NCBI RefSeq assembly: GCF_030013595.1 | Contig: NZ_CP122768.1 | DNA length: 64,000 nucleotides | From: Escherichia coli | Lineage (GTDB): Bacteria; Pseudomonadota; Gammaproteobacteria; Enterobacterales; Enterobacteriaceae | Reading direction: 5' to 3' (one strand) | In this document: positions 1 through 64,000 of the stretch, piece after piece | Position numbering within the stretch: the stretch's first letter is position 1 | Layout: every line of letters begins with the position of its first letter | Position numbers and translations under genes: made by a program | The notes under the pieces: model-generated | Told to the model about the DNA's origin: nothing | Databases searched by the model: none | The model's input: only the letters and a program-made list of their open reading frames with translations

Positions 1-293
1 TTAACTGGGCTTTTCTCTATCTGCCGTTGGTGTTCATGCCCGAGGCAGATAGCCTCAAGCACACGCAGCAATTTTACTTAACTATTTTTCCGAAAAATTA
101 ATTATTACTAATGCATAGTTTATAAATCACACGATGATATTATAAATCTAGTGTAAGGGAACATTTAAGTTAAGAATCACATTTTACTAGCCAAAAACAT
201 AAAACAGATCTCTTAATAATAAGCAGCTTTTATATAAAAACCACGATGTGTTTTCATAATAATATGCAGTACCAGCTACTCAGCAATATGAGG

Positions 294-812
294 TTATTCA
301 GTCAAGCTTTTGCGCCCGTACGCACTTCTCAAACTTGCACATGTTTCTCTAATCCTAACAATTTGCATACAATCAGGTCTTAGAGGTCGGTTGTGAACAT
401 CACTATCATATGTCATGGCTTGGCGTAATTCCTTAAACAATTTTGCCTTATATTTTTCACCACCGGCCCTTTCAATTTCTTTAGCGATAGTAGTTAAACT
501 CTTAACCTCCCTACTCATTTTTGCTAACGCCAGTGTAGGTTCTTTATTATTATCTTCAGCCCAGAACTCTAAGGCAAAATCCTCAAGCAACTCCAGTTTT
601 TGTCTAAACTCACCGATCCATTCATTATGAGCATCTTTAATAGCATCTCCTCTACTTTTTGTGGTTTGGAGATAAGCAATATATGCCGTAATCCCCCATC
701 CAACTAAAACTAAAAACCAAGTTACATACTGATTTTCATCTTTAAACAAAGAAAAAAACTTACACCAAAAGTCTGCACTCCAAGTACAGACCTGGATACT
801 TGAATTAGCCAT
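294..812 (-). CDS. hypothetical single-pass membrane protein; third gene of AT-rich cargo operon
   Basis: 172-aa ORF; hydrophobic stretch VTWFLVLVGWGITAYIAYL near the N-terminus then a charged helical tail; start ATG overlaps the stop of the upstream gene (8-nt overlap); AT-rich. Confidence 0.55.
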   Translation of the reverse strand: MANSSIQVCTWSADFWCKFFSLFKDENQYVTWFLVLVGWGITAYIAYLQTTKSRGDAIKDAHNEWIGEFRQKLELLEDFALEFWAEDNNKEPTLALAKMSREVKSLTTIAKEIERAGGEKYKAKLFKELRQAMTYDSDVHNRPLRPDCMQIVRIRETCASLRSAYGRKSLTE

Positions 813-1119
813 GAGATACCTTTATAGCGTCCTCGATATATTCATTTATCTCGTCAATTAACTCAGGTTCTTCTTCTGAGATAAATTTAATCCCTTTAAC
901 CTTATCAGGACTCACGCCACGCCTAATCAATCCGCCAAAGCACTCCTCCAAGAAAGAAGAACCATACCCCTCCGTTCCATCAAGGTCTATTGTTAGATCT
1001 GGTGAATGTTTAAGCTCTCTTTCTACCCACTCACGAAACTCCTCACCAGAAGCGGGCCCCAATCTTTTAAAACGAGGTCCTGGGCAAGGATAACGACTGG
1101 CTACTTTTATAATTTTCAT
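805..1119 (-). CDS. small STAS-like (DUF4325-type) protein; second gene of cargo operon
   Basis: About 104 aa from the internal Met (MKIIKVAS...), with GAGGTGGA Shine-Dalgarno upstream and 1 nt after the upstream stop; motif LTIDLDGTEGYGSSFLEECFGGL resembles STAS/anti-sigma-antagonist folds; the ORF track gives a longer 805..1158 version. Confidence 0.6.
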   Translation of the reverse strand: MKIIKVASRYPCPGPRFKRLGPASGEEFREWVERELKHSPDLTIDLDGTEGYGSSFLEECFGGLIRRGVSPDKVKGIKFISEEEPELIDEINEYIEDAIKVSHG

Positions 1120-1120
1120 A

Positions 1121-2287
1121 CTACTCAGTTTCCACCTCACAAGGAATTGTCCATTCAATTATAGTACCATTAACAGAGCTTTTGTAATCTCTAAGCACTT
1201 CGTTAATAATGCCAGTTTTCCCTTTGTAAATATAGCGCCCTTTTGATGAAAAAATCCCCATAAAACCATCACCTATTGAATCGATTACCGATTTGATATC
1301 ATTCAAGCCTTTACCTCGGTTCAGCTCCCCAGTCCTCGTTTCCTGAAGTAACGTGGAAGCCTTTATATAAGTAGAATCCTTTACATTTGCTAATGGAACT
1401 CTAAGTTTTTTGAAGATGTTCATTAGCACACTTACACCTTGTGTTTTAGGCAATGTTGAAGGTATTCCCACTCCTTTATCACATATTACCACTGTAAGAT
1501 TTTTGTCATGTATGCCAGCAAAGGTCCACCACTTAGCTGTTTCGTCATCTTCCGTATGCATTAAATCATCAACATAAGCATGCTCGACAGAATTAGACAT
1601 GGCCTCAGTAAAGCCACGGTATAATTTTTTTGATGATTTTCTTTCTAACTCTTTTTTTATTTCCACCATCATTTCTTTTGCTAAAAGAGGCTCAGAACAA
1701 GAACCTGATGTATATTTCCAAAAAGTCACATCATCATAACTTTCAGTTTCTCTTTTAGGTTTCCTTAATAGATCATAGAAACCGACTTGATTCAAAATGC
1801 TTTCAATTTTCTTGTCTTTCGGATGTGAAAACCCTATGGCATTTACTCCAAATTCACTTTTCTTAATAAGCACATCAACTTCAGCGAGAAAAGATAACAT
1901 AGCAGCTGCACTTATATATTTAGTTGAAGAAAAATCTATATAAACACGATTATTCTTCAACACGCAATCGCGTAAATTATTTAAAAATTTATTCATGATT
2001 TCAAAATCACGATCGTTGTAATAATTAATAGATATCGGAGCAGAAAAAACCACCCTTTTATTACTTGTTGTCAACTTTTTCTTCGAGACTCGTAGCTTAC
2101 GAGTGCGTTTGTAATATTCCAGTTTTCTCTTCGCATTTTCTACTCCTTCCCAATCCGTGCTTTTCAGAGAATTAAATATCCCCCTCTTCAGTTTCGAAAC
2201 TTGCCCGCGATAGTTTAGTTTTTGAACTTTTCTTCTTTTTTGCAGATTCATAAATATTTTCACATTTGATAACATCGCAGATATCAT
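1121..2287 (-). CDS. GHKL/HATPase_c-type ATPase (anti-sigma-factor-kinase-like) with basic N-terminus and a STAS-like middle region; first gene of cargo operon
   Basis: 388-aa ORF; Bergerat-fold motifs read from translation: N-box-like EAMSNSVEHAY, G1-like VVICDKGVGIP, G2-like NRGKGLNDIK, then GT motif; middle region RVYIDFSSTKYISAAAMLSFLAEVDVL resembles STAS; AT-rich. Confidence 0.65.
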   Translation of the reverse strand: MISAMLSNVKIFMNLQKRRKVQKLNYRGQVSKLKRGIFNSLKSTDWEGVENAKRKLEYYKRTRKLRVSKKKLTTSNKRVVFSAPISINYYNDRDFEIMNKFLNNLRDCVLKNNRVYIDFSSTKYISAAAMLSFLAEVDVLIKKSEFGVNAIGFSHPKDKKIESILNQVGFYDLLRKPKRETESYDDVTFWKYTSGSCSEPLLAKEMMVEIKKELERKSSKKLYRGFTEAMSNSVEHAYVDDLMHTEDDETAKWWTFAGIHDKNLTVVICDKGVGIPSTLPKTQGVSVLMNIFKKLRVPLANVKDSTYIKASTLLQETRTGELNRGKGLNDIKSVIDSIGDGFMGIFSSKGRYIYKGKTGIINEVLRDYKSSVNGTIIEWTIPCEVETE

Positions 2288-2657
2288 ATTTCACATGAAA
2301 AATTTTTTGTAGCCCCTCCATCAAAGAAAATCGCTGCCTTTATCAAAAACATTTCGAAATTGTCAGCAACTTAACGTCCCCCCACCCCAACAGTAAAATT
2401 GATCCCACTAGCTCAAGTGAAAGTCACCCCGTAACATCCTGTTGATACCCAGCGCCTGCGCTTTCGCTCTTACAGCATAACAAGAACGATCGATCCCCCA
2501 TATGCTTTCTACCGTCAACGTGCCTACACACTGACCTGAGTGCCATGATTTCCCTCATGCATAACCTGTTCACCGAATATCTCTCGAAAACCATTCTGGT
2601 AAAACGCCAGTACGCGCTGCATAGCTTCGCTCCTCCGACACTCGCGACAGATTATGT

Positions 2658-2999
2658 TCAGACGCCTGTCATAGCGGCGTATTTCTCCGTCTGGTAATGA
2701 ATAAACCAGGTCCGGGTCGCTCTTTTTTTCACTGCTGCTTTCGACATCTTTTTGCGGGCCTTTATCCAGTCCTTACGTGCCTGTTCAGACGGAAATAACC
2801 CGTAGCCGGAGTTGTATAAATCGCCACTGGCAACCAGCTCTCTGGCAAGAACACTCATCAGATACCTTGTCGCACCTGTCTTAGCTTCCAGTTGTCGTAA
2901 CGTCTCGCGCCCACTCTGGTGCACGAGCTCAACAACCTTCCCCTTAATTTTTTCCCGCTCTTCTTGTGTAAATACTTTTGCCATAAGCGCCTCCGGCAA
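2658..2999 (-). CDS. phage hypothetical protein
   Basis: 113-aa ORF directly downstream of and co-directional with the replication-module genes; no recognisable motif. Confidence 0.45.
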   Translation of the reverse strand: MPEALMAKVFTQEEREKIKGKVVELVHQSGRETLRQLEAKTGATRYLMSVLARELVASGDLYNSGYGLFPSEQARKDWIKARKKMSKAAVKKRATRTWFIHYQTEKYAAMTGV

Positions 3000-3770
3000 T
3001 CACTTTTCCGATGCAACATGGCGGGAAGAATCAGTAATCTGTCGTACAATATCCCTGTGCTTGTTCAACTCACGCAGCGCGGCGCAGACACGCTCCCACT
3101 TCTGGGCATGACTTTTCGCCCGGCGCAGTTCGCGGTTTGCCATATGCAGCGATGGTAAAATCAGGCCATCAGCTCGTGTTTCAGTGAACGATGGCAGCGA
3201 CTGCACAATGTCCGCCACAGTTTCTGTTTTAATATCTTCCTGTGTTGCAGCTTCCTGTACTGGTAACGCAACACTTGCTGGCTGAGGAAAGGCTTTACCA
3301 TCAGTTTCCGCTACCAATGCAGCTTTCGGCTCTGCTGGTAAATTATCGCCCGGTATGCAGTAGCGAAATTTACCGTTCTGGTTTACGCGTGCCAGCCGCC
3401 CCGTTGCGGTTACTACCGCCAGCGTGGAAGCAACCTTGCGAGTGCTGACACCGAACTTACCCGCCAGTTCCTCACACGTTTTAGCTCCCTCCTGACCGAT
3501 AAACTCAATCATCATGTCAGCGGTAACTTTTCGTTCGACCTCCCTGGTTAGCACATCCTGTACTTCAGATTGTGCTGGCTGCTCTTCGGCTACCCCTGAT
3601 TCACCTTCGCCAGCCACACGCCAGGTGTATACGCTTTTATCAACGAAGCCAGCCTTTTTCAGTTCCCACAGCTCGTTCAGTACTTCTTCACGACTGATAT
3701 CAAGTCGCGCAGCCAGCTCTACCGACGTGGCTTTTCCCATCGCTTTCAGTGCGTCAAAAACGGTCTCCAT
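3000..3770 (-). CDS. phage DNA-binding protein, winged-helix-like (YdaW-position gene, appears full length)
   Basis: ORF 3000..3821; likely start at internal Met [30 protein letters not shown] (HTH-like); follows the ydaV-like gene. Confidence 0.5.
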
Positions 3771-3792
3771 TAAAATTTCCTCCCGGTAAAAA

Positions 3793-4539
3793 TTACTTCT
3801 CAATACCTGGCTGACCAACATTCGGGCGCCAGCTCTCCCAGTTAAAATTCACCCAGCGCCCGCCGTTCATGGTCATGCGGTCCATAATCCGCTCGCCGAG
3901 CAGCGTTTTCATGGCCTCATAGTTCAGGTTTGTCAGCATTCCCACGCTGCGCATCGACGCTGTCCGGCGATCAACAATCTGGTGCAGTACCACCTGCTCG
4001 TTTTTCGTCTCGCGCTGAATGCCAATTTCATCAAGAACCAGCAGATCCACTTCGCACAGTTCCCGCAAAAATTTTTCGCCTGATTGCCCGTCGTCATAGC
4101 TGGCGTGTAGAGCACTCATAACATCAGCCACGGTAACCACAATCACTGTCTGGCCATCTTTCAGCAGGCGATTCCCGATAGCCGCCGCTAAGTGGTTTTT
4201 CCCGGTACCAGGTTTTCCGCTGAATGCGAAATTTGTGCATCCGGTCATCAGTTCATCGGCGATGGATTTCGCCTGGCTCAGCGCGTATCGCTGGTCGTCA
4301 TTCTGCACCTGGTAATTCGCAAACGAGCACTTGCGGTGCAACGGCTGGATGCCGGAGCGATTCAGAATTTTTTCCACCCGCAACTGACGATTCTGGCGGT
4401 TGATCTCCTCGCAACGCTTCTGGCCTTCTGCAAGTTGCCACTCGCGCCACTCGTCCACTGTTCGGTATGGCGCGGTTACATGCTGCGGAGCCAGCTTACG
4501 GATGCGTTCAAGAACACCGCCTGTCGCAATATTTTTCAT
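3793..4539 (-). CDS. ydaV: Rac prophage DnaC/IstB-like replication ATPase (helicase loader)
   Basis: 248 aa; Walker [16 protein letters not shown] and DnaC-like layout; matches remembered YdaV length. Confidence 0.85.
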
Positions 4540-4545
4540 GCTTCG

Positions 4546-5430
4546 TTACCCCCTGAAGCCTGGTGGGATCGCACTGTCCGGAAACGAGACGGTGTTAACC
4601 TGTCGAAGCAACGTCTCAGGCCGAACGCCTTTCGGCGCGAACAAGCCCTGGTATTCATGGGCAATGCTGTGTCTAATCACCTGCTCAGGGGTAAAACCCT
4701 GCTGGCGGAATTTTTCCAGCTCCCGTATCGCCCCGTTAGCGCCCTGCTCCGTTCGAATCGGTTTTCGCAATGCCTGCCTGAATTGAACCCACTCATGCCA
4801 GAGTGTTTCCGGCAACCACTCAGGCAGAGCAACTGACAACGGGTCGAATTTTTTAGTCGCTCGTTTTTGGTGAGGGAGATTTAGAGGGAGATCAGTATTT
4901 ATATCTTCCTCTTCCTCTTCCTCTTCCTCTTCCTCTTCCTCTGGTAACGCTTTTTGATCCGTTTGTGTAACGCTGGCAGCGTTACCTTTTCGTTTCAGTT
5001 CACGTATTTTTGTTACTCGCTCGTTTGTAACCGCCCGTTTTTTTGAGCTTTTTCCGTTATGACGTTCAAAGTTAGGTAGCGAAAGCCCACCGTCATTTTC
5101 GACCAGCCATCCAACCTGAATTAGCGCATCAGCAAAACCAGCCATAAAAGTGATGCGATCTATTGCACTTTTTGTAACGCTGCGAGCGTTACACTCTACG
5201 TTACCGTCTATCATTTGTTGATCCGCCCATACCCAGAAGCGAATGACTTTCCCTAATGCGGCATCTGGATCAATATTCAGAATCTCAGCAAGCCTGAATA
5301 TTTCCGGCTTATCCGGCGTAATAACCTCGAGCTTTATCCAGTTTGAAGCCATATTGTTTTCACCTTGTAACGCTGTGAGCGTTACATTTAACTGATACCG
5401 AACAAAACAGTCCGGCACGATTAATTTCAA
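4546..5430 (-). CDS. ydaU: Rac prophage replication-initiation-like protein with internal poly-Glu tract
   Basis: 294-aa ORF in YdaU position; contains 12 consecutive Glu encoded by a hexanucleotide repeat. Confidence 0.8.
   Translation of the reverse strand: MKLIVPDCFVRYQLNVTLTALQGENNMASNWIKLEVITPDKPEIFRLAEILNIDPDAALGKVIRFWVWADQQMIDGNVECNARSVTKSAIDRITFMAGFADALIQVGWLVENDGGLSLPNFERHNGKSSKKRAVTNERVTKIRELKRKGNAASVTQTDQKALPEEEEEEEEEEEEDINTDLPLNLPHQKRATKKFDPLSVALPEWLPETLWHEWVQFRQALRKPIRTEQGANGAIRELEKFRQQGFTPEQVIRHSIAHEYQGLFAPKGVRPETLLRQVNTVSFPDSAIPPGFRG
4905..4940. repeat. perfect hexanucleotide tandem repeat (CTTCCT)x6 on + strand, encoding poly-Glu in ydaU-like gene
   Basis: Read directly: cttcct repeated six times. 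Confidence 0.9.
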
Positions 5431-5853
5431 TCAATGCACTACAACAGAATCGTCGGACGCTCCACCACCGCTGAAATGTGCTTTCCGGTAAACGGCCTGG
5501 ACTGCATCATCATGCGCATCAATTGCCGTACTCAACGCTTCCTGCGCCGCCAGTAATGCACGGCGTTCCAGGGTATCGAAGATGCAGAGTCGATGACGCA
5601 GCTCCCGCGGAAGGATTGCCAGAATTGCTGGGATCAGCTTCTGAATTTTTTCCCTTTGCGCTTCCGTTTCACCTTTTAACCAACGATGATAGATATTCTG
5701 CTGATTGTTCCAGTCCCTGCCTGGTACCAAGGGCAATTCGCCGTCCCCCTGGCGCAGATATTCTTCAGTAATTGCATTGGCTACCCATGCCTGCCCTTTT
5801 TCAGCGGCCAGGGCTAACAGCACTGATTCAATGTGCTCATGCCTGATTTTCAT
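5431..5853 (-). CDS. ydaT: Rac prophage protein YdaT-like
   Basis: 140-aa ORF in conserved position and of matching length to K-12 YdaT. Confidence 0.8.
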   Translation of the reverse strand: MKIRHEHIESVLLALAAEKGQAWVANAITEEYLRQGDGELPLVPGRDWNNQQNIYHRWLKGETEAQREKIQKLIPAILAILPRELRHRLCIFDTLERRALLAAQEALSTAIDAHDDAVQAVYRKAHFSGGGASDDSVVVH

Positions 5854-6139
5854 GAATCAACTCCTGTGCATTTTGTGTGTTAGCTTTACATCCAACAGGT
5901 AAACCATCGGTCGGATTCGGGTAGATATCAGGCCGAAGTTCATGAGGTGTAACCTCGAAATTCGTAGCCTCCGCGATACGCAATACCTTTTCGGGGCTTA
6001 ACTGACTACGGCCAGTAGCTACGAGGCTAATCATTGATTGCGAACAACCAGCGAGTGCAGCCAAACAAGACTGTCGTACACGATTTTTTTTCAAATATTC
6101 ATCTAATGTCATAAGGGTCACCTTAGTAATGCCTGTCAA
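5837..6139 (-). CDS. ydaS: Cro-like HTH regulator YdaS-like
   Basis: 100-aa ORF divergent from racR; HTH segment QSCLAALAGCSQSMISLVATG; start may be the internal Met (MTLDEYL). Confidence 0.8.
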   Translation of the reverse strand: MTGITKVTLMTLDEYLKKNRVRQSCLAALAGCSQSMISLVATGRSQLSPEKVLRIAEATNFEVTPHELRPDIYPNPTDGLPVGCKANTQNAQELIHENQA

Positions 6140-6216
6140 AATATTAACTATATTAATTTAAATGATCAATACCTATATCAGTTTGAGATTATGAGTTGTG
6201 TTCATAAGATGGTGGT

Positions 6217-6681
6217 ATGAGAAGAAAACGCGAAGAAATCGCATCGCCAGAAGCTACGCAGCGTCTGCGCGCAGTCTGGGATGCCAAAAAAAGAGAGCTC
6301 AAACTGACTCAGGAGCTTGCTGCTGAGCTAATGGGCTTTGAGACTCAATCCACAGTTAGCCACTATCTCAACGGAAAGGCTCCACTAAACACTGATGCAG
6401 CATTAAAATTCGCTGTATTACTAAGAGTTAAGCCTGAAGAGTTGAGGCCTGATTTAGCTGATCTGATGAATTACGTCCGTTCCTCAGGAACTTATGACGA
6501 AAGTTTCGAAGGAGAAGGTTGGCGGATGGTTAACAAGCAACAAGCTGATTTACTGGATCTTTTTGAAATCCTACCCGAATCAGAAAAAGCAAAACTAATC
6601 GAAAGGCTTAAAGGTCAGAATGAACTCTACAAAGAAGCGTTTGAAAAGATGCTGGCAGCTCAGAAACGCATGAAGAAATAG
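6217..6681 (+). CDS. racR: Rac prophage repressor (CI-like HTH)
   Basis: 154-aa ORF with HTH (TQELAAELMGFETQSTVSHYLNG), divergent from ydaS. Confidence 0.8.
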   Translation: MRRKREEIASPEATQRLRAVWDAKKRELKLTQELAAELMGFETQSTVSHYLNGKAPLNTDAALKFAVLLRVKPEELRPDLADLMNYVRSSGTYDESFEGEGWRMVNKQQADLLDLFEILPESEKAKLIERLKGQNELYKEAFEKMLAAQKRMKK

Positions 6682-6701
6682 CTCCCGTAACCTCGTAACT
6701 A

Positions 6702-6727
6702 AACCGCCATTTTTGGCGGTTTTTTTG
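6702..6727 (+). terminator. rho-independent terminator after racR
   Basis: Hairpin ccgcca-tttt-tggcgg followed by a T-run. Confidence 0.65.
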
Positions 6728-6916
6728 TCCCCTCTGCACCCTCACCTTTCTTTTTTATCAAAAAAAACACTAAAAATTTCATTACGATAGTACATTTTTA
6801 TCAATAAAATGCATATTTGTGTTGATCACTTATATGAATATAACTAATATTATTGCAGAAGCAGCACGGCGCTGTAGGTTTTAGTTCCGCCACCCGGCGT
6901 TAAAGGGAGAGATAAA

Positions 6917-7051
6917 ATGGTGCATTACGAAGTAGTTCAGTATTTGATGGATTGTTACGGCATCACTTACAGCCAGGCTGTACAGGCTCTACGCAGCAAC
7001 GACTGGGATCTCTGGCAGGCAGAAGCCTCTATCCGCAACAACAAGATGTGA
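6917..7051 (+). CDS. ydaG: Rac prophage small protein YdaG
   Basis: 44-aa ORF MVHYEVVQYLMDCYGITYSQAVQALRSNDWDLWQAEASIRNNKM, near-identical to remembered K-12 YdaG; GGGAGAG Shine-Dalgarno. Confidence 0.7.
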   Translation: MVHYEVVQYLMDCYGITYSQAVQALRSNDWDLWQAEASIRNNKM

Positions 7052-7062
7052 GGGTTTCCAAA

Positions 7063-7215
7063 ATGCAAAAAATCGACCTCGGCAACAACGAATCCCTAGT
7101 GTGTGGCGTGTTCCCCAACCAGGATGGAACGTTCACCGCCATGACTTATACCAAAAGCAAGACATTCAAAACTGAAACGGGCGCACGTCGCTGGCTTGCC
7201 AGAAATACTTGCTGA
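7063..7215 (+). CDS. ydaF: Rac prophage small protein YdaF
   Basis: 50-aa ORF MQKIDLGNNESLVCGVFPNQDGTFTAMTYTKSKTFKTE..., matches remembered YdaF. Confidence 0.7.
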   Translation: MQKIDLGNNESLVCGVFPNQDGTFTAMTYTKSKTFKTETGARRWLARNTC

Positions 7216-7462
7216 TCCATTATTTGGATTAATTCAATATTCTCGCTGTAGGGGTATAGCCGAGGCCACCAAAGCCCGGAGGTGGTGAAATAAAACCGGG
7301 CGCAACACGAAGGCGCATTTCCGATATCCATAAAGAGTCGGTTTTGTCTGTTAAATTTAAATGGTGGGAGTGCTCCTCCGGTTGTAAATAACGACATTGC
7401 TGTGTGTAGTCTTGGCGGCATCAGTTTTTTCTTGAAGTTCGGCTGATGTCCGCCCTTTTTAA

Positions 7463-7630
7463 AGTGAATTTTGTGATGCGGTGAATGCGGCTCAGCGCAC
7501 GCGGAACAGTTAAAAAAGTGATCGGTACTCTGTATTTGTTTTATGGAGTTGGTTTCCCTGTATTCCGGCGTTAATTGTTAACTGGTTAACGTCACCTGGA
7601 GGCACCAGGCACCGCATCACAAAATTCACT
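7463..7630. repeat. 21-bp perfect inverted repeat (AGTGAATTTTGTGATGCGGTG at 7463..7483, reverse complement at 7610..7630) flanking a 126-bp spacer in a non-coding gap
   Basis: Read directly from sequence. Confidence 0.85.
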
Positions 7631-7652
7631 TAGTAACCAAGAAGAGAATTAT

Positions 7653-7925
7653 ATGCAAGAGATAAGTTTTGAAATAACAGCAAAAGATGTACAGGTTAAG
7701 CCCGATTACAATCAAAAATTATGTATTGAAGTCAATGGCGTGAAGTTATCAGACCTGATTGATTCAGTTGAAGATAACGACGCTATTATTGAAATGGTTG
7801 GAGCCGAAGAAATAGCAGAATACTTTTCAACAGAGGGGCGTCTTCATGAGCTTCTGGAAAAATTTTCATATCAGGATATCGCTACATTTCTGGAAATTAA
7901 TGGTTATAAAGTTACCGAGGAATAA
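7653..7925 (+). CDS. hypothetical small strongly acidic protein (prophage early-region gene)
   Basis: 90-aa ORF; about 21 Asp/Glu versus about 8 basic residues by my count; not recognisable as kilR or sieB. Confidence 0.5.
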   Translation: MQEISFEITAKDVQVKPDYNQKLCIEVNGVKLSDLIDSVEDNDAIIEMVGAEEIAEYFSTEGRLHELLEKFSYQDIATFLEINGYKVTEE

Positions 7926-7943
7926 AGTAGCTCAGGTGGCGTT

Positions 7944-8153
7944 ATGGAACGTAATCATCTAACAGCTATCAGTGCCGCACAGAGTAAATTCGCCATCGCT
8001 GTATTTTTACAGGATGAAGAAATGTTTGAGCAGGCCATTATTCAGTTTGCAATTGCGACCGGGAGTAAAATAAATGAACACTTTGTTCGCTCTTGTCATG
8101 ACCGTTTTTCTGACATCAGGCGAAACTCAGGATGTTGTTACCGGAATTTATAA
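7944..8153 (+). CDS. hypothetical small protein (uncertain; overlaps next ORF in another frame)
   Basis: 69-aa ORF with AGGTGG Shine-Dalgarno 6 nt upstream; overlaps 8074..8310 by 80 nt. Confidence 0.3.
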   Translation: MERNHLTAISAAQSKFAIAVFLQDEEMFEQAIIQFAIATGSKINEHFVRSCHDRFSDIRRNSGCCYRNL

Positions 8154-8310
8154 CTCCGAATCTGAATGCAAGGCCGCAGCTATTGAGCAAAAAGTAGCTG
8201 GTGAATGTTTCCCTGTTGAGAAATTTATCCGGCCTGTAGATGAAGAAATTCCCGCAGGCCTCACAGGAGAAAATCATGAAAATAAAATGTGGTTACCACC
8301 TTTGCAATAA
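8074..8310 (+). CDS. hypothetical small protein with hydrophobic N-terminus (kilR-position gene, identity not confirmed)
   Basis: 78-aa ORF with GGGAG Shine-Dalgarno; N-terminal MNTLFALVMTVFLTSG is signal-peptide or TM-like. Confidence 0.4.
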   Translation: MNTLFALVMTVFLTSGETQDVVTGIYNSESECKAAAIEQKVAGECFPVEKFIRPVDEEIPAGLTGENHENKMWLPPLQ

Positions 8311-8440
8311 AGACGTTGAAGAAAGCAAAACCATTAAAAGACCACTTCATTTCATGCGTGGAGTTATCCCAACGACGGAAATGAAAAAATATTGTAGTGA
8401 AAATTGTGCCGAAAAAGACCAGATGGCACACGAACTTTAA
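8276..8440 (+). CDS. ydaE: Rac prophage small Cys-rich protein YdaE
   Basis: 54-aa ORF MKIKCGYHLCNKDVEESKTIKRPLHFMRGVIPTTEMKKYCSENCAEKDQMAHEL with AGGAGAAAA Shine-Dalgarno. Confidence 0.7.
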   Translation: MKIKCGYHLCNKDVEESKTIKRPLHFMRGVIPTTEMKKYCSENCAEKDQMAHEL

Positions 8441-8514
8441 TTAACTGACTATTCGAAACTGAATTTATGCCAGAAATGGCAGGGATTCGCTCAACCTTAA
8501 TTAAGGAGAAAAAC

Positions 8515-8790
8515 ATGATTACCAATTATGAAACCACTGTTGTAACTACCGATGACATTGTTCACGAGGTGAATCTGGAAGGAAAGCGCATTGGCTACGT
8601 AATTAAAACAGAAAATAAAGAAACCCCATTCACTGTGGTTGATATCGATGGTCCATCAGGCAACGTAAAAACACTTGATGAAGGTGTCACAAAAATGAGC
8701 CTGGTTCACATCGGAAAGAATCTGCCCGCAGAAAAAAAAGCCGGATTTCTGGCAACTCTGATCGCAATGAAATTAAACGGTGAAATCTGA
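8515..8790 (+). CDS. racC: Rac prophage protein RacC
   Basis: 91 aa from MITNYETTVV...; matches remembered RacC. Confidence 0.8.
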   Translation: MITNYETTVVTTDDIVHEVNLEGKRIGYVIKTENKETPFTVVDIDGPSGNVKTLDEGVTKMSLVHIGKNLPAEKKAGFLATLIAMKLNGEI

Positions 8791-8889
8791 AAAAAAGAAA
8801 GCCTGCACTGTGTGCAGGCCTGAGTGAAGAACCTGGGACATTTATTCATCACTCGCAGTAATTTTAATCTGAGTTGAGGTTAAAAAACA

Positions 8890-11541
8890 ATGAGCACAAA
8901 ACCACTCTTCCTTTTACGGAAAGCGAAAAAATCATCCGGTGAGCCTGACGTCGTCCTGTGGGCAAGCGACGATTTTGAATCAACCTGTGCCACTCTGGAC
9001 TACCTGATCGTTAAGTCAGGTAAAAAACTGAGCAACTATTTTAAAGCTATTGCAACTAATTTTCCTGTCGTTAATGACCTGCCCCCTGAAGGTGAGATCG
9101 ATTTTACCTGGAGTGAACGCTATCAACTCAGCAAAGACTCCATGACATGGGAACTAAAACCGGGAGCAGCGCCAGACGACGTTCACCACCAGGATAATGC
9201 TCAAGAAACCAACGAACTGGCGGGAGGCCAGGAAGAAAACGCGCAGGCAGACGCCCACGAGGATTGCCAGGATTGCGAAGTCTCTGTAGCCACTTTGCGG
9301 TTCACACAGCGTCTTCTGCACATTTTTACGTATGCAGCCGGGGATCGGAAATACCTGCATCATGCCACCCGTGAACAACGCAAACACATTACTGCTCTTG
9401 AGATGGATCAGGAAAACAGCTATGTCCAGAATCTGCTGTTGGCCATACGCAGCATGGCAGAACCGACAACTCTGGATAATGCCGCCCTGCTCCGCCTGAC
9501 TGATGCAATTAAGGCAGTGTTCTCTATCACGAAAAAACATCAGCCCTATGAATTTAAGAATTTCATTTCAGCCTGGCTGGATACCGAACACATTGATCGC
9601 GGTCTTCTGACAAAAGAATGGCGAAAAGGAAATCGTGTTTCACGCATCACGCGCACGGCTTCCGGCGCTAATGCTGGCGGCGGAAACCTCACCGATCGCG
9701 GCGAAGGTTTCGTTCACGATCTGACGTCACTGGCGCGCGACGTAGCCACTGGCGTACTGGCTCGTTCAATGGACGTGGACATTTATAACCTTCATCCGGC
9801 ACACGCTAAACGTGTCGAGGAAATTATCGCTGAAAATAAACCACCCTTTTCTGTTTTCCGCGACAAATTCATCACCATGCCTGGTGGGCTGGATTATTCC
9901 CGCGCCATCGTGGTTGCGTCCGTAAAAGAAGCACCAATTGGGATCGAGGTTATCCCCGCACACGTCACCGAATATCTTAACAAAGTACTGACTGAAACTG
10001 ATCATGCCAACCCTGATCCAGAAATCGTGGATATTGCCTGCGGTCGTTCCTCTGCCCCGATGCCGCAGCGTGTAACAGAAGAAGAAAAACAGGATGATGA
10101 AGAAAAACTGCAACCATCTTGCGCAATGGCAGATGAACAGGCAACGGCTGAAACAGTGGAACCGGATGCAACTGAACATCATCAGGACACGCAGTCGCTG
10201 GATGCTCAGTCACAGGTAAATTCTGTTGATGCGAAATATCAGAAACTGCGGGCAGAACTCCATGAAGCCCGGAAAAACATTCCGCCCAAAAATCCTGTCG
10301 ATGCAGACAAATTACTGGCTGCCTCTCGCGGAGAATTTGTTGAAGGGATTAGCGACCCGAATGATCCGAAATGGGTTAAGGGGATCCAGACCCGCGATTC
10401 TGTGTACCAGAACCAGCCAGAAACGGAAAAAACCAGCCCGGATGTGAAACAACCTGAGCCAGTAGTGCAACAGGAACCGGAAATAGTCTGCAATGCCTGC
10501 GGTCAGACTGGCGGGGATAACTGCCCTGACTGTGGTGCAGTGATGGGCGACGCAACATACCAGGAAACATTCGGTGAAGAGAATCAGGTTGAAGCTAAGG
10601 AAAAAGATCCGGAGGAAATGGAAGGCGCTGAACATCCGCACAATGAGAATGCTGGCAGCGATCCGCATCGCGATTGCAGTGATGAAACTGGCGAAGTCGC
10701 AGATCCCGTAATCGTAGAAGACATAGAGCCAGGTATTTATTACGGAATTTCGAATGAGAATTACCACGCGGGTCCCGGTGTCAGTAAGTCTCAGCTCGAT
10801 GACATTGCTGATACTCCGGCACTGTATTTGTGGCGTAAAAATGCCCCCGTGGACACTACAAAGACAAAAACGCTCGATTTAGGAACCGCTTTCCACTGCC
10901 GGGTACTTGAACCGGAAGAATTCAGTAACCGCTTTATCGTAGCACCTGAATTTAACCGCCGTACAAACGCCGGAAAAGAAGAAGAGAAAGCGTTTCTGAT
11001 GGAATGCGCAAGCACAGGAAAAACGGTTATCACTGCGGAAGAAGGCCGGAAAATTGAACTCATGTATCAAAGCGTTATGGCTTTGCCGCTGGGGCAATGG
11101 CTTGTTGAAAGCGCCGGACACGCTGAATCATCAATTTACTGGGAAGATCCGGAAACAGGAATTTTGTGTCGGTGCCGTCCGGACAAAATTATTCCTGAAT
11201 TTCACTGGATCATGGACGTGAAAACCACAGCGGATATTCAACGATTCAAAACGACTTATTACGACTACCGCTATCACGTTCAGGATGCATTCTACAGTGA
11301 CGGTTATGAAGCACAGTTTGGTGTGCAGCCAACTTTCGTTTTTCTGGTTGCCAGCACAACTGTTGAATGCGGACGTTATCCGGTTGAGATTTTCATGATG
11401 GGCGAAGAAGCAAAACTGGCAGGCCAGCAGGAATATCACCGCAATCTGCGGACCCTGGCTGACTGCCTAAATACCGATGAATGGCCAGCTATTAAGACGT
11501 TATCACTGCCCCGCTGGGCTAAGGAGTATGCAAATGACTAA
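8890..11541 (+). CDS. recE: exodeoxyribonuclease VIII (RecE), full length
   Basis: 883-aa ORF; N- and C-terminal regions match remembered K-12 RecE ([22 protein letters not shown]... and ...[13 protein letters not shown]); Cys cluster [16 protein letters not shown]. Confidence 0.9.
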
Positions 11542-12367
11542 GCAACCACCTATCGCAAAAGCCGATCTGCAAAAAACTCAGGGAAACCGTGCACCAGCAG
11601 CAGTTAACGATAAGGATGTGCTGTGCGTGATTAACAGCCCGGCAATGAAAGCGCAACTGGCAGCAGCTCTGCCACGTCACATGACAGCGGAACGCATGAT
11701 CCGCATTGCTACAACAGAAATCCGTAAAGTACCGGAACTAAGAAACTGTGACTCGACGAGTTTTATCGGTGCCATCGTACAGTGTTCACAGCTCGGACTT
11801 GAGCCAGGTAGCGCCCTCGGTCATGCATATCTGCTACCGTTCGGCAACGGAAAAGCAAAAAACGGTAAGAAGAACGTACAGCTGATCATCGGTTATCGCG
11901 GCATGATCGACCTTGCCCGTCGATCAGGTCAAATCATCAGTCTGTCAGCTCGTGTTGTCCGTGAATGTGATGAATTCAGCTATGAACTTGGTCTTGATGA
12001 AAAACTGGTTCATCGTCCCGGTGAAAACGAAGATGCCCCTATAACCCATGTCTATGCTGTTGCAAAACTGAAAGACGGAGGAGTGCAGTTTGAAGTCATG
12101 ACCCGCAAACAAGTAGAAAAAGTTCGCGACACACACAGCAAGGCGGCAAAAAACGCAGCGTCAAAAGGGGCGTCGTCCATCTGGGATGAACACTTTGAAG
12201 ACATGGCCAAAAAGACAGTGATACGAAAACTGTTCAAGTATCTGCCGGTATCTATTGAAATCCAGCGTGCAGTATCGATGGATGGAAAAGAGGTGGAAAC
12301 AATTAATCCAGACGACATATCGGTTATAGCCGGGGAATACAGTGTAATCGATAATCCAGAAGAATAA
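11534..12367 (+). CDS. recT: RecT single-strand annealing protein
   Basis: Start [23 protein letters not shown] overlapping recE stop by 8 nt; strong match to remembered RecT. Confidence 0.92.
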
Positions 12368-12411
12368 TCCAGCCTGGCGGTGTAATGCACCGCCAATGTG
12401 AGATAGTTTTT

Positions 12412-12618
12412 ATGACAAAAACTTTGAGATATGACGATGTTAAACCATGTCCGTTTTGTGGTTGTCCATCAGTAACGGTGAAAGACATTTCAGGATATTA
12501 CCGGGCAAAATGCAACGGATGCGAATCCCGAACTGGCTATGGTGGAAGTGAAAAAGAAGCGCTCGAAAGATGGAATAAACGAACCACTGAAAATATTAAT
12601 GGAGGCGTTCATGTATAA
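12412..12618 (+). CDS. ralR: restriction alleviation protein RalR (Lar)
   Basis: MTKTLRYDDVKPCPFCGCPSVTVK... matches remembered RalR. Confidence 0.85.
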   Translation: MTKTLRYDDVKPCPFCGCPSVTVKDISGYYRAKCNGCESRTGYGGSEKEALERWNKRTTENINGGVHV

Positions 12619-12799
12619 AATTACCGCTACAATTGAAAAGGAAGGTGGCACTCCTACTAACTGGACAAGATATTCAAAATCTAAACTAACGAAATCAGAA
12701 TGCGAAAAAATGCTCTCAGGTAAAAAAGAAGCAGGCGTTTCCAGAGAGCAGAAAGTAAAACTGATAAATTTTAATTGCGAGAAACTTCAGTCCTCGTGA
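12611..12799 (+). CDS. ydaC: Rac prophage small protein YdaC (RcbA)
   Basis: 62-aa ORF MYKITATIEKEGGTPTNW... with GGAGG Shine-Dalgarno; overlaps ralR stop. Confidence 0.7.
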   Translation: MYKITATIEKEGGTPTNWTRYSKSKLTKSECEKMLSGKKEAGVSREQKVKLINFNCEKLQSS

Positions 12800-12898
12800 A
12801 TTGCATTGTATTCAAATTAAAACTTCATAGCTGATTATTAATAATCAACATCAGGCGTCAATTTCAGTCTAACATTGGCGCCTGCCAGAGGTGATGCG

Positions 12899-13114
12899 AT
12901 GGCACAAGTAATCTTTAATGAAGAGTGGATGGTTGAATACGGCCTGATGCTTCGCACTGGTCTGGGGGCCAGACAAATTGAAGCATACCGCCAGAACTGT
13001 TGGGTGGAGGGCTTCCACTTCAAACGAGTATCTCCTTTAGGTAAGCCAGACAGCAAACGAGGGATTATCTGGTACAACTATCCAAAGATAAATCAGTTTA
13101 TCAAAGACTCATGA
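12899..13114 (+). CDS. xisR: Rac prophage excisionase
   Basis: [35 protein letters not shown]...; immediately upstream of the integrase. Confidence 0.8.
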
Positions 13115-13115
13115 T

Positions 13116-14351
13116 ATGTCTAAATTACCAACAGGTGTCGAGATTAGAGGTAGAAACATTCGCATCTGGTTCATGTTTCGAGGAAAACGATGTCGGGAAA
13201 CATTAAAAGGCTGGGAGATTACAAACAGTAATATTAAAAAGGCCGGAAATTTAAGAGCGCTGATAGTTCATGAAATAAACTCCGGTGAATTTGAGTATTT
13301 AAGACGTTTTCCCCAGTCCAGCACTGGGGCAAAAATGGTGACAACGAGAGTCATAAAAACGTTCGGGGAGCTTTGTGATATATGGACAAAAATTAAAGAG
13401 ACAGAGTTAACAACAAACACAATGAAGAAAACGAAATCACAATTAAAAACACTCAGAATAATAATTTGTGAAAGTACCCCGATATCATATATTCGTTATA
13501 GCGATATCTTAAACTACCGGAATGAACTGCTGCATGGAGAAACGCTTTACCTGGATAATCCAAGATCCAACAAAAAAGGAAGAACCGTGCGCACAGTTGA
13601 TAACTATATCGCCCTTCTCTGTTCGCTGTTACGTTTTGCGTATCAGTCGGGATTTATATCAACCAAACCATTTGAAGGAGTAAAAAAATTACAGCGAAAC
13701 AGAATAAAGCCTGACCCGTTATCTAAAACAGAATTCAATGCATTAATGGAAAGTGAAAAAGGACAGAGCCAAAACTTGTGGAAATTTGCCGTTTACTCCG
13801 GGCTTCGTCACGGGGAACTGGCAGCTCTTGCGTGGGAGGATGTGGATTTCGAGAAGGGAATTGTGAATGTCAGAAGAAACCTGACGATACTGGATATGTT
13901 CGGTCCCCCAAAAACAAATGCCGGGATCCGGACGGTAATATTACTGCAGCCTGCTCTTGAAGCACTGAAGGAGCAATACAAACTGACCGGGCATCATCGC
14001 AAAAGCGAAATCACCTTTTATCATCGGGAGTACGGCAGAACCGAAAAGCAAAAACTGCATTTTGTTTTCATGCCCAGGGTGTGTAACGGAAAACAGAAAC
14101 CTTATTACTCGGTAAGCAGTTTGGGGGCAAGGTGGAATGCAGCAGTAAAACGTGCTGGTATTCGCCGCCGTAATCCGTACCATACGCGGCATACATTTGC
14201 CTGCTGGCTGTTGACGGCAGGAGCGAACCCGGCATTTATAGCCAGCCAGATGGGGCATGAAACTGCGCAGATGGTGTATGAAATTTACGGTATGTGGATT
14301 GATGACATGAACGACGAACAGGTAGCCATGTTGAATGCGCGGCTATCGTAG
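13116..14351 (+). CDS. intR: Rac prophage tyrosine integrase
   Basis: 411-aa ORF with C-terminal catalytic region (..RHTFACWLL..HETAQMVYEIY..). Confidence 0.92.
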   Translation: MSKLPTGVEIRGRNIRIWFMFRGKRCRETLKGWEITNSNIKKAGNLRALIVHEINSGEFEYLRRFPQSSTGAKMVTTRVIKTFGELCDIWTKIKETELTTNTMKKTKSQLKTLRIIICESTPISYIRYSDILNYRNELLHGETLYLDNPRSNKKGRTVRTVDNYIALLCSLLRFAYQSGFISTKPFEGVKKLQRNRIKPDPLSKTEFNALMESEKGQSQNLWKFAVYSGLRHGELAALAWEDVDFEKGIVNVRRNLTILDMFGPPKTNAGIRTVILLQPALEALKEQYKLTGHHRKSEITFYHREYGRTEKQKLHFVFMPRVCNGKQKPYYSVSSLGARWNAAVKRAGIRRRNPYHTRHTFACWLLTAGANPAFIASQMGHETAQMVYEIYGMWIDDMNDEQVAMLNARLS

Positions 14352-14403
14352 TTGCAAAGTTTGCCCCCAATTTGCCCCATTGAGTACCAGAGAATCGAAA
14401 TAA

Positions 14404-15338
14404 TGCAAGAAAATCAAAAGAATACAAAGAAAGAACAATACAACCTGAACAAATTACAAAAACGTCTGCGTCGTAACGTGGGCGAAGCCATTGCTGACTT
14501 CAATATGATTGAAGAAGGCGATCGCATCATGGTTTGCCTCTCCGGGGGTAAAGACAGCTATACCATGCTGGAAATTCTGCGCAATTTGCAGCAAAGCGCG
14601 CCAATCAATTTTTCGCTGGTGGCTGTTAACCTCGATCAAAAGCAACCGGGCTTCCCGGAACACGTTCTGCCCGAGTATCTTGAAAAGCTGGGCGTTGAGT
14701 ACAAGATTGTTGAAGAGAACACTTACGGTATCGTGAAAGAGAAGATTCCGGAGGGCAAAACCACTTGCTCACTGTGTTCTCGTCTTCGTCGCGGTATCCT
14801 TTATCGTACCGCAACGGAACTGGGAGCGACGAAGATCGCGCTGGGTCACCATCGTGACGATATCCTGCAAACGTTGTTCTTAAATATGTTCTACGGCGGC
14901 AAGATGAAAGGTATGCCTCCGAAACTGATGAGCGATGATGGCAAACATATCGTGATTCGCCCTCTGGCCTACTGCCGCGAGAAAGATATTCAGCGCTTTG
15001 CCGATGCAAAAGCGTTCCCGATTATTCCGTGCAACCTGTGCGGTTCACAGCCTAACCTGCAACGTCAGGTGATTGCTGACATGTTGCGTGACTGGGATAA
15101 ACGTTATCCGGGGCGTATCGAGACGATGTTCAGCGCGATGCAGAATGTGGTGCCGTCGCATCTGTGCGATACCAACCTGTTCGATTTCAAAGGCATTACC
15201 CACGGTTCTGAAGTGGTTAACGGGGGTGATCTGGCGTTTGATCGCGAAGAGATCCCTCTACAACCGGCGGGTTGGCAGCCTGAAGAAGATGAAAATCAGT
15301 TGGATGAGTTACGACTGAATGTGGTTGAAGTGAAATAA
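14404..15338 (+). CDS. ttcA: tRNA 2-thiocytidine biosynthesis protein TtcA
   Basis: 311 aa from MQENQK..; PP-loop SGGKDS and CxxC motifs; the track ORF 14352.. is a TTG-start extension. Confidence 0.92.
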
Positions 15339-15466
15339 CCCGGATAGCGCCCGATGCGCAAGCTTATCGGGCTACTCTTATGGAGGCCGGAGAAGACGCG
15401 GCCAGCGTCGCATCCGGCAATCCCGAAGAAGATGTTGACTCTTGCACCCTGCGATTCAACATTTCA

Positions 15467-16840
15467 TTATTTTAATAACCGCACCCGGCACGTTTTTCCT
15501 TTAATCTTCCCGCCCTGTAACTGTTTCCATGCTTTATGAGCAACAGCCTGACGCACCGCGACATAGACATGCGCCGGATGCACGGCGATTTTGCCAATAT
15601 CTGCGCCATCAAGCCCGATATCTCCTGTCAGCGCACCTAATACATCACCCGGGCGCATTTTGGCTTTTTTCCCGCCATCGATACATAACGTTGCCATTTC
15701 GGCTTCCAGCGGCACAATGGAACTATTAACTGGCGGCGTTTGCCAGTTAAGTTTTATCTGCAACATGTCAGAAATGATATTGGCCCGCTGTGCTTCTTCC
15801 GGGGCACAGAAACTGATCGCCAGACCGCTATTTCCTGCACGCGCTGTACGACCGATGCGATGTACATGAACTTCAGGATCCCACGCCAGCTCAAAGTTCA
15901 CCACCAGCTCAAGCGATTTAATATCCAGACCTCGCGCAGCAACATCAGTCGCAACCAGTACACGGGCGCTACCGTTAGCAAAACGTACCAGGGTCTGATC
16001 GCGATCACGTTGCTCCAGATCGCCGTGTAACGACAATGCACTTTGCCCTACTTCATTCAGCGCGTCGCAGACAGCCTGGCAATCTTTTTTGGTATTGCAA
16101 AACACCACGCAAGAGGATGGCTGATGCAAACTTAATAACCTTTGCAACAACGGAATTTTGCCTTTGCTGGATGTCTCATAAAATTGTTGTTCAATAGGTG
16201 GCAGAGCATCTGTTGAGTCAATTTCAATCGCTAAAGGCTCGCGTTGCACTCGTCCGCTGATTGCGGCGATGGCTTCCGGCCAGGTTGCCGAAAACAGAAG
16301 CGTCTGTCGAGATGCAGGCGCAAAACGGATGACATCATCAATGGCATCGCTAAATCCCATATCCAGCATGCGATCGGCCTCATCCATCACCAGCGTATTC
16401 AACGCATCCAGTGATACCGTGCCTTTTTGCAGATGATCCAACAAACGGCCCGGCGTTGCCACGATAATATGCGGCGCATGTTGCAACGAATCACGCTGCA
16501 TACCGAACGGTTGACCACCGCACAACGTCAAAATTTTGGTATTTGGCAGAAAACGCGCCAGCCGACGCAATTCACCTGCCACCTGATCCGCCAGTTCACG
16601 CGTAGGACACAGCACTAAAGCCTGGGTTTGAAATAGCGACGCATCAATTTGCTGTAACAAGCCGAGGCCAAAAGCCGCCGTTTTGCCGCTGCCGGTTTTC
16701 GCCTGCACGCGAACATCTTTTCCGGCAAGGATCGCCGGAAGCGCGGCGGCCTGCACCGGCGTCATGGTTAAATAACCCAACTCATTAAGGTTCGTGAGTT
16801 GGGCAGGAGGCAAAACATTCAGGGTAGAAAAAGCGGTCAC
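15467..16840 (-). CDS. dbpA: ATP-dependent RNA helicase DbpA (DEAD-box)
   Basis: 457 aa; motifs AKTGSGKT, DEAD, SAT. Confidence 0.95.
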   Translation of the reverse strand: MTAFSTLNVLPPAQLTNLNELGYLTMTPVQAAALPAILAGKDVRVQAKTGSGKTAAFGLGLLQQIDASLFQTQALVLCPTRELADQVAGELRRLARFLPNTKILTLCGGQPFGMQRDSLQHAPHIIVATPGRLLDHLQKGTVSLDALNTLVMDEADRMLDMGFSDAIDDVIRFAPASRQTLLFSATWPEAIAAISGRVQREPLAIEIDSTDALPPIEQQFYETSSKGKIPLLQRLLSLHQPSSCVVFCNTKKDCQAVCDALNEVGQSALSLHGDLEQRDRDQTLVRFANGSARVLVATDVAARGLDIKSLELVVNFELAWDPEVHVHRIGRTARAGNSGLAISFCAPEEAQRANIISDMLQIKLNWQTPPVNSSIVPLEAEMATLCIDGGKKAKMRPGDVLGALTGDIGLDGADIGKIAVHPAHVYVAVRQAVAHKAWKQLQGGKIKGKTCRVRLLK

Positions 16841-17100
16841 AATCTATTCTCGTGGTCATCGACGCAAAGTTAGCAGGCGCGTATCCTCGCAGATCTACGC
16901 TCACGATGCGACAATTTAATCGGTTCTTCATCGGGGGGTGGGTCAGGCATGGGCTGCGGGCGAGGGATCGGATCGGGCACTGGAACAGGATCGCCAGGAA
17001 TCGGTTCAGGGACAGGAATTTGCAAATAAATAAGTGTCGTCATATTTCCCTCCGGTCATTGGGTGGACTCTTAAAGGGTAGACGCTGATAAATAACAGGC

Positions 17101-17222
17101 AAAAAAAAGCCGACTCATCAAAGTCGGCGTCGTACGAATCAATTGTGCTATGCAGTAATTCAAAAAAGGAAGTAAGACAATATGGAGCGCAACGCCCATC
17201 GCTTGACGTTGCATTCACCTGC
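17101..17222 (-). ncRNA. fnrS: FnrS small RNA
   Basis: Reverse complement begins GCAGGTGAATGCAACGTCAAGCGATGGGCG and ends in terminator hairpin GCCGACTTTGATGAGTCGGC plus U-run; matches remembered FnrS, located between zntB and dbpA. Confidence 0.8.
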
Positions 17223-17257
17223 AAGAGAGATATTGCCCTGAATGGGTAGAGAGTTTA

Positions 17258-17271
17258 TTGACTTCGCTCAA
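17258..17271 (-). promoter_or_regulatory. FNR-binding site of fnrS promoter (TTGAG-N4-GTCAA on minus strand)
   Basis: Dyad centred about 42 bp upstream of the inferred fnrS 5' end, class II FNR geometry. Confidence 0.6.
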
Positions 17272-17317
17272 ACTTTGCGGCGTTTTTGTATACAGACAGC
17301 CGGGAAAATTTCTTTTG

Positions 17318-18322
<1,005 letters not shown>

Positions 18323-18555
18323 TTATTTTGTAGTCTAGCCTTCTGGCCCTGTTACGCAACATCTCATCACCCCATTACCCTGAAATGATTAATAAAATTC
18401 TGTCTAAATTGAATACAAAAAGCAAAATGCTTTTCCATATACAAACCGTGTGAAGTGTTAAATAGCGTCTATCATTATCAGAATTATCTGATCATATGAT
18501 GTGGCTTTTTTGCGATCGGATAGCAACAAAAATTGATAAAAATAACGGGATCTCA

Positions 18556-19749
18556 ATGATTACGCACAACTTCAATACCCTGGACTTACTCACCAGTCCT
18601 GTCTGGATCGTTTCGCCCTTTGAGGAACAGTTAATTTATGCCAATAGCGCGGCGCGACTGTTGATGCAAGACCTCACGTTTAGTCAGCTACGAACCGGTC
18701 CCTATTCCGTCTCCTCACAAAAAGAACTGCCAAAATACCTCTCCGATCTGCAAAACCAACACGATATTATCGAAATCCTCACCGTTCAACGTAAAGAAGA
18801 GGAAACAGCATTAAGCTGTCGGCTTGTTTTGCGAGAGCTTACAGAAGCAGAACCGGTGATTATTTTCGAAGGTATCGAAGCACCGGCAACGCTGGGTTTA
18901 AAAGCCAGTCGCTCGGCAAATTATCAGCGCAAAAAACAAGGTTTTTATGCGCGCTTTTTTCTGACTAACTCTGCACCAATGTTGTTGATTGACCCCTCAC
19001 GAGATGGCCAAATCGTCGATGCTAACCTCGCCGCGCTCAATTTCTATGGCTATAACCATGAAACGATGTGCCAGAAACATACCTGGGAAATAAATATGCT
19101 CGGGCGACGCGTCATGCCTATCATGCATGAAATTTCGCATTTACCCGGTGGCCATAAGCCTTTGAATTTTGTTCATAAACTGGCGGATGGTTCGACTCGT
19201 CATGTGCAGACCTATGCCGGTCCGATTGAAATTTATGGCGACAAGCTCATGTTATGTATTGTGCATGATATTACTGAGCAAAAACGGCTGGAGGAGCAGC
19301 TGGAACATGCTGCCCACCATGACGCGATGACCGGATTACTGAATCGGCGACAGTTTTATCACATTACCGAGCCAGGCCAAATGCAGCACCTCGCCATCGC
19401 TCAGGATTACAGCTTATTGCTCATCGACACAGATCGTTTTAAACACATTAACGATCTCTATGGGCATTCTAAAGGTGATGAGGTGTTATGCACCCTCGCC
19501 CGCACTCTCGAAAGTTGCGCTCGCAAAGGCGATTTGGTGTTTCGTTGGGGAGGCGAAGAGTTTGTCTTATTGCTACCAAGAACCCCACTGGATACCGCGC
19601 TTTCGCTGGCTGAAACTATCCGCGTAAGCGTGGCAAAAGTGAGTATTTCGGGCTTACCACGCTTTACCGTCAGCATTGGTGTGGCGCATCACGAAGGAAA
19701 TGAAAGCATCGATGAACTGTTTAAACGCGTTGATGATGCTTTGTACTGA
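18556..19749 (+). pseudogene. dgcM: diguanylate cyclase DgcM (YdaM), 3' end interrupted by IS10; translation stops at the first IS10 codon, last 13 codons displaced
   Basis: GGDEF protein ending ...ELFKRVDDALY then TGA inside the IS10 terminus; the expected tail RAKNDGRNRVLAA is encoded in frame on the far side of the IS. Confidence 0.85.
19737..19745. repeat. IS10 target-site duplication, left copy (TGCTTTGTA)
   Basis: Identical 9-mer directly flanks both IS10 ends. Confidence 0.9.
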
Positions 19750-21074
19750 TGAATCCCCTAATGATTTTGGTAAAAATCATTAAGTTAAGGTGGATACACA
19801 TCTTGTCATATGATCAAATGGTTTCGCGAAAAATCAATAATCAGACAACAAGATGTGCGAACTCGATATTTTACACGACTCTCTTTACCAATTCTGCCCC
19901 GAATTACACTTAAAACGACTCAACAGCTTAACGTTGGCTTGCCACGCATTACTTGACTGTAAAACTCTCACTCTTACCGAACTTGGCCGTAACCTGCCAA
20001 CCAAAGCGAGAACAAAACATAACATCAAACGAATCGACCGATTGTTAGGTAATCGTCACCTCCACAAAGAGCGACTCGCTGTATACCGTTGGCATGCTAG
20101 CTTTATCTGTTCGGGCAATACGATGCCCATTGTACTTGTTGACTGGTCTGATATTCGTGAGCAAAAACGACTTATGGTATTGCGAGCTTCAGTCGCACTA
20201 CACGGTCGTTCTGTTACTCTTTATGAGAAAGCGTTCCCGCTTTCAGAGCAATGTTCAAAGAAAGCTCATGACCAATTTCTAGCCGACCTTGCGAGCATTC
20301 TACCGAGTAACACCACACCGCTCATTGTCAGTGATGCTGGCTTTAAAGTGCCATGGTATAAATCCGTTGAGAAGCTGGGTTGGTACTGGTTAAGTCGAGT
20401 AAGAGGAAAAGTACAATATGCAGACCTAGGAGCGGAAAACTGGAAACCTATCAGCAACTTACATGATATGTCATCTAGTCACTCAAAGACTTTAGGCTAT
20501 AAGAGGCTGACTAAAAGCAATCCAATCTCATGCCAAATTCTATTGTATAAATCTCGCTCTAAAGGCCGAAAAAATCAGCGCTCGACACGGACTCATTGTC
20601 ACCACCCGTCACCTAAAATCTACTCAGCGTCGGCAAAGGAGCCATGGGTTCTAGCAACTAACTTACCTGTTGAAATTCGAACACCCAAACAACTTGTTAA
20701 TATCTATTCGAAGCGAATGCAGATTGAAGAAACCTTCCGAGACTTGAAAAGTCCTGCCTACGGACTAGGCCTACGCCATAGCCGAACGAGCAGCTCAGAG
20801 CGTTTTGATATCATGCTGCTAATCGCCCTGATGCTTCAACTAACATGTTGGCTTGCGGGCGTTCATGCTCAGAAACAAGGTTGGGACAAGCACTTCCAGG
20901 CTAACACAGTCAGAAATCGAAACGTACTCTCAACAGTTCGCTTAGGCATGGAAGTTTTGCGGCATTCTGGCTACACAATAACAAGGGAAGACTTACTCGT
21001 GGCTGCAACCCTACTAGCTCAAAATTTATTCACACATGGTTACGCTTTGGGGAAATTATGAGGGGATCTCTCAG
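19746..21074 (+). mobile_element. IS10 insertion sequence, complete (1329 bp), outside end towards dgcM
   Basis: Begins CTGATGAATCCCCTAATGATTTTGGTAAAAATCATTAAG and ends ...GGGGAAATTATGAGGGGATCTCTCAG; length and ends match remembered IS10. Confidence 0.95.
19853..21061 (+). CDS. IS10 transposase
   Basis: 402-aa ORF MCELDILHDSLYQFCPELHLKRLNSL...HGYALGKL matching remembered IS10 transposase. Confidence 0.95.
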   Translation: MCELDILHDSLYQFCPELHLKRLNSLTLACHALLDCKTLTLTELGRNLPTKARTKHNIKRIDRLLGNRHLHKERLAVYRWHASFICSGNTMPIVLVDWSDIREQKRLMVLRASVALHGRSVTLYEKAFPLSEQCSKKAHDQFLADLASILPSNTTPLIVSDAGFKVPWYKSVEKLGWYWLSRVRGKVQYADLGAENWKPISNLHDMSSSHSKTLGYKRLTKSNPISCQILLYKSRSKGRKNQRSTRTHCHHPSPKIYSASAKEPWVLATNLPVEIRTPKQLVNIYSKRMQIEETFRDLKSPAYGLGLRHSRTSSSERFDIMLLIALMLQLTCWLAGVHAQKQGWDKHFQANTVRNRNVLSTVRLGMEVLRHSGYTITREDLLVAATLLAQNLFTHGYALGKL

Positions 21075-21083
21075 TGCTTTGTA
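21075..21083. repeat. IS10 target-site duplication, right copy (TGCTTTGTA)
   Basis: Identical to the 9-mer at 19737..19745. Confidence 0.9.
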
Positions 21084-21126
21084 TCGGGCGAAAAATGATG
21101 GACGCAACCGCGTGCTGGCGGCATAG
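21084..21126 (+). other. displaced 3' fragment of dgcM (codons for RAKNDGRNRVLAA plus stop)
   Basis: In-frame continuation of dgcM across the IS10 duplication. Confidence 0.8.
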
Positions 21127-21146
21127 GCCGCGGATGCGTCTCGAGA

Positions 21147-21710
21147 TCAACGACTGCGCTTAGCGTGGCGCTCCCAGTTTTCTTGCTTTGCCTGTGCCGT
21201 TTTACGTAGTGCGACGTAACACGCCCCGCTGCCGCCATGATGCGGTAGCGCGGTACAATATGCCTGGACATCATCAAATTCGGTCAACCAGCGCGCCACA
21301 TAGCTGCGGACAATATTGGCATGCGATTTATCTTCCCGCCCTTTACCATGAATAATCAGCACATTACGCAAACCATCCGCCAGGGCTTGTTGAATGAAAC
21401 TGAACACCATTTTGCGGCACTCTTCCACCGGCTGGCGCAAAAGATTCAGGCTCGCCTGTTGCGGATATTTACCACTGCGCAGCTTATCCAGCACCCCGTG
21501 TTGCAACCCTTCCCGCCGAAACTCCAGCGGCTGACTTAGCGGGATGATGTCGAGAAATCCGGTGGTGAGGAAATTATCAAGTTGCAGCGTGTCGATACGC
21601 TGCGGCGCACGTTGGTTACGCGTTGGATGCCAGTGGACATCTGTAGCACGTTTCAGCGGCTGGACATCTTCCATGGCGTCAAGAAACAGCGATTTGTCGT
21701 CAAGGTTCAT
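21147..21710 (-). CDS. smrA: Smr-domain DNA endonuclease SmrA (YdaL)
   Basis: 187-aa ORF in conserved position next to dgcM. Confidence 0.9.
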   Translation of the reverse strand: MNLDDKSLFLDAMEDVQPLKRATDVHWHPTRNQRAPQRIDTLQLDNFLTTGFLDIIPLSQPLEFRREGLQHGVLDKLRSGKYPQQASLNLLRQPVEECRKMVFSFIQQALADGLRNVLIIHGKGREDKSHANIVRSYVARWLTEFDDVQAYCTALPHHGGSGACYVALRKTAQAKQENWERHAKRSR

Positions 21711-21904
21711 GTAACCTCCTATGCACCTTCACACGTCGTGATTCAGACGGGTTAATTGTTCATACTTACTGCATCGTTCCCTTCACAGATTGAAACAATA
21801 CTCTACTTCATACCTGTGAGTATCTGCGCAGGCGGGGCATTTTATACTAGCCTGTTAGCAGTATCGAACAGTTTAGCCCGAGTTTAATTCAGCACAGGCT
21901 CCGA

Positions 21905-23419
21905 TCAGGATGATTTATTCATAGCAGGAACCAACAAAAATGCGATAAATAACAGACCACTGATTAGCAGAAAGGTATCCGAAAATGCCATAGTTTGCGC
22001 CTCCCTCAGCATCAATTGACTCAATAATTTGGTTGAAGCCAGTATTTCCGATGTCTGGTCACTTCCACTGCGATTAAAAAACAAAGCACTTCTGGAAATG
22101 AAGTCATTCACCGTATGGGGAACAGAAACCATTTTTTCACCCATTCTCGAAAAATGAAAATTAGTTCGATTATTGAGAATAGAGCCACACAGGGCAATAC
22201 CAATCGCGCCCCCAAGATTACGTGTTAAATTAAATACACCAGAGGCTAACTTCAGCCGTTCTTTTGGAATTCCCCCCAGCGTTAATGTTACGATGGGGGC
22301 CATCGCAAACTGCTGCGAAATCCCTCTAATTGCCTGTGGAAACAGTAACTCCTGCCATCCCCATTCGTGGGTTATAGGGGTAAAAAGATACATTGAAAAC
22401 ACAAATCCACCCAGCCCCGCCATCAACAGCCATCGCAGATTTATTTTTTTACTTAACCAGAAGTAAAAGGGAACAGAAAATAACTGGAAAATACCTGTTG
22501 TGCAAACGGCAAAACCTATCTCTTCGGCATTTAATCCGCGAACCTGCCCCAAAAACACAGGTATTAAATATACAGTAGAGAATATCCCAACCCCTCCAGA
22601 AAAAGAAAAAAAGCATCCCAGCGTGAAATTTTTATCCTTAAAAGCATGAAGATCCATTATCGGATTGGATATTGTAAGTGTACGCGCAGCAAATAAAATA
22701 AAACTCACCAATGCCAGAACTGATGTCAGCAAAATAGTATTATCATCCAGCCATCCCCAGCGCGCTCCTTCTTCAAGGGTATATTCCAGACATCCCAGTG
22801 TCATGGCCAACAGGATAATACTCGGATAATCAGCAACTTTCAGTAAAGAGAGATCAGGTTTATCAAAATTAACCAGAAAAGGAATACTCAAAACTAAATA
22901 TATGCCAGGTAATATATTGATATAAAATAGCCATCGCCAGTCGAGGTTATCAGTGATCCAGCCCCCCAGAGTTGGCCCTAGCGTCGGTGACAGTGAGGCC
23001 AGCGCACTGACTACCGCAGCAGCCACCCCCAACTCTTTACCCTGGTAATAAATAAACGCCGTCGTGAAAACTAAAGGGATCATGGATGCGCCAGCCGCTC
23101 CCTGTAAAGCACGAAACAAAATCATGATCTGAATATTCCATGCAAGTCCACACGCGATACTCATTAAAGTAAATATTCCCGCGGATAGAGTAAAAAGCCA
23201 ACGAGTGGAAAATACCCGTGACAGCCACCCAGAGAGCGGAATAACAATAATCTCAGCAATTAAATAGCTGGTCTGAAGCCAGGCCATTTCGTCTTTACCT
23301 GCGGACAGACCACCACCTATTTCATTTAGGGATGACGATACAATTTGAATATCAAGCTGAGCAATAAATAATCCCATACACATACTGGCGAAAGCAATAT
23401 GTTTACGCATAGACATCAT
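21905..23419 (-). CDS. MFS drug-efflux transporter, EmrB/QacA-like (14-TMS type)
   Basis: 504-aa highly hydrophobic ORF with typical MFS features; start overlaps the stop of the upstream fusion-protein gene. Confidence 0.8.
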   Translation of the reverse strand: MMSMRKHIAFASMCMGLFIAQLDIQIVSSSLNEIGGGLSAGKDEMAWLQTSYLIAEIIVIPLSGWLSRVFSTRWLFTLSAGIFTLMSIACGLAWNIQIMILFRALQGAAGASMIPLVFTTAFIYYQGKELGVAAAVVSALASLSPTLGPTLGGWITDNLDWRWLFYINILPGIYLVLSIPFLVNFDKPDLSLLKVADYPSIILLAMTLGCLEYTLEEGARWGWLDDNTILLTSVLALVSFILFAARTLTISNPIMDLHAFKDKNFTLGCFFSFSGGVGIFSTVYLIPVFLGQVRGLNAEEIGFAVCTTGIFQLFSVPFYFWLSKKINLRWLLMAGLGGFVFSMYLFTPITHEWGWQELLFPQAIRGISQQFAMAPIVTLTLGGIPKERLKLASGVFNLTRNLGGAIGIALCGSILNNRTNFHFSRMGEKMVSVPHTVNDFISRSALFFNRSGSDQTSEILASTKLLSQLMLREAQTMAFSDTFLLISGLLFIAFLLVPAMNKSS

Positions 23420-24447
23420 CTCTCATCAACACTGACGGTGACGGACAGTCCCGGGCGAAGAAGTTGCTTTAATTCCTTTGCGTCGTCAAATGCAATCCGT
23501 ACCGGGACTCGCTGAACAATTTTGGTGAAATTGCCAGTGGCATTTTCTATCGGAATCAAGCTGAAACTGGCTCCTGTCGCTGGGGAAAGGCTTTCAATGT
23601 GACCGTGAAACACTTCCCCTTTGAGAATATCAGCACGGATCTCAGCCTTCATTCCTGGCTTCATTCCCGCTATTTGGTTTTCTTTATAATTTGCATCAAC
23701 CCACAACTCACTGACTGGTACAAGTGAAACTAACGATGTGCCACCTTCCACCCAACTGCCTGTATGGGCGCTGCGGTTTGCGACAATGCCATCAATCGGC
23801 GCACGAACAAGGGTATATTCCAGATCCAGTAGTGCCTGAGTCAAAGCGGCCTGAACTTCTTCGATACTCGCACGTACGTTTTCTTCCTGAGCAGATAAAA
23901 CTGCCAGCCGTTGCTTCTCCACCAGGAAATCGTTCGCGGCTTTGCGCTCCTTTGCTGCGACCTGCTGGTAGTCAAACCTGGCATTATCAATAATTTGTTG
24001 CGATATTGCCGCTGATTGTGCGAGTTTTTCATAACGTTCAGTATCTCGCAGGCGCTTTTGCTCCTCATGTTTTACTGCCTGCCATGTTTCACTGGCACTT
24101 TGAATTATCGACTGCTGCATCGCAATAGTGGCTTGAATGCTTTCGAGATTGGCTTTGCTACTTTTTATTTTTGCCTCAAGCCTGGCGACATTTGCACGAT
24201 AATCCCGATCATCGAGACGCAGGATAATATCGCCTTTTTTTACGCTCTGATTATCGCGCACCTCTATAGCAGAAATATAACCAGAAACTTTACTTGCCAC
24301 CGTGGTGATATTACCACCAATGTAAGCATCATCCGTCGTCTGTATAAATCTTCCTGTGCTTACCCACCAGATAAAAAAGACAACGCCAGCTAAAATAATA
24401 CCGATCGCTACCACCCCAATAAGCTGTTTTTTAGAAATTATCATCAC
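23416..24447 (-). CDS. membrane fusion protein, EmrA/HlyD family
   Basis: 343-aa ORF with N-terminal TM anchor, coiled-coil region and C-terminal beta domain. Confidence 0.8.
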   Translation of the reverse strand: MMIISKKQLIGVVAIGIILAGVVFFIWWVSTGRFIQTTDDAYIGGNITTVASKVSGYISAIEVRDNQSVKKGDIILRLDDRDYRANVARLEAKIKSSKANLESIQATIAMQQSIIQSASETWQAVKHEEQKRLRDTERYEKLAQSAAISQQIIDNARFDYQQVAAKERKAANDFLVEKQRLAVLSAQEENVRASIEEVQAALTQALLDLEYTLVRAPIDGIVANRSAHTGSWVEGGTSLVSLVPVSELWVDANYKENQIAGMKPGMKAEIRADILKGEVFHGHIESLSPATGASFSLIPIENATGNFTKIVQRVPVRIAFDDAKELKQLLRPGLSVTVSVDER

Positions 24448-24540
24448 TCTTTACACCGTATATATCCGGAAACTTGCATTCGTCATATTTAAAATTTAAC
24501 ATGGCTTATTTGATGATTTCTGACAAAATACCTACTGTAA

Positions 24541-25356
24541 ATGACAATCACACTGCAACCCAAAGCATCACCAGGGCATCACATTATCGGACTGGATTCG
24601 GAACATCTGAATGGAGGTACAGTTCCCTGGCATAAACATCTCTATGCCCAGTTGCTTTACCCGGCTGAAGGAGTCGTTCGTGTATGGGCTGGAGAAAGCG
24701 TCTGGCTAGTGCATGCCAGCAGCGCGCTTTGGCTGCCCCCACAAATGCCGCATAAGTTTGTTGCGACAGGCAACGTACTTTTAAAAACCGTACTGGTTTC
24801 AGAAGCGGAAAGTGAAACGCTGGGAAAAGTTTGCTTCATGACGGGTATTTCACCCCTGTTAAGGGAATTACTAATTGCAATTAACCAACTTCCACCGTCG
24901 CAAAGTACCACAGATAAACAACAGTTACGTTTTTCAGCCCTCGAGACACTGATACTTCAGGAAATAAAAATGGGGGTGAAAATGTCACTTGAACTCCCTT
25001 GGCCAAATGATGAGCGGCTACAGCAGCTTTGTGAGAATTTGCTAAACAACCAAGGGTATCTGCCAACATTGGATAATCTAGCGGATAAAATTAACGTCAG
25101 TAGCCGTACACTCATGCGCTTATTTGTTAAAGAGACGGGATTAACATTTCGCCACTGGGTTCAGCAAATGCACGTTATTTCTGCAGTGACGCTTCTTGAT
25201 GATGGATATTCGTTGACCAAAATTGCCCATCGTCTGGGCTATGCCTCAGCTGAATCGTTCGGCAATATGTTTAAGCGTCGAACGGGCTACTCGCCCGGTA
25301 AATTTACTCGTCGATTAACGATGCATGATTATGCAATCACAAGACAAATGATTTAA
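24541..25356 (+). CDS. AraC-family transcriptional regulator (cupin-like N-terminus, HTH C-terminus)
   Basis: 271-aa ORF, divergent from the efflux genes; C-terminal AraC-type HTH region. Confidence 0.75.
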   Translation: MTITLQPKASPGHHIIGLDSEHLNGGTVPWHKHLYAQLLYPAEGVVRVWAGESVWLVHASSALWLPPQMPHKFVATGNVLLKTVLVSEAESETLGKVCFMTGISPLLRELLIAINQLPPSQSTTDKQQLRFSALETLILQEIKMGVKMSLELPWPNDERLQQLCENLLNNQGYLPTLDNLADKINVSSRTLMRLFVKETGLTFRHWVQQMHVISAVTLLDDGYSLTKIAHRLGYASAESFGNMFKRRTGYSPGKFTRRLTMHDYAITRQMI

Positions 25357-25426
25357 CTTATATTTTCGTGAAATCTGTCACTGAAGAAAATTGGCAACGG
25401 ATGGGTAAAACCGTTATAACACTGTC

Positions 25427-25522
25427 ACCGGTCACCAGGACCCCAGGCCGGATTTAAGACGAGGATGCACTGCTGTGTGTACTGTAGAGTCTGGCGGATG
25501 TAGACAGACTCTATTTTTTTAT
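25427..25522 (+). ncRNA. mcaS: McaS (IsrA) small RNA, probable
   Basis: 3' two-thirds matches remembered McaS including the terminator hairpin and U-run; the 5' end is approximate and looks different from my memory of K-12. Confidence 0.6.
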
Positions 25523-25528
25523 GCAGTT

Positions 25529-26437
25529 TTAACTTTGCAGATAGCCGCATTCTCGCCGAAATTGCGTGATTAATGACGCGGTCAGTGGTGTCTGGCGACT
25601 ATCACGTCGCTGAATCAAATAATAGGTCGCTTTCGGTAAAATTTCGCTAACCGGCAACATCACCAGCCCCTGTCCGTGCAAGGGATCGCAGCCCATTTCT
25701 TCAGGTAGTATGCTGAGAAAATCGCTTTTTGCCACCAGACTGATACAGGCTGAGAACGTCTCGCAGACTACACCGACCTGTGGCGTTTGCGCCTGATCGT
25801 CAAGCAATTCACTCAACTGTTTGTAGTAGCTGCCGTGTGGCGTCGGCATTGTCCAGCTGTAGTCCAGTAACTGTTTGATCGAACGGGCACCAATGGCGGG
25901 ATGTCCCGGGCGGCAAAAGATCGCGAATTGCTTTTCCAGTAATTTCTCAAAAGTAAATTCGTGGTCGTAGGGTCCCTGATAATAGGTATTGATGGTGAAA
26001 TCCAGTTCCCCCTGGCGCAATTCATTAATCATCGATACCAGTTGCCCTTCCATAATGCGTACTTTTACCTGCGGATGCTGCTGATGAAAACGAGATATGA
26101 CAGCTGGCATCAGACTGCGGGAAATACTGGCCCCCATGCCGATATTAATTTGCCCTGCCAGTTGCCCTTGTCGTTGGCGAATATCCTCTTGCGCTGCGCG
26201 CAGCTCTTCAAGAATAAGACTGGCGTGCTGATAAAAACTTTCGCCGGCATCAGTTAACGTCACGCCTTTACTACGGCGAAAAAAGAGTTGTGCCGCCAAC
26301 CCTTCTTCCAGCTCCTGAATAGATTTACTCAGTGCCGGTTGCGACATATTCAACATTCGGCTCGCTCCGCGAATGCTGCCCTGACGAGCCACTTCAACAA
26401 AAGCCCGAATTTGATGAATTTTTACCTGAAAAGCCAT
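25529..26437 (-). CDS. abgR: LysR-family regulator AbgR
   Basis: 302-aa ORF with N-terminal LysR HTH, divergent from abgA. Confidence 0.9.
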   Translation of the reverse strand: MAFQVKIHQIRAFVEVARQGSIRGASRMLNMSQPALSKSIQELEEGLAAQLFFRRSKGVTLTDAGESFYQHASLILEELRAAQEDIRQRQGQLAGQINIGMGASISRSLMPAVISRFHQQHPQVKVRIMEGQLVSMINELRQGELDFTINTYYQGPYDHEFTFEKLLEKQFAIFCRPGHPAIGARSIKQLLDYSWTMPTPHGSYYKQLSELLDDQAQTPQVGVVCETFSACISLVAKSDFLSILPEEMGCDPLHGQGLVMLPVSEILPKATYYLIQRRDSRQTPLTASLITQFRRECGYLQS

Positions 26438-26612
26438 GACGCCACCGATAACCGTTATTTATCAGACCAAAGAAACTGGCATCTACTTTAATGCAGATGA
26501 TTGTGTCAGGGTAATTTATGAACGGTTAAAACTGTGAAAAATCAGTTAGTGATAAGTAAAAACTATCGCTACGTGAACCGGGTCACACTTTTTACTGATG
26601 ACGGGAAAGGTT

Positions 26613-27923
26613 ATGGAGTCTTTGAATCAATTTATTAATTCGCTTGCCCCAAAATTATCGCACTGGCGACGTGATTTTCACCACTATGCAGAGTCTGGCT
26701 GGGTGGAATTCCGCACTGCCACCCTTGTTGCGGAAGAATTGCACCAGCTCGGTTATTCACTGGCGCTGGGCCGCGAAGTAGTTAATGAAAGTAGCCGGAT
26801 GGGATTACCTGATGAATTCACTCTACAACGCGAATTCGAGCGCGCTCGTCAACAGGGTGCGCTAGAACAATGGATTGCGGCTTTTGAAGGCGGTTTCACT
26901 GGTATCGTCGCCACCCTGGATACCGGTCGCCCCGGTCCGGTGATGGCTTTCCGTGTCGATATGGACGCGCTGGATCTCAGTGAAGAGCAGGATGTCAGCC
27001 ATCGCCCCTACCGCGACGGTTTTGCGTCATGTAACGCCGGAATGATGCATGCCTGTGGTCATGATGGACATACCACCATTGGGCTTGGGCTGGCGCATAC
27101 CCTTAAACAGTTCGAGTCCGGACTACATGGCGTCATCAAACTGATTTTTCAACCTGCAGAAGAAGGTACGCGTGGCGCGCGGGCGATGGTCGATGCAGGT
27201 GTAGTGGATGATGTTGATTATTTTACTGCCGTGCACATTGGCACTGGCGTACCTGCGGGCACCGTGGTGTGCGGCAGTGATAATTTTATGGCAACCACCA
27301 AATTTGACGCGCACTTCACCGGGACCGCCGCTCACGCAGGCGCAAAACCAGAAGACGGTCACAATGCCTTGTTGGCGGCAGCACAAGCAACTCTTGCACT
27401 GCATGCAATCGCCCCGCACAGCGAAGGCGCTTCCAGAGTAAACGTGGGCGTTATGCAGGCAGGAAGCGGTCGTAATGTTGTTCCCGCCTCAGCGTTGCTG
27501 AAAGTGGAAACACGCGGGGCCAGCGACGTCATTAATCAATATGTTTTTGACCGTGCACAACAAGCGATTCAGGGCGCAGCAACCATGTATGGTGTCGGCG
27601 TTGAAACTCGTCTGATGGGTGCAGCTACCGCCAGTTCTCCTTCGCCGCAATGGGTCGCATGGTTGCAAAGTCAGGCAGCTCAGGTCGCGGGGGTCAATCA
27701 GGCCATTGAACGTGTTGAAGCGCCTGCGGGTTCCGAAGATGCCACATTAATGATGGCCCGCGTGCAGCAACATCAAGGGCAAGCCTCCTATATGGTGTTT
27801 GGCACACAGCTGGCGGCAGGTCATCACAACGAAAAATTCGATTTTGACGAGCAGGTTCTCGCTATTGCCGTCGAAACGCTGGCGCGCACCGCGCTCAATT
27901 TTCCCTGGACGCGAGGTATCTGA
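26613..27923 (+). CDS. abgA: p-aminobenzoyl-glutamate hydrolase subunit A (M20 peptidase)
   Basis: 436 aa from MESLNQF..; M20 metal-binding motifs. Confidence 0.9.
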   Translation: MESLNQFINSLAPKLSHWRRDFHHYAESGWVEFRTATLVAEELHQLGYSLALGREVVNESSRMGLPDEFTLQREFERARQQGALEQWIAAFEGGFTGIVATLDTGRPGPVMAFRVDMDALDLSEEQDVSHRPYRDGFASCNAGMMHACGHDGHTTIGLGLAHTLKQFESGLHGVIKLIFQPAEEGTRGARAMVDAGVVDDVDYFTAVHIGTGVPAGTVVCGSDNFMATTKFDAHFTGTAAHAGAKPEDGHNALLAAAQATLALHAIAPHSEGASRVNVGVMQAGSGRNVVPASALLKVETRGASDVINQYVFDRAQQAIQGAATMYGVGVETRLMGAATASSPSPQWVAWLQSQAAQVAGVNQAIERVEAPAGSEDATLMMARVQQHQGQASYMVFGTQLAAGHHNEKFDFDEQVLAIAVETLARTALNFPWTRGI

Positions 27924-29368
27924 TGCAGGAAATCTATCGTTTTATCGACGATGCGATTGAAGCCGATCGCCAACGTTATACCGATATTGCCGATCAAATC
28001 TGGGATCATCCAGAAACACGTTTTGAAGAGTTCTGGTCAGCGGAGCATCTGGCTTCGGCGCTGGAGTCTGCAGGCTTCACCGTTACCCGCAACGTAGGCA
28101 ATATCCCAAATGCCTTTATTGCTTCGTTTGGTCAAGGCAAACCGGTTATCGCCCTGCTGGGGGAATATGACGCCCTGGCAGGTTTAAGTCAGCAAGCAGG
28201 TTGCGCGCAACCTACATCCGCGACGCCCGGTGAAAATGGTCACGGTTGCGGACACAATTTGCTGGGAACCGCCGCCTTTGCCGCAGCAATAGCCGTCAAG
28301 AAATGGCTGGAACAATATGGGCAAGGCGGCACGGTGCGCTTTTATGGTTGTCCTGGCGAAGAAGGCGGCTCGGGTAAAACGTTCATGGTCCGCGAGGGGG
28401 TATTTGATGATGTGGATGCGGCACTCACCTGGCACCCGGAAGCCTTTGCCGGTATGTTCAATACCCGCACGCTGGCAAACATTCAGGCATCATGGCGCTT
28501 TAAAGGGATCGCAGCACATGCCGCGAACTCCCCTCATTTGGGACGCAGCGCCCTTGATGCCGTAACGTTGATGACCACTGGCACCAACTTCCTCAACGAA
28601 CATATTATTGAAAAAGCGCGCGTACACTATGCCATCATAGATAGCGGCGGGATCTCGCCCAACGTGGTCCAGGCGCAGGCAGAAGTGCTTTATCTTATCC
28701 GCGCCCCCGAAATGACCGATGTGCAGCATATTTATGATCGGGTCGCCAAAATCGCCGAAGGTGCGGCATTGATGACCGAAACCACGGTTGAATGCCGCTT
28801 CGACAAAGCCTGTTCCAGTTATCTCCCGAATCGCACCTTAGAAAATGCCATGTACCAGGCCCTATCCCATTTTGGTACTCCGGAATGGAACTGCGAAGAA
28901 CTGGCTTTTGCGAAACAAATTCAGGCTACGCTCACCCCCAACGATCGGCAAAACAGTCTGAATAATATCGCTGCAACCGGTGGCGAAAACGGCAAGGCTT
29001 TTGCACTACGTCATCGTGAAACGGTACTGGCGAATGAAGTCGCTCCATATGCCGCCACCGATAACGTGCTTGCGGCATCGACTGATGTCGGCGACGTCAG
29101 TTGGAAACTGCCTGTTGCCCAGTGTTTCAGCCCCTGCTTTGCCGTCGGTACCCCGCTACATACGTGGCAACTGGTTAGCCAGGGGCGAACATCTATTGCT
29201 CATAAAGGAATGCTGCTGGCGGCGAAAACTATGGCAGCAACCACACTTAATCTCTTCATTGATTCAGGGCTATTGCAAGAATGCCAACAAGAGCATCAGC
29301 AAGTTACGGACACGCAACCGTATCACTGCCCTATCCCGAAAAACGTGACACCGTCACCTTTAAAATAA
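27923..29368 (+). CDS. abgB: p-aminobenzoyl-glutamate hydrolase subunit B (M20 peptidase)
   Basis: 481-aa ORF, translationally coupled to abgA. Confidence 0.9.
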   Translation: MQEIYRFIDDAIEADRQRYTDIADQIWDHPETRFEEFWSAEHLASALESAGFTVTRNVGNIPNAFIASFGQGKPVIALLGEYDALAGLSQQAGCAQPTSATPGENGHGCGHNLLGTAAFAAAIAVKKWLEQYGQGGTVRFYGCPGEEGGSGKTFMVREGVFDDVDAALTWHPEAFAGMFNTRTLANIQASWRFKGIAAHAANSPHLGRSALDAVTLMTTGTNFLNEHIIEKARVHYAIIDSGGISPNVVQAQAEVLYLIRAPEMTDVQHIYDRVAKIAEGAALMTETTVECRFDKACSSYLPNRTLENAMYQALSHFGTPEWNCEELAFAKQIQATLTPNDRQNSLNNIAATGGENGKAFALRHRETVLANEVAPYAATDNVLAASTDVGDVSWKLPVAQCFSPCFAVGTPLHTWQLVSQGRTSIAHKGMLLAAKTMAATTLNLFIDSGLLQECQQEHQQVTDTQPYHCPIPKNVTPSPLK

Positions 29369-29407
29369 CAACAACAACAACGCAAACACAACAAACGAGG
29401 AATGCCC

Positions 29408-30934
29408 ATGAGTATGTCATCCATACCGTCGTCCTCCCAATCCGGGAAGCTCTATGGCTGGGTCGAAAGAATTGGTAACAAGGTTCCCCATCCTTTTTTG
29501 CTCTTTATCTATTTGATTATCGTACTCATGGTGACGACGGCAATTTTGTCGGCCTTTGGCGTCAGTGCGAAAAACCCGACCGATGGTACGCCGGTGGTCG
29601 TGAAAAACCTGCTCAGTGTGGAAGGATTACACTGGTTTTTACCCAATGTTATTAAAAACTTTAGCGGTTTTGCTCCACTTGGTGCGATCCTGGCGCTGGT
29701 TTTAGGTGCCGGTCTGGCGGAGCGCGTCGGCTTACTGCCAGCGTTGATGGTTAAAATGGCATCGCATGTGAATGCCCGCTACGCCAGTTATATGGTGCTG
29801 TTTATTGCTTTTTTCAGCCACATTTCTTCCGATGCGGCGTTAGTGATCATGCCACCGATGGGTGCGCTAATTTTTCTGGCGGTGGGCAGGCATCCAGTTG
29901 CAGGTTTACTTGCCGCCATTGCAGGCGTAGGTTGCGGCTTTACGGCTAATTTACTGATTGTCACAACCGACGTGTTGCTGTCGGGGATCAGCACGGAAGC
30001 GGCGGCTGCGTTCAATCCGCAAATGCACGTCAGTGTAATTGATAACTGGTATTTTATGGCCAGCTCCGTAGTCGTACTGACGATTGTTGGCGGCCTGATA
30101 ACCGACAAAATCATCGAGCCACGGTTAGGTCAATGGCAGGGAAACAGCGATGAGAAACTGCAGACATTGACCGAAAGTCAGCGTTTTGGTTTACGCATAG
30201 CAGGTGTCGTATCGCTACTTTTTATTGCTGCGATTGCGCTGATGGTGATCCCGGAAAACGGGATATTGCGCGATCCAATTAATCACACCGTGATGCCATC
30301 ACCCTTTATTAAAGGTATCGTGCCACTGATCATTCTTTTTTTCTTTGTGGTCTCGCTGGCTTATGGCATCGCTACCCGCACAATTCGACATCAGGCGGAT
30401 TTACCGCATTTAATGATTGAACCGATGAAAGAGATGGCGGGATTTATCGTGATGGTTTTTCCCCTCGCCCAGTTTGTCGCCATGTTTAACTGGAGCAACA
30501 TGGGGAAATTCATCGCCGTGGGGCTGACCGATATACTGGAAAGTTCAGGGCTTAGCGGCATCCCGGCGTTTGTCGGTCTGGCGTTGCTTTCCTCTTTCTT
30601 ATGCATGTTTATCGCCAGCGGTTCCGCAATCTGGTCGATTCTGGCCCCCATTTTCGTACCGATGTTTATGCTACTTGGCTTTCACCCGGCATTTGCGCAA
30701 ATCCTCTTTCGTATTGCCGACTCATCCGTATTGCCTTTAGCGCCGGTATCTCCTTTTGTTCCACTGTTTCTTGGATTCCTGCAACGTTACAAACCAGACG
30801 CGAAACTGGGTACTTACTATTCGTTAGTTTTGCCCTATCCACTTATCTTTTTGGTGGTATGGCTGCTGATGTTGCTGGCGTGGTATCTTGTTGGTCTGCC
30901 GATAGGTCCGGGGATTTACCCACGTTTGTCTTAA
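29408..30934 (+). CDS. abgT: p-aminobenzoyl-glutamate transporter AbgT
   Basis: About 508-aa polytopic membrane protein; start chosen among three close Met codons. Confidence 0.9.
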
Positions 30935-30944
30935 GAGAGAACGG

Positions 30945-31460
30945 ATGCTGAGATTACTTGAAGAAAAAATTGCCACGCCACTGGGTCCACTTTGGGTGAT
31001 TTGCGATGAGCAATTTCGCCTGCGGGCGGTTGAATGGGAAGAGTACAGCGAACGCATGGTGCAGCTGCTGGACATCCATTACCGCAAAGAAGGCTATGAA
31101 CGCATTTCTGCCACCAACCCAGGTGGTTTAAGTGACAAGCTTCGTGAATATTTTGCCGGTAATCTTAGCATTATTGATACGCTTCCCACTGCCACGGGGG
31201 GGACGCCATTTCAGCGCGAAGTCTGGAAAACATTACGCACAATCCCCTGCGGGCAGGTAATGCATTACGGCCAACTGGCTGAACAATTGGGCCGCCCCGG
31301 TGCGGCGCGTGCCGTAGGTGCGGCAAATGGATCGAATCCCATCAGCATTGTTGTGCCTTGTCATCGGGTCATTGGCAGAAACGGTACCATGACCGGATAT
31401 GCAGGCGGAGTTCAGCGAAAAGAGTGGTTATTACGCCACGAAGGTTATCTTTTGCTGTAA
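30945..31460 (+). CDS. ogt: O6-alkylguanine-DNA methyltransferase Ogt
   Basis: 171 aa; active-site PCHRV motif. Confidence 0.92.
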
Positions 31461-31621
31461 ACATTAAACAATTTGTGCCAGCTTGTTCACACTTTTATGT
31501 AAAGTTACCCTTAACAACTTAAGGGTTTTCAAATAGATAGACATATATTTACATCTAATATCGGAATTCTCTGCTGTTAAGGTTTGCTTAGACTTACTTG
31601 CTCCCTAAAAAGATGTTAAAA

Positions 31622-31635
31622 TTGACAAATATCAA
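31622..31635 (+). promoter_or_regulatory. FNR-binding site in fnr promoter (TTGAC-N4-ATCAA)
   Basis: Near-consensus FNR dyad about 20 bp upstream of the fnr start codon. Confidence 0.7.
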
Positions 31636-31654
31636 TTACGGCTTGAGCAGACCT

Positions 31655-32407
31655 ATGATCCCGGAAAAGCGAATTATACGGCGCATTCAGTCTGGCGGTT
31701 GTGCTATCCATTGCCAGGATTGCAGCATCAGCCAGCTTTGCATCCCGTTCACACTCAACGAACATGAGCTTGATCAGCTTGATAATATCATTGAGCGGAA
31801 GAAGCCTATTCAGAAAGGCCAGACGCTGTTTAAGGCTGGTGATGAACTTAAATCGCTTTATGCCATCCGCTCCGGTACGATTAAAAGTTATACCATCACT
31901 GAGCAAGGCGACGAGCAAATCACTGGTTTCCATTTAGCAGGCGACCTGGTGGGATTTGACGCTATCGGCAGCGGCCATCACCCGAGCTTCGCGCAGGCGC
32001 TGGAAACCTCGATGGTATGTGAAATCCCGTTCGAAACGCTGGACGATTTGTCCGGTAAAATGCCGAATCTGCGTCAGCAGATGATGCGTCTGATGAGCGG
32101 TGAAATCAAAGGCGATCAGGACATGATCCTGCTGTTGTCGAAGAAAAATGCCGAGGAACGTCTGGCTGCATTCATCTACAACCTGTCCCGTCGTTTTGCC
32201 CAACGCGGCTTCTCCCCTCGTGAATTCCGCCTGACGATGACTCGTGGCGATATCGGTAACTATCTGGGCCTGACGGTAGAAACCATCAGCCGTCTGCTGG
32301 GTCGCTTCCAGAAAAGCGGTATGCTGGCAGTCAAAGGTAAATACATCACCATCGAAAATAACGATGCGCTGGCCCAGCTTGCTGGTCATACGCGTAACGT
32401 TGCCTGA
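31655..32407 (+). CDS. fnr: fumarate/nitrate reduction regulator FNR
   Basis: 250 aa from [29 protein letters not shown]... Confidence 0.95.
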
Positions 32408-32558
32408 TTTTTCCGCATAACTCACTATCCTTCTGTCATATCATTAAATTTTTCTGATTTATTGATCTGGCAGAAGGTTCATCACTGTTTCATTCACCAG
32501 ATATGGGTTAATCTTTTAATTACAAACTGCGTTGACAGTTGTTGTAAGGAGACCCTGT

Positions 32559-33509
32559 ATGGCTATGTATCAGAACATGCTCGTTGTTATCGATCCTAAC
32601 CAGGACGACCAACCAGCATTGCGGCGAGCTGTTTATTTACATCAACGGATTGGTGGCAAAATTAAAGCCTTTTTGCCGATCTATGACTTCTCATACGAAA
32701 TGACCACCCTGCTCTCTCCGGACGAACGTACCGCTATGCGTCAGGGCGTCATCAGCCAGCGTACAGCCTGGATCCACGAGCAGGCAAAATATTATCTCAA
32801 TGCTGGCGTTCCCATTGAAATTAAAGTGGTCTGGCATAACCGCCCTTTTGAAGCCATCATTCAGGAAGTGATCAGCGGCGGGCACGATTTGGTGCTAAAA
32901 ATGGCGCACCAACATGACCGTCTGGAAGCGGTGATTTTTACGCCAACGGACTGGCATCTGTTACGCAAATGCCCAAGCCCGGTGTGGATGGTGAAAGACC
33001 AGCCGTGGCCGGAAGGGGGTAAGGCGCTGGTGGCGGTGAATCTCGCCAGTGAAGAGCCGTACCATAATGCGCTCAATGAAAAACTGGTCAAAGAGACGAT
33101 CGAACTGGCGGAACAAGTCAACCATACCGAAGTTCATCTGGTTGGCGCTTATCCGGTAACGCCAATTAATATCGCGATTGAACTGCCGGAATTTGATCCG
33201 AGCGTTTATAACGATGCCATTCGTGGGCAACATTTGCTGGCAATGAAAGCCCTGCGGCAGAAATTCGGCATTAATGAAAACATGACGCACGTAGAAAAAG
33301 GTCTGCCAGAAGAGGTGATTCCTGATTTGGCGGAGCATTTACAGGCGGGGATTGTGGTTCTGGGCACGGTCGGACGCACCGGTATTTCAGCGGCATTCCT
33401 CGGCAACACGGCGGAACAGGTGATTGATCATCTTCGCTGCGACCTGCTGGTCATTAAACCTGACCAGTATCAGACACCCGTTGAACTGGATGACGAAGAA
33501 GACGATTAA
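32559..33509 (+). CDS. uspE: universal stress protein E (tandem Usp domains)
   Basis: 316 aa from [17 protein letters not shown]... Confidence 0.92.
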
Positions 33510-33530
33510 CGACTCTTCAATAACTGACAA

Positions 33531-33556
33531 GGCCCGAGTTATCGGGCCTATTTTTT
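33531..33556. terminator. bidirectional rho-independent terminator between convergent uspE and ynaJ
   Basis: Hairpin ggcccgag-tt-atcgggcc followed by a T-run. Confidence 0.6.
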
Positions 33557-33558
33557 AC

Positions 33559-33816
33559 TTACTGCTCTTCGCCGCCAAGAAAATAAATTCCCAACGGGAT
33601 TGCCAGCAACACAGTAAAGACCAGGCTATAAACAAAAATCATCGATGACTGAATCACATACATTGATGTCGTCCACTCAGACAGCGGAATATTGTACTGT
33701 TCGATAACGCCGCCGATGGTCGCGCGAGTCACAACCGACGCCGCAATAATGAAAACCGCCAACAAACCAAAGAGAAATTTCTTCCCTTTCGCTGACTTCA
33801 GTTTCGCCATAATCAT
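33559..33816 (-). CDS. ynaJ: small inner-membrane protein YnaJ
   Basis: 85-aa ORF with two hydrophobic segments. Confidence 0.85.
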   Translation of the reverse strand: MIMAKLKSAKGKKFLFGLLAVFIIAASVVTRATIGGVIEQYNIPLSEWTTSMYVIQSSMIFVYSLVFTVLLAIPLGIYFLGGEEQ

Positions 33817-34059
33817 GATGTAATCCTTGTGCAGACAAATTTCTTGTTACCTAAACGTAACAATACCATGACATTTTACCGTTGTCTGCTCTGAAAACCT
33901 CACCTCTTAGCTGGATTTACAATCAACGCATTGATTAGTTAGCTAATGTTGCTACTTCCTTCCCTGACTATTGATGATCTGAATGAATTGTCGCGGTAAA
34001 ATAGCCCCGCCAGGGGTTTCCGGCATGACGACAATTATCTGGAGGAGCCTGATAAAACA

Positions 34060-35091
34060 ATGATCGCTGAACTGTTTACAAATAATGCGCTTAATCTGGT
34101 CATTATTTTCGGTAGCTGCGCAGCATTGATTCTGATGAGCTTTTGGTTTCGCCGCGGAAATCGTAAAAGAAAAGGTTTTTTATTCCATGCGGTGCAATTT
34201 TTAATCTACACCATAATTATCAGTGCTGTTGGTAGCATCATTAATTATGTTATAGAAAACTATAAACTCAAATTTATCACCCCAGGCGTTATCGATTTTA
34301 TCTGTACGTCCCTGATTGCGGTTATTCTGACGATTAAGCTATTTCTGCTGATTAATCAGTTTGAAAAACAGCAGATTAAAAAAGGTCGCGATATCACCAG
34401 TGCGCGGATTATGTCGCGTATCATCAAAATCACCATTATTGTGGTGCTTGTTCTGCTTTATGGCGAACATTTCGGCATGAGCCTTTCTGGCTTGTTGACC
34501 TTTGGTGGTATTGGTGGTCTGGCTGTCGGTATGGCCGGTAAAGATATTCTGAGTAACTTCTTTTCCGGGATTATGCTCTATTTCGACCGTCCTTTTAGTA
34601 TTGGCGACTGGATCCGTTCACCGGACAGAAATATCGAAGGTACAGTAGCGGAAATTGGCTGGCGAATTACCAAGATTACGACTTTTGATAATCGTCCGTT
34701 GTACGTACCGAACTCGCTGTTTTCGTCAATCAGCGTAGAAAACCCAGGACGAATGACCAACCGGCGCATTACCACGACCATTGGTTTACGTTATGAGGAT
34801 GCGGCAAAAGTGGGCGTTATTGTCGAAGCCGTACGTGAGATGCTGAAAAACCACCCGGCCATTGACCAGCGACAAACCTTACTGGTTTATTTCAACCAGT
34901 TTGCTGACTCCTCATTGAATATTATGGTTTATTGCTTTACCAAAACCACGGTATGGGCTGAATGGCTTGCTGCACAGCAAGACGTTTATTTGAAGATTAT
35001 CGATATTGTACAGTCACACGGCGCGGACTTTGCCTTCCCCAGCCAGACGCTGTATATGGATAACATTACACCGCCGGACCAGGGTCGCTAA
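34060..35091 (+). CDS. ynaI: MscS-family mechanosensitive channel YnaI
   Basis: 343-aa ORF with N-terminal TM helices and MscS-like C-terminal region. Confidence 0.9.
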
Positions 35092-35141
35092 ATCAGACAT
35101 CACTGGCGTTATCCACAAGGGTAACGCCAGTTCCCATCACA

Positions 35142-36755
35142 TCAATGCTTCACAATATACATAGTCCGACTGTACGCCACATCTTCCGGGTTATTAATGG
35201 GATAACCTTTCAGCCACGGCTTGATTAATCGTCCATTGGTATATTGATAAATTGGTGCAATCGGTGCTTGCTCCATGAGGATTTTTTCTGCCGTATTGTA
35301 ATCGGCATTACGCGCTTTAACGGTATTTTCCGTTGATGCCTGGGCCAGTACTTTGTCGTATGCCGGATTGTTAAAGCGTGAAATATTCCCTGAATGCGTT
35401 GACGTTAACAACGTAAGGAAAGTGGAGGGTTCATTATAATCCCCTACCCATGAGGCGCGGATAACATCAAAATTGCCGGTGTTACGGCTATCGATATAGG
35501 TTTTCCATTCCTGATTCTGCAATTTAACATCTACGCCAAGGTTCTTTTTCCACATCGATGCTACAGCAATCGCAATTTTTTGATGGTTTTCTGAAGTGTT
35601 ATACAAAAGCGTCAGCTTCAGCGGTTTTTGCGGACCATAACCAGCTGCGCTCAACAAAGTTTTTGCCTGCGCATTCAGTTCTTCCTGACTCATTTGTTCA
35701 AACGGCGAAGGCTCCGGCGTAAAACCGGCAGTAACATCTGGTGTAAAATGCCACGCTGGCTTTTCCCCCGTCCCCAACACTTTTTCGGTCATCAGGCGGC
35801 GATCTATCGTCATACTTAATGCCAGGCGAACACGCTGATCGGCCGTCGGCCCTTTTTGCGTGTTAAACGCATAATAATAGGTCCCGAGCTGCGGCGGCGT
35901 ATAAACCTGCCCCGGAATATCCTTCAACAGCTTCTGATACATATTTTTCGGGAAGGATTCGGTGATATCAATATCCCCCGCGAGATAACGCTTAGTGGCT
36001 GCGGATTCCTGATTAATTGGCAGGAAGGTCACCTTTTGCAGTACCGTTTTGGCGTTATCCCAATAATGGGTATTCGGCACCACGACCAGTTTTTCATTGA
36101 CTATGCGCTCTTTAAGAACATAAGCGCCATTGCCGATCAGATTTCCGGGTTTCGTCCACTCTTTACTGCTTTCTACGTTGGCTTTTTGCACTGGGAAGAA
36201 GGCAAAGTTAGCGGTTAAATTCACAAACCACGGCAACGGTTTATCAAGCTGGATTTTCAAAGTATGGGCATCAACTGCGGTGACGCCAAGCTGGTCAGGC
36301 GTGGCTTTACCATCAATAATCGCCTGTGCGTTGTTAATTCCCGCCAGCGCGGCAAACCATGCAAATGGCGACAATGTTTTTGGGTCCACCAGACGTTGCC
36401 AGCTGTAGACAAAATCTTGCGCCGTTACCGGTGTGCCATCCGCCCATTTTGCGTTATCGCGCAGGGTAAAAGTCCAAATACGGTTGTCATTACTTTTCCA
36501 CTGAGTCGCAACGCCGGGGACAATCTCCCCTTTCTCGTTCTGATTCACCAGTCCTTCAAACAGATCGCGAATGACCTGAATCTCCGGCAGGCCCACGGCT
36601 TTAGCGGGATCCAGAGACGCTGGCTCATCTTTAATGTGGCGCACCAGCTCCTGCTTCTCTGCCAGTACTGTGCCGCTCGGAACTTCAGCAGCATACGAAA
36701 GAGAAATGCTGCTGACCAACAGCGCACAACACGTGACTGAAACAGAGTGCTTCAT
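35142..36755 (-). CDS. mppA: periplasmic murein tripeptide-binding protein MppA
   Basis: 537 aa from MKHSVSVTCCALLVSSISLSYA (signal peptide); OppA-like. Confidence 0.9.
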   Translation of the reverse strand: MKHSVSVTCCALLVSSISLSYAAEVPSGTVLAEKQELVRHIKDEPASLDPAKAVGLPEIQVIRDLFEGLVNQNEKGEIVPGVATQWKSNDNRIWTFTLRDNAKWADGTPVTAQDFVYSWQRLVDPKTLSPFAWFAALAGINNAQAIIDGKATPDQLGVTAVDAHTLKIQLDKPLPWFVNLTANFAFFPVQKANVESSKEWTKPGNLIGNGAYVLKERIVNEKLVVVPNTHYWDNAKTVLQKVTFLPINQESAATKRYLAGDIDITESFPKNMYQKLLKDIPGQVYTPPQLGTYYYAFNTQKGPTADQRVRLALSMTIDRRLMTEKVLGTGEKPAWHFTPDVTAGFTPEPSPFEQMSQEELNAQAKTLLSAAGYGPQKPLKLTLLYNTSENHQKIAIAVASMWKKNLGVDVKLQNQEWKTYIDSRNTGNFDVIRASWVGDYNEPSTFLTLLTSTHSGNISRFNNPAYDKVLAQASTENTVKARNADYNTAEKILMEQAPIAPIYQYTNGRLIKPWLKGYPINNPEDVAYSRTMYIVKH

Positions 36756-36812
36756 AAGTTTCCCTCTAACCGACATTAAAATTGATGCGTAATTATTTGT
36801 TTCGCCTTAAAG

Positions 36813-36842
36813 AAATGCAAACAACTTCCATCAAAAAAGTGA
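36813..36842. repeat. 30-bp element AAATGCAAACAACTTCCATCAAAAAAGTGA, copy 1 (upstream of mppA)
   Basis: Exact 30-nt identity with 39924..39953; contains dyad ATG-N11-CAT. Confidence 0.9.
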
Positions 36843-37091
36843 CAAAGGAAGCATCAAATGTTTTAAGTATCAATATATCAAATCAGATTTAGTGTAAATA
36901 ATAGTCTCCAAAATGCGGTAAAGCACATAGAACTCCGAACACTACGTTCGGGCTTCGCACGTTCAAACCCGTTTTCGGTATCATAATCAGCATCTGTCGC
37001 CATTGTACGAAGAATAAAAAATGACCAAAACGTTGAAAGGAACTGAGAATACGTTAAGAGAAGAATTAAATTAATGTATCAGCAAGTAGTG

Positions 37092-37991
37092 CTAAACAGC
37101 ACCTTTATACTTCAGCCTATCTATAAATAATGAGAATGCCGAGCCAGCATGTCGACGGTGTGGATAGTACAGGTGATAACCGGGTAAATCTGGTGTGAAT
37201 TTATCCAAAACACGTATCAGTTTTTTTTCTTTAATAGCCCGCTCAACCTGATCATAAGGTAGATACGCCAATCCATGCCCATCAATTGCAGCATCAATGA
37301 TCAGGTCTATCGTATTCAGTAAAAGCTGACCTTCCATGCGAACACGAACTTCACGTCCACCGCGTATTAATCTCCAGCGATTTGCTGTACCCGATGTGGG
37401 AAGATACAAATTAATTGCCTGATGATCTATTAATTGTGACACTGACGTTGGAGCACTTCGACGAGAAAAATAATCCGGTGAGCCAACAATAGCCATTGGT
37501 ATATCTGGCCCGATTCGAATGGCGATCATATCTTTATCCATCTCCCCACCCAGACGGACGCCTGCATCAAAACGTTCAGAAACGACATCGGTCAAACCAT
37601 AATCAATGGTAAGCTGGATATCAATTTCAGGATGCGATTTCAGGAATGTGCGCATAGCTGGTAACAATATCGTTTTTGCTGCATGTTCTACAGTAGTAAT
37701 ACGTATTGTCCCGGATGGGCGGTTCTGCAGATCGCTCAGGGATGTCAGGGCAGAATCTATGTCATGCAACATAGGGCCAAGAACAGACAAAAGATGCTCG
37801 CCCGCTTCAGTGGGTACAACGCTGCGCGTGGTTCGCGTCAGAAGCCGCAATCCCAATCGTTCTTCTATACGGCGCACTATCTGGCTTAAAGCTGACTGCG
37901 CCATGCTCAGGCGGGCTGCTGCGCGAGTGAAGCTACGCTCCTCTGCAACGACGACAAACGCCATCAGATCAGCGATTTCTTCACGCTTCAT
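37092..37991 (-). CDS. pgrR: LysR-family regulator PgrR (YcjZ)
   Basis: 299-aa ORF with LysR HTH in conserved position between mppA and ycjY. Confidence 0.85.
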   Translation of the reverse strand: MKREEIADLMAFVVVAEERSFTRAAARLSMAQSALSQIVRRIEERLGLRLLTRTTRSVVPTEAGEHLLSVLGPMLHDIDSALTSLSDLQNRPSGTIRITTVEHAAKTILLPAMRTFLKSHPEIDIQLTIDYGLTDVVSERFDAGVRLGGEMDKDMIAIRIGPDIPMAIVGSPDYFSRRSAPTSVSQLIDHQAINLYLPTSGTANRWRLIRGGREVRVRMEGQLLLNTIDLIIDAAIDGHGLAYLPYDQVERAIKEKKLIRVLDKFTPDLPGYHLYYPHRRHAGSAFSLFIDRLKYKGAV

Positions 37992-38128
37992 TCAGTATCT
38001 CCATACAATCTATTAATCATTTAAATGATAGGTCTAATCATAATTTAGGGTCTAATCAACTTAATGATCAATATCTATAGTGATATCACCAACCGTCAAA
38101 ACGAACCGACAACTCCATGAGGAACGGA

Positions 38129-39049
38129 ATGATGAATAATAAAGTCAGCTTCACTAACAGCAATAATCCAACCATCTCTTTGTCTGCAGTGATCTATTTC
38201 CCTCCAAAATTTGATGAAACCCGTCAGTATCCGGCAATTGTGGTATCTCACCCAGGTGGGGGCGTTAAAGAGCAAACGGCTGGAACCTATGCCGAAAAAC
38301 TGGCGGAAAAGGGATTTGTCACTATTGCTTATGACGCATCTTATCAAGGTGAAAGCGGCGGCGAGCCGCGTCAGTTAGAAAACCCATACATTCGTACTGA
38401 AGACGTCAGTGCCGTGATTGATTACCTGACAACGCTTTCTTATGTCGACAATACCCGAATTGGTGCGATGGGAATTTGTGCCGGTGCAGGATATACAGCC
38501 AATGCTGCAATTCAGGATCGCCGCATCAAGGCCATCGGTACTGTTAGTGCGGTCAATATTGGTTCGATGTTCCGTAATGGTTGGGAAAACAATGTGAAAT
38601 CTATTGATGCCCTACCATACGTTGACGCGGGTTCAAACGCCCGAACCAGCGATATTAGTAGCGGAGAATACGCCACTATGCCACTGGCACCAATGAAGGA
38701 GTCCGATGCGCCGAACGAAGAACTGCGTCAGGCCTGGGAGTATTACCACACCCCTCGCGCGCAGTATCCAACAGCACCGGGTTACGCTACTTTGCGCAGC
38801 CTTAACCAGATTATTACCTATGATGCTTACCATATGGCGGAAGTGTACCTGACTCAGCCGATACAGATTGTGGCGGGCAGCCAGGCAGGGAGCAAATGGA
38901 TGAGTGACGACCTGTACGATCGAGCATCAAGCCAGGATAAACGCTATCACATTGTTGAAGGCGCAAACCATATGGATCTTTATGACGGCAAAGTCTATGT
39001 GGCTGAAGCAATTTCAGTATTAGCTCCGTTCTTTGAGGAAACTCTGTAA
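38129..39049 (+). CDS. ycjY: alpha/beta hydrolase YcjY
   Basis: About 306 aa; dienelactone-hydrolase-like. Confidence 0.85.
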   Translation: MMNNKVSFTNSNNPTISLSAVIYFPPKFDETRQYPAIVVSHPGGGVKEQTAGTYAEKLAEKGFVTIAYDASYQGESGGEPRQLENPYIRTEDVSAVIDYLTTLSYVDNTRIGAMGICAGAGYTANAAIQDRRIKAIGTVSAVNIGSMFRNGWENNVKSIDALPYVDAGSNARTSDISSGEYATMPLAPMKESDAPNEELRQAWEYYHTPRAQYPTAPGYATLRSLNQIITYDAYHMAEVYLTQPIQIVAGSQAGSKWMSDDLYDRASSQDKRYHIVEGANHMDLYDGKVYVAEAISVLAPFFEETL

Positions 39050-39119
39050 TGAAACATATTCAAATCCGCAATAGTGATATGGCCTGGCATATTACTGCCA
39101 ATAATCTGGGAAAAGTTTC

Positions 39120-39758
39120 ATGAAAAATGTACTGATTCTTGGTGCTGGCGGTCAGATAGCCCGCCATGTGATTAATCAACTGGCAGATAAACAAACCATT
39201 AAACAAACTTTATTTGCCCGTCAGCCAGCAAAAATCCACAAACCCTATCCCACTAATAGCAAGATTATTATGGGGGATGTACTGAATCATGCAGCACTGA
39301 AGCAGGCCATGCAGGGACAGGATGTTGTGTATGCCAACCTTACGGGGGAAGATTTAGATATTCAGGCAAATTCAGTGATCGCTGCGATGAAAGCCGGTGA
39401 TGTTAAACGTCTGATCTTTGTTCTTTCCCTCGGTATTTATGATGAAGTTCCAGGAAAATTTGGCGAATGGAATAATGCAGTTATTGGTGAGCCCCTAAAA
39501 CCATTCCGCAGGGCTGCGGATGCAATTGAGGCTTCTGGACTGGAATATACAATTCTTCGCCCTGCCTGGCTGACTGATGAAGATATTATTGATTATGAGC
39601 TTACCTCACGCAATGAACCATTCAAAGGTACGATCGTATCACGTAAGAGTGTCGCTGCATTAATTACAGATATCATCGATAAACCTGAGAAACACATTGG
39701 TGAGAATATAGGCATCAATCAACCCGGGACTGATGGTGATAAGCCATTCTTCATGTAA
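39120..39758 (+). CDS. NAD(P)-binding Rossmann-fold protein (ymjC-position gene)
   Basis: 212-aa ORF with N-terminal GAGGQIA dinucleotide-binding motif. Confidence 0.7.
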   Translation: MKNVLILGAGGQIARHVINQLADKQTIKQTLFARQPAKIHKPYPTNSKIIMGDVLNHAALKQAMQGQDVVYANLTGEDLDIQANSVIAAMKAGDVKRLIFVLSLGIYDEVPGKFGEWNNAVIGEPLKPFRRAADAIEASGLEYTILRPAWLTDEDIIDYELTSRNEPFKGTIVSRKSVAALITDIIDKPEKHIGENIGINQPGTDGDKPFFM

Positions 39759-39923
39759 ATCAATTATATAGCTACCATCGTACTGTACTATGTGCAGTAC
39801 GATTTATTAAACTTATTAAGGTGAACTGATCAATTAGATGCGATTAACATGTGTAGAACCAGTAAGAATAAAATACGCCATGTATATAACATTACGACAA
39901 TTCTAATATCTGCACATCAATGA

Positions 39924-39953
39924 AAATGCAAACAACTTCCATCAAAAAAGTGA
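39924..39953. repeat. 30-bp element AAATGCAAACAACTTCCATCAAAAAAGTGA, copy 2 (upstream of mpaA)
   Basis: Exact 30-nt identity with 36813..36842. Confidence 0.9.
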
Positions 39954-40048
39954 TACAAGATCGATAACATAGCGTTGAAGAAAAGGATTTGATAATCCGC
40001 AAAATTTGCACAACACTGCCTGTAATACTTCCTGAACCAGAGACGATC

Positions 40049-40751
40049 ATGACCGTAACTCGCCCACGCGCCGAACGCGGCGCATTTCCGCCCGGAACAG
40101 AACATTACGGACGTTCATTATTGGGCGCGCCGTTAATCTGGTTTCCGGCCCCTGCAGCCAGTCACGAAAGTGGTTTGATTCTGGCTGGCACTCACGGTGA
40201 TGAAAACTCTTCGATCGTCACGCTCTCCTGTGCTCTGCGGACGTTGACACCTTCTTTGCGCCGTCATCATGTGGTGCTGTGTGTGAATCCTGACGGCTGC
40301 CAGTTGGGGTTAAGGGCCAATGCTAATGGTGTGGATTTAAACAGAAACTTTCCGGCGGCAAACTGGAAGGAAGGTGAAACCGTTTATCGCTGGAACAGCG
40401 CCGCTGAAGAACGTGATGTCGTATTGCTGACAGGTGACAAACCTGGCTCCGAACCTGAAACCCAGGCGCTGTGCCAGCTTATACACCGCATTCAACCCGC
40501 CTGGGTGGTCTCATTCCACGATCCGCTGGCCTGTATTGAAGATCCCAGACACAGCGAATTAGGTGAATGGCTGGCCCAGGCGTTTGAATTGCCTCTGGTA
40601 ACCAGCGTCGGTTATGAAACGCCTGGCTCTTTCGGCAGTTGGTGTGCGGATCTCAACCTGCATTGCATCACCGCAGAGTTTCCACCCATCTCCTCCGACG
40701 AAGCCAGCGAAAAATATCTCTTTGCGATGGCAAACTTGCTGCGCTGGCATC

Positions 40752-40777
<26 letters not shown>
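40049..40777 (+). CDS. mpaA: murein peptide amidase A
   Basis: 242 aa from MTVTRPRAERGAFPPG... Confidence 0.9.
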
Positions 40778-41727
<950 letters not shown>

Positions 41728-41835
41728 TGTTGTCGCGGTGGTCTGCGGATTAAGCGCAAATAGCGTTTGCTGTGTTATTGACAGTTAGCATAAACTAGGT
41801 GTGACGTTAACTATATGTAAACAGGAAAGATAATC

Positions 41836-42342
41836 ATGTCACAAACCGTTCATTTCCAGGGCAACCCGGTTACAGTCGCCAATTCCATCCCGCAGGCGGG
41901 TAGCAAAGCGCAGACTTTTACTCTCGTGGCAAAAGATCTGTCTGACGTCACCCTCGGTCAGTTTGCGGGTAAACGCAAAGTGCTGAACATTTTCCCGAGT
42001 ATTGATACCGGTGTTTGCGCCGCATCAGTACGTAAGTTTAACCAACTGGCAACCGAGATCGACAACACCGTTGTGCTGTGTATCTCTGCCGATCTGCCGT
42101 TCGCCCAGTCTCGTTTCTGCGGCGCAGAAGGTCTGAACAACGTTATCACCCTCTCCACTTTCCGTAACGCTGAATTTCTGCAAGCCTACGGTGTGGCAAT
42201 TGCTGATGGCCCACTGAAAGGTCTGGCAGCGCGTGCCGTTGTGGTTATTGATGAAAATGACAATGTGATTTTCAGCCAGCTGGTGGATGAAATCACCACC
42301 GAGCCGGATTACGAAGCAGCTCTGGCTGTACTGAAAGCATAA
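41836..42342 (+). CDS. tpx: thiol peroxidase Tpx
   Basis: 168 aa; peroxiredoxin motifs. Confidence 0.95.
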
Positions 42343-42385
42343 GTTAATATGCCTGATGGTGTTGCACCATCAGGCATATTCGCGC

Positions 42386-43927
42386 TTACTCTTCGTTCTT
42401 CTTCTGACTCAGACCGTATTCCCGCAACTTATTTGCAATCGCGGTATGCGAAACGCCCAGGCGTTTTGCCAGTTTGCGCGTGCTGGGATAATTGCGATAA
42501 AGCTGGGTTAATACCGAGCGTTCAAAACGGCTGGTGATTTCGTCCAGCGAACCTTCCATCGCATCTTCGCCCACGGCTACCGTTGCGGCGTCATAATCCG
42601 GTAACAAAATATCCTGTGGACGCAGCTCATAACCGTCCAGTTGTGTCAGTGCGCGATAAATAGCGTTCTTTAACTGCCGCACATTTCCCGGCCACGCATA
42701 ACGCGTAAGTACAGTATTCAGGTCAGCGGCCAGTTTCGGACGCGGCACGCCCTGCTCGTCGGCAAAGCGGGCGACGAACAGCTCGGTTAACGGCATGATG
42801 TCCTGCGGACAGTCACGTAGCGGCGGCAGATTGAGCGTCAACACGTTCAGACGATAATAGAGATCTTCACGGAACACGCCTTTTTGCACCAGTTCGACAA
42901 GATTCTTCTGCGTAGCGCAAATCACCCGCACATCGACATGCACCTCATGGTCTTCGCCAACCCGACGGAAAGTGCCATCATTAAGGAAACGCAGTAATTT
43001 CGCCTGCATCCGTGGTGACATCTCACCTATTTCATCCAGCAGTACCGAACCACCGTTCGCCTGCTCAAAGAACCCTTTCTTCCCTTCCGGGGCATGACCA
43101 AACAATTCACTCTCGACCGCATCTTCCGGGATAGAAGCACAGTTCAGCGCCAGATAGGGTTTGCCCGCGCGTGGGCTTGCCTGATGACAGGCATACGCAA
43201 AGAGATCTTTTCCGGTGCCGGTATCACCGGTTATCAGCAGCGGCGCGCTTAGCATCGCCAGTTTCTGCGCCTGTTCGACAACATGCTTCATTTTCGGGCT
43301 GACGGCGACAATTTGACTAAAGGCGCTGACGTCCTGGGCGGCGACATTTTGCAACTGACGGCCCATACGAATCGTTGATCGCAGCATCACCACCGCACCG
43401 GTCAGGACGTGTTGATCATTTTCATCCTGAAGATAAACAGGCGTAATCTCCATCAGGAAATTCTGTCCATTAATAACGACATGCTCGTTATGGGAATCCT
43501 GCGGTTCGCTTTCCAGCCAGCGTAAAAAATTAAAGCCGTTAATCAATTGTGCGGCGGTATGGTTGCGCAGGCGATCCAATTTTTGCCCAAAAAGCTGACA
43601 GCTCGCCGGGTTCGCCATATCCACTTTGCTTTTCATATCGACAGAGAGCACAGGTTCAGGCAACGCCTCCAGTAACGCGCTCAACGCCAGATGCTCACGT
43701 TCGGAAGGCATCCACGGGACAGTACGGACATCGGTAACACCTGCAATACGGCGTATTTCGGCCATCAGACTGCTGAAACTCTCAAACTCCAGTTCAGCAA
43801 AATTGAGGTAGATTCGCCCAATGGGGTCAATCTCAATACCGCGTAAATCAATGCCTCTTAGCACGAGTAGATCGAGTAATTCGCGGGTCAGACCGAGTCG
43901 GTCTTCACAAAAGACTTCCAGACGCAT
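42386..43927 (-). CDS. tyrR: aromatic amino-acid regulator TyrR (sigma-54-activator-family AAA+)
   Basis: 513 aa from MRLEVFCEDRLGLTRELLDLL...; GDTGTGK and GAFTGA-like motifs. Confidence 0.95.
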   Translation of the reverse strand: MRLEVFCEDRLGLTRELLDLLVLRGIDLRGIEIDPIGRIYLNFAELEFESFSSLMAEIRRIAGVTDVRTVPWMPSEREHLALSALLEALPEPVLSVDMKSKVDMANPASCQLFGQKLDRLRNHTAAQLINGFNFLRWLESEPQDSHNEHVVINGQNFLMEITPVYLQDENDQHVLTGAVVMLRSTIRMGRQLQNVAAQDVSAFSQIVAVSPKMKHVVEQAQKLAMLSAPLLITGDTGTGKDLFAYACHQASPRAGKPYLALNCASIPEDAVESELFGHAPEGKKGFFEQANGGSVLLDEIGEMSPRMQAKLLRFLNDGTFRRVGEDHEVHVDVRVICATQKNLVELVQKGVFREDLYYRLNVLTLNLPPLRDCPQDIMPLTELFVARFADEQGVPRPKLAADLNTVLTRYAWPGNVRQLKNAIYRALTQLDGYELRPQDILLPDYDAATVAVGEDAMEGSLDEITSRFERSVLTQLYRNYPSTRKLAKRLGVSHTAIANKLREYGLSQKKNEE

Positions 43928-43997
43928 GGGAACCTTCACCTGAAAAAAGAACAATTAATATGATGATATGACACTATTTGGATAGCAGGAAGGTTTC

Positions 43998-44015
43998 TGT
44001 CAACAATCATTGACA
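43998..44015. promoter_or_regulatory. TyrR box (TGTCAA-N6-TTGACA) upstream of tyrR
   Basis: Palindrome matching TyrR box consensus TGTAAA-N6-TTTACA about 70 bp upstream of the tyrR start. Confidence 0.55.
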
Positions 44016-44074
44016 CAAAGACGGAAAAACGGGCACTTCGGCGTAAAGATATCCGGTCAGCACCCGATATTGCA

Positions 44075-45136
44075 TTATTTTTCGCTGGGCGTTTTGCCTT
44101 TTTGCAGCGTCTCTTTCACCTGACCGATAAGCTGACGACGGAAATCCCCGAGGCGAGGTTTGTCATCGTCAATCCACGGCAGAGGGCGGCAAAGCTCCAT
44201 AGCTTTAATCCCCAGTCGTGCCGTCAGAAGTCCTGCACCAATCCCCTGAGCTGCCCGGGTAGACAAACGCGCAGCGAGATCTTGCGACATCCAGTCCATC
44301 CCCACTTCGCGCACCAGTTCGCTGGCTCCGGCGAAAGCGATATTCAGCAATACCAGCTTAAACAGGCGCAAACGGCTGTAATACCCCAGTTCAATGCCAT
44401 ACAGCGTGGCGATGCGATTAATCAAACGCAGATTGCGCCAGGCGATAAATGCCATATCCACCAGTGCCAGCGGGCTGACCGCAATCATCAATGTTGATTC
44501 CGCTGCCGAACGGCTGATTTCGCGCCGCGCCTGGGCATCTAAAACTGGCTGGACCAAATGCGCATACAAACTGACCACTTCACGGTCGTTTTGCGTTTCA
44601 TGGATTGAGGCATACCAGCGTTGCAGAGCCGGATGTGACTGATCGATACCCGCCTGCTGCGCCAGTTTTTCGCAGAATGCACGGCCTTTACCCGTGCCGT
44701 GACTGTGCAACAAATCGCGCGCTTCGTCGCGTTCATGGGCGCGCTGTCGCAAGCGCCATAAGCGCCGCCACTCTGTTACCACAGAACCTACGCCAGCGCC
44801 GATAATCAATGCCCCAGCGGCACATCCACCCAGCGCTACCCAATCCTGAGTTTGCCAGGCGTTCATTGTCCACTGCACGCCCTGCCCGACAACGCTTGCG
44901 CCAAACAGAGCCAACCCGCCCATCACCATTTTGCGCCACAGGCTGCGTTTCGGACGTAACGCTGCGTCGATCACCGCTTCAACTTGCCCCTCTTCTTCCT
45001 GCGCTTCGTCGAGCGTGGCCGGGGCAAAATTTTGCGCCTGATTTTCGTCAAAGGTCTGTTGCGCCCTGAATTTTGGATTCTGATCAACCTCCAGTGGACC
45101 GTCGAAATCAATACGTGGTTTTAACGGTTCGGTCAT
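44075..45136 (-). CDS. ycjF: inner-membrane protein YcjF
   Basis: 353-aa ORF, translationally coupled to ycjX. Confidence 0.9.
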
Positions 45137-46530
45137 CGCAATTTATCTCCTATTAAAAATTCCAGCGCAGCATCAAGACGAATATGCGGCAGCGGTTTGT
45201 CGACATCCATCACCTGCGGACGAAACGCCTCAAACTGGAAGCCTTGCTTATCCCAGAACGCCTGACCAGGTAAACGCGCGGGAACTTCGCCAGGATAAAC
45301 AGTGAGCGGTGCGCCATCGCTGAGTCGATTACCGCGCAGCGCCGGGATTTTCTCACCGTTAACATCAATAATGCCGCTGGTGGTCGCCTGAACTGACGCC
45401 AGCCCCAGGCAGTCCATGCTGATCCCTTCGAACGCCGCATTTTGCCAGGCATCCTGAATTAGTTGTTGCAGTAATGAAACCATATTAGCGTGCTGATCGA
45501 TGGTCACATGGTCCGCTTTAGTGGCAGCAAACAATAGCTTATCGATAACCGGCGAAAACAAACGCCGGAACAGGGTGCGCTGCCCGTAGTGAAAACTTTG
45601 CATCAGTTGCGTCAGCGCCAGACGCATATCATTAAATGCCTGTGGCCCACTGTTGAGAGGTTGCAGGCAGTCCACCAGCACAATCTGGCGGTCAAAGCGC
45701 AGAAAATGATTCTTATAGAACCCCTTCACCACCTTCTCGCAATAATAATTAAAGCGCTCGCGCAGCATTCCGGCATTGGTATGCTTATCGGCCTGCGCCA
45801 GTTTGGACTCACCCCAGGCATCGACATCCGGCCACGGGAAGAATTGCAGCGCGGGCGCACCTGCCATATCTCCTGGCAAGACAAAGCGCCCAGGCTGAAT
45901 AAAGTGCAGCCCCTGCTGTTTACAGTGGTGGAGATAATCGGTCCAGGCGGCGGCAATGTCTGCCAGCCGGTTTTCGTCGGCAGGCGCTAGCGGGTCCAGC
46001 CCTTCGCACATCATTCGCCATTTCGCCGACCATTCGCCGCGCTGACCATTAAGTAAGCCCGTCATCTGGCGCGACCAGCTTAAATAGTCCTGCGCCAGCA
46101 TCGGCAGGTCGAGCAACCATTCGCCGGGATAATCCACAATTTCCAGATACAGCGTGGAGGTGTCCTTGAAGTGGCGTAGCAGCGAATCGTTCGATTTAAA
46201 ACGTAGCGCCAGGCGGATTTCACTGACGCCGCGCGTTGGCGTTGGCCAGGCGGGAGGATCGCCATATAACTGCGCCAGCCCTTCATCATAGGTGAAGCGC
46301 GGAATGCCAAAGTCACGCTGGGGAATGCGTTTTACGCCCAGCAGACGCTCTTCACGCACCGCACTTAATAGCGGCAAACGTGCTCCGGCGTGAATATTGA
46401 GCAACTGATTGACCATCGCAGTAATAAACGCCGTTTTGCCGCTGCGGCTAAGTCCGGTTACGGCGAGGCGCAGATGTCTGTCGACACCCCGATTCACCAG
46501 CGCATTAAGTTCATTTTTAAGTCGCTTCAT
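45133..46530 (-). CDS. ycjX: P-loop NTPase YcjX
   Basis: 465 aa; Walker A GLSRSGKT. Confidence 0.9.
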
Positions 46531-46648
46531 TGCTGTCCTGTGCCAGAAAGCTGTAGAAAGGATTAGATACTGGAGATAATAATGTGGGTTAATTTTGATT
46601 TATCAAATGAATAAGCGGCGTTGTTTACACCGCTCAATAAGTAATTTG

Positions 46649-46963
46649 TTAACCTTTGACCATCGGCATTGCGATGTCTTTCAGGCCGCCGGCGTTCTCA
46701 ACGTGGGTATATCCCATCTCGCTAAGGATCTCTTTTGCCTGCCCTGACTGGCGTCCGGCATTGCAATACACTTTCACGGTGTCGTTTTTATCCGGAACGG
46801 CGGTGGCAATGCGCTCTTTTACTTCCTTCAGGGGAATATTGATGGCTCCCTGAACGTGCTCTTGCTGATACTGCTCTGGAACACGAACATCGATCCAATG
46901 TTCAGCGGCGAAAACGGGCAGTGAAAACAACAGTGTCAGAGCAAGTAAGCCTTTTTTAAACAT
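46649..46963 (-). CDS. pspE: periplasmic rhodanese PspE
   Basis: 104 aa with signal peptide and active-site Cys (VYCNAGRQS). Confidence 0.92.
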   Translation of the reverse strand: MFKKGLLALTLLFSLPVFAAEHWIDVRVPEQYQQEHVQGAINIPLKEVKERIATAVPDKNDTVKVYCNAGRQSGQAKEILSEMGYTHVENAGGLKDIAMPMVKG

Positions 46964-47037
46964 GTAAGCGTCCTTCTATGGATGATAATTGCCATCCATA
47001 ATACGCCTTAGCTTTAACAATTTTTGCGAAACTCCCC

Positions 47038-47259
47038 TCACCTTTTATAACGCTGCGCCAGTTTATTGGCAGCCCGACTTAACAGCGGTTCCAGCGCCAC
47101 AGCCAGCAACATTTTCAGCGGTCGGCGAGCAACTGATTTTATCGCCCAGCCCGCCACACCCGCCGGGCCATAGCGCAGTGCGGTAAGAAGTACCAGCTTG
47201 CCTGCTAATTTGAAACCAGGCTTCACCTTTTGCCCGGCCTGTTGCCAGCGAGTATTCAT
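47038..47259 (-). CDS. pspD: phage shock protein D
   Basis: 73 aa from [15 protein letters not shown]... Confidence 0.9.
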
Positions 47260-47267
47260 AACTTTCC

Positions 47268-47627
47268 TCACAGTTGACGGAAACGGCTACGTAACGTGAA
47301 AGTATCGGAAGTGACATAACGTTCCATCTCGCGTAAACGCGTTTCACTTGCCGCCAGTTCACGGTCGACTTCATCCAGCAATTCACTGCTGGAAGGTAGC
47401 TGCTCACCAAAGGCCATGTTGTCCGGCATTGGATCAAGCGCAAATGACAAAATGATGTAAGCAACCAGGGTAAACAGCGCCAGACCGAAGAAAATCGACA
47501 GCACCACCAGGATACGCACCAGTTTTACTGGTACATCAAAATAGTTGGCAATCCCGGCGCAGACGCCACGGACCATGCCCTGCTGTGGAATACGCCATAA
47601 TTTTTTATTGAGATTAATGCCCGCCAT
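47268..47627 (-). CDS. pspC: phage shock protein C
   Basis: 119-aa ORF with TM segment. Confidence 0.92.
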
Positions 47628-47851
47628 TAGCGATCCCTCCAGTTCGGATGTTCTGCATCAAGAATGGATTCCAGCGCCTGAATACGTTCGCGCATCCGTT
47701 TTGCTTCATCAGCCAGTTGCGCTAATCGCTGCTGCTCACTTTGCGACAATTCACTGCGACCAGAACGATTGCTGTAATGCAGCCATAACCAGATCGGTAA
47801 AACAAACAGCACAAAAATGGTTAACGGAATAGCCAGAAATAGCGCGCTCAT
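47627..47851 (-). CDS. pspB: phage shock protein B
   Basis: 74-aa ORF with N-terminal TM helix. Confidence 0.92.
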   Translation of the reverse strand: MSALFLAIPLTIFVLFVLPIWLWLHYSNRSGRSELSQSEQQRLAQLADEAKRMRERIQALESILDAEHPNWRDR

Positions 47852-47904
47852 AAGGACTCCTTAGACGATGAGCGGCGGCGCGTTCAGACGCCGCCTGGAT
47901 GTTA

Positions 47905-48645
<741 letters not shown>

Positions 48646-48739
48646 TTATCTTTTTGATTTATAAAGATCTGATTGAAGAATCAACAGCAACATGCCAGGA
48701 TGAGTTAGCGAATTACACTAACAAGTGGCGAATTTCATC

Positions 48740-49717
48740 ATGGCAGAATACAAAGATAATTTACTCGGTGAGGCGAACAGCTTTCTCGAAGTGCTGGAAC
48801 AGGTTTCGCATCTCGCACCGCTGGACAAACCGGTGCTCATCATCGGCGAGCGCGGCACAGGTAAAGAGCTGATTGCCAGCCGTCTGCATTATCTCTCCTC
48901 CCGTTGGCAGGGGCCGTTTATTTCCCTTAACTGCGCGGCGTTAAATGAAAATCTGCTGGATTCCGAACTGTTTGGTCACGAAGCGGGCGCGTTTACCGGT
49001 GCGCAAAAACGTCATCCAGGGAGATTTGAACGTGCCGACGGCGGTACGCTATTTCTTGATGAACTCGCTACGGCACCGATGATGGTGCAGGAGAAATTAT
49101 TGCGCGTGATTGAGTACGGTGAACTGGAGCGCGTTGGCGGCAGCCAGCCATTGCAGGTGAATGTGCGGTTGGTATGCGCGACGAATGCCGATCTCCCGGC
49201 GATGGTCAATGAAGGTACTTTTCGCGCTGACCTGCTCGACCGGCTGGCTTTCGATGTAGTGCAACTGCCGCCCCTGCGCGAGCGCGAAAGCGACATTATG
49301 CTGATGGCAGAACACTTTGCCATTCAGATGTGTCGGGAAATCAAGCTGCCTCTGTTCCCGGGGTTTACGGAGCGCGCCAGAGAAACATTGCTGAATTATC
49401 GCTGGCCGGGAAATATTCGTGAATTGAAAAACGTGGTGGAACGTTCAGTATATCGCCACGGCACCAGCGATTATCCGCTTGATGACATTATTATTGATCC
49501 CTTTAAACGGCGTCCGCCTGAAGACGCTATCGCCGTTTCAGAAACCACCTCGCTTCCAACACTGCCGCTGGATTTACGTGAGTTTCAGATGCAGCAGGAA
49601 AAAGAGTTGCTGCAACTCAGTTTGCAACAAGGGAAATATAACCAGAAGCGCGCAGCTGAATTGCTGGGGTTAACCTATCATCAGTTCCGCGCGTTGTTGA
49701 AAAAGCACCAGATTTAG
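48740..49717 (+). CDS. pspF: psp operon sigma-54 activator PspF
   Basis: 325 aa from MAEYKDNLLGEANSFLEVLEQV... Confidence 0.93.
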   Translation: MAEYKDNLLGEANSFLEVLEQVSHLAPLDKPVLIIGERGTGKELIASRLHYLSSRWQGPFISLNCAALNENLLDSELFGHEAGAFTGAQKRHPGRFERADGGTLFLDELATAPMMVQEKLLRVIEYGELERVGGSQPLQVNVRLVCATNADLPAMVNEGTFRADLLDRLAFDVVQLPPLRERESDIMLMAEHFAIQMCREIKLPLFPGFTERARETLLNYRWPGNIRELKNVVERSVYRHGTSDYPLDDIIIDPFKRRPPEDAIAVSETTSLPTLPLDLREFQMQQEKELLQLSLQQGKYNQKRAAELLGLTYHQFRALLKKHQI

Positions 49718-49738
49718 CGAAGTTGGGCAATACAACTT

Positions 49739-49820
49739 GCCGGATGCGGCGTGAATGCTTTGTCCGGCATACATAATCAATACGTCGTTTGCAGGCCTGA
49801 TAAGCGCAGCGCATCAGACA
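49739..49820. repeat. REP/BIME palindromic units between pspF and puuE
   Basis: GCCGGATGCGGCGTGAATGCTTTGTCCGGCATAC and GCAGGCCTGATAAGCGCAGCGCATCAGGC-type units. Confidence 0.6.
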
Positions 49821-49836
49821 TTATTGCGTTGGGCTA

Positions 49837-51102
49837 TTAATCGTTCAGCGCATCCTGCAATATTTTCATTGCCGCATCGAATTGCGCATCCGGGATGGTC
49901 AGCGGATACAGGAAGCGAATCACGTTGCCGTATGCGCCACAGGTCAGCAGAAGCAGCCCCTGCGCCAGCGCGCGTTGCTGGATTTTCTGTGCAATCGCCG
50001 CTGACGGCTCGCCCGTTTGCGGATCGTTAAACTCTGCCGCAATCATAGACCCCAGACCGCGTACCGCCGCGATGGCCGGAACGCTTTCTTTGGCATCAAT
50101 CAACGTGTTTGTCAGGCGCTGGCCCAGTTGATTCGCGCGTTCACAGAGTGATTCTTTGTCGATAATGTTGAGCACAGCGTGCGCGGCAGCCACCGCCAGC
50201 GGGTTCCCGGCGTAAGTACCACCCAACCCGCCCGGCGCGGGCGCGTCCATAATATTCGCGTTACCGACCACGCCCGAAAGCGGCATGCCTCCCGCGATGC
50301 TTTTCGCCATCGTCATTAAGTCCGGCTTATCGGCGTAGTGATCCATGGCAAACAGTTTACCGGTACGCGCAAAGCCGCTTTGCACTTCATCGGCAATCAT
50401 CACAATGCCGTGCTCGTCGCACAGGCGGCGAATGGCGGCAACCAGCTCTTTTGGTGCAACGTTGAAACCGCCTTCGCCCTGCACCGGTTCGAAAATAATC
50501 GCCGCCACCTGTTTCGCTTCAATGTCCGATTTAAACAAGCGTTCGATGGCGTCGAGGGAGTCCTGCGTTGAAACGCCATGTAAATCTGACGGATAAGGTA
50601 CGTGATACACCGAACCGGGGAACGGGCCGAAGCCGATTTTGTACGGCGCGACCTTTCCGGTCAGCGCCATGGTCATATATGTACGACCGTGGAAGCCGCC
50701 GCTAAACGCAATCACGCCAGGGCGTCCGGTATGGGCGCGGGCGATTTTCACCGCGTTCTCAACCGCTTCCGCACCGGTGGTGAAGAACGCAGTTTTAGCC
50801 TGCCCGCTCACCGGGGCAAGGGCGTTAATTTTCTCCGCCAGGGTGACGTAGCTTTCGTACGGCACAATCTGATACGCCGTGTGGGTAAACTGTTGCAATT
50901 GCTGCTCCACCGCCGCGACCAGATCAGGGTGGCGATGCCCGGTATTCAGCACCGCAATGCCTGCGGCGAAATCGATGTATTCGTTGCCCTCTACGTCCTT
51001 CAGCGTAGCGTTTTCTGCCGACTGGGCGAAGAAGTTACACATCACGCCAACCCCGCGTGGGGTAGCAGAAAGACGACGCTGATGGAATTCATTGTTGCTC
51101 AT
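49837..51102 (-). CDS. puuE: 4-aminobutyrate aminotransferase PuuE
   Basis: 421-aa class III aminotransferase. Confidence 0.93.
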   Translation of the reverse strand: MSNNEFHQRRLSATPRGVGVMCNFFAQSAENATLKDVEGNEYIDFAAGIAVLNTGHRHPDLVAAVEQQLQQFTHTAYQIVPYESYVTLAEKINALAPVSGQAKTAFFTTGAEAVENAVKIARAHTGRPGVIAFSGGFHGRTYMTMALTGKVAPYKIGFGPFPGSVYHVPYPSDLHGVSTQDSLDAIERLFKSDIEAKQVAAIIFEPVQGEGGFNVAPKELVAAIRRLCDEHGIVMIADEVQSGFARTGKLFAMDHYADKPDLMTMAKSIAGGMPLSGVVGNANIMDAPAPGGLGGTYAGNPLAVAAAHAVLNIIDKESLCERANQLGQRLTNTLIDAKESVPAIAAVRGLGSMIAAEFNDPQTGEPSAAIAQKIQQRALAQGLLLLTCGAYGNVIRFLYPLTIPDAQFDAAMKILQDALND

Positions 51103-51139
51103 GTTTCACACCTTTTGACTCTTCACTGTTAATCGGAAA

Positions 51140-52420
51140 TTAAACGCCCAGACGATCGCGCAGGCTGTAATAAGCCGCGCCCATCGCGGTAAATGGCACG
51201 CGCAGCGTGCGCCCGCTGGGGAACGGGTAATGCGGCAGATTGGCGAAGGCATCGAAACGTTCGGCGTCGCCGCGCAGCAGTTCGGCAATCAAACGCCCGG
51301 CAAGATGGGTACAGGTGACGCCGTGGCCGCTGTAACCCTGCATGTAATAGATGTTGGTATCAAGGCGACCGAACTGCGGCATGCGCGACAAGGTCAGCAG
51401 GAAGTTGCCCGTCCAGCGGTAATCAATTTTCACGCCCTTCAGCTGCGGGAAGGTTTTCAGCAGTTTCGGCACCACAAGGCGCTCAACGTCATCCGGGTCG
51501 CGCGCGCCGTAGACCACGCCGCCGCCGTACAGCAGGCGGTTATCGGCGGTAAGACGGTAGTAATCAAGCAGATAGTTACAGTCTTCAACGCAGTAGTTTT
51601 TCGGGATCAGCGAACGGGCTAAATCTTCCGACAGCCGCTCGGTGGTGATCACCTGCGTGCCGCACGGCATGCTGCGTTTCGCTAGTTCCGGCTCTACTTT
51701 ATCGCCCAGATACGCATTCCCGGCGACAATCACATACTTCGCCGTCACCTGACCATTGGCAGTCCGCACCACGGCTGGCGTGGTGTGCTGGATCTGCGTC
51801 ACGGCGGAAAGCTCATACACGCGCCCTCCGTTCAGGCGGATGGCATCGGCTTCACCAATGGCGAGGTTTAGCGGGTGAATATGCCCACCGCTGTGATCCA
51901 GCAGCGCACCAGTGTAGCGATCGCTGGCGACCTCGCGGCGAATAGCGTTGGCGTCCAGCAGCTCCAGCTGTTTATTGCCGTAGCGTTCCCAGTTCTCTTT
52001 CTGCTCTTCGAGTGTGGCGAGCTGTTTATCATTCATCGCCACAAACAGGCCGCCGGGGCGATAGTCGCAGTCAATCTGATAACGTTTGATACGTTCGCGG
52101 ATGATCTCGCCACCCTCGAACATCATGCTGCCGAGCATACGGGCGGTGTCCATGCCGTAGCTTTTTTCGATGACGTCGATGTCGCGGCTGTAGGAGTTCA
52201 CAAGCTGCCCGCCGTTGCGTCCGCTTGCGCCGAAGCCGATGCGTGAGGCTTCAAGAACCACCACGTCAAAGCCCGCTTCCGCCAGATGCAGCGCGGAGGA
52301 AAGCCCGGTATAGCCGCCGCCAACCACGCAAACATCGCAGGAAATCGACTCATTCAGTGTGTCGAATGGCGCGTATTTATTCGCACTGGCGGCGTAATAA
52401 CTGCTGGTATGTTCGGTCAT
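51140..52420 (-). CDS. puuB: gamma-glutamylputrescine oxidase PuuB
   Basis: 426 aa with N-terminal FAD-binding motif VCVVGGGYTG. Confidence 0.93.
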   Translation of the reverse strand: MTEHTSSYYAASANKYAPFDTLNESISCDVCVVGGGYTGLSSALHLAEAGFDVVVLEASRIGFGASGRNGGQLVNSYSRDIDVIEKSYGMDTARMLGSMMFEGGEIIRERIKRYQIDCDYRPGGLFVAMNDKQLATLEEQKENWERYGNKQLELLDANAIRREVASDRYTGALLDHSGGHIHPLNLAIGEADAIRLNGGRVYELSAVTQIQHTTPAVVRTANGQVTAKYVIVAGNAYLGDKVEPELAKRSMPCGTQVITTERLSEDLARSLIPKNYCVEDCNYLLDYYRLTADNRLLYGGGVVYGARDPDDVERLVVPKLLKTFPQLKGVKIDYRWTGNFLLTLSRMPQFGRLDTNIYYMQGYSGHGVTCTHLAGRLIAELLRGDAERFDAFANLPHYPFPSGRTLRVPFTAMGAAYYSLRDRLGV

Positions 52421-52421
52421 T

Positions 52422-53909
52422 TCAGGCCTCCAGGCTTATCCAGATAGTTTTCAGTTCAGTGAATTTTTCAAGGGCGTGCAGGGATTTGTCGCGACCGTTG
52501 CCGCTCTGCTTATAGCCGCCAAACGGCACGGTCATATCGCCGTCGTTGTAGTTATTGACAAAGACGGAACCGGCTTTCAGGCGACGGCTCATGCGGTGCG
52601 CGCGGGAGAGGTCGCGCGTCCATACCGCCGCGCCGAGGCCGTACTGGCTGTCGTTAGCAAGCTGAAGCGCCTGATCTTCTGATGTGAAACGCGTGACCAC
52701 CAACACCGGGCCGAAAATCTCTTCGCGGCTTAAGGACGCATTCGGGTCTACGTCTACAAAGATCGTCGGGCCGATGGCGGCAGCCAGCTCGGCGTTACGG
52801 CCATCCAGCAGCAGTTGCCCTTTGCTTTCGCCTTCCCGAATAAAGCTATGGACCGAGTCGGCGTGGGCGCAGTCGATTAAGGTGCCCATGGTGGTTGCGG
52901 GATCAAGTGGATGGCCCGGCTGCCAGTTTTGCGCCTGCTGTTTTAACAGGGCTAAGAATTCATCGGCGATGCTCTCTTCTAGCAACAAACGCGTTCCGGC
53001 GATGCACACCTGGCCCTGGTTGTAGAAAATGCCTGCGGCGGTGGCGCTTGCCGCCTGTTGCAAATCCGGGCAGTCGGCGAAAACGATGTTGGCGCTTTTG
53101 CCGCCCGCTTCCAGCCAGACGCGTTTCATGTTGCTGTCGCCTGCATCTTTCAGCAGCTGTTTCCCGGTACGGGTCGAACCGGTAAAGGCGATGGCGTCGA
53201 TATCGTTATGACGCGAAAGCGCCTGCCCCGCTTCATGACCAAAACCCGTCACCACGTTCAACACACCATCCGGCAAGCCTGCCTCTTTAGCCAGCCCGGC
53301 GAGACGAATCGCACTGAGCGGTGATTTTTCAGACGGTTTCAGAATCACGCTGTTTCCCGCCGCCAGCGCCGGGCCGAGTTTCCAGCAAGTCAGCAGCAGC
53401 GGGAAGTTCCACGGCACGATGGCGGCAATCACGCCGACCGGTTCACGCACGATCATCGCCAGCTCATGGCTACTGGTGGTCGCCACTTCGCCATACACTT
53501 TGTCGATCGCTTCGGCGTACCAGCGAATGGCGCGTGCCGCGCCGGGAATATCATCACGCAGGCTGTGACAAATCGGTTTGCCGGTGTCGAGCGTTTCCAG
53601 CAGCGCCAGTTCTTCAGCGTTAGCTTCCATTAAATCGGCGAGTTTATTCAGCACCGCTTTACGCTTAGCCGGAGAAGAGAGTGACCAGTCGCCACGTTCA
53701 AACACGCCGCGTGCTGCGCTCACCGCACGGTCAATATCGACGCTCTTGCCGCGGGCAATATTCGCCAGCGGTGCCTGGGTGACCGGATCAACGGTTTCAA
53801 AAGTTTCATTTTCCGCCGCAGCAGTATATTCACCGTTAATAAATAAGCGGGTTTCAATGGCGAGACTTAACGCTTTATCCTGCCAGTAAGCCAGATGATG
53901 AAAATTCAT
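52422..53909 (-). CDS. puuC: gamma-glutamyl-gamma-aminobutyraldehyde dehydrogenase PuuC
   Basis: 495 aa from MNFHHLAYWQDKA...; aldehyde dehydrogenase. Confidence 0.9.
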   Translation of the reverse strand: MNFHHLAYWQDKALSLAIETRLFINGEYTAAAENETFETVDPVTQAPLANIARGKSVDIDRAVSAARGVFERGDWSLSSPAKRKAVLNKLADLMEANAEELALLETLDTGKPICHSLRDDIPGAARAIRWYAEAIDKVYGEVATTSSHELAMIVREPVGVIAAIVPWNFPLLLTCWKLGPALAAGNSVILKPSEKSPLSAIRLAGLAKEAGLPDGVLNVVTGFGHEAGQALSRHNDIDAIAFTGSTRTGKQLLKDAGDSNMKRVWLEAGGKSANIVFADCPDLQQAASATAAGIFYNQGQVCIAGTRLLLEESIADEFLALLKQQAQNWQPGHPLDPATTMGTLIDCAHADSVHSFIREGESKGQLLLDGRNAELAAAIGPTIFVDVDPNASLSREEIFGPVLVVTRFTSEDQALQLANDSQYGLGAAVWTRDLSRAHRMSRRLKAGSVFVNNYNDGDMTVPFGGYKQSGNGRDKSLHALEKFTELKTIWISLEA

Positions 53910-54058
53910 TATGACTCCTGTTTCACGTCTATCAGATATATGCAGTTTGTGAACGTCAGGGCGCAGAGATCCCCGGGCCGTATGCCCGTTTATTTCTGGC
54001 GACATTCTTTATAGATTGCCGGGCGCATTGCGCTTACCCGGCTTACAGAACAAAAAGA

Positions 54059-54616
54059 TTAAAACGTGGTGGGCGTATGGGCGCTGATAATTCGGCAAAT
54101 ACCTGCCGACGTATTACTGAAACTGTGCGGGATGCCGGTATTAATGGCATAACTTTGCCCCGCGACGAGGTGGTAATCCTGACCATTAATCGTCAGAACA
54201 ATTTCACCTTCCAGTACAGTGCCTATTTCCTCACCCTGATGCTTAATTCTTTCCCCAGTGGTTGTGCCCGGCTGGTACGTTTCAAAGATCATCGCCAGCG
54301 TGCGATTCGGGTTACCGTTATGAACCAGCTTCATTGACACACCCTGACTGCCCATCTCAATTAAGTCGTCCTGATTAATGACGACCTGCGGCTCATCAGG
54401 TTTTTCCGGCTCGGAAAAGAATTCCGAGAGTGACAGACCATACACCTTCAGCAGCTTTTGCAGCGTACTGATGGCAGGGCTGACTTTATCTTGTTCTATC
54501 GTACTGATAGCACTGTGAGTCAGCCCGGAGAGTTCGGCGGCACGACGTTGTGAAAGCCCCTGCTGCTGGCGGATTTCCGACAAGCGTTTTCCTGGCGCCA
54601 GTCCCTCATCACTCAT
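54059..54616 (-). CDS. puuR: puu operon repressor PuuR (HTH plus cupin)
   Basis: 185-aa ORF. Confidence 0.92.
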   Translation of the reverse strand: MSDEGLAPGKRLSEIRQQQGLSQRRAAELSGLTHSAISTIEQDKVSPAISTLQKLLKVYGLSLSEFFSEPEKPDEPQVVINQDDLIEMGSQGVSMKLVHNGNPNRTLAMIFETYQPGTTTGERIKHQGEEIGTVLEGEIVLTINGQDYHLVAGQSYAINTGIPHSFSNTSAGICRIISAHTPTTF

Positions 54617-54642
54617 ATTTGCATTTCCTTAAACTGTAGTGG

Positions 54643-55407
54643 TCAGAGTCGCTGTTTTTCAGCGATATGGTGCTGACAAGCGGTGATAAAGCCCTCGAAC
54701 AATATACGCGAAAGCGCGTACTCGCTACTGTTCCATTCCGGGTGCCACTGTACGCCCAGCGCAAAAGGATGATTGATGACGCTAACCGCCTCAACTAAGC
54801 CATCCGGCGAGCGAGCTTCAACACGCAACCGTGGGCTAACGACCTTCGCCCCTTGTCCATGCAGAGAGTTTACCCAAAAGTTGCTACATTCAGGTAACAA
54901 CGCAGACAGTAATCCCCCCTCTTCAACCAGAACTTCATGCGACGGCGCATATTGCTGCTCCACCGGCAGTTCGGGATCTTCCCGATGTTCCAGCAATTCA
55001 GGCTGTTCGCACAGTTTGCGATGCAACGAACCACCGGTTGCCACCACCAGTTCCTGTAAACCCCGGCAGATGGCGAAAATGGGGATGCGCCTTTCGAGTG
55101 CGGCATTAATTAACGCCATGCTCAGAAGATCACGCCCGGGATCGGCGTCAGGCTCATCGCCGTTTTCACCATATAGGTGCGGCTGCACATTGCTGGGACT
55201 ACCAGGAAGATAAATACCATCGAGTTTCGGCAAAAGTTGTTCAAGTAATGACGGTTCCGCCAGCGCATGTGGCAGCGCAATTGGCAAGCCGCCTGCGTGG
55301 ATGATGGCATTCAGGTACTTTTCTTGCAGAGTCTGGGTCGCATGACCCTTAAGCCTGTTCCTGCACATTACGACACCGATAACCGGATTGTTCATTATAT
55401 TTTCCAT
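54643..55407 (-). CDS. puuD: gamma-glutamyl-GABA hydrolase PuuD
   Basis: 254 aa from MENIMNNPVIGVVMC... Confidence 0.9.
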   Translation of the reverse strand: MENIMNNPVIGVVMCRNRLKGHATQTLQEKYLNAIIHAGGLPIALPHALAEPSLLEQLLPKLDGIYLPGSPSNVQPHLYGENGDEPDADPGRDLLSMALINAALERRIPIFAICRGLQELVVATGGSLHRKLCEQPELLEHREDPELPVEQQYAPSHEVLVEEGGLLSALLPECSNFWVNSLHGQGAKVVSPRLRVEARSPDGLVEAVSVINHPFALGVQWHPEWNSSEYALSRILFEGFITACQHHIAEKQRL

Positions 55408-55618
55408 GCTCAATCTCACAAAGTGGACTAAATTATCGCCATTACTGCGCTTTAAATGATCTTTATGTTCAATATTTTTTCAATCTAGCAGTGGGTTTTC
55501 ATTTTTGCAAACTCAATTTAACATTTGACAAACATTTAGTTTGCATACAGATTCGAATAGTGGTCATTATATTTTACGCTTTGATAACGAGCGGAAAACA
55601 AACCAAAGGCGAAGAATC

Positions 55619-57037
55619 ATGGAAACCAATATCGTTGAAGTAGAGAACTTTGTTCAGCAGTCAGAAGAGAGGCGGGGTAGCGCCTTTACGCAGGAAGTGA
55701 AACGCTACCTGGAGCGCTACCCGAATACACAATATGTTGATGTTTTACTTACCGATTTGAATGGTTGCTTCCGTGGAAAACGTATTCCTGTTTCAAGCCT
55801 TAAGAAGCTCGAGAAAGGGTGTTATTTCCCGGCCTCGGTATTTGCAATGGATATTCTGGGTAATGTAGTAGAAGAAGCGGGCCTGGGTCAGGAAATGGGC
55901 GAGCCGGATCGTACCTGTGTTCCTGTTCTCGGTTCCTTAACCCCTTCTGCCGTCGATCCAGAGTTTATAGGTCAGATGCTCCTGACCATGGTCGATGAAG
56001 ATGGCGCTCCCTTTGACGTTGAGCCGCGGAACGTTCTTAACCGCCTGTGGCAGCAGCTGCGCCAGCGCGGATTGTTCCCGGTCGTAGCGGTAGAGCTGGA
56101 GTTCTATTTACTGGATCGCCAGCGCGACGCTGAAGGGTATCTGCAACCGCCCTGCGCGCCCGGCACCGATGACCGCAATACACAAAGCCAGGTTTACTCC
56201 GTTGATAATCTCAACCACTTCGCCGACGTGCTCAATGATATTGATGAACTGGCGCAGTTACAGCTGATTCCGGCAGATGGCGCGGTCGCTGAGGCCTCGC
56301 CAGGTCAGTTTGAAATCAATCTTTACCATACCGATAACGTGCTGGAAGCTTGCGATGATGCGCTGGCACTAAAACGCCTGGTGCGTCTGATGGCAGAAAA
56401 GCATAAGATGCACGCCACTTTTATGGCGAAGCCGTATGAAGAGCACGCGGGCAGCGGGATGCATATCCATATCAGTATGCAAAATAACCGTGGCGAGAAC
56501 GTGCTTTCTGACGCGGAAGGCGAAGATTCGCCGCTGCTGAAAAAGATGCTTGCCGGGATGATTGACCTGATGCCGTCATCAATGGCGTTGCTGGCACCAA
56601 ACGTGAACTCGTATCGCCGCTTCCAGCCAGGTATGTATGTACCGACGCAGGCGTCGTGGGGCCATAACAACCGCACCGTCGCCCTGCGTATTCCGTGCGG
56701 CGATCGCCATAATCACCGCGTGGAATATCGCGTGGCGGGTGCCGATGCCAACCCGTATCTGGTGATGGCGGCGATTTTTGCCGGTATTTTGCATGGCCTT
56801 GATAACGAACTGCCATTACAGGAAGAAGTCGAAGGTAACGGGCTGGAACAGGAAGGCTTACCCTTCCCGATTCGTCAGAGCGATGCCCTGGGTGAGTTTA
56901 TCGAGAATGATCACCTGCGCCGCTATTTAGGCGAACGGTTTTGCCATGTCTATCACGCCTGTAAAAATGATGAGCTGTTGCAGTTTGAGCGCCTCATCAC
57001 AGAAACAGAAATTGAGTGGATGTTGAAAAACGCGTAA
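55619..57037 (+). CDS. puuA: glutamate-putrescine ligase PuuA (glutamine synthetase family)
   Basis: 472 aa from METNIVEVENFVQQ... Confidence 0.9.
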   Translation: METNIVEVENFVQQSEERRGSAFTQEVKRYLERYPNTQYVDVLLTDLNGCFRGKRIPVSSLKKLEKGCYFPASVFAMDILGNVVEEAGLGQEMGEPDRTCVPVLGSLTPSAVDPEFIGQMLLTMVDEDGAPFDVEPRNVLNRLWQQLRQRGLFPVVAVELEFYLLDRQRDAEGYLQPPCAPGTDDRNTQSQVYSVDNLNHFADVLNDIDELAQLQLIPADGAVAEASPGQFEINLYHTDNVLEACDDALALKRLVRLMAEKHKMHATFMAKPYEEHAGSGMHIHISMQNNRGENVLSDAEGEDSPLLKKMLAGMIDLMPSSMALLAPNVNSYRRFQPGMYVPTQASWGHNNRTVALRIPCGDRHNHRVEYRVAGADANPYLVMAAIFAGILHGLDNELPLQEEVEGNGLEQEGLPFPIRQSDALGEFIENDHLRRYLGERFCHVYHACKNDELLQFERLITETEIEWMLKNA

Positions 57038-57339
57038 TACCCCTTGCGGGGTTGTTTCATCGGCCTGAGCGGAGCCAGGCCTGACATTTGCTGGTAATCC
57101 AGACATTTTCCGGATGTCGCGTTATGGAGCGCAGGCGGCAACGGGCTTCCGTTAACGATTAAGACTGTGACGAGGAAATGAGATGATGCCGATGATTAAA
57201 TCCCCGCATGGCGAGGGAGGCTGCGTATGCGCCCCTCCTGCTACTGACTGGACTCCGCCCCCTTTGCTTCCCTTGCTAAACAGGTTTGATTTCAGGTCGA
57301 CACGACCGCAAACCTTATTACGCAGGGGAGGCAGCAATT

Positions 57340-58725
57340 ATGGCTATTAATTCACCACTAACTATTGCTGCGCAATCTGGCAAAACCCGTCTGCGAAAAT
57401 CACTGAAATTGTGGCAGGTGGTGATGATGGGTCTGGCCTATCTCACGCCGATGACCGTATTTGATACTTTTGGTATTGTCTCCGGCATTAGCGACGGTCA
57501 CGTTCCGGCGTCCTATTTGCTGGCGCTGGCGGGCGTGCTGTTTACCGCTATCAGCTACGGCAAACTGGTTCGCCAGTTTCCGGAAGCCGGTTCGGCCTAT
57601 ACCTACGCGCAAAAGTCGATTAACCCGCACGTCGGATTTATGGTCGGCTGGTCATCACTGCTGGATTATCTCTTTTTGCCAATGATCAACGTTTTATTGG
57701 CGAAAATCTATCTCTCCGCCCTCTTCCCGGAAGTGCCGCCGTGGGTGTGGGTGGTAACCTTCGTCGCCATTCTAACCGCCGCGAATCTGAAGAGCGTCAA
57801 CCTGGTTGCTAACTTCAATACCCTGTTTGTACTGGTGCAAATCTCCATCATGGTGGTATTTATCTTCCTGGTGGTTCAGGGACTGCATAAAGGAGAAGGC
57901 GTTGGCACCGTCTGGTCACTTCAGCCGTTTATCAGCGAGAACGCGCACCTGATCCCGATTATTACCGGGGCGACGATTGTCTGTTTCTCCTTCCTCGGTT
58001 TCGATGCGGTGACCACGCTTTCGGAAGAGACGCCGGACGCCGCACGCGTGATCCCGAAAGCCATCTTCCTGACGGCGGTATACGGCGGCGTTATCTTTAT
58101 CGCTGCGTCGTTCTTTATGCAGCTGTTCTTTCCCGATATCAGCCGCTTTAAAGACCCGGACGCCGCACTGCCTGAAATTGCGCTATACGTCGGCGGCAAG
58201 CTCTTCCAGTCGATTTTCCTCTGTACCACGTTTGTGAACACGTTAGCGTCTGGCCTGGCGTCGCACGCCAGCGTGTCGCGTCTGCTGTATGTGATGGGGC
58301 GTGACAATGTGTTTCCGGAGCGCGTGTTTGTCTATGTGCACCCGAAATGGCGGACTCCGGCACTGAACGTCATTATGGTCGGGATTGTCGCGTTGTCAGC
58401 ACTGTTCTTTGATTTAGTCACCGCGACAGCATTGATTAACTTCGGTGCTCTGGTGGCGTTTACCTTCGTTAACCTGTCGGTGTTTAATCATTTCTGGCGG
58501 CGTAAAGGAATGAATAAAAGCTGGAAGGATCACTTCCACTATTTGCTGATGCCGCTGGTTGGCGCGCTGACGGTGGGTGTGCTGTGGGTTAACCTCGAGT
58601 CAACGTCACTGACACTCGGTCTGGTATGGGCTTCGTTAGGCGGCGCATATTTGTGGTATCTGATCCGCCGCTATCGCAAAGTGCCGTTGTATGATGGTGA
58701 CAGAACGCCGGTGAGCGAAACGTAA
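57340..58725 (+). CDS. puuP: putrescine importer PuuP (APC family)
   Basis: 461 aa from [16 protein letters not shown]... Confidence 0.9.
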
Positions 58726-58858
58726 TAGTCGGATGCGCGGCGCATTATCCTGCCTGAGGGTAATGCACCGCGCCATTAACTATAAAAAGATGTATGACCC
58801 GGATCACGAGTGCTATCATCCGCCCTTATGCTTAGCGCATTAACCCCAGGGGCAAATA

Positions 58859-59104
58859 ATGAACCACGATATCCCGCTAAAATATTTTGATATTGCCGAT
58901 GAGTACGCGACCGAATGCGCAGAGCCTGTCGCAGACGCTGAACGCACACCGCTGGCCCACTACTTCCAGTTACTGCTCACCCGTTTGATGAACAATGAAG
59001 AGATCAGCGAAGAAGCCCAACATGAAATGGCTGCTGAAGCGGGGATTAATCCCGTACGCATTGATGCGATCGCAGAGTTTTTGAATCAATGGGGTAATGA
59101 GTAA
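58859..59104 (+). CDS. ymjA: small protein YmjA
   Basis: 81-aa ORF in conserved position between puuP and sapA. Confidence 0.85.
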
Positions 59105-59137
59105 TTATTTCATTGCAGACGCTCGGTCAGTATCGTT

Positions 59138-59168
59138 GCCCGGATAAAGCGTTCACGCCGCATCCGGC
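59138..59168. repeat. REP palindromic unit downstream of ymjA
   Basis: GCCCGGATAAAGCGTTCACGCCGCATCCGGC. Confidence 0.6.
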
Positions 59169-59416
59169 TAAAAATGACACGCACTGCAGCGTGCTTTAAT
59201 GGGGTTCTCACGATCGTACCGCTCTGCTCCTCGCTAAGTTGTTCTGTGAGTTATAGTTATAGAGAAATCACGGGTACGAATGTTGAACAGATGGCGACGT
59301 CACCTGTTCAACGACCAACCACACGGCCCTCATTACGACCCCTGAACACAAACGGTAATGGCAAATGTCATTAAATATTAGTAAGATAGCCTCTTTACAT
59401 AAAATCCATTAATATT

Positions 59417-61060
59417 ATGCGCCAGGTATTATCGTCTCTTTTGGTGATTGCTGGACTTGTGAGTGGTCAGGCAATCGCCGCGCCTGAATCCCCCCCGCAT
59501 GCTGATATCCGCGACAGCGGTTTTGTCTATTGCGTCAGCGGGCAAGTCAACACCTTTAACCCATCCAAAGCGAGCAGTGGGTTAATTGTCGATACCCTTG
59601 CCGCCCAGTTTTATGATCGACTGCTGGATGTCGATCCCTATACCTATCGCCTGATGCCGGAACTTGCCGAAAGCTGGGAAGTTCTCGATAACGGCGCGAC
59701 CTATCGCTTCCACCTGCGTCGCGATGTTCCGTTTCAAAAAACCGACTGGTTTACTCCCACTCGTAAAATGAATGCCGACGATGTGGTGTTTACCTTCCAG
59801 CGAATTTTTGACCGCAACAACCCGTGGCATAACGTCAACGGCAGCAACTTCCCCTACTTCGACAGCCTGCAATTTGCCGATAACGTGAAAAGCGTCCGCA
59901 AACTGGATAATCATACGGTTGAGTTCCGACTCGCCCAGCCGGATGCTTCTTTTTTGTGGCACCTGGCGACCCATTATGCATCGGTCATGTCGGCAGAATA
60001 TGCCGGGAAGTTAGAGAAAGAAGATCGTCAGGAACAACTCGACCGTCAGCCGGTCGGCACTGGACCGTATCAGTTGTCGGAATACCGCGCCGGGCAATTT
60101 ATTCGCCTACAACGTCATGATGACTTCTGGCGCGGCAAACCGTTAATGCCGCAGGTGGTGGTGGATTTAGGCTCCGGCGGTACCGGACGTCTGTCGAAAC
60201 TCCTGACCGGAGAGTGCGACGTTCTGGCCTGGCCTGCTGCCAGTCAGCTATCCATTTTGCGTGACGACCCACGCTTGCGTTTAACGCTGCGTCCTGGGAT
60301 GAACGTCGCCTATCTGGCATTTAACACCGCCAAACCGCCACTAAATAATCCCGCTGTCCGCCATGCGCTGGCACTGGCGATTAATAACCAGCGCCTGATG
60401 CAATCCATCTATTATGGTACGGCTGAAACGGCGGCCTCTATTTTACCGCGCGCCTCGTGGGCCTATGACAACGAGGCTAAAATTACTGAATACAATCCGG
60501 CGAAATCGCGCGAACAGTTGAAGGCGTTGGGGCTGGAAAACTTAACGCTGAAACTGTGGGTGCCAACACGTTCGCAGGCGTGGAACCCCAGTCCACTGAA
60601 AACCGCCGAACTGATTCAGGCGGATATGGCGCAGGTTGGCGTAAAAGTGGTGATTGTGCCGGTAGAAGGTCGCTTTCAGGAGGCGCGGTTGATGGATATG
60701 AGCCATGATCTGACGTTATCCGGTTGGGCGACTGACAGTAACGACCCGGACAGTTTCTTCCGTCCGTTACTGAGCTGCGCGGCAATTCATTCGCAGACCA
60801 ACCTCGCCCACTGGTGCGATCCGAAATTCGACAGCGTGTTGCGTAAGGCGCTCTCCTCGCAGCAGCTGGCGGCGCGTATTGAAGCCTATGACGAAGCGCA
60901 GAGTATTCTGGCGCAGGAATTACCCATTCTGCCGCTGGCGTCGTCATTGCGCTTGCAGGCCTATCGGTACGATATCAAAGGTCTGGTACTTAGTCCGTTT
61001 GGTAACGCCTCCTTTGCTGGGGTGTATCGCGAGAAACAGGATGAGGTGAAAAAACCATGA
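59417..61060 (+). CDS. sapA: periplasmic binding protein SapA of the Sap ABC transporter
   Basis: 547-aa ORF with signal peptide. Confidence 0.93.
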
Positions 61061-62022
61061 TTATCTTCACCTTACGCCGCATTTTGTTATTGATTGTCAC
61101 CTTGTTCCTGCTGACCTTTGTTGGCTTCAGCTTGAGCTATTTCACCCCACATGCGCCGTTACAAGGCGCGTCACTGTGGAATGCCTGGGTGTTCTGGTTT
61201 AATGGCCTGATCCACTGGGATTTTGGTGTTTCCAGCATTAACGGTCAACCGATTGCCGAACAGTTAAAAGAGGTCTTCCCGGCGACGATGGAACTGTGCA
61301 TCCTCGCCTTCGGTTTTGCGCTGATTGTTGGCATCCCCGTGGGGATGATTGCCGGGATTACGCGCCATAAGTGGCAGGATAACTTGATCAACGCCATCGC
61401 CTTACTGGGCTTTTCAATCCCGGTGTTCTGGCTGGCGCTTCTGTTGACGCTGTTTTGTTCACTCACGCTAGGTTGGTTGCCCGTTTCAGGACGTTTCGAT
61501 CTGCTCTACGAAGTGAAACCGATTACCGGTTTTGCGTTGATTGATGCCTGGCTTTCGGACTCACCATGGCGGGATGAAATGGTCATGAGCGCAATCCGCC
61601 ATATGATATTGCCCGTGATCACCCTGTCGGTTGCGCCAACAACTGAAGTGATCCGACTGATGCGTATTAGCACTATCGAAGTGTATGACCAGAACTATGT
61701 TAAAGCAGCGGCGACCCGCGGTTTGTCGCGCTTTACTATTTTGCGTCGCCACGTTCTGCATAACGCGTTACCTCCGGTTATTCCTCGCCTGGGCTTACAG
61801 TTTTCTACCATGCTGACGCTGGCGATGATCACCGAAATGGTTTTTAGCTGGCCGGGTTTAGGGCGCTGGTTAATTAACGCTATCCGCCAGCAGGATTACG
61901 CAGCCATTTCCGCCGGAGTGATGGTGTGTGGCTCACTGGTCATTATTGTTAACGTGATTTCTGATATTTTGGGTGCCATGGCTAACCCTCTGAAACATAA
62001 GGAATGGTATGCCTTACGATAG
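61057..62022 (+). CDS. sapB: ABC permease SapB
   Basis: 321-aa ORF, overlaps sapA stop. Confidence 0.93.
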
Positions 62023-62899
62023 CGTATACAGCGAAAAGCGCCCGCCGGGCACGCTGCGTACCGCCTGGCGCAAATTTTATAGTGACGCCTCTGCGATGGT
62101 CGGCCTGTACGGCTGCGCGGGGCTGGCTGTACTGTGTATTTTTGGCGGCTGGTTTGCGCCTTACGGCATCGATCAGCAATTTCTCGGTTATCAATTATTG
62201 CCACCGTCATGGTCGCGCTATGGCGAAGTTTCTTTCTTCCTTGGGACTGACGACCTCGGACGCGATGTTTTAAGCCGTTTACTGAGCGGAGCTGCGCCAA
62301 CCGTAGGCGGCGCATTTGTGGTGACGCTTGCCGCGACGATCTGTGGCCTGGTACTGGGCACCTTCGCCGGGGCGACCCACGGCCTACGCTCAGCGGTGCT
62401 TAACCATATTCTGGATACCTTACTGGCGATCCCTTCGCTGCTGCTGGCAATTATCGTTGTAGCGTTTGCCGGACCGAGTTTGTCTCACGCCATGTTTGCT
62501 GTCTGGCTGGCATTGCTGCCGCGTATGGTACGTTCGATTTACAGCATGGTGCATGACGAACTGGAAAAAGAGTACGTTATCGCCGCCCGTCTGGATGGCG
62601 CATCAACGCTGAATATTCTCTGGTTTGCTGTGATGCCTAACATCACCGCCGGGCTGGTCACCGAGATCACCCGCGCACTGTCGATGGCAATTCTCGATAT
62701 CGCCGCGCTGGGCTTTCTCGATCTCGGCGCACAACTCCCCTCGCCTGAATGGGGAGCGATGCTCGGTGATGCGCTGGAACTGATTTATGTCGCCCCGTGG
62801 ACTGTCATGCTGCCAGGTGCGGCAATTATGATTAGCGTGCTGTTGGTTAACCTCCTTGGCGACGGTGTCCGTCGTGCAATTATTGCGGGGGTGGAATAA
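62009..62899 (+). CDS. sapC: ABC permease SapC
   Basis: 296-aa ORF. Confidence 0.93.
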
Positions 62900-63891
62900 T
62901 GCCATTACTCGATATTCGTAACCTGACCATTGAATTTAAAACCGGTGATGAGTGGGTTAAAGCCGTCGACCGCGTAAGTATGACCTTAACCGAAGGTGAA
63001 ATCCGCGGTCTTGTTGGCGAATCCGGTTCCGGCAAGAGTTTGATTGCGAAAGCGATTTGTGGGGTGAATAAAGATAACTGGCGTGTTACTGCTGACCGTA
63101 TGCGTTTTGATGATATCGATTTGCTGCGTCTCTCCGCACGCGAACGGCGCAAGCTGGTTGGTCACAACGTGTCGATGATTTTCCAGGAACCGCAGTCGTG
63201 TCTTGACCCTTCAGAACGTGTGGGTCGCCAGTTGATGCAAAACATCCCAGCCTGGACCTATAAAGGCCGTTGGTGGCAGCGTTTTGGCTGGCGCAAACGC
63301 CGTGCCATTGAACTACTGCACCGTGTGGGGATTAAAGATCACAAAGATGCGATGCGCAGTTTTCCCTATGAGTTGACCGAAGGTGAATGTCAGAAAGTGA
63401 TGATAGCCATTGCACTGGCGAATCAACCGCGTCTGCTGATTGCTGACGAACCGACAAACTCAATGGAGCCAACAACCCAGGCGCAAATCTTTCGCCTCCT
63501 GACGCGTCTCAACCAAAACAGCAATACCACTATTTTGCTTATCAGCCATGACTTACAAATGCTTAGCCAATGGGCGGATAAAATTAACGTGCTTTACTGC
63601 GGTCAAACGGTGGAAACCGCGCCAAGTAAGGAGTTGGTGACAATGCCACATCATCCTTATACCCAGGCGCTGATCCGCGCGATACCAGACTTCGGCAGCG
63701 CGATGCCGCATAAAAGTCGCCTCAATACGCTGCCCGGCGCTATCCCACTGCTGGAACAGTTACCGATTGGGTGTCGTCTGGGGCCGCGTTGCCCGTATGC
63801 ACAACGAGAATGCATTGTGACGCCACGTTTGACGGGGGCGAAAAATCATCTCTATGCCTGTCATTTCCCGCTGAACATGGAGAAAGAGTGA
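62899..63891 (+). CDS. sapD: ABC ATPase SapD
   Basis: 330 aa; Walker A GESGSGKS. Confidence 0.93.
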
Positions 63892-63892
63892 G

Positions 63893-64000
63893 ATGATCGA
63901 AACGCTGCTTGAAGTGCGTAATTTAAGTAAAACGTTCCGCTACCGGACCGGCTGGTTTCGTCGTCAGACCGTAGAAGCGGTAAAACCCTTGAGCTTTACG
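63893..64000 (+). CDS. sapF: ABC ATPase SapF, 5' partial (runs off window end)
   Basis: MIETLLEVRNLSKTFRYRTGWFRRQTVEAVKPLSF starts 2 nt after sapD stop. Confidence 0.85.
   Translation, partial: MIETLLEVRNLSKTFRYRTGWFRRQTVEAVKPLSFT

Follow-up and report, generated by a model that had tools for sequence, protein, structure and literature searches.

Organisation of the intR-ttcA junction

The window, i.e. the entire 64-kb stretch of Escherichia coli DNA that was analysed, shows the gene order recE (8890-11541), recT, xisR, intR and ttcA, followed by dbpA on the opposite strand. Coordinates of the features around the junction are summarised in Table 1. The position of xisR corresponds to that of the annotated xisR in strain K-12 and in the O139:H1 strain W13-16, and YdaQ has been shown to be the Rac excisionase XisR (PMC4632033).

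The gene intR is located directly upstream of ttcA and is co-oriented with it. Its product is identical to K-12 IntR at 406 of 411 residues. Two Pfam domains score above their gathering thresholds, namely Arm-DNA-bind_2 (PF12167, residues 5-69, 90.5 bits) and Phage_integrase (PF00589, residues 205-391, 81.6 bits), and the integrase box II motif NPYHTRHT is present. Based on these predicted domains, an N-terminal arm-binding and a tyrosine-recombinase catalytic domain, IntR is predicted to be a heterobivalent integrase of the lambda Int type. The segment coding for box II contains a weak promoter-like pair, CTGGTA (14155-14160) and TACCAT (14178-14183), separated by 17 nt and falling below the threshold of the promoter scan.

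The deduced TtcA protein, a tRNA 2-thiocytidine(32) synthetase acting in tRNA modification, matches the NCBIfam equivalog NF007972 over residues 3-290 with 514.8 bits (cut-off 272). It also matches the Pfam PP-loop family ATP_bind_3 and contains the SGGKDS motif. The gap between intR and ttcA, previously given as 52 bp, has an actual length of 51 nt, with the ATG at 14403 and not at 14404. In the alignment of spacers from different loci, GAG is conserved about 10-12 nt ahead of the ttcA ATG. Promoter and terminator scans revealed no consensus sigma-70 promoter and no terminator between the 3' end of intR and the ttcA ATG; promoter candidates in the spacer selected by eye are weak.

Table 1 Features at the intR-ttcA junction of the window
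Feature	Position	Strand	Remarks
xisR (ydaQ), excisionase gene, 71 aa	12899-13114	+	Pfam DUF1233, putative excisionase, 74 bits
intR, Rac-type tyrosine integrase, 411 aa	13116-14351	+	Stop codon TAG at 14349-14351
intR box II coding segment, ...AGIRRRNPYHTRH	14155-14192	+	NPYHTRH encoded by 14172-14192
Spacer between intR stop and ttcA ATG, 51 nt	14352-14402	+	Phage DNA, int-proximal attP arm
TTTGCCCC repeat, copy 1	14360-14367	+	Candidate arm-type IntR site
TTTGCCCC repeat, copy 2	14371-14378	+	11 bp after copy 1
GAGAA, weak Shine-Dalgarno-like element	14390-14394	+	Putative, read from sequence and alignment
ttcA, full coding sequence, 311 aa	14403-15338	+	ATG at 14403-14405
ttcA codons 1-8, phage-supplied, MQENQKNT	14403-14426	+	Differs from empty-site MSQNQEIS
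att core, 26 bp, AAGAAAGAACAATACAACCTGAACAA	14427-14452	+	ttcA codon 9 to second base of codon 17
ttcA remainder, host-derived	14453-15338	+	Identical to empty-site TtcA past residue 8

Delimitation of the att core

The crossover was mapped by comparing the window with the unoccupied uspF-ttcA locus, with both prophage ends in K-12 and W13-16 and with five contiguous attP-type junctions. In strain C-SRM-3 (locus L001), uspF is directly followed by ttcA, which represents the unoccupied site. This locus and the window are identical from position 14427 on, partly similar over the preceding eight codons and unrelated upstream of the ATG. The distal prophage ends of K-12 (L006) and W13-16 (L005) consist of the native upstream region, the native codons 1-8 and the 26-bp core, and diverge from the window after 14452. 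Since identity with the empty site starts at 14427 and identity with the distal ends stops at 14452, these two positions delimit the att core.

The sequence AAGAAAGAACAATACAACCTGAACAA is the only stretch common to attB, both prophage junctions and attP, and all four att forms are thereby accounted for. An identical 26-bp sequence is annotated as misc_recomb 'attP' in the genome of phage Rac-SA53 (GenBank KU052037). In five IMG/VR contigs, the left arm of the window type, the core and the distal arm are contiguous; these junctions serve only to show that two phage arms meet across the same core. Judged from the alignments, the crossover must fall inside 14427-14452.

From the sequence of the window alone, the short gap right after intR suggests as the simplest guess that the crossover took place in the 51-nt spacer (14352-14402), in which case the whole ttcA coding sequence would be of host origin and the promoter alone would be supplied by the phage. 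This scenario is practically untenable, given that neither the spacer nor the initial 24 nt of ttcA has a match at the empty site and that both are joined to the phage distal arm in the five attP-type junctions. In addition, the sole stretch shared by all att forms, which is also the attP of KU052037, lies downstream of both. The original prediction had left two locations for the core, either the stretch 14352-14403 or the first codons of ttcA. The former turned out to be purely phage DNA, while the latter holds true, with codons 9-17 as the site. The comparison with an unoccupied ttcA locus and a distal Rac end that had been proposed thus yielded a core of 26 bp located 24 bp inside ttcA.

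When up to 3 mismatches were permitted, one copy of the core was found in the 64-kb window (chance expectation 0), which indicates that the other prophage end is off-window. The amount of prophage DNA left of the core is 14.4 kb, compared to 23 kb in K-12 and 44 kb in W13-16, where the second core copy is found 43.9 kb away. This again places the distal end outside the window, as had been predicted.

Two groups of candidates were rejected during the mapping. Locus L002 (LT615378), with a match from 14453, was considered to represent a different junction class, but turned out to be an artefact of assembly, in which an attB/ttcA segment is repeated in tandem and runs of N occur. In this sequence (NZ_LT615378.1, isolate 103, positions 5450-6000), ambiguous bases occur exactly where the phage and the native N-terminal codons differ. 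The tandem repeats probably result from mis-assembly or from a mixture of Rac-plus and Rac-cured cells. Five matches in a phage collection were considered as free phages with an attP, but were found to be extracted prophages, which either extend into host ttcA/dbpA or stop at the junction. Hence, they do not provide an independent attP.

Tandem arrays and sit genes

Contiguous attP-type junctions were also observed in 29 complete E. coli chromosomes. In strain H22 (L134), such a junction is situated within a tandem array at uspF-ttcA, and sitABCD cargo adjoins the distal arm. Since the H22 junction belongs to a tandem array, attP-type junctions are no proof of a free phage. The five IMG/VR junctions may therefore stem from tandem prophage arrays rather than from free phage genomes, and tandem or decayed Rac-like elements at uspF-ttcA seem to account for those of the 29 chromosomes.

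The genes sitABCD, coding for an Mn/Fe transporter, adjoin the distal arm of Rac-like elements in L134 (6800-13000), L009 (1810-5700) and L003 (2047-4232). A short remnant was also observed, consisting of a fragment of a sit permease gene, a DUF1627 fragment and the last 77 codons of an integrase gene. Judged from the spread of the E. coli search, this remnant seems to be common, occurring in roughly one sixth of the genomes.

Identity of the prophage

The intR-ttcA junction was found in 1883 complete E. coli genomes out of about 5403-5426 searched; the others matched only from within ttcA. Taken together, we conclude, with a probability of about 0.95, that positions 12899-14452 represent one end, on the integrase side, of a lambdoid prophage of the Rac type, which is inserted in ttcA at its 5' end. 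This is in line with the original prediction, according to which Rac had integrated inside the 5' end of ttcA and supplied a replacement N-terminus: the phage-derived DNA comprises the entire upstream sequence as well as codons 1-8.

For K-12, excision, the change of the TtcA N-terminus with its phenotype and the role of XisR were shown experimentally (Liu et al. 2015, PMC4632033). Precise excision of the 23,060-bp Rac prophage was observed in the same strain (PMC11014345), and integration of Rac at the 5' end of ttcA is also stated in a review (PMC6379469). As the K-12 case is published, this prophage end at ttcA is an already known feature, and the junction as originally described adds little that is new.

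The prophage part of the window (1-14426) is a mosaic, in particular in 1-2595 and in recE. The best-matching genome reaches 98.8%, over 2596-14426 only; at a level of at least 99%, the prophage part as a whole is without a match in the genome collection. The RecE open reading frame comprises 883 aa, compared to 866 aa in K-12 and 1040 aa in W13-16.

Replacement of the TtcA N-terminus

TtcA of the window differs from TtcA of the empty site only at residues 2, 3, 6, 7 and 8. Its N-terminus, MQENQKNT, is the one supplied by phage Rac-SA53. The K-12 allele, MQENQQIT, shows four residue changes from the native sequence (positions 2, 3, 6 and 8). Excision in K-12 was reported to change four TtcA residues, and TtcA and TtcA' differ under carbenicillin (PMC4632033). 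The legend of Figure 4 in PMC11014345 names no changes other than Q6E and T8S (three base changes), as opposed to the four residues given in PMC4632033 and seen in the alignment.

To place the N-terminus in a broader context, species-representative genomes of Enterobacterales were scanned for ttcA codons 9-26, which yielded 80 loci (L014-L093), 69 of them with at least 1 kb of upstream sequence. A homologue of IntR is encoded directly upstream of ttcA on the same strand in 45 of the 69 loci; five of these homologues are full-length and 40 are C-terminal remnants. N-termini of the MQ type were found 36 times with an integrase and 5 times without, those of the MS type 3 times with and 17 times without (Fisher p = 4e-8, uncorrected for phylogeny).

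TtcA N-termini vary widely among Enterobacterales, and the difference between MQENQKNT and MSQNQEIS could in principle be ordinary allelic variation of ttcA, unrelated to the prophage. We regard this as very improbable. The ATG and the 'MQENQ...' codons are present on attP-type junctions with phage DNA on both sides, the MQ-type N-termini go along with an adjacent integrase, and experimental excision in K-12 switches the N-terminus (PMC4632033).

The TTG-initiated extension of ttcA

As originally noted, the intR stop codon is followed by an in-frame, TTG-initiated extension of ttcA: the TTG at 14352 opens an ORF of 328 aa (14352-15338). The TAG of intR and the ttcA gene share a frame, with 17 sense codons in between, so that an ORF finder returns the extension mechanically. 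We calculate that this arrangement arises by chance with a probability of about 0.15 (1/3 x (61/64)^17).

Comparison with related loci does not bear out the significance implied for the extension. Six of eight Rac-type left arms, among them those of K-12, Rac-SA53 and the attP contigs, contain an in-frame TAG (ATT TAG, compared to ATT GAG in the window), while the arm of W13-16 is open like that of the window. Across species, the int stop codon and the ATG are 51 nt apart in ten loci and 52 nt apart in another ten. Due to this alternation, the frame relation between int and ttcA is not kept.

Since the ORF is uninterrupted and shares its frame with intR and ttcA, both in the window and in W13-16, it could be taken to encode a 328-aa TtcA isoform starting at TTG 14352, or to allow read-through of the intR TAG into an IntR-TtcA fusion. 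Either product is highly unlikely in view of the in-frame TAG within the 17 codons in most close relatives, the unconserved frame and the considerable chance of an open frame. Moreover, no ribosome-binding sequence precedes the TTG, which itself lies inside the intR stop context, and PGAP starts ttcA at the ATG in every genome examined. The TTG extension is not a real feature, and ttcA starts at the ATG.

Repeats in the spacer as candidate arm-type sites

The spacer between intR and ttcA is the int-proximal arm of attP. Its length is 51-52 nt in 20 of the 28 loci with an intact int C-terminus. TGCCCC of the second repeat copy is nearly invariant in 20 loci, the integrases of which are only 50-75% identical.

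In the attP-type junctions, TTTGCCCC is found at -67, -56, +131, +142 and +161 relative to the core start, always in one orientation, and an inverted near-copy is located at +30. All five exact copies present in the 13.9 kb of L010 fall within 235 bp around the core (5865-6099) on one strand, and none of 200 shuffles reached five copies. The same three distal copies are present in K-12 (L006 4747-4784) and W13-16 (L005 45133-45170). With two copies in the spacer and three on the other arm, the repeats qualify as candidate arm-type sites of IntR. In lambda attP, arm-type Int sites are found on both arms, while Xis sites are confined to one arm. No description of arm-type sites for IntR was found in the searchable literature (subscription journals outside the scope).

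In EMSA, a 294-bp att fragment of Rac was shifted by XisR (PMC4632033); this fragment may include the distal arm with its three repeats. Decayed remnants that lack a functional integrase likewise retain the repeats. Both observations leave room for a different role of TTTGCCCC, either as a binding site of XisR or a host factor or as a regulatory or 5'-UTR element of ttcA, which we consider possible, albeit the less probable assignment. The presence of the repeats on both arms, at lambda-like distances and in one orientation, instead resembles the pattern of arm-type Int sites, and IntR carries the Arm-DNA-bind_2 domain. We thus favour TTTGCCCC as a candidate arm-type site.

Integrase fossil at unoccupied sites

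The 'empty' sites also carry the codons AAT CCG TAC CAT ACA CGC CAC, which encode NPYHTRH, i.e. box II of an integrase. In E. coli, and likewise at the K-12 distal junction, this fossil is located about 107 nt upstream of the ATG (L001 5860-5993; L006 about 4480-4590). The E. coli fossil differs from its intact counterpart in intR of the window (14155-14192) at synonymous positions. Across the loci, its distance from the ttcA ATG ranges from about 60 to 230 nt.

NPYH is encoded on the ttcA strand within 400 nt upstream of the gene in 66 of 76 loci, compared to 3 of 3,800 shuffles and none on the other strand. Five Citrobacter loci show the variant YPYHTRH. In only three loci with readable upstream sequence, those of Enterobacter asburiae, Kosakonia cowanii and Phytobacter, the box II remnant is absent and a TGnTACAAT element is present instead. 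At one further locus, L084, the remnant is missing, and so is an ATG where the gene is expected to start. A collinear alignment revealed that internal deletions differ by lineage, and that every remnant retains a segment of about 40 nt coding for KRAGIRRRNPYHT.

The fossil itself is directly observed, and its presence at 'empty' sites gives the 'native' 5' region of ttcA the appearance of a scar left by an earlier phage. A single promoter-like site, CTGACA-17-TACCAT, precedes native E. coli ttcA, and it falls in the box II fossil. Tentatively, the 'native' 5' end of ttcA could be phage-derived in nearly all Enterobacterales, its start having been serially overwritten and the box II segment (CTGGTA or CTGACA, 17 nt, TACCAT) having been retained as a promoter. 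We consider this wider scenario doubtful at present, and the promoter role of the retained segment is hypothetical. An integrase remnant at unoccupied ttcA was not found described in the searchable literature, subscription journals again lying outside its scope. Together with the TTTGCCCC arm-site candidates, the fossil at 'empty' sites constitutes the only part of this analysis that may be new.

If confirmed, the fossil would mean that the start and the regulatory region of a housekeeping gene were serially replaced by phages and then fixed after prophage decay. These side observations on fossil and repeats are of possible interest for phage-host coevolution.

Proposed mechanism of integration

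The attP site is located directly downstream of intR. Its int-proximal arm comprises the spacer with two TTTGCCCC repeats and a weak ribosome-binding site, the ATG and eight codons imitating those of ttcA. The middle is formed by the 26-bp core, identical to ttcA codons 9-17, and the distal arm opens with G-TAA and carries three further TTTGCCCC repeats. In the mechanism we propose, IntR, as a predicted heterobivalent tyrosine recombinase, would exchange strands within the core.

Through integration, the body of ttcA gains the ATG, codons 1-8 and all upstream sequence from the phage and stays an intact gene of 311 aa, with five substitutions in the allele of the window. The native promoter and the first 17 codons would be left behind at the other end of the prophage, forming a stub closed by a stop codon (ttcC' in K-12). 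Such a native stub is observed in relatives (K-12, L006), where it starts with MSQNQEIS..., comprises 17 codons and is closed by the phage G-TAA. IntR and XisR together would reverse the integration.

For annotation, the att core should be set to 14427-14452 and the ttcA start to the ATG at 14403 instead of the TTG, with codons 1-8 and the upstream sequence assigned to the prophage. The locus neatly illustrates how a phage can insert itself into the 5' end of a gene and leave that gene functional by providing a surrogate start. In K-12, the replacement has measurable consequences for TtcA function (PMC4632033).

Comparison with known systems

The closest described case is Rac of K-12 at ttcA/ttcC' (PMC4632033), which shares with the window the order xisR-intR-ttcA, the 51-nt spacer, the identical 26-bp core and the replacement of the N-terminus. 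The two differ in the sequence supplied, which is MQENQQIT with four changes in K-12 and MQENQKNT with five changes in the window, as in Rac-SA53. The early region of the window is a mosaic compared to K-12 Rac, and its 17 spacer codons happen to be open. Further close Rac-like relatives are CP-933R, Sp10 and phage Rac-SA53 (KU052037).

Similarities to lambda include an int gene whose 3' end abuts attP, short repeats that flank the core on either arm at a distance of about 55-160 bp, an N-terminal arm-binding domain of the integrase and a small excisionase encoded upstream of int. In the window, the core comprises 26 bp and lies within a coding sequence. Lambda, in contrast, has a core of 15 bp and integrates in an intergenic region (gal-bio). 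The attP arm in the window additionally encodes the start of a gene, and the arm-site role of TTTGCCCC is that of a candidate.

Elements such as e14 and phage 21 (icd) and the tRNA-gene integrators P4 and P22 likewise carry a copy of the displaced part of their target, so that the gene stays functional, and their excision restores a slightly different allele. However, these elements replace the 3' end of the target, whereas Rac-type phages replace the 5' end and with it the start codon, ribosome-binding site and promoter. Qin (ydfJ), as well as 'active lysogeny' elements such as phi10403S (comK), also integrate inside a coding sequence near its 5' end. Their insertions truncate or inactivate the gene until excision, whereas the surrogate start of Rac-type phages keeps ttcA intact.

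Follow-up and report, generated by a model that had tools for sequence, protein, structure and literature searches.

The dgcM locus and its IS10 element

The 64-kb window (the whole stretch of E. coli DNA analysed, 64,000 nucleotides) carries a dgcM (ydaM) gene interrupted close to its 3' end by an insertion sequence. The truncated dgcM coding sequence (positions 18556..19749, plus strand) runs for 397 codons, ends in ...DDALY and is followed by TGA. A complete IS10 of the IS10-Right type (19746..21074, plus strand, 1329 bp) comes next, its outside end adjoining the 5' part of dgcM and its inside end adjoining the dgcM remnant and smrA. The orphaned 3' end of dgcM (21085..21126, plus strand) consists of 13 codons, RAKNDGRNRVLAA, and the original TAG at 21124-21126. 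We took the start of DgcM at 18556 (MITHNF...) and its full length of 410 aa from the annotated protein of a relative, WP_064226398.1, and not from the first ATG of the open reading frame. The convergent neighbour smrA (21147..21710, minus strand; open reading frame list and the relative's annotation) is uninterrupted, and its stop codon lies 20 bases past the original dgcM stop and 72 bases from the inside end of IS10. The transcription unit ends with dgcM, which faces smrA convergently, so the insertion is not expected to have polar effects further downstream. The other genes of the curli circuit, pdeR, mlrA, csgD, rpoS and dgcE, lie outside the 64-kb window.

The terminal inverted repeats of the element, each about 23 bp, are imperfect and keep the CTGA...ATCCCCT core. 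The outside-end repeat, CTGATGAATCCCCTAATGATTTT (19746..19768, plus strand), matches the reverse complement of the inside end (21052..21074, minus strand) at 17 of 23 positions. The inside-end repeat carries a Dam site (GATC) at IS base 1320 and a second GATC is found at IS base 67, in the pIN region, so that both Dam sites of IS10 are present; their regulatory meaning is known from the IS10 literature. The transposase gene (19853..21061, plus strand, its ATG at IS base 108) appears in the open reading frame list as an uninterrupted frame of 402 aa. Its product scores 404 bits against the NCBIfam model for IS4-family transposases (NF033591, cut-off 152) and retains D97, D161 and E292, which we take to be the catalytic residues of Tn10 transposase; the exact protein sequence is that of a multispecies RefSeq protein found on at least 1000 contigs. 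Overlapping the start of this gene is the antisense RNA-OUT (19791..19860, minus strand, IS10 bases 115 to 46), which Rfam RF00240 recovers at full length (1-70 of 70) with 98.8 bits (gathering score 41; E 1.1e-20). As every required sequence feature is intact, this copy is predicted to be transposition-competent. The NCBI annotation pipeline labels the element "IS4-like element ISVsa5 family".

Compared with the tetD-side IS10 of Tn10 in R100 (NC_002134), the copy described here is identical at 1328 of 1329 positions; the sole difference, at IS base 203, is synonymous and leaves the transposase protein unchanged. The other R100 copy, on the jemA/gltS side, differs from it at 16 positions. From the published Tn10 map we take the tetD-side copy to be IS10-Right. 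Copies 100% identical to the one in dgcM are present in many plasmids and chromosomes.

Target duplication, empty site and rarity of the allele

The element is flanked by a 9-bp target-site duplication, TGCTTTGTA, whose left copy occupies 19737..19745 and right copy 21075..21083 (read from the raw sequence and by script). These two copies are the only occurrences of the 9-mer on either strand of the 64-kb window, and the chance of a 9-base match at two fixed positions is 4^-9, about 4e-6. Both the intact 1329-bp IS10 and its 9-bp duplication had been called in an earlier, sequence-only reading of this DNA, and all of its coordinates for them proved correct. Against the IS10 target consensus NGCTNAGCN, taken from PMC2744996 and describing a preference rather than a requirement, the duplicated target matches 4 of the 6 specified positions in either orientation; non-optimal IS10 target sites are used less frequently (PMC2744996). 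The inserted length of 1329 + 9 = 1338 bases is a multiple of 3, which places the dgcM remnant in register with the upstream part of the gene. That same reading had taken this in-frame remnant to show a recent simple insertion. The remnant is in frame and the insertion does appear to be simple and fairly recent, but the frame is no proof of it: the insertion can be called simple because the duplication is perfect and the empty site exact. Misassembly was considered and judged unlikely, the duplication being perfect and the ends of the element precise.

Comparison with uninterrupted loci, which the sequence-only reading had proposed as a check, bears the insertion out. When IS10 and one repeat are removed in silico, what remains is exactly the empty site seen in two near-identical pig isolates. 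Aligned with strain HCP5S3_I2, the excised locus shows no gap and 99.93% identity over 11.25 kb, and the orphaned 3' end is identical to that of the intact dgcM of that strain. The right flank differs from the relative by 19 substitutions and one 1-bp indel over 42.9 kb, and the left flank, a prophage junction apart, by 1 substitution over 5.3 kb; the rest of the 64-kb window is collinear with the relative's chromosome. The strain is an E. coli closely related to pig faecal isolates from the UK.

Among complete RefSeq E. coli genomes, a 600-bp empty-site probe was contiguous in all of those holding the locus (5,383/5,383), and a probe for the IS10-dgcM junction was covered by none of the 5,426 complete E. 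coli genomes. The exact 35-base left junction had no match in the GTDB species representatives or in JGI metagenomes, and look-up of the exact truncated products (397 aa and 417 aa) in a gene index found neither on record. Within the literature searched no dgcM::IS10 allele was found; the combination of IS10 and dgcM retrieved only unrelated sRNA papers. The insertion is a real but ordinary strain-specific (private) mutation. It is ordinary because IS10 is so widespread, with matches at 4,436 chromosomal places in 1,967 of the 5,426 complete E. coli genomes (36%).

This frequency also bears on the suggestion that IS10 usually marks Tn10 history, which did not hold up, as the copy is solo, IS10 occurs in 1,967 of 5,426 genomes and the window is silent on Tn10. 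Tn10 in R100, used here for comparison, has tetR/tetA(B) and the jem genes between two IS10 copies in inverted orientation. By script check the 64-kb window holds a single IS10 copy, and with excision restoring the empty site and the remainder collinear with the relative, a composite Tn10 at this locus was rejected. The element shares with the IS10-Right of Tn10 (R100, NC_002134) its length, terminal repeats, RNA-OUT, Dam sites, 9-bp duplication and transposase, and differs from it in being a solo, chromosomal copy with neither an inverted second copy nor tet genes within the 64-kb window.

Truncation of the GGDEF domain and its predicted consequences

The join between dgcM and IS10 reads ...GAT GAT GCT TTG TAC TGA, in which IS10 contributes its base 1 as the C of the final Tyr codon and its bases 2-4 as the TGA stop, and DgcM now ends at Tyr397. 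That IS10 supplies the stop, that the protein ends at DDALY and that 13 residues are lost had all been proposed beforehand and are confirmed by the sequence together with the relative's intact gene. Pfam assigns to the restored protein a PAS domain and a GGDEF domain at residues 253-406 of 410 (PF00990 positions 1-161). Nine of the 13 lost residues lie inside this domain and four outside it, in keeping with the earlier statement that the missing segment is part of the GGDEF C-terminus. The truncated protein matches only positions 1-153 of the 168 in TIGR00254, so its GGDEF domain is incomplete, while the active-site motif GGEEF at residue 332 lies upstream of the truncation and is retained. 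We suggest annotating dgcM in this strain as a pseudogene or as a truncated allele.

Within the 13 lost residues fall K400 and R404 of the RAKNDGRNR motif. The ALYRAKxxGRNR motif, lost here, is nearly invariant among solved cyclases, and RAKxxGRNR occurs in every one that we aligned. The GTP phosphates are held in PleD by K442 and R446, and a beta strand is the last element of the GGDEF core (PMC7288161). K400 and R404 of DgcM would correspond to PleD K442 and R446 to within one position; the mapping was made through the conserved motif and through PDB chain ranges, which vary by one residue from entry to entry. A single-sequence AF2 model of DgcM residues 241-410 places a helix at 385-401 and the last strand at 407-409; its mean pLDDT is 59, a low confidence at which it lends only weak support to the C-terminal secondary structure. 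The final strand of the GGDEF fold is probably lost, as the known fold topology and this model indicate. With the Lys and Arg that contact the GTP phosphates removed, and probably the final strand as well, loss of DgcM cyclase activity is very likely.

The interpretation that we favor, and consider highly probable as a whole, is an IS10 insertion that abolishes the cyclase and leaves a strong hypomorph or null allele for csgD and curli. A transposition-competent IS10-Right-type element would have inserted by simple cut-and-paste into the non-hotspot TGCTTTGTA, 13 codons before the end of dgcM, after this lineage had split from its nearest sequenced relatives. The truncation is predicted to cut the last helix short and to take away both the conserved GRN loop and the final GGDEF strand, and the loss of K400 and R404 would eliminate diguanylate cyclase activity. 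Losing a core strand would probably destabilise the GGDEF domain also. The GGDEF domain of DgcM is needed both for cyclase activity and for activation of MlrA (PMC3715855, PMC5052742), and the allele should behave as a strong hypomorph or null for csgD/curli activation. A consequence of the truncation for biofilm and curli is plausible and may be partial. Its size is uncertain because about half of the output survives without catalysis: a DgcM GGAAF active-site mutant retains ~50% of csgB::lacZ expression, and >80% in a pdeR mutant (PMC3715855).

That residual output of the GGAAF mutant also argues for a milder outcome, in which the truncated GGDEF domain folds and still co-activates MlrA, and c-di-GMP synthesis alone is lost; curli output would then fall by roughly half and the positive feedback by which the CsgD-ON state is stabilised would be weakened. 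If the domain does fold, the curli defect would be only partial, and just 13 residues are missing, four of them beyond the Pfam domain. Against this, the lost segment includes the final core strand according to the known fold topology and the AF2 model, and removal of an edge or core strand would usually destabilise a small alpha/beta domain; we regard such a separation of functions as unlikely. That DgcM(1-397) is fully functional and the insertion phenotypically neutral we find scarcely credible: C-terminal tails are sometimes dispensable as a general point, but the RAKxxGRNR segment conserved in every solved cyclase aligned supplies GTP-binding residues, and the 3' end of dgcM is uninterrupted in all 5,383 genomes with the locus. 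Rather improbable, in our estimation, is an allele naturally selected in pig-gut E. coli, whether for separation of function or for a curli-off state, or tuned by pOUT antisense, such that the bistable curli switch is reshaped and not broken. In the first of these forms, DgcM(1-397) loses c-di-GMP synthesis and the CsgD-ON feedback and keeps some co-activation of MlrA.

Two further accounts concern the element more than the protein. The sequence-only reading had pointed to an outward promoter facing the dgcM 3' end, and this holds, since RNA-OUT lies on the minus strand and pOUT drives it in the direction of the outside end and hence of dgcM. Transcripts from pOUT, at ~10% of lacUV5 strength, are known to reach adjacent DNA and alter the expression of neighbours (PMC9330008, PMC2744996), and pOUT antisense might accordingly be the main effect, silencing dgcM and possibly reaching zntB in the sense direction. 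Yet the coding truncation alone would be enough to explain a defect, and zntB is ~1.45 kb away, beyond the whole of dgcM, so a chiefly regulatory effect seems very unlikely. Under the favored interpretation, transcripts continuing from pOUT past the element would be antisense to the dgcM 3' end, a secondary effect at most. A promoter scan of 19300-21500 returned no promoter-like site; it was too strict, having missed the documented pIN and pOUT too, and a terminator scan of the same interval gave three terminator-like hairpins against 2.1 expected, which is chance level. There is, finally, a very slight chance that the insertion is not natural and stems from passage or cloning in the laboratory in a host that carries IS10, or from an assembly error. 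In laboratory E. coli IS10 is active, it is a known contaminant of cloned sequences, the exact transposase sequence even bears a "human" UniProt name (Q6AW98_HUMAN), and the junction is absent from every other public genome and metagenome searched. Set against these points, real transposition, and not misassembly, leaves a full-length element with precise ends inside a perfect duplication, and to either side lies ordinary chromosomal DNA that is collinear with that of wild pig isolates.

Comparison with known IS10 insertions and curli-pathway lesions

Known cases of IS10 activating its neighbours make use of the same element and the same outward promoter: pOUT switches on otsBA in evolved rpoS-null E. 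coli and acrEF in Salmonella, and the targets in those cases likewise match GCTNAGC imperfectly (PMC2744996, PMC9330008). There, pOUT enters the gene in the sense direction from upstream, whereas here the element sits at the 3' end of dgcM with pOUT convergent, so that only antisense RNA is possible and gene activation is not. In contrast to the activation of otsBA and acrEF, the effect at dgcM is truncation, possibly accompanied by antisense RNA.

The insertion teaches nothing new on IS10, GGDEF enzymes or the curli circuit. It matters mainly for annotation and for predicting the phenotype of the strain: at low temperature, curli production or the rdar colony form may be reduced in the isolate. 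As a natural variant, the allele might also be used to ask whether MlrA co-activation, besides catalysis, requires the last helix and strand of the GGDEF domain in DgcM.

Natural E. coli commonly carry loss-of-function lesions in c-di-GMP genes (PMC5635171). The natural lesions of curli control belong to the same pathway as this allele and are events of the same type, with a csgD regulator put out of action by a mobile element or a point lesion. Known examples are a prophage in mlrA (O157:H7), an IS1 in csgB (O78:K80), a dgcE frameshift together with a pdeR E620K substitution in soil isolates, and stop codons in pdeR/yciR (PMC6029578, PMC5635171); in the present case the gene and the position, the 3' end of dgcM, are different. 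A functional counterpart is the DgcM(GGAAF) mutant of Lindenberg et al. 2013 (PMC3715855), which is cyclase-dead, as is predicted here, and which like the truncated protein keeps the N-terminal PAS region. DgcM(GGAAF), however, is full-length and folded and remains able to activate MlrA, whereas the product of the allele described here would be without a structural element and its stability is doubtful.

Layout and identity of the element in dgcM

The sequence-only reading had placed an intact IS10 with 9-bp direct repeats in the end of dgcM, and a sequence reading of 19500–21400 with a script check bore out every detail. The 9-mer TGCTTTGTA lies at 19737–19745 and again at 21075–21083, the copies are spaced by exactly 1329 bases (19746–21074), and a script scan of both strands found no further copy in the 64-kb window. 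The left IS10 terminus is CTGATGAATCCCCTAATGATTTT and the right is ...GAAATTATGAGGGGATCTCTCAG; as inverted repeats these ends match at 17 of 23 positions (script). The dgcM frame runs into the element as ...GAT GAT GCT TTG TAC TGA, with IS bases 1–4 supplying the third base of the Tyr codon and the entire stop codon, which confirms by frame reading the loss of the final 13 residues. The severed 3' end of the gene, comprising the 13 codons for RAKNDGRNRVLAA and its own TAG stop, survives intact past the second repeat copy (21085–21126). The sole adjustment to the earlier description is the DgcM start, annotated at 18556, which gives a full length of 410 aa and a truncated protein, DgcM(1-397), of 397 aa. 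Fitting the IS10 target preference NGCTNAGCN (PMC2744996) at four of six specified positions, the target TGCTTTGTA is, judged by its sequence, an ordinary non-hotspot site.

The sole long ORF in the element (19853–21061) encodes 402 aa; with NF033591, the NCBIfam model for IS4 transposases, it reaches 404 bits (cut-off 152). An identical multispecies protein in RefSeq, found on at least 1000 contigs, is named by NCBI 'IS4-like element ISVsa5 family transposase'. The encoded protein has D97, D161 and E292, the catalytic triad of the Tn10 transposase. GATC occurs in the element only twice, at IS bases 67 and 1320, which are the two Dam-regulated sites of the Tn10 literature. The antisense RNA-OUT is full length on the minus strand, 19860 to 19791 (Rfam RF00240, 98.8 bits, gathering score 41); it spans IS bases 115 to 46 and overlaps the transposase ATG at base 108. 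The same exact transposase sequence also carries a human UniProt name, Q6AW98_HUMAN ('DKFZp686P13170'), presumably recording an IS10 transposition from the E. coli cloning host into cDNA. That record indicates that a laboratory origin of IS10 junctions is possible.

Compared with the two IS10 copies of Tn10 on plasmid R100, the element differs from the tetD-side copy at 1 of 1329 bases (a synonymous GCA for GCC) and from the jemA/gltS-side copy at 16 bases. The published Tn10 map assigns the tetD side to IS10-Right, the module that is active in transposition. Neither a second IS10 copy nor tet genes are present within the 64-kb window; the Tn10 reading was therefore rejected and the element is a solo IS10. 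IS10 sequence occurs in 1,967 of 5,426 complete E. coli genomes, 1,174 of them with a near-full copy, at 4,436 chromosomal places (median 2 and maximum 45 per positive genome) and in 3,172 plasmid records. Such abundant solo chromosomal copies do not suggest that IS10 marks a Tn10 history.

The empty site and the surrounding region

To the left of the element the sequence matches, at 100% identity, that of two pig faecal isolates from the UK, HCP5S3_I2 and LCP30S3_I5; both have an intact dgcM that converges with smrA. When the element and one copy of the repeat are removed in silico, exactly their sequence across the site results, without a gap, as a simple insertion predicts, and identity is 99.93% over 11.25 kb. 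The right 42.9 kb differs from the relative by only 19 substitutions and one 1-bp indel, and the left 5.3 kb by a single substitution, besides five clustered ones at the junction with a prophage; the genomes next in rank reach 99.3% identity. A reconstructed 600-bp empty-site probe was contiguous in all 5,383 complete RefSeq genomes containing the site, and a 600-bp left-junction probe was covered by none of 5,426 complete genomes. The exact junction was not found in GTDB species representatives or JGI metagenomes, nor did the truncated protein match the gene index. In the data searched the insertion is therefore confined to this strain, and on this sequence comparison it arose after the strain diverged from the nearest relatives sequenced.

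Several other features were observed. A Rac-like lambdoid prophage end (recET, ralR/xisR region, intR) occupies 1–14351, with recE at 8890–11541, recT at about 11.5–12.4 kb and intR at 13116–14351, integrated beside ttcA (about 14403–15338); five clustered substitutions (14418–14426) mark its attachment junction. HCP5S3_I2 has no prophage there (gene order ompN-uspF-ttcA), and pig ETEC strains give the best match elsewhere (98.8% over 82% of the stretch). At the left end of the prophage part, three closely spaced ORFs without NCBIfam or PADLOC matches lie in a block of 36% G+C (294–2287, minus strand) that the best-matching Rac-like prophage lacks. The first (388 aa) matches only phrog_3364, of unknown function, with sub-threshold histidine-kinase-like ATPase matches (E 0.014 and 0.041); the second (104 aa) is DUF4325 STAS-like (E 9e-12); the third (172 aa) has by eye an apparently hydrophobic N-terminal stretch. 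The block may be an accessory or defence-type cassette. Between smrA and abgR lies an efflux-type trio (21905–25356): a DHA2 MFS permease (21905–23419, an open 504-aa ORF), an HlyD-family gene (23416–24447) and an AraC-family gene (24541–25356). The NCBI annotation of HCP5S3_I2 has the permease as a pseudogene, frameshifted and with another 3' end, despite DNA identical between 21084 and 25439; damage to the gene may be common to both strains. At 44216 one T is missing from the closest relative, whose ycjF is annotated frameshifted, so the window strain, by its sequence, keeps the intact form there (44075–45136, 353 aa).

Consequences for dgcM transcription and the DgcM protein

The outward IS10 promoter had been said to face the dgcM 3' end, and the minus-strand position of RNA-OUT agrees: pOUT points from the outside end into that 3' end. 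Transcripts from pOUT, at about 10% of lacUV5 strength, can reach flanking DNA, and sense-oriented pOUT can activate neighbouring genes (PMC9330008; PMC2744996). Here pOUT is convergent with dgcM, so any read-through would be antisense. With no gene after dgcM in its unit and with smrA convergent, a polar effect on a downstream gene is not expected. A generic promoter scan around the element returned zero matches, missing even the documented IS10 promoters, and was set aside. The only substitution in the zntB-dgcM region, T at 18500 for C in the nearest relative, sits 56 bases before the start codon of dgcM, where it makes a second upstream ATG. It may fall within the dgcM leader, a target region of the sRNAs OmrA and OmrB (PMC6443205).

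By Pfam matches to the restored protein, PAS domains span about 130–244 and the GGDEF domain 253–406 (model positions 1–161 of 161). Against TIGR00254 the truncated form stops at position 153 of 168; the loss therefore amounts to nine residues of the domain plus a tail of four. The lost motif ALY/RAKxxGRNRV (slash at the truncation point) is almost invariant among solved cyclases aligning with DgcM. Its Lys and Arg are DgcM K400 and R404, which PDB chain ranges place at PleD 441/442 and 445/446, the one-residue ambiguity being one of chain numbering. A low-confidence AlphaFold single-sequence model (mean pLDDT 59, C-terminal blocks 68–78) has its last helix at 385–401 and last strand at 407–409, and agrees that the truncation would take the final strand together with the GRN loop and the helix end. 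The loss of cyclase activity is almost certain, and the GGDEF domain is probably destabilised.

Predicted effect on the curli circuit

DgcM and MlrA jointly activate csgD, and PdeR restrains both until c-di-GMP rises (PMC5052742); the remaining circuit genes lie outside the window. An active-site GGAAF DgcM, without cyclase activity, keeps csgB::lacZ output at about 50%, and at more than 80% when pdeR is mutated (Lindenberg et al., PMC3715855). The GGDEF domain also binds the MlrA C-terminal domain, and both functions rely on it (Lindenberg et al., PMC3715855), and the phenotype consequently hinges on the folding of DgcM(1-397). If the protein folds, output would fall by about half; if it does not, the allele would be effectively null and curli strongly reduced. 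We favour the unfolded, effectively null outcome, and the insertion probably disables dgcM.

The dgcM::IS10 allele merits an annotation note as a real, strain-specific insertion of a fully known element. It is not surprising: stop codons and frameshifts in c-di-GMP genes are frequent among natural isolates (PMC5635171), and mobile-element lesions in the curli pathway are well known, among them a prophage in mlrA and IS1 in csgB (PMC6029578). Both the element and this type of event are already known, and only the insertion site is unrecorded.

Follow-up and report, generated by a model that had tools for sequence, protein, structure and literature searches.

Genes between smrA and mcaS

The window analysed here, a stretch of 64,000 nucleotides of Escherichia coli DNA (contig NZ_CP122768.1), carries between smrA and mcaS a three-gene accessory efflux module, which consists of an MFS permease, a translationally coupled adaptor and a divergent AraC regulator. 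The features of the locus, in window coordinates, are the following.

19746..21074, complete IS10, on the far side of smrA from the island
21147..21710, minus strand, smrA, left flank gene outside the island (NF033154, 253 bits)
21711..21904, minus strand, spacer from the MFS stop to the smrA start (alignment of smrA upstream regions, scan)
21721..25320, the accessory island itself, 3,600 bp (K-12 locus compared with the window by BLAST)
21905..23419, minus strand, intact MFS permease of the DHA2 family, EmrB-type, 14-TMS class, 504 aa (TIGR00711, Pfam MFS_1)
23416..24447, minus strand, EmrA/HlyD-type adaptor, a membrane-fusion protein (TIGR01730, HlyD_D23, HlyD_3, Biotin_lipoyl_2)
24448..24540, divergent control region of 93 bp between the pump operon and the AraC gene (ortholog alignment and consensus scan)
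24541..25356, plus strand, AraC-family regulator, 271 aa (PF02311, PF07883, PF12833)
25321..25522, plus strand, right flank with the mcaS promoter and mcaS (Rfam RF00115, four-way alignment)
25427..25522, plus strand, mcaS, the McaS sRNA (Rfam RF00115, 106.3 bits)
25529..26437, minus strand, abgR, beyond mcaS

All three reading frames of the module are intact in the window. The stop codon of the adaptor (TGA, 23416-23418) and the start codon of the MFS gene (ATG, 23417-23419) overlap as ATGA (23416-23419), and the regulator lies on the plus strand, divergent from the pump pair on the minus strand. The GC content of the island is 44.2%, against 49-51% in the flanks and 53.7% in smrA. The initial annotation had described an EmrA/HlyD-type adaptor and an MFS transporter coupled by a 4-nt overlap, a divergent AraC regulator, a somewhat AT-rich composition, and smrA and McaS as neighbours; the open reading frames, the profile and Pfam matches and the base composition bear it out on each of these points. 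As to the neighbours themselves, SmrA is a DNA endonuclease and McaS an sRNA of biofilm and motility.

In K-12 the order is dgcM-smrA-abgR with no pump genes between smrA and abgR, and alignment to K-12 shows none of the three genes, as had been expected. Positions 21721-25320 of the window, an accessory island close in size to the 3.7 kb first proposed, stand against 111 bp in K-12. The boundaries found by BLAST join K-12 4701-4889 with window 21532-21720 and K-12 5001-5300 with window 25321-25620, and the similarity of the 111 bp of K-12 to the island is not above that of shuffled sequence.

The features of an island moved by an integrase or an IS (repeats, an integrase or transposase, a tRNA target) were not found here. 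No mobility gene lies inside the island, and its boundaries carry no repeat beyond a 5-bp ATGCA microhomology. The initial statement that flanking repeats and mobility genes are lacking is thus right for the island itself; it overlooked the IS10 that lies 650 bp to the left of the interval. This element has its own 9-bp target duplication inside dgcM and is missing from a strain whose island is identical; it is specific to the strain and has no connection with the island.

Protein families and possible function

The permease matches the DHA2/EmrB subfamily profile TIGR00711 over its full length (residues 9-496 on profile positions 3-480 of 485) with 404.6 bits, above the curated cut-off of 230.2, which places it in the DHA2 family. 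It is colinear end to end with orthologues of 505 aa from Citrobacter, Kluyvera and Hafnia at 82-83% identity. DHA2 proteins carry an arginine motif in TM4, like LFRALQGAAGAS, and motif C (G-P-x-x-G-G) in TM5. The antiporter motifs are present in the permease translation as ...ILFRALQGAAGASM... and ...SPTLGPTLGGWIT..., in columns that are invariant across the aligned orthologues. The closest solved structure is that of EmrB (cryo-EM, 8ZAL, E 5.6e-56). A crude hydropathy scan gave 12 peaks for the permease and 14, with overlaps, for EmrB; colinearity of the permease with EmrB over residues 12-497, seen also in the alignment with the 8ZAL chain, implies the same predicted topology for both proteins.

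The adaptor has 342 aa from the ATG at 24444 (the PGAP start) or 343 aa from the GTG at 24447. Its score with TIGR01730 (132.6, cut-off 94.9) puts it in the wider HlyD/MFP superfamily, and it includes HlyD, biotin-lipoyl and barrel-sandwich domains. The match to TIGR00998 (EmrA/EmrK), though full length (residues 7-340 on 2-334 of 334), reaches 267.7 bits and misses the cut-off of 390.8. The closest solved structure is EmrA (cryo-EM, 8ZAR, E 1.4e-43). A single hydrophobic helix at residues 8-26 is the N-terminal anchor in the inner membrane, and such an anchored adaptor, coupled in one operon with its permease, is the arrangement of a tripartite MFS-MFP-TolC system. No outer-membrane factor gene is located in the island or adjoining it.

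The permease is 28% identical to EmrB and 30% to EmrY, and the adaptor is 31% identical to both EmrA and EmrK. The dedicated models for EmrB (NF000391, 219 bits against 925) and EmrA (NF011715, 208 against 563) are not reached, and, judged from these scores, the pump pair is not an EmrAB orthologue. The first label of the pair, "EmrAB-like", therefore holds at the level of the family, while a closer relationship is contradicted by the identities of 28-31% and by the adaptor score under the EmrA/EmrK subfamily cut-off.

The regulator exceeds the cut-offs of PF12833 (HTH_18, 78 bits), PF00165 (41), PF02311 (AraC_binding, 34.9) and PF07883 (Cupin_2, 29.7), and fits the AraC/XylS proteins with a cupin, that is, an N-terminal ligand-binding domain followed by a C-terminal double HTH. 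None of the NCBIfam equivalog models is reached by it, the best being AraC itself (62.5 against 208). In the control region, alignment reveals a block at about 24491-24517 conserved with the Citrobacter/Kluyvera modules, and the consensus scan gives a promoter-like site for the pump operon on the minus strand at 24541..24513, a match that alone is no proof of function.

Like EmrAB-TolC, the module has the adaptor gene first, a coupled permease of the DHA2 class (predicted 14 TMS), one N-terminal helix and no outer-membrane gene. Apart from the low identity, it differs from EmrAB in having an adaptor about 45 residues shorter, a divergent AraC/cupin regulator instead of the upstream MarR-type MprA (mprA-emrA-emrB), and an accessory rather than core status. 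EmrKY has the same architecture and belongs to the same family; it is a close paralogue of EmrAB (62% and 49%), whereas the pair described here stands at the same distance from each of them. EvgAS, not a local AraC as in this module, controls EmrKY. The modules of Citrobacter freundii, Kluyvera, Hafnia, Pluralibacter and Salmonella salamae have the same three genes in the same arrangement with a partly conserved control region, and occupy at least two different chromosomal contexts in these other Enterobacteriaceae, neither of them adjoining smrA. The module behaves as a unit and is an ordinary member of a well-known pump family.

By analogy with EmrAB-TolC, the module most likely works as an exporter dependent on TolC, with induction by way of its AraC regulator. 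As a DHA2 proton antiporter with its adaptor, the pump would carry some hydrophobic or amphipathic compound out of the cell, from either the cytoplasm or the inner membrane. Because the module has no outer-membrane gene of its own, we propose that the adaptor would form a hexameric tube joining one MFS permease to the chromosomal TolC channel. When it binds an inducer, which is probably the substrate itself or a compound related to it, the AraC protein would activate the pump promoter in the 93-bp control region.

It is possible, although we give it the smaller chance, that the module is functional without being a drug pump, and exports something made by the cell or derived from the host, such as a metabolite, a fatty acid, a bile component or a plant phenolic, maybe without TolC. 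DHA2/MFP pumps that have a local regulator sensing the substrate are often specialised for particular natural compounds, as FarAB is for fatty acids; the cupin domain of the AraC protein implies a specific small-molecule signal, and the neighbours of the module vary between genera and offer no drug-resistance context. However, the sequence does not discriminate between substrates, and this proposal refines the explanation of a TolC-dependent exporter rather than offering an alternative anatomy.

The pair would be a third EmrAB-type pump in E. coli, one that has escaped the K-12-based efflux literature through its absence from that strain. Searches by gene names, accessions and concepts found no paper on the module, and for the orthologous modules of other genera they found annotation only. 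If a drug, bile component or host compound is exported, the pump could be one reason why lineages differ in tolerance. Otherwise it would be a routine accessory transporter, and a clean worked example of an insertion that replaces the promoter of a neighbouring gene.

Probable gain and spread of the island

Was the module gained at this place or lost from K-12? In C. rodentium, C. koseri and S. enterica ogt adjoins smrA without a pump. The 111 bp of K-12 are homologous to the smrA upstream DNA of these species, whereas the corresponding DNA of the window and of E69, a divergent Escherichia genome, is not. K-12 thus retains the ancestral smrA upstream DNA, and deletion alone cannot turn the island form into that of K-12. 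The other end of the island is marked by the regulator gene. AraC orthologues of other genera have 262 aa, are 78-79% identical and do not have the tail MHDYAITRQMI; in E. coli the DNA in common with K-12 (from 25321 on) codes for exactly this 11-aa tail, and the last 12 codons (25321-25356) lie in DNA common to island-free genomes. The AraC reading frame therefore reads across the junction.

These comparisons favour gain rather than loss; the polarity is taken from a single junction and from three genera as outgroups, a set without E. albertii or E. fergusonii. We consider it probable that a three-gene efflux module was inserted between the mcaS promoter and smrA in an Escherichia lineage and later spread by recombination. 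One contig, P0191, whose SmrA is 89% identical, had been tried as an additional outgroup and was rejected when it proved to come from E. coli of the ordinary, K-12-like kind.

Between E69 and the window the flanks are 78-92% identical and the island 95-99%; between EC958 and the window the values are 95-96% for smrA and 99-100% for the island. Since lineages differ less in the island than in its flanks, the pattern points to its spread among lineages by homologous recombination, and by this measure the island is younger than its flanks. The right flank is diverged by 12% between haplotypes, which is unusually high and suggests a history more complex than a single clean event. Synonymous sites are saturated in comparison with the orthologous modules of other genera, so that these are not recent donors. 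The spacer 3' of the MFS gene is not similar to its counterpart in these genera.

It is unlikely that the three genes are ancestral at this place and that a single deletion removed them from K-12 and the remaining strains without the island. The stretch in common with K-12 does start inside the AraC frame, 36 bp before its stop, and so resembles a gene remnant; moreover, the island occupies the same site in E69 and is present in B2 strains such as EC958 and ATCC 25922, and B2 is usually placed near the base of the species. However, the supposed remnant is exactly the tail that has no counterpart in AraC orthologues, and K-12 has, upstream of smrA, about 85 bp that are conserved in Citrobacter and Salmonella and missing from every island copy examined. 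With the orthologues lacking the tail and the 111 bp of K-12 being ancestral, the 36 bp were dropped as a trace of deletion. The pump-free ogt-smrA order of the outgroup genera and the low divergence of the island in both comparisons above also speak against an ancestral position. The initial annotation had left it equally open that the genes were ancestral and deleted in K-12; its accessory island is the favoured reading, and the equal odds are not supported by the outgroup smrA upstream DNA, the AraC junction and the age of the island.

The pump DNA, whose insertion and later spread we thus prefer, was detected in 1,455 of 5,426 complete E. coli genomes (about 27%). The arrangement of the window, with abgR intact, was found in 313 genomes, and the B2-type arrangement, in which the abg operon is deleted, in 1,141. 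Among the carriers are ST131 (EC958) and other extraintestinal pathogenic lineages. A single-protein scan with one genome per species gave matches only in Kluyvera intermedia, five (Para)Burkholderia paralogues and "E. coli" E69; the other named Escherichia species gave no match, which is weak evidence of absence because the method needs exact octapeptides. Plasmid carriage was considered and rejected: full matches were confined to mislabelled chromosomes and to replicons of very large size, all others being distant paralogues.

Permease annotation and the genes next to the island

In each of the eleven RefSeq E. coli records examined, PGAP flags the permease as "frameshifted". The flagged coding sequence ends at window position 21964. 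Truncated proteins of Shigella flexneri with the C-terminus ...AFSVPFC, RefSeq WP_162471458.1 among them, use exactly this alternative-frame stop. A truncated reference protein is hence the best explanation of the flag, which looks like an annotation artefact. The identical 504-aa permease is annotated as intact in GenBank (for example, EED0144827.1), and the 504-aa frame is kept in each of the eight gap-free E. coli copies. For the permease, dN/dS lies at 0.03-0.05 in comparisons with other genera and at 0.07-0.30 inside Escherichia, and the frame is, as judged from these ratios, under purifying selection.

The module is dispensable, and it is often broken by real lesions: a 1-bp deletion (Ecol_448), a 194-bp deletion, an IS1 insertion, an allele with a premature stop, a deletion of about 1.85 kb (ATCC 25922, LF82), the truncated allele of Shigella flexneri and, in E69, a split gene. 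That the permease is a pseudogene and the module a decaying, functionless relic, as the RefSeq flag and the lesions in several lineages could suggest, is very unlikely, given that the frames in the window and in the eight gap-free copies are intact and colinear with the 505-aa orthologues to the last residue, that dN/dS is well under 1, that the same protein stands as intact in GenBank and that the flag is best accounted for by the Shigella stop. As a consequence of the RefSeq pseudogene label, protein-based pan-genome and resistance surveys would miss the permease.

The smrA gene is 97-98% identical to that of K-12, and the spacer at 21711..21904 replaces its ancestral upstream region. A consensus scan showed no evident intrinsic terminator between the MFS stop and smrA, and the RNA fold of the spacer is no more stable than shuffles (z = -0.98). 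The same kind of scan, as the only source, gave one promoter-like site in the spacer (21867..21839). With the ancestral upstream region removed, smrA in island strains would be transcribed from island DNA or by read-through of the pump operon. It may even be supposed, although we find this doubtful, that the island is not merely a passenger pump but places smrA under the AraC-controlled operon or a new island promoter, and that it travels as a single old and divergent haplotype block with a distinct mcaS allele and, in B2, with the loss of abg. In that case a quarter of E. coli, including major ExPEC lineages, would differ from K-12 in the wiring of SmrA and McaS.

The identity of the right flank and mcaS to K-12 is 87-88%, against 97-99% elsewhere. 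The CRP-like site of the mcaS promoter does not vary among the haplotypes compared. The mcaS allele here is linked to the island, and its differences from K-12 are mostly in the loop of the 5' hairpin.

Gene content, limits and proposed function of the module

All three genes that the initial annotation had placed between smrA and McaS were found there intact, with the flanking genes where it had put them. An EmrA/HlyD-type adaptor and an MFS permease (together, the pump) overlap by 4 nt as predicted, the permease ATG and the adaptor TGA sharing ATGA, and the AraC-family regulator lies opposite to them.

Features of the smrA-mcaS region (positions in the window)
19746-21074, complete IS10, 1,329 bp, with 9-bp target duplication at 19737-19745 and 21075-21083
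19791-19860, minus strand, RNA-OUT antisense RNA of IS10 (Rfam match)
21147-21710, minus strand, smrA, left flank
21721-25320, island proper, 3,600 bp, from alignment with K-12
21905-23419, minus strand, MFS permease, 504 aa, intact
23416-24447, minus strand, membrane-fusion protein (adaptor), 342/343 aa, RefSeq start at ATG 24444, intact
93-bp gap between the adaptor and AraC genes, control region
24541-25356, plus strand, AraC-family regulator, 271 aa, intact, divergent from the pump genes
25427-25522, plus strand, McaS (Rfam match, 106 bits), right flank
25529-26437, minus strand, abgR, beyond mcaS

In K-12 the genes dgcM, smrA and abgR are consecutive, and the predicted absence of the island from this strain was borne out by alignment. 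Since the K-12 match stops at 21720 and resumes at 25321, the island occupies 21721-25320; in its place K-12 carries 111 bp without resemblance to any island sequence. The impression of AT-richness was also correct (GC 44.2% against 49-51% in the flanks). The claim that flanking repeats and mobility genes are missing holds for the island itself, where we detected no mobility gene and no end repeats at the boundaries except a 5-bp ATGCA, but not for the DNA beyond smrA, where IS10 lies.

In profile searches the permease matched TIGR00711 (DHA2/EmrB subfamily) over its full length with 404.6 bits (cut-off 230.2). The adaptor matched HlyD/RND-adaptor profiles and missed the EmrA/EmrK subfamily cut-off (267.7 vs 390.8), and the regulator has cupin/AraC ligand-binding and HTH_18 domains. 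Among solved structures, the nearest are those of EmrB and EmrA from the EmrAB-TolC complex (8ZAL/8ZAR). However, identity of the pump proteins to EmrB, EmrY, EmrA and EmrK is only 28-31%, and the likeness to EmrAB/EmrKY is one of family-level architecture. A literature search found no publication on the module, which is an uncharacterised, new member of a well-known pump family.

By analogy with this family, the adaptor would be anchored by its single N-terminal helix and would link the permease to TolC, proposed as partner because the module has no outer-membrane gene. The proton gradient would then drive export of a hydrophobic compound. An inducer bound through the cupin domain would allow the regulator probably to activate the pump promoter in the control region, which contains a block conserved with the Citrobacter and Kluyvera modules and a promoter-like site.

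Distribution and integrity of the pump

In a panel of 5,426 complete E. coli genomes, the comparison proposed initially, pump DNA was present in 1,455 and absent from K-12; at least 80% of the pump was found in 1,316. The island stands beside an intact abgR, as in the window, in 313 genomes and beside an abg deletion in 1,141. This deletion takes abgA and abgB entirely and the greater part of both abgR and abgT (window equivalent 25743-30788). Carriers include EC958 (ST131), APEC O2-211, ATCC 25922, LF82 and MP1, which belong to phylogroup B2, while K-12, strain B, IAI1 and 55989, of phylogroups A and B1, are island-free.

RefSeq/PGAP flags the permease as frameshifted in all 11 records examined, one of them with an island 100% identical to that of the window. 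This reading is contradicted by the alignment, where the window ORF is colinear with 505-aa orthologues to the last residue, by retention of the 504-aa frame in 8/8 gap-free copies, and by an identical 504-aa protein annotated as intact in GenBank. The flagged CDS ends at window position 21964, the alternative-frame stop of truncated Shigella flexneri proteins (...AFSVPFC), RefSeq WP_162471458.1 among them. The flag probably stems from a truncated reference protein and is probably a systematic artefact affecting most of the ~1,300 carrier genomes.

Real lesions also occur, and the pump has several times been inactivated independently: Ecol_448 has a 1-bp deletion, ATCC 25922 and LF82 have lost about 1.85 kb internally, and we also saw a 194-bp deletion that fuses the adaptor and permease genes, an IS1 insertion, and a premature-stop allele common in sequencing-run assemblies (1,555 members among public assemblies). 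About 83% of 60 evenly spaced carriers were free of large lesions, and dN/dS was 0.03-0.05 in comparisons with other genera and 0.07-0.30 among Escherichia sequences. The pump genes have thus been under purifying selection and yet are dispensable.

Origin of the island and its haplotypes

The initial annotation regarded the island as accessory, which stands, and held that it could equally be ancestral and deleted in K-12. The 36 bp common to K-12 and the 3′ end of the AraC gene could be read as the remnant of such a deleted gene, but three observations reverse this reading. First, the 111 bp of K-12 show clear homology to the DNA upstream of smrA in Citrobacter rodentium, C. koseri and Salmonella enterica; apart from the ribosome-binding site, the corresponding window DNA is unrelated to it. 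K-12 thus retains ancestral sequence missing from the island form and cannot be derived from it by deletion alone. Second, AraC orthologues of other genera have 262 aa, and the E. coli protein is longer by an 11-residue tail, MHDYAITRQMI, whose codons coincide exactly with DNA that K-12 also has; the reading frame simply crosses the junction and ends at the next stop codon of the flank that was already there. Third, between the window and E69, a divergent genome, the flanks are 78-92% identical and the island mostly 95-99%; between the window and EC958 the values are 95-96% for smrA and 99-100% for the island. By these comparisons the island is younger than its surroundings. The sequence evidence therefore favours acquisition over loss in K-12, and the simplest account is a single insertion replacing 111 bp, followed by spread of the island haplotype between lineages by homologous recombination.

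The AraC/adaptor-MFS unit is also present in Citrobacter, Kluyvera, Hafnia, Pluralibacter and some Salmonella (permease 82-83% identical), in at least two chromosomal contexts, none beside smrA. These copies are not recent donors, because synonymous sites between them and E. coli are saturated. The matches on plasmids were mislabelled chromosomes or distant paralogues.

The history of the locus is not entirely clean. The right flank (mcaS promoter spacer and McaS 5′ hairpin) differs by ~12% between haplotypes. The abg deletion has identical end points in B2 strains and E69, and what it leaves of abgR shares only about 78-80% identity with the functional gene, which makes the abg-deleted form an old or introgressed haplotype. 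The window, one B2 strain and E69 share an mcaS allele with the 5′ hairpin loop UCACCAGGACCCCAG, vs CGCAGAGGAGACAAU in K-12; its stem and GGA motif are preserved, and the CRP-like block of the mcaS promoter (25357-25426) is identical in all four. Near its 3′ end the window mcaS turns K-12-like, which suggests a recombination breakpoint within the gene, and the window copy therefore resembles a product of recombination between the two haplotypes. E69 (CP089930.1, labelled 'Escherichia coli strain E69', 4.44 Mb) has its island at this site too, and the permease gene in it is split. The flanking core genes of E69 share only 78-92% identity with the window and with K-12-like sequence, so this genome probably falls outside E. 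coli proper.

The smrA neighbourhood

In C. rodentium, C. koseri and S. enterica, ogt adjoins smrA directly, without the pump, abg operon or mcaS, so all three are additions to this site in Escherichia, and the ogt/smrA intergenic site is a repeatedly used one. In the island-free E. coli E41 an IS1 has entered the same intergenic site, between smrA and mcaS, a further hint that insertions are tolerated here.

Island DNA comes as close as 10 bp to the start codon of smrA, whose ancestral upstream region has therefore been lost. The spacer from the permease stop to smrA has no evident terminator, folds no better than shuffled sequence and contains one promoter-like site. For these reasons smrA may be transcribed by read-through of the pump operon or may use a new promoter.

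The IS10/dgcM junction of the window occurs in none of the 5,426 complete genomes, including the strain with the 100% identical island. The element sits 43 nt before the dgcM end, where it takes the place of the final 14 codons of this diguanylate cyclase gene.

Follow-up and report, generated by a model that had tools for sequence, protein, structure and literature searches.

A small-RNA gene resembling mcaS lies beside an efflux gene cluster in this Escherichia coli genome. Its 5′ region appeared to differ from the K-12 version, and the locus raises the question of whether that region was reshaped by the neighbouring island or belongs to a natural variant of the same RNA. The window, that is, the whole stretch of DNA that was analysed, comprises 64,000 nucleotides. 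A sequence-only reading had placed a McaS-like sRNA at 25427-25522, had recognised McaS in its 3′ two-thirds, and had proposed that the island ends immediately upstream, so that the junction may have altered the 5′ end or the promoter.

The identification as McaS was borne out. In an Rfam scan of the whole window, RF00115 (McaS/IsrA) covered 25427-25522 on the plus strand over model positions 1-96 of 96, not truncated, with 106.3 bits (E = 1.1e-18) against a gathering score of 42 bits. By the annotation of NC_000913.3, the RNA would end at 25520 (94 nt). The predicted fold has the three-hairpin architecture of the family (SL1, SL2, and a 10-bp SL3 followed by seven U), and the GGA motifs, four in number at nt 12, 24, 37, and 70, occupy the same places as in K-12. 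The identity as McaS is confirmed by the full-length Rfam match, synteny, promoter, fold, csgD seed, and GGA motifs. We consider it very probable that the element is a functional mcaS gene, in the allele of those lineages that keep an ancestral AraC-HlyD-MFS module between smrA and mcaS (Table 1). Island-type McaS is thus ordinary: a common, expressed natural variant of a well-known sRNA whose first hairpin is already known to vary. Elsewhere in the window, full-length Rfam matches were obtained for RalA, the rac-prophage antitoxin sRNA (12617-12795, minus strand), and for FnrS (17105-17222, minus strand), which are ordered with respect to McaS as in K-12, and a match was obtained for IS10 RNA-OUT; these matches fit the K-12 map around the rac prophage.

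Table 1. Features of the mcaS locus, in positions of the 64,000-nt window.
Feature	Position	Strand	Basis or remark
smrA (ydaL)	21147..21710	-	Conserved left neighbour
DHA2 MFS efflux permease	21905..23419	-	ORF; RefSeq annotation of orthologues; tblastn
HlyD-family gene	23416..24447	-	ORF; RefSeq annotation of orthologues; tblastn
AraC-family regulator	24541..25356	+	ORF; RefSeq annotation of identical orthologues
Last 36 nt of AraC gene, recognisable in K-12 (8/36 bases differ)	25321..25356	+	Alignment
CRP-like palindrome cGTGAaatctgTCACt	25367..25382	+	Alignment
McaS promoter	25391..25420	+	-35 TTGGCA 25391-25396, 18-nt spacer, -10 TATAAC 25415-25420
McaS (IsrA/IS061) sRNA, island-type allele	25427..25522	+	Rfam RF00115; alignment to annotated K-12 mcaS
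Stem-loop 1	25428..25451	+	Stem 25428-25433 with 25446-25451; 12-nt loop 25434-25445
Hypervariable block, nt 6-20	25432..25446	+	Alignment; 9/15 positions differ from K-12
nt 36 C>A	25462	+	5′ half of stem 2; directly 5′ of second GGA (25463-25465)
csgD pairing seed, nt 40-55 UGCACUGCUGUGUGUA	25466..25481	+	Duplex search against the csgD leader of NC_000913.3
Stem-loop 3 (intrinsic terminator)	25484..25521	+	10-bp stem 25484-25493 with 25505-25514, then U-run 25515-25521; Rfam structure line, folds
nt 76 C>A	25502	+	Non-canonical pair by cmscan; private to this genome
abgR	25529..26437	-	Conserved right neighbour, convergent with McaS; stop 6 nt past the McaS 3′ end, as in K-12

The K-12 reference was the locus of NZ_CP010445.1, which was checked against the annotated mcaS (b4426) of NC_000913.3. 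Pairwise alignment gave 11 differences in 96 nt (K-12 to window): CGCAG>UCACC at nt 6-10, GA>CC at nt 15-16, A>C at nt 18, U>G at nt 20, C>A at nt 36, and C>A at nt 76. The impression that the 5′ end differs from K-12 was therefore correct, as 9 of the 15 positions in nt 6-20 are changed. The 3′ two-thirds were also rightly assigned; terminator stem and U-run included, they are identical to K-12 apart from nt 36 and nt 76, two changes that had not been remarked before. Over the 184-nt homologous stretch, 9 of the 16 differences sit in one 15-nt segment, which was reached by 3 of 200,000 permutations; the clustering of differences in stem-loop 1 is not due to chance. The nt 36 C>A change is common to all island-type alleles, and the position is variable across genera.

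Aligned with K-12, the 5′ hairpin thus differs as had been supposed, whereas the promoter, for which a change had also been suspected, has identical -35 and -10 hexamers. These hexamers were assigned by reading the sequence. The +1 A is shared as well, and only spacer bases 25399, 25400, 25402, and 25405 and position -4 (25423) differ. In sequence, the McaS promoter is equivalent to that of K-12. Upstream of it, the palindrome listed in Table 1 is identical in K-12 and two cryptic-clade Escherichia, and in E. albertii two bases differ outside the half-sites; it is a putative CRP site. McaS is CRP-dependent according to reviews (PMC3634460, PMC8151843). Simple consensus promoter and terminator scans made no call at McaS in the window; they are uninformative because K-12 gave nothing either.

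These comparisons bear directly on the proposal that insertion of an efflux island remodelled the McaS 5′ end and promoter, the 5′ region being derived from the junction. The AraC, HlyD, and MFS genes form a 3.6-kb module that is missing from K-12, where the order is smrA, mcaS, abgR. On the McaS side, homology with K-12 starts at 25320/25321 (-106) and continues through the AraC 3′ end and the whole promoter; on the smrA side, it ends just past the smrA start codon. With a 227-nt query comprising the AraC end and the 5′ part of McaS, all of the approximately 3,900 island-less genomes started to align at 25321. The AraC gene ends 70 nt upstream of McaS here; in its place, the K-12 locus has some 110 nt of unrelated sequence beside smrA. 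The claim that the island ends immediately upstream is therefore not upheld, since the AraC stop (25356) lies 70 nt before +1 and homology extends to -106.

The island-less state also has a history of its own. Island-less K-12, E. albertii, E. whittamii, and a cryptic-clade strain all keep an AraC 3′ remnant beside McaS. In E. whittamii and the cryptic-clade strain the remnant amounts to about 32 codons (78% amino-acid identity and E = 9e-12 in E. whittamii), and in E. albertii it is more decayed. Because island-less relatives retain this remnant, the island-less state is a deletion; the three-gene module came first, and K-12 has the scar of its loss. The remnant of about 32 codons lies between smrA and McaS, at 9652-9747 of locus L010 (E. 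whittamii) and at 9749-9855 of locus L007, and is longer than the 36 nt of K-12; the difference in length points to separate deletions with different end points.

A junction effect on the 5′ end or promoter is thus contradicted by the breakpoint at -106, upstream of the promoter, by hexamers equal to those of K-12, and by AraC remnants that mark island-less lineages as deletion derivatives. Moreover, stem-loop 1 is divergent in its own way in E. albertii and the cryptic clades, which lack the island; its variation is thus independent of the junction. No mobile-element ends or target-site duplication were present in 25357-25451. What an insertion would explain is the almost perfect co-occurrence of allele and island, in 1,453 and 1,457 genomes, which is accounted for by the tight linkage of sites about 100 bp apart. 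We regard remodelling by insertion as barely credible and keep to a natural allele linked to an ancestral module.

The distribution of the allele was determined by short megablast queries against 5,426 complete E. coli genomes, in which the obligatory 28-nt exact word spanned the diagnostic bases. Window-type stem-loop 1 was present in 1,453 genomes (1,330 exact over 51 nt), K-12-type stem-loop 1 in 3,893, and the module AraC gene in 1,457. A joint AraC-to-McaS query was covered to at least 80% in 1,457 genomes, 1,453 of them at an identity of at least 99%. The island-type allele and the module are one haplotype. It occurs in two sub-forms: approximately 149 genomes keep abgR beside McaS, as in the window, and approximately 1,312, including Ecol_732 and UTI89, lack abgR through abgT. 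The loss of abgR through most of abgT lies directly past the McaS terminator, at 9175-9532 of locus L003 (Ecol_732) and 18969-19316 of locus L017 (UTI89), corresponding to about 25523 onward in the window. Large indel polymorphisms thus flank McaS to its left and right, but 5,385 of the 5,426 genomes have kept it; roughly 39 genomes have neither of the two alleles. Within the module, the MFS gene of the window (21905-23419, minus strand) is an uninterrupted 504-codon ORF that can be aligned over its whole length, at 99% or more, with the orthologues of CFSAN061763 and Ecol_732. RefSeq labels the MFS orthologues of CFSAN061763 and Ecol_732 and the UTI89 copy as 'frameshifted'.

No specific report of McaS alleles tied to phylogroups emerged from literature searches. 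McaS reads have been obtained in UTI89 by Hfq pull-down sequencing (PMC4546395). Since UTI89 matches the window exactly over the promoter and nt 1-75, this recovery indicates that at least one strain expresses the 5′ allele as an Hfq-associated RNA. Phenotypes have been described for UTI89 deleted for mcaS (preprint 10.1101/310631).

In 24541-25426, the AraC-family gene reads in the same direction as McaS, and its stop codon lies 70 nt short of +1. A scan found no terminator-like site between this stop and McaS. The AraC mRNA may therefore end at the McaS terminator, which would place McaS within the 3′ UTR of that gene in island-bearing strains. It is possible that McaS is additionally produced from this 3′ UTR in such strains.

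If the island did not write the new hairpin, the divergence of stem-loop 1 needs another account. Its predicted fold is the same in both alleles, with a 6-bp stem and a 12-nt loop (-8.9 versus -8.3 kcal/mol). Pair 7-20, a G-U in K-12, is C-G in the window, and pair 6-21, a C-G in K-12, is U-G. The first GGA (nt 12-14, 25438-25440) is unpaired in predicted loop 1, at the same position as in K-12. In these models, stem-loop 1 is rewritten in sequence, not in design. In K-12 McaS, CsrA binds mainly at the 5′-most GGA, and the region that binds csgD overlaps a second CsrA site; mutation of the 5′-most GGA lowers both CsrA sponge activity and csgD repression (PMC10729762).

Part of the rewriting may have a simple origin. 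A direct repeat, GTCACC-G-GTCACC (25424-25429 and 25431-25436), spans the McaS start in the window and is absent in K-12. Thus nt 5-10 (GUCACC) repeat the GTCACC at the transcription start, and each of the five successive changes at nt 6-10 gives the base found in the neighbouring copy. This suggests that the nt 6-10 change was a single templated event copying the neighbouring GTCACC.

A pattern scan of one genome per species recovered McaS in 10 further taxa, namely E. albertii, E. whittamii, two other Escherichia lineages, Citrobacter, Pseudescherichia, and relatives. Across taxa, nt 43-93 and stem 3 are almost invariant, and the first 35 nt differ in every lineage. A 5′ hairpin was found in 10/10 of these other taxa, with GGA unpaired in the loop in 8/10 and a different neighbouring sequence in each. 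The taxon comparison agrees with van Nues et al. (PMC4824073), who described McaS stem 1 as highly variable, so stem-1 variability is already in the literature. In the cross-genus covariation analysis of helix 1, 60.6% of cells were paired; support is weak because the hairpin shifts register in Citrobacter and Pseudescherichia, and per-sequence folds were used instead.

The rate of change was compared with that of the surroundings. The flanking genes differ from K-12 by 0.9-2.3%, with 3.7% at third codon positions (64/1,738). Against the third-codon-position rate, the binomial probability of 9 differing sites in 15 is P = 5e-10; substitutions are taken as independent in this test, which is inflated if five of the nine changes were one templated event. 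Within stem-loop 1, 9 differences separate the two E. coli alleles and 6-7 separate either of them from any outgroup, compared with 3 between E. albertii and E. whittamii. These distances imply that both E. coli branches changed quickly in stem-loop 1. Over the promoter and the AraC remnant, the outgroups resemble the window type more closely than the K-12 type. Selection, a mutational hotspot, or a few multi-base events could each lie behind the divergence of stem-loop 1.

Such variability within and between species (also PMC4824073) could be taken to mean that stem-loop 1 is an unconstrained, neutrally drifting spacer whose hairpin and GGA have no function, and deletion of stem 1 did not abolish RNAP binding (PMC4824073). 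However, GGA is present at nt 11-12 in 12/12 taxa and unpaired in the local fold in 10/12, the stem is kept by changes on both sides of pair 7-20, and the divergence exceeds the neutral expectation. Mutation of the K-12 GGA is, in addition, not silent, as it reduces CsrA sponge activity and csgD repression (PMC10729762). A neutral spacer is accordingly improbable in our judgement. Stem-loop 1 would rather be constrained solely as a hairpin that displays GGA; with the constraint so limited, the remainder of stem-loop 1 would be free to change.

The mechanism that this implies for the island-type RNA is that of K-12. McaS would be made when carbon is limiting and would pair via Hfq with csgD mRNA, so that curli are repressed. 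CsrA would be bound by the loop-1 GGA and the stem-2 GGA, and repression of pgaABCD would be relieved. By analogy, we infer that the island-type RNA works like K-12 McaS. The CsrB repeat is CAGGA(U/C/A)G, and the CsrA SELEX consensus is RUACARGGAUGU. As CsrA motifs, the CAGGA of loop 1 and the GAGGAUG of site 2 in the island allele would be no worse than the GAGGA and GCGGAUG of K-12, and possibly better.

This comparison can be pressed further, to the reading that selection has driven stem-loop 1 and nt 36 apart and that the alleles are functionally distinct, either through tuned CsrA capture or through extra flhD pairing. Besides the motifs, which are nearer those of CsrA in the island allele than in K-12, it draws on 9 of 15 differing sites against a third-position background of 3.7% (P = 5e-10) and on the distance of 9 between the E. 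coli alleles in stem-loop 1, compared with 3 between E. albertii and E. whittamii. The predicted duplex of stem-loop 1 with the flhD leader is also stronger for the island allele (-30.5 versus -20.8 kcal/mol for K-12). However, the -30.5 score, obtained in one of four tests, was matched or bettered by 6 of 200 shuffles, the pairing needs the stem of stem-loop 1 to be opened, and five of the nine changes may stem from one templated event at the GTCACC repeat. The evidence that the two E. coli McaS alleles differ in function is suggestive at best, and we hold functional divergence to be possible but doubtful; a shared function remains the preferred reading.

Base pairing with known targets was evaluated from secondary sources for the pairing regions and from duplex calculations. 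Unrestricted duplex prediction against the csgD and flhD leaders returned unrealistically long hybrids with large internal loops and was replaced by segment-wise scans. PMC4824073 assigns csgD pairing to stem 2 and the effect on flhDC to the loop of stem 3. In the window, nt 40-55 are unchanged from K-12 and form a perfect 16-nt complement of the K-12 csgD leader (NC_000913.3). This seed lies in the 3′ half of stem 2; across 12 taxa, positions 43-61 are invariant and positions 40-42 vary solely in Citrobacter. C36A costs approximately 2 kcal/mol in the extended csgD duplex, within the flanking extension.

The nt 76 change is of another kind. With a 41-nt query, A at nt 76 was found in 0 of 5,426 genomes, and the same stretch with C in 5,192; nt 76 is C in 11/11 other aligned sequences (K-12 and 10 other taxa). 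C76A lies in the loop region of stem 3, which otherwise does not vary, and breaks the inner G70-C76 pair; in the predicted fold two inner SL3 pairs are lost and the energy of stem 3 changes from -15.8 to -14.0 kcal/mol. Predicted pairing with the flhD leader is weakened as well, from -13.1 to -7.6 kcal/mol; the mismatch falls within the 7-bp GAUGUCG:CGACAUC core. The common island allele (C76) retains the predicted CGACAUC pairing with flhD, at -13.1 kcal/mol. In this genome alone, C76A would probably weaken flhDC activation. Because C36A removes a stem-2 pair and C76A an inner stem-3 pair, this copy of McaS may be partly impaired.

A second private change lies in the same circuit. A complete IS10 of 1,329 bp (19746-21074), with the termini CTGATGAATCCCC... 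and ...GGGGATCTCTCAG, is flanked by a 9-bp target duplication, TGCTTTGTA. The element interrupts dgcM (ydaM) within its 3′ end, so that the open frame stops with ...DDALY* at 19749 and is separated from its native tail, RAKNDGRNRVLAA* (21084 onward). A search of the 5,426 complete E. coli genomes found no genome with the dgcM::IS10 junction. DgcM drives csgD transcription, which puts dgcM::IS10 in the same circuit as McaS. The A at 25502, a single base that occurs in no other genome at a position invariant in 11 other taxa, might be an artefact of sequencing or assembly; the second private change in the same circuit fits a real strain-specific change, and an error is in our view unlikely. Taken as a true mutation, C76A together with dgcM::IS10 suggests that the curli and motility circuit may be altered in this isolate.

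For genome annotation, these results are of little consequence, as the allele occurs in more than 1,400 public genomes and variability of the first hairpin has already been reported. They matter more for how the K-12 locus is viewed. K-12 represents a derived state, having lost the three-gene efflux module and carrying one of two deeply diverged stem-loop 1 alleles. The K-12 results on McaS (CsrA titration, csgD, and flhD) come from an allele other than the one carried by UTI89-type strains. Should the alleles prove distinct after all, the island-type RNA may be a stronger CsrA sponge or may gain pairing with the flhD leader, and module-keeping lineages such as UTI89 would set the biofilm-motility switch differently from K-12-like strains. 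The locus also illustrates modular sRNA evolution, in which the pairing seed and terminator have hardly changed from genus to genus and the protein-binding hairpin keeps its shape and GGA only.

The closest known system is McaS/IsrA/IS061 of E. coli K-12 (b4426). Identity with it is complete over nt 21-35, 37-75, and 77-96, which contain the csgD seed, the terminator stem, and the U-run, and the two share the promoter hexamers, the start base, the three hairpins, the four GGA places, and the order smrA side, mcaS, abgR. Uropathogenic UTI89 (NC_007946.1) carries the same allele, with no difference in the promoter or in nt 1-75, and has the same AraC-HlyD-MFS module; it differs by C at nt 76, G at nt 82, and the loss of abgR-abgT, whereas the window keeps abgR-abgA-abgB. 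The McaS RNAs of E. albertii, E. whittamii, cryptic clades, Citrobacter, and Pseudescherichia share the nearly invariant 3′ two-thirds and each have their own stem-loop 1; they carry neither E. coli allele and no intact efflux module. CsrB and CsrC resemble McaS in that GGA in hairpin loops captures CsrA. Membership of the CsrB/CsrC family was considered and rejected, as McaS has only four GGA motifs, no Rfam CsrB or CsrC match within the window, and no sequence homology. CsrB has 22 GGA motifs, whereas McaS has four, of which two are used (PMC10729762). CsrC has 14 CsrA sites (PMC8151843), and McaS, unlike CsrB and CsrC, additionally acts by Hfq-dependent base pairing. McaS thus resembles a CsrA sponge in mechanism and is not a member of the CsrB/CsrC family.

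Follow-up and report, generated by a model that had tools for sequence, protein, structure and literature searches.

The divergent gene pair ynaJ and ynaI raises the question of whether an IS5 element was lost from one lineage of Escherichia coli or gained by another. In the window analyzed here, a stretch of 64,000 nucleotides from an E. coli genome (NZ_CP122768.1), the open reading frame list places ynaJ on the minus strand at 33559..33816 (85 aa, a DUF2534 small membrane protein) and ynaI on the plus strand at 34060..35091 (343 aa, a low-conductance mechanosensitive channel of the MscS family). The facing ends of the two reading frames, at 33816 and 34060, leave a gap of exactly 243 bp, as a preliminary description of this DNA had stated. 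This divergent spacer (33817..34059) is uninterrupted and has a G+C content of 41.6%. The same description had placed an IS5 copy (insH) between the two genes in K-12 MG1655 and regarded its absence here as a small strain marker, consistent with other non-MG1655 features of the window. According to the open reading frame list, fnr lies within 31598..32407, uspE within 32532..33509 and mppA on the minus strand, giving the neighbourhood fnr-uspE-ynaJ-ynaI-mppA, which is reversed in orientation with respect to MG1655. In protein comparisons YnaJ of the window is 100% identical to MG1655 YnaJ (b1332), and YnaI differs from MG1655 YnaI (b1330) solely by D340E, so that both proteins are orthologs of their K-12 counterparts. 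YnaI matched NCBIfam MscS models with scores below the cut-offs, and an NCBIfam model search with YnaJ gave no match. In the closest complete genome, that of the pig isolate HCP5S3_I2 (NZ_CM149870.1), RefSeq annotates both genes, again 243 bp apart, and names YnaJ a DUF2534 family protein.

The MG1655 sequence (NC_000913.3) bears out the presence of this element. The feature 'insertion sequence:IS5F' is annotated at 1396044..1397238 (1,195 bp, with insH4/b1331), between ynaI (b1330, end 1395922) and ynaJ (b1332, start 1397365). In the alignment to MG1655 that had been proposed as a check, run with BLAST, both flanks aligned and the alignment broke precisely at the two IS5 ends. Positions 1-662 of the reverse-complemented window sequence align up to MG1655 position 1396043 and positions 659-1301 from 1397239 onward, both flanks at 99.1-99.2% identity, and the two pieces overlap by the 4 bp CTAA. 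In MG1655 the junctions are ...AGCTAA/GGAAGGTGCG (IS5) CGCACCTTCC/CTAACTAATC, whereas the window reads ...AGCTAACTAATC... across the same point with the target in one copy; the empty-site junction sequence is AACATTAGCTAACTAATCAATGCG. Insertion of IS5 duplicates a 4-bp YTAR target. CTAA and CTAG flanks of IS5 have been noted (PMC11677980). Two copies of the tetramer surround IS5F in MG1655, with CTAA on each side, but the window contains one, the unoccupied TTAG at 33939..33942 (CTAA on the other strand), and hence no target duplication. After removal of the IS and one CTAA the MG1655 spacer also measures 243 bp and shows a single difference, at position 33877 of the window (T in the window versus C). 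Across the flanks, 11 of 1,305 positions differ from K-12. When the complete 64-kb window was searched by blastn with IS5F, no match was obtained, which shows that IS5 is absent from the gap and from the entire window, and no IS footprint in the form of a residual duplicated TTAG or of IS5 terminal bases is present. An IS5 element, understood as a unit of about 1.2 kb that is bounded by terminal inverted repeats (GGAAGGTGCGAA(C/T)AAG) and encodes a DDE transposase, was found at this site in MG1655 and in the isolates EC21Z-048 and Eco_23-3571. The window harbors no such unit; its flanks are contiguous and collinear, overlap by one copy of the target and enclose zero IS bases.

The distribution of the two states was assessed in 5,426 complete E. 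coli genomes, of which 5,422 matched a 1,301-bp empty-site query. The flanks lie together in 5,055 of the 5,426 genomes, with one place covering at least 80% of the query; as pieces separated by as much as 1,150 bp are joined, this number could hide small insertions, but none occurred in 37 evenly sampled rows of the 5,055, all of which consisted of one gap-free 1,301-bp piece with 98.1-99.9% identity. These sampled rows include E2348/69, an O26 strain and ECOR29. A query composed of MG1655 IS5F and 500-bp flanks, covered to at least 80%, located an IS5-family element in K-12 orientation at the site in 337 of the 5,426 genomes, and a query with the IS5 reversed added one genome occupied in the opposite orientation. 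Another 29 matching genomes fall outside these three classes. The best 60 of the 337 occupied genomes are all 100% identical to MG1655 and belong to laboratory derivatives of K-12 or to K-12-like strains, including MG1655 variants, C600, J53, DH1, MC4100, RR1 and NCM3722. As seen in these best 60 of 337, IS5 at ynaJ/ynaI is a marker of the K-12 lineage. Within E. coli the empty allele is the widespread majority state (5,055 of 5,426 genomes versus 337 plus 1 occupied), and judged by this distribution the empty site is the norm of the species and almost certainly the ancestral state. The designation as a small strain marker is therefore supported with one refinement, namely that K-12 is the unusual strain, since about 93% of the complete E. 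coli genomes are empty at this site. The empty ynaJ-ynaI site is in itself already known, ordinary and a routine strain marker. The result confirms that the window does not originate from a K-12 laboratory strain, a finding of small significance.

Taken together, it is very probable that the spacer of the window represents an ancestral, never-occupied state, and that the K-12 lineage received IS5 into TTAG/CTAA whereas the strain of the window never did. In the K-12 lineage, IS5F (insH4/b1331, 1195 bp) would have transposed into CTAA/TTAG, thereby duplicating the tetramer and increasing the distance between the start codons of ynaJ and ynaI from 243 bp to 1,442 bp. The insertion would never have arrived in the strain of the window, where the divergent control region would have stayed compact. 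The scar-free single TTAG, in combination with the non-K-12 flanks (11 of 1,305 positions) and the wide occurrence of the empty allele, points to a gain of the element in the K-12 ancestor and not to its loss in the window. The single, scar-free TTAG is also exactly what would be predicted if the lineage of the window had once carried IS5 and precise excision had restored the target. Such an excision is nevertheless highly improbable, as the empty state occurs in diverse lineages and in the great majority of genomes, as the occupied state is essentially limited to K-12 derivatives and two single isolates (with the best 60 of 337 occupied genomes examined), and as the differences in the flanks rule out a descent of the window from K-12. 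Precise excision of IS5 is, moreover, rare.

An empty site could also arise in the assembly if IS5 were present in the strain and the repeat had been collapsed or skipped, and short-read assemblies are well known to go wrong at IS copies. However, the IS10 located at 19746-21074 of the same window was assembled correctly, with its ends and its 9-bp target duplication intact. In addition, the clean junction with a single TTAG has the same structure as in thousands of complete genomes, and the closest complete genomes, which share 100.0% identity over 25 kb, are likewise empty. An assembly artefact is thus just as improbable as an excision, and the absence of IS5 from the window is best attributed to a site that was never occupied.

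The K-12 allele of this locus is well documented. BW25113 harbors 11 IS5 copies, one of which is listed as 'ynaI/ynaJ' with 100% wild type, and a BW25113 derivative from which this copy has been removed, ΔIS5(ynaI/ynaJ), was constructed in the same study (PMC11677980). IS5F/insH4 of MG1655, W3110, BW25113 and their derivatives occupies the same locus with the same flanking genes and the same CTAA/TTAG, and the IS-free spacer is one base off that of the window. The window differs from this allele in that it lacks the 1,195-bp element and carries the target singly instead of doubly. In a CGSC stock of W3110 this IS5 and a newly acquired IS5 beside ogt recombine, which results in deletion of ynaJ, uspE and fnr; the gained copy adjoins ogt, across fnr from b1331 (PMC2072959). 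An MG1655 isolate, CGSC6300, carries the lesion fnr-267 (PMC3045373). The segment affected by the K-12 Δ(ynaJ-uspE-fnr) deletions (compare fnr-267) is the same as the ynaJ-uspE-fnr segment at about 31598-33816 of the window, but there it is intact. These deletions require the ynaI/ynaJ IS5 and a second IS5 near ogt (PMC2072959), and the window has neither. Since IS5 is absent from the entire window, this IS5-IS5 route to the loss of fnr is absent as well. The strain of the window would thus be without the copy that recombines with the second IS5 near ogt in K-12 stocks, and more generally, strains in which the site is empty do not have one member of the IS5 pair whose recombination removes fnr in some K-12 stocks.

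The target tetramer of the K-12 insertion has been used more than once. Eco_23-3571, an isolate from an African green monkey of St Kitts that was detected with the reversed-IS5 query, carries a 1,196-bp ISKpn26-like element with 91.4% identity to IS5F at exactly the same tetramer, with CTAA duplicated and in the orientation opposite to K-12. EC21Z-048, a human isolate from Zhejiang, carries a 1,195-bp IS5 with 5 mismatches to IS5F in the same TTAG and in K-12 orientation. This isolate was exposed by a query composed of the window flanks, IS5 and the 660 bp absent from K-12, which was designed to rank occupied alleles of non-K-12 strains first. Its background is not K-12: the flanks differ from MG1655 at 10 of 1,305 positions, and genes absent from K-12 lie beside ycjY. 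The other six of the seven top rows of this search were rejected as occupied sites, because their IS5 is located elsewhere in the 7.8-kb span and non-collinear pieces had been joined. EC21Z-048 and Eco_23-3571 share an identical flank haplotype but harbor different elements in opposite orientations. This indicates that at least three insertion events took place at one tetramer.

Five YTAR tetramers occur in the spacer (33851, 33907, 33935, 33939 and 33943) and 13 within ±500 bp. If the five sites were used uniformly, both additional events would fall on the K-12 tetramer by chance in about 1 in 25 cases, which is suggestive of a local preference but falls short of proof. The target TTAG sits in the run TTAGTTAGCTAA, beside the palindrome AATCAA-CGCA-TTGATT. 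It is an evenly balanced question whether TTAG 33939-33942 is a mild hot spot, that is, a preferred target of IS5-family transposases, and whether the neighbourhood of fnr might be prone to IS5-flanked deletions in natural strains as well. Recurrent IS5 insertion is known upstream of bglGFB, flhDC and fucAO/propanediol (assays in PMC11677980). Like these sites, the ynaJ-ynaI site lies in an intergenic control region that is relatively rich in A+T and offers a YTAR target, and this tetramer was used at least three times; unlike at these sites, recurrence is rare, with three lineages among 5,426 genomes. To our knowledge, no phenotype, selection or activating effect has been described for insertions at ynaJ/ynaI. 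The recurrence of IS5-family elements at an identical tetramer is therefore a minor data point on the target choice of IS5. A separate observation was made in the ogt-fnr spacer, where two unrelated natural isolates harbor an IS5-family element at one point (31584-31591) and in the same orientation, namely an IS5 in S1-ISR-02-A and an ISKpn26 in C 236-04A. The ogt-fnr spacer thus appears to be a second site of recurrent IS5 insertion, at a distance of 2.3 kb from the one between ynaJ and ynaI.

The spacer was also analyzed for its regulatory potential. The promoters of both ynaJ and ynaI are presumably situated inside the 243 bp, although a sigma-70 consensus scan of 33500-34200 did not find a promoter-like site. 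Two hairpins emerged from the same scan, the uspE/ynaJ terminator (33530-33549) and, on the minus strand, one that resembles a terminator (34025-34008). No RNA family was found by Rfam in 33400-34300 at E-values up to 1, and a search of the spacer for repeats of at least 10 bp, a threshold that lies above palindromes with 6-bp arms, yielded none. By eye, two perfect palindromes were recognized. TGTTAC-N6-GTAACA at 33845-33862 is located about 30-45 bp upstream of the ynaJ start codon. AATCAA-N4-TTGATT at 33921-33936, the palindrome with the center CGCA mentioned above, also has 6-bp arms; it shares bases with the first TTAG of the run and stops 2 bp short of the target TTAG. Both may be binding sites of regulators. 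An FNR or CRP site at 33921-33936 was considered and rejected, as the half-sites are reversed (ATCAA-N4-TTGAT instead of TTGAT-N4-ATCAA).

In K-12 the distance from the IS to the start codon, counted from the target tetramer, is 117 bp for ynaI and 122 bp for ynaJ, and the core promoters on the two sides of the element may have remained intact. The insertion could influence the expression of ynaI and ynaJ. The YnaI channel was characterized in K-12 strains, and the IS was not mentioned (PMC3508906). All K-12-based studies on the expression of ynaI and ynaJ are performed with IS5 located 117-122 bp upstream of both start codons, whereas natural strains possess the compact 243-bp divergent control region, and K-12 is the exception at this locus.

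The presence of other non-MG1655 features in the window, which the preliminary description had also put forward, was confirmed: dgcM contains an IS10, an efflux cluster of 3.6 kb and a further 660 bp are additional to MG1655, the 14-kb ycjM-ycjW/ompG block is lacking, and the Rac-like prophage is diverged. The 1,329-bp IS10 at 19746-21074 is inserted at the 3' end of dgcM. This element, with the ends CTGATGAATCCCCTAATG... and ...GGGGATCTCTCAG, carries the open reading frame of an IS4-family transposase (19853-21061) and lies between copies of the 9-bp direct repeat TGCTTTGTA. The reading frame of dgcM now continues into IS10 and comprises 417 aa, versus a gene of 1,233 bp in MG1655; dgcM is intact in MG1655 and in HCP5S3_I2. 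An apparent 9-kb insertion in the closest genome was rejected as a joining artefact, because the first 74 bases of the query, which belong to an IS10 end, had matched an upstream IS10 copy. The 3.6-kb segment at 21720-25321, between smrA and the mcaS/abgR side, is missing from MG1655 but occurs in many other E. coli genomes. Its minus strand encodes a DHA2 MFS efflux permease resembling EmrB (21905-23419) and an adaptor resembling EmrA/HlyD (23416-24447), and its plus strand encodes a regulator of the AraC family (24541-25356).

About 660 bp at 39259-39918 have no counterpart in MG1655. In the window the open reading frame at 39120-39758 is intact and encodes 212 aa, designated an SDR family oxidoreductase by RefSeq in related genomes, whereas the annotation of MG1655 shows just two short genes, ymjC and ymjD, in this region. 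Some other strains harbor an additional alpha/beta-hydrolase gene at about 39103/39120, and two other strains carry IS5 within the SDR gene, at 39354-39357 and 39403-39406. At 46543-46630 the window lacks a 14-kb MG1655 block for sugar utilisation (ycjM-ycjV/ompG/ycjW, 1370022-1384104), and the sequences of the pspE side and the ycjX side are joined across about 87 bp. Positions 1-12200 comprise a Rac-like prophage adjoining ttcA, with patches 88-93% identical to Rac of MG1655 compared to 97-98% for the backbone. HCP5S3_I2 has no prophage at ttcA, which is followed directly by uspF and ompN. Finally, about 120 bp that lie between puuR and puuC of MG1655 (1362518-1362638) are missing from the window at 54010-54013.

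Follow-up and report, generated by a model that had tools for sequence, protein, structure and literature searches.

Short direct repeats on both sides of acquired DNA are best known as target-site duplications of mobile elements and as the attL/attR sites of genomic islands; in these systems, same-orientation copies of a host sequence bracket the acquired DNA, empty sites hold a single copy, and recombination between the copies removes the insert precisely. Duplications left by transposons are typically 2–14 bp long. In Cas1-Cas2 and casposase integration, a duplication of about 30 bp on each side of the insert would result from gap filling after staggered attacks spaced by about 30 bp. Two kinds of regulatory sequence are relevant as well, namely divergent sigma-70 promoters, where one short segment can serve two opposed promoters, and the operators of LysR-type regulators, built on a T-N11-A dyad.

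The mppA–mpaA region of Escherichia coli, analysed here in a DNA stretch of 64 kb (the window), contains a perfect 30-bp direct repeat with features of several of these systems. Most probably (a probability of roughly 0.8), the two 30-mers arose when the core of an old back-to-back mppA/mpaA promoter was duplicated, and they flank an inserted islet as its insertion scar.

The repeat and its position

The 30-mer AAATGCAAACAACTTCCATCAAAAAAGTGA occurs exactly twice in the window, on the plus strand in both cases (Table 1). No third copy was found in the window at up to three mismatches, and none of 100 shuffled sequences contained any 30-mer match, so the first-pass annotation was right in regarding the same-strand repeat as non-random. 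Beyond 30 bp, the likeness between the copies continues weakly out to 37 nt (34/37) and is then gone. Both copies contain an AT dinucleotide at element positions 18–19 (36830–36831 in copy 1 and 39941–39942 in copy 2).

The earlier identification of mppA, pgrR and mpaA holds, and the gap between copy 2 and the mpaA ATG measures 95 bp, which agrees with the approximate distance given before; copy 1 is located 58–87 bp upstream of the RefSeq mppA start (537 aa), and the 40–70 bp proposed previously fits only an in-frame ATG seven codons upstream. The copies do lie within the regulatory DNA of both mppA and mpaA and bracket pgrR, as had been noticed, but they also bracket everything else in a 3081-bp block that includes a queH fragment, ycjY and an intact SDR gene. 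The whole mppA–pgrR–mpaA region is single-copy in each genome examined. An RNA element was dropped as the identity of the repeat, since an Rfam search of positions 35000–42500 at permissive E-values returned two sub-threshold chance matches only, neither of them near the repeats; a CRP site across the right end of the element was also dropped, because the second half-site was missing on manual inspection.

Table 1. Features of the mppA–mpaA region; positions are those of the window
Feature	Position	Strand	Remarks
mppA CDS	35142..36755	-	RefSeq start, 537 aa
Predicted mppA -10, AATAAT	36792..36797	-	native spacer, outside the repeat; 17 bp from TTGCAT
Copy 1	36813..36842	.	left islet junction; native mppA-side spacer before, islet DNA after
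Predicted mppA -35, TTGCAT	36815..36820	-	inside copy 1, at its left end
Inserted islet	36843..39923	.	3081 bp
queH pseudogene fragment	about 36902-36994	-	QueH fragment annotated by PGAP
pgrR	37092-37991	-	in islet
Operator-like motifs, pgrR–ycjY spacer	38016..38068	.	ATCATTTAAATGAT and two copies of GGTCTAATCA; conserved between E. coli and Klebsiella/Raoultella
ycjY	38129-39049	+	in islet
SDR/NmrA-like gene	39120-39758	+	intact, in islet
AT-rich tail of islet			about 92 nt, right end
Copy 2	39924..39953	.	right islet junction; islet DNA before, native mpaA-side spacer after
mpaA distal promoter, extended -10 TGaTACAAG	39951..39959	+	copy 2 ends with this TG and A
mpaA start-site equivalent	39966	+	13 nt downstream of copy 2, 83 nt upstream of ATG
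mpaA CDS	40049..40777	+	NCBIfam equivalog NF007897, 478 bits

Empty sites and the ancestral arrangement

In 76 other enterobacterial species belonging to more than 15 genera, mppA and mpaA are directly divergent, with neither pgrR nor ycjY between them, and the spacer of about 180 bp contains one copy of the element. The same arrangement is found in islet-free E. coli, which account for 168–174 of 5426 complete genomes (about 3%); in strain 201609, for example, the two genes are 182 bp apart, and the only copy of the element is flanked by the left flank of copy 1 and the right flank of copy 2. Most E. coli genomes carry the element duplicated on both sides of an islet of 3.1–4.0 kb. At the junctions in the window, same-orientation copies of host sequence are situated directly at both ends of the insert; the outer flanks of the copies correspond to the flanks of the single copy in empty-site genomes, and both inner flanks are islet DNA, without similarity to the spacer. 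Conservation across Enterobacteriaceae, which the first-pass annotation had suggested checking for both copies, is seen for the element in the 76 species, but as a single copy there.

The islet was not found in other Escherichia species among those examined; Escherichia sp. E1V33 carries one. A cdt islet located in the same spacer of Salmonella arizonae/diarizonae was considered as another element-flanked insertion and rejected, the mppA-proximal half of the spacer being replaced there.

Content and origin of the islet

The full pgrR module, consisting of pgrR and five other genes (5.84 kb), has sharp ends and occupies many different sites in Klebsiella, Raoultella and Salmonella; at least four of its contexts are unrelated to one another, and one is a conjugative element. 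Kluyvera carries the module in a further unrelated context. The E. coli islet shares 79% nucleotide identity with the Klebsiella/Raoultella module over a stretch that begins at the pgrR stop codon and ends right before the adh_short start codon of that module, and it represents a shortened version of it, with unrelated ends; some E. coli islets possess a second hydrolase gene besides ycjY. Judging from these sequence comparisons, the islet is foreign DNA, a truncated piece of the 5.8-kb pgrR module. The 92-nt tail was considered as a remnant of the adh_short gene of the module, but showed no protein or nucleotide similarity to it beyond the ribosome-binding site. In Kluyvera cryocrescens the module is likewise cut down, to four genes, and adjoins a Phage_integrase fragment; this form was set aside as the donor in view of the 79% identity and the different ends. 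A donor search for queH adjoining pgrR found none.

A comparison of the islet ends revealed no terminal inverted repeats (score 8, against a shuffle mean of 8.9). No transposase ORF was found in the islet, no integrase or excisionase gene or remnant in or adjoining it, and no tRNA at the insertion site. A transposon or MITE was rejected owing to the lack of terminal inverted repeats at the islet ends and the single-copy state of the region.

Promoters of mppA and mpaA

The hexamer TTGCAT at the left end of copy 1 and AATAAT in the adjoining native spacer match the sigma-70 hexamers, with a spacing within 17 ± 1 bp. The promoter scan chose the overlapping TTTGCA (36821–36816) and the combination TTTGCA-18-AATAAT, with 9/12 matches; this was the sole sigma-70-like site found near copy 1, and it has the element as its -35. 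The mppA -10 region GTAATTATTTGT is invariant across the 76 species, and the TTGCAT -35 is invariant across genera; within the element, AAATGCAAA is 80–100% conserved and CTT is 88–96% conserved in the same species. In E. coli, the mppA-side 45-mer spanning the -10 and the -35 is exact in 5135 of the 5147 matching genomes. All this suggests that TTGCAT in copy 1 serves as the mppA -35. A proximal mppA start site was found neither in Kim et al. 2012 (PMC3415461) nor in the other published supplements searched; the sole start site assigned to mppA in Kim et al. falls inside pgrR.

For mpaA, Kim et al. 2012 (PMC3415461, supplementary file 2) mapped a start site to position 1388705 of K-12 MG1655, with 20 reads. 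It was transferred to the window, the register being checked with the ycjG entry, and the extended -10 TGaTACAAG ends 7 nt before it. The hexamer TACAAG of this promoter begins directly outside the repeat, and the TGA directly before it, lying within the repeat, is 99% conserved across the 76 species, as is TGA(TA). The mpaA leader also contains a second pair of strongly conserved blocks, which could be another promoter, so mpaA may be transcribed mainly from a site other than the distal start.

Variation of the copies and loss of the islet

In about 84% of E. coli, including K-12, the mpaA-side copy reads CCGGC and the mppA-side copy CCATC, two bases apart, and the K-12 repeat is accordingly 28/30 and not 30/30. 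Of 5426 complete E. coli genomes, 3689 have an exact match to the GG form of the mpaA-side copy, and 858 more carry one-mismatch variants of it; two sampled variants had G>A in the TTGCAT-like hexamer of this copy. The AT form was found next to mpaA in at least 60 genomes (about 77 estimated), 14 of them single-copy, and perfect identity of both copies occurs only in about 1% of E. coli genomes. Nine sampled islet-bearing genomes had AT in copy 1 and mostly GG in copy 2, and the AT/GG combination was found in K-12-like, O157:H7 and ATCC 25922-like backgrounds.

The outgroup species are GG-like, and E1V33 has GG in both copies, which points to a GG>AT change in copy 1. The interior of the E1V33 islet has been overwritten by E. 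coli DNA, and its left end is as diverged as the flanks; this windowed divergence fits an old resident islet with an overwritten interior better than a Campbell-type reintegration of an excised circle, which was rejected. The perfect 30/30 identity probably arose by gene conversion. The window and O145 have an A on the mpaA side at +13 after the element, for which copy 1 is not a possible source, so the history of the AT/AT haplotype seems to involve more than one simple conversion.

Islet-free single copies are GG in some genomes and AT in others, and 14 genomes have lost the islet precisely and kept the CCATC copy. CP131_Sichuan lacks the islet and retains one copy, of the AT type; its flanks match a K-12-like haplotype at 100% identity over 313 nt (left) and 297 nt (right), and, as that haplotype is AT/GG, the match identifies the AT copy as a recent deletion product. 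These excision products are consistent with homologous recombination in which the position of the crossover within the repeat varies. As a deletion hotspot, the repeats account for the removal of pgrR and ycjY from about 3% of E. coli genomes.

Proposed course of events

In the ancestor, mppA and mpaA would have been read back to back from the spacer of about 180 bp, with the element as its middle, the left end of the element providing the mppA -35 and the right end providing the TG of the mpaA extended -10. A foreign chromosome fragment, comprising the truncated pgrR/hydrolase/SDR module and the queH remnant, would have entered this spacer in an Escherichia ancestor, and the 30 bp would have been duplicated on both sides of the incoming fragment, possibly by a staggered break or template switch without a recognisable transposase or integrase. 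With the mppA -35 at one end of the duplicated piece and the mpaA extended -10 at the other, both promoters would be left complete, copy 1 serving mppA with the native -10, and copy 2 serving mpaA with the native TACAAG and start site; the insertion may have been tolerated because both promoters stayed whole. Later, copy 1 would have changed from GG to AT in E. coli, copy 2 would have kept GG in most strains, and its TTGCAT, no longer useful, would have decayed in some of them. In a few lineages, including that of the window, copy 2 may have been homogenised to the sequence of copy 1, most simply by short-patch gene conversion, and the repeats would also act as substrates for precise deletion of the islet. 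The fallback of the first-pass annotation, a duplicated promoter module, came close to this as regards the duplicated promoter core, but missed the role of the copies as flanks of an inserted islet. A target duplication of 30 bp exceeds any standard transposase product, which counts against this account.

Alternative explanations

The reading preferred in the first-pass annotation was a shared PgrR operator, where PgrR would bind the dyad in both copies and co-regulate murein tripeptide uptake and hydrolysis. The ATG-N11-CAT dyad described there does exist in both window copies, solely through the AT at positions 18–19, pgrR sits between the copies, and all islet-bearing E. coli genomes sampled have the dyad-making AT in copy 1. 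The element, however, is kept as a single copy in the 76 species without pgrR at the locus and was in place here before pgrR arrived; the ancestral form and about 84% of E. coli mpaA-side copies read ATG-N11-CGG and contain no dyad. A 3-bp dyad carries very little information, and the A-run and the right half of the element vary between strains. The published list of genomic SELEX targets of PgrR (PMC5934670) includes the ycjY/ycjZ spacer, and the upstream regions of mppA and mpaA are absent from it. The likely PgrR binding region, as far as sequence conservation can indicate, is the pgrR–ycjY spacer, to which the motifs shared with the Klebsiella/Raoultella modules are confined; these motifs were not found elsewhere in the mppA–mpaA region at 0–1 mismatch, and the few 2-mismatch chance matches to the 10-mer motif nearby are neither in nor adjoining the 30-mers. 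A shared operator is, on this evidence, highly improbable. No more plausible is an adaptive rewiring, in which GG>AT would have created a LysR-type site upstream of the mppA -35 and put mppA under the islet-borne PgrR, AT/AT lineages having copied the site into the spacer of the mpaA distal promoter; were it true, the transporter and the amidase would be under one regulator.

As regards the origin of the duplication, the insertion scar has to be weighed against three other histories. The copies might be attL and attR of a decayed integrative element, which entered site-specifically at a 30-bp core and lost its integrase gene later: the direct repeats are of att-core length and flank foreign DNA, naive genomes are single-copy, the pgrR module was found inside a conjugative element, and the Kluyvera module adjoins a Phage_integrase fragment. 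Such a history is very doubtful, as nothing of an integrase or excisionase was found in or beside the islet, the islet itself (a truncated metabolic module with a queH fragment) looks like a random chromosome piece, the module boundaries in other genomes differ and do not contain the 30-bp sequence, and the GG or AT excision products fit crossover at varying points. It is slightly less improbable, though still quite unlikely, that copy 1 came with the donor DNA by homology-facilitated illegitimate recombination, with recombination at one end, in mppA, and an illegitimate join at the other, left of the element of the recipient; in the donor, the islet would already have lain to the right of the element. 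This would explain the two-base difference between the copies from the start, and short junction microhomologies exist (ACAgGA vs ACAaGA, AATGAAAATG vs AAAGAAATG); against it, these flank similarities are within chance, no donor with such an arrangement was found, other Escherichia species are without the islet, and the E. coli left flank is not unusually diverged. The least unlikely of the three, albeit unlikely, is an insertion into an AT spacer, giving AT/AT originally, with copy 2 acquiring its GG afterwards from islet-free GG alleles through recombination. The two copies made by a duplication should be identical at the outset, single-copy AT alleles exist, and the AT copy 2 travels with the right-flank haplotype gataacat, found in islet-free genomes too; but all outgroup species are GG-like, E1V33 combines GG in both copies with an islet left end as diverged as its flanks, AT/GG spans the three E. 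coli backgrounds named above while AT/AT is limited to about 1% of genomes, and the single AT copy of CP131_Sichuan is a recent deletion product within K-12-like AT/GG flanks.

Under the insertion-scar reading, the mppA–pgrR–ycjY–ymjCD–mpaA order of K-12 would result from DNA having been inserted into a divergent mppA/mpaA unit that is older and widely conserved, and pgrR would therefore be a late arrival in the control of peptidoglycan recycling in E. coli, outside the ancestral circuit. The locus would offer a clean natural case of foreign DNA placed between back-to-back promoters with neither destroyed, because their shared core was duplicated. From a practical point of view, the mpaA distal promoter overlaps copy 2. 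The finding is a modest evolutionary one and reveals no new mechanism.

Comparison with known systems

Like the direct repeats that flank islands, the 30-mers are same-orientation host copies that bracket acquired DNA, with single-copy empty sites and precise deletion by recombination. Unlike target-site duplications and att sites, they come without a transposase or integrase and without a terminal inverted repeat or tRNA target; their length exceeds that of transposon duplications, and the cargo is a fragment of a metabolic module rather than a self-contained element. The length of the duplication recalls Cas1-Cas2 and casposase integration, but the insert is about 3–4 kb long and has no CRISPR or casposon context, so the likeness is an analogy only. 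The AT variant resembles a LysR-type operator in having ATG-N11-CAT with a LysR-type gene nearby, yet its dyad is a derived two-base variant without likeness to the motifs of the pgrR–ycjY spacer. Another regulatory counterpart is provided by divergent sigma-70 promoters: one short segment serves two opposed promoters, as the -35 of mppA and as the upstream part and extended -10 TG of mpaA, and in the ancestral spacer the opposed start sites would be about 70 bp apart, that of mpaA being the one mapped experimentally. The E. coli locus differs from the usual divergent promoters in the duplication of the shared segment and in the 3.1 kb that now separate the two promoters.

The 30-bp repeat and the single-copy loci

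The element AAATGCAAACAACTTCCATCAAAAAAGTGA occurs exactly twice in the window, on the plus strand in both cases, and no third copy was found in the window at up to three mismatches. The first-pass annotation had taken this for a non-random repeat, which was confirmed by the exact matches and by 100 dinucleotide-preserving shuffles, none of which yielded a 30-mer repeat. The ungapped similarity of the copies extends weakly to 37 nt (34/37) and then ends. The element lies 58–87 bp upstream of the annotated mppA start on one side and ends 95 bp before the mpaA ATG on the other; the identities assigned earlier to mppA, pgrR and mpaA hold.

Coordinates of the repeat copies, the islet and neighbouring features in the window
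Feature	Position	Strand	Remark
mppA	35142-36755	-	
Element, copy 1	36813-36842	+	mppA side
Islet	36843-39923		between the copies
QueH pseudogene fragment	~36902-36994	-	PGAP annotation in several RefSeq genomes
pgrR	37092-37991	-	
Start site towards mppA	37244	-	within pgrR
Start site assigned to ycjY	37450	+	antisense to pgrR
ycjY	38129-39049	+	
SDR gene	39120-39758	+	intact; ymjC/ymjD pseudogene of K-12
Segment missing from K-12 type	~39259-39923		665-bp deletion
Element, copy 2	39924-39953	+	mpaA side
Mapped mpaA start site	39966		13 nt past the repeat
Conserved mpaA leader blocks	39980-40014		
mpaA	40049-40777	+	

In about 170 of the 5426 complete E. coli genomes surveyed, mppA and mpaA diverge directly from a 182-bp spacer holding one copy of the element, whose left flank is that of copy 1 in the window and whose right flank is that of copy 2. 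Because these empty sites join the two outer flanks, the 30-mers are direct repeats flanking a 3081-bp insertion. A cross-species scan with MpaA as the query (one genome per species, 80 loci) found mppA and mpaA adjacent and divergent, with neither pgrR nor ycjY between them, in 76 loci, including Escherichia albertii, E. whittamii and other Escherichia lineages, as well as Citrobacter, Enterobacter, Leclercia, Lelliottia, Kluyvera, Klebsiella, Kosakonia, Pluralibacter, Trabulsiella and others. The two-copy arrangement of E. coli was present elsewhere among the 80 loci only in Escherichia sp. E1V33. Conservation across Enterobacteriaceae, which had been proposed as a check on both copies, is seen for the element itself, as a single copy in 76 species.

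The spacer and element also have plasmid matches at 6–12 places in the E. coli collection. In E. coli MFDS1019527 (locus L002, 2621-4066), which has a single-copy GG element, a prophage with a tyrosine integrase adjoining the junction lies inside mppA, only the first 66 nt of which are left beside the spacer. mpaA has an internal stop in the ATCC 25922-like genome FDA Seattle 1946 (L085, 3550-3751), and mppA is frameshifted in O145 RM12522-C8 (L088, 1-256).

Content and origin of the islet

PgrR homologues 87–89% identical are found in Klebsiella, Raoultella, Kluyvera, Salmonella and other genera. In these genera, pgrR belongs to a 5.84-kb module, in which it is divergent from ycjY and accompanied by genes of a second hydrolase, an NmrA-type SDR, adh_short and an OYE-type reductase. 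The module is sharply bounded and occurs in at least four unrelated contexts, and its three K. aerogenes copies are 99.7–99.9% identical to each other. The contexts comprise the Raoultella chromosome, the K. aerogenes chromosome, a conjugative element and a position beside an ars operon (comparison loci L092, L095, L096, L097 ~1133-6983; L099-L101). A hairpin stands at each end, the module flanks in L096 form an imperfect inverted repeat (AATCTGACAGTCTGC / GCTGTCTGTCAGATT), and no recombinase gene was found in the module.

The E. coli islet is foreign DNA: between the pgrR stop codon and a point just ahead of the adh_short start codon it shares 79% identity with the module. Its ends are unrelated to the module and consist of 249 nt annotated by PGAP as a QueH (epoxyqueuosine reductase) pseudogene fragment and ~92 AT-rich nt. 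E. coli uses QueG and is not known to use QueH, so the fragment would be a remnant of the donor context; within E. coli, no other part of the islet is as polymorphic (~4% between haplotypes). The islet is single-copy per genome, neither terminal inverted repeats at its ends nor a recombinase gene within it were found, and the comparison loci searched did not identify a donor.

Three forms of the islet can be distinguished: a long form with both hydrolases and the SDR gene (e.g., O157:H7), the form of the window, from which the second hydrolase is deleted, and the form of K-12-like genomes, where the SDR gene is also truncated by a 665-bp deletion with its right end abutting copy 2. The second alpha/beta hydrolase gene (310 aa), lying between ycjY and the SDR gene as in the Klebsiella module, is kept in many E. 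coli (L084, L086, L087, L088 ~2550-3482; O157:H7, O145 and others), frameshifted in O157:H7 Balcarce_24.2, interrupted by an internal stop in O145 RM12522 and lost from the window and K-12 by a deletion of ~880 bp. The right end of the 665-bp deletion (2758-2760 in the K-12-type locus L083) coincides with the left edge of copy 2, and the junction has AAT(A/G)A microhomology. Through this deletion the SDR gene became the ymjC/ymjD pseudogene; E1V33 has the same junction.

History of the two copies

The copies differ in most genomes at element positions 18–19. Copy 1 has CCATC (AT form) in 9/9 sampled islet-bearing E. coli genomes, and copy 2 has CCGGC (GG form) in all nine except O145, in backgrounds including a K-12-like strain, O157:H7 and an ATCC 25922-like strain. 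Among the genomes sampled, CCATC in both copies is confined to the window and O145, so the perfect 30/30 identity is an unusual state. Joined to the mpaA flank, the GG form matches exactly in 3689 genomes and with one mismatch in a further 858, the AT form joined to this flank occurs in at least 60 (~77 estimated), and a window-like sequence around copy 2 occurs in 46.

Since all outgroups are GG-like at the element positions, and E1V33 has GG in both copies and an islet left end that has diverged from E. coli to the same degree as its flanks, the simplest history would run from GG/GG through AT/GG to a homogenised AT/AT; the opposite polarity, which makes the AT/AT state of the window and O145 the original one, is improbable. 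The GG-first history would comprise a GG/GG duplication upon insertion, a GG>AT change in copy 1 early in E. coli, and occasional homogenisation of copy 2 via short-patch gene conversion.

The two copies recombine with each other. Fourteen genomes have an empty site with an AT-form single copy. In one islet-free genome, CP131_Sichuan, the flanks (313 nt on the left, 297 nt on the right) match an islet-bearing K-12-like AT/GG genome at 100% identity, as expected for the product of a deletion between copies 1 and 2 in which the crossover fell within the final 11 bp. The GG-form empty sites (about 154 genomes, many ST648-like) have ordinary E. coli flanks; they may stem from deletions in which the crossover lay more to the left, or represent an old allele.

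Promoters and the proposed PgrR operator

An alignment of 76 single-copy spacers, one per species, was used to read constraint. The string GTAATTATTTGT left of the element is invariant, element positions 1–9 (AAATGCAAA) are 80–100% conserved, CTT at positions 13–15 is 88–96% conserved and TGA at positions 28–30 is 99% conserved; positions 16–19, including the GG/AT site, are about 40–55% conserved. On the mppA strand the conserved blocks read TTGCAT-17 bp-AATAAT, and the sole sigma-70-like site of the promoter scan there is a predicted mppA promoter using this region. The published start-site lists searched, including PMC3415461, contain no experimental start for this proximal promoter. Kim et al. 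2012 (PMC3415461) list two starts within the pgrR coding region, one attributed to mppA, which would have a 489-nt leader (6 reads), and the other to ycjY (10 reads).

For mpaA, a start is listed at MG1655 1388705 (20 reads, upstream string AACTAATAAAATGCAAACAACTTCCGGCAAAAAAGTGATACAAGATCGATG; Kim et al. 2012, PMC3415461, supplementary file 2). The +1 was taken as the last base of the 51-mers, a register checked with the ycjG entry, where the 58-nt leader fits exactly. Because the start falls at 39966 in the window, an extended -10 (TGnTACAAG) for mpaA is made up of the last bases of the element, TGA, and the six that follow, TACAAG. One end of the repeat thus lies two bases beyond the mppA -35 hexamer and the other at the base just ahead of the mpaA -10 hexamer. 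Had DNA inserted at one point anywhere between these limits, the parts of one promoter would have been separated; the duplication left both complete, and we infer a selective value in keeping them so. The mppA-side 45-mer (-10 through -35) is exact in 5135/5147 matching E. coli genomes. One-mismatch variants of the mpaA-side copy occur in 858 genomes, and both of those sampled have G>A in the redundant TTGCAT, in keeping with a relaxed constraint on this half of copy 2. Downstream of the mapped start, the 83-nt mpaA leader contains the blocks GAAAaGGATTTGATAATCC and TTTGCACAACACTG, 90–100% conserved in the 76 species, whose spacing fits TTGATa-17-AACACT and could represent another, more proximal promoter of mpaA or the site of a regulator; the promoter scan of the leader did not call it.

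The element had also been proposed as a shared PgrR operator. It is older than pgrR at the mppA-mpaA locus, and only the derived AT variant contains the ATG-N11-CAT dyad. The SELEX targets of PgrR listed in PMC5934670 are the ycjY/ycjZ spacer and ten unrelated loci, with mppA and mpaA not among them. The pgrR-ycjY spacers of E. coli and the Klebsiella/Raoultella modules share ATCATTTAAATGAT and two copies of GGTCTAATCA, and no exact or near matches to these motifs were found in or beside either 30-mer. Because the element predates pgrR, the dyad is derived, the SELEX list points elsewhere and the motifs are confined to the pgrR-ycjY spacer, the operator reading appears to fail, with a small residual probability. 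Of the two readings first suggested, the duplicated promoter module is the one that holds.

Mechanism and comparison with other insertions

The 30-bp duplication could have arisen by a staggered break with fill-in or by a replicative template switch returning 30 nt behind its departure point; short microhomologies at both islet junctions are within chance. Salmonella enterica subsp. arizonae (L024, ~3449-5677) and diarizonae (L025, ~3374-5602) have a different islet of 3.1–3.4 kb in the same spacer, with three ORFs (270, 275 and 191 aa) resembling cytolethal distending toxin CdtA/B/C in sequence. It replaces the mppA-proximal half of the spacer, element included, and no flanking duplication was found around it. 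The mppA-mpaA spacer seems to be a recurrent insertion site, and the E. coli islet is flanked by a direct repeat whose geometry preserves both promoters.
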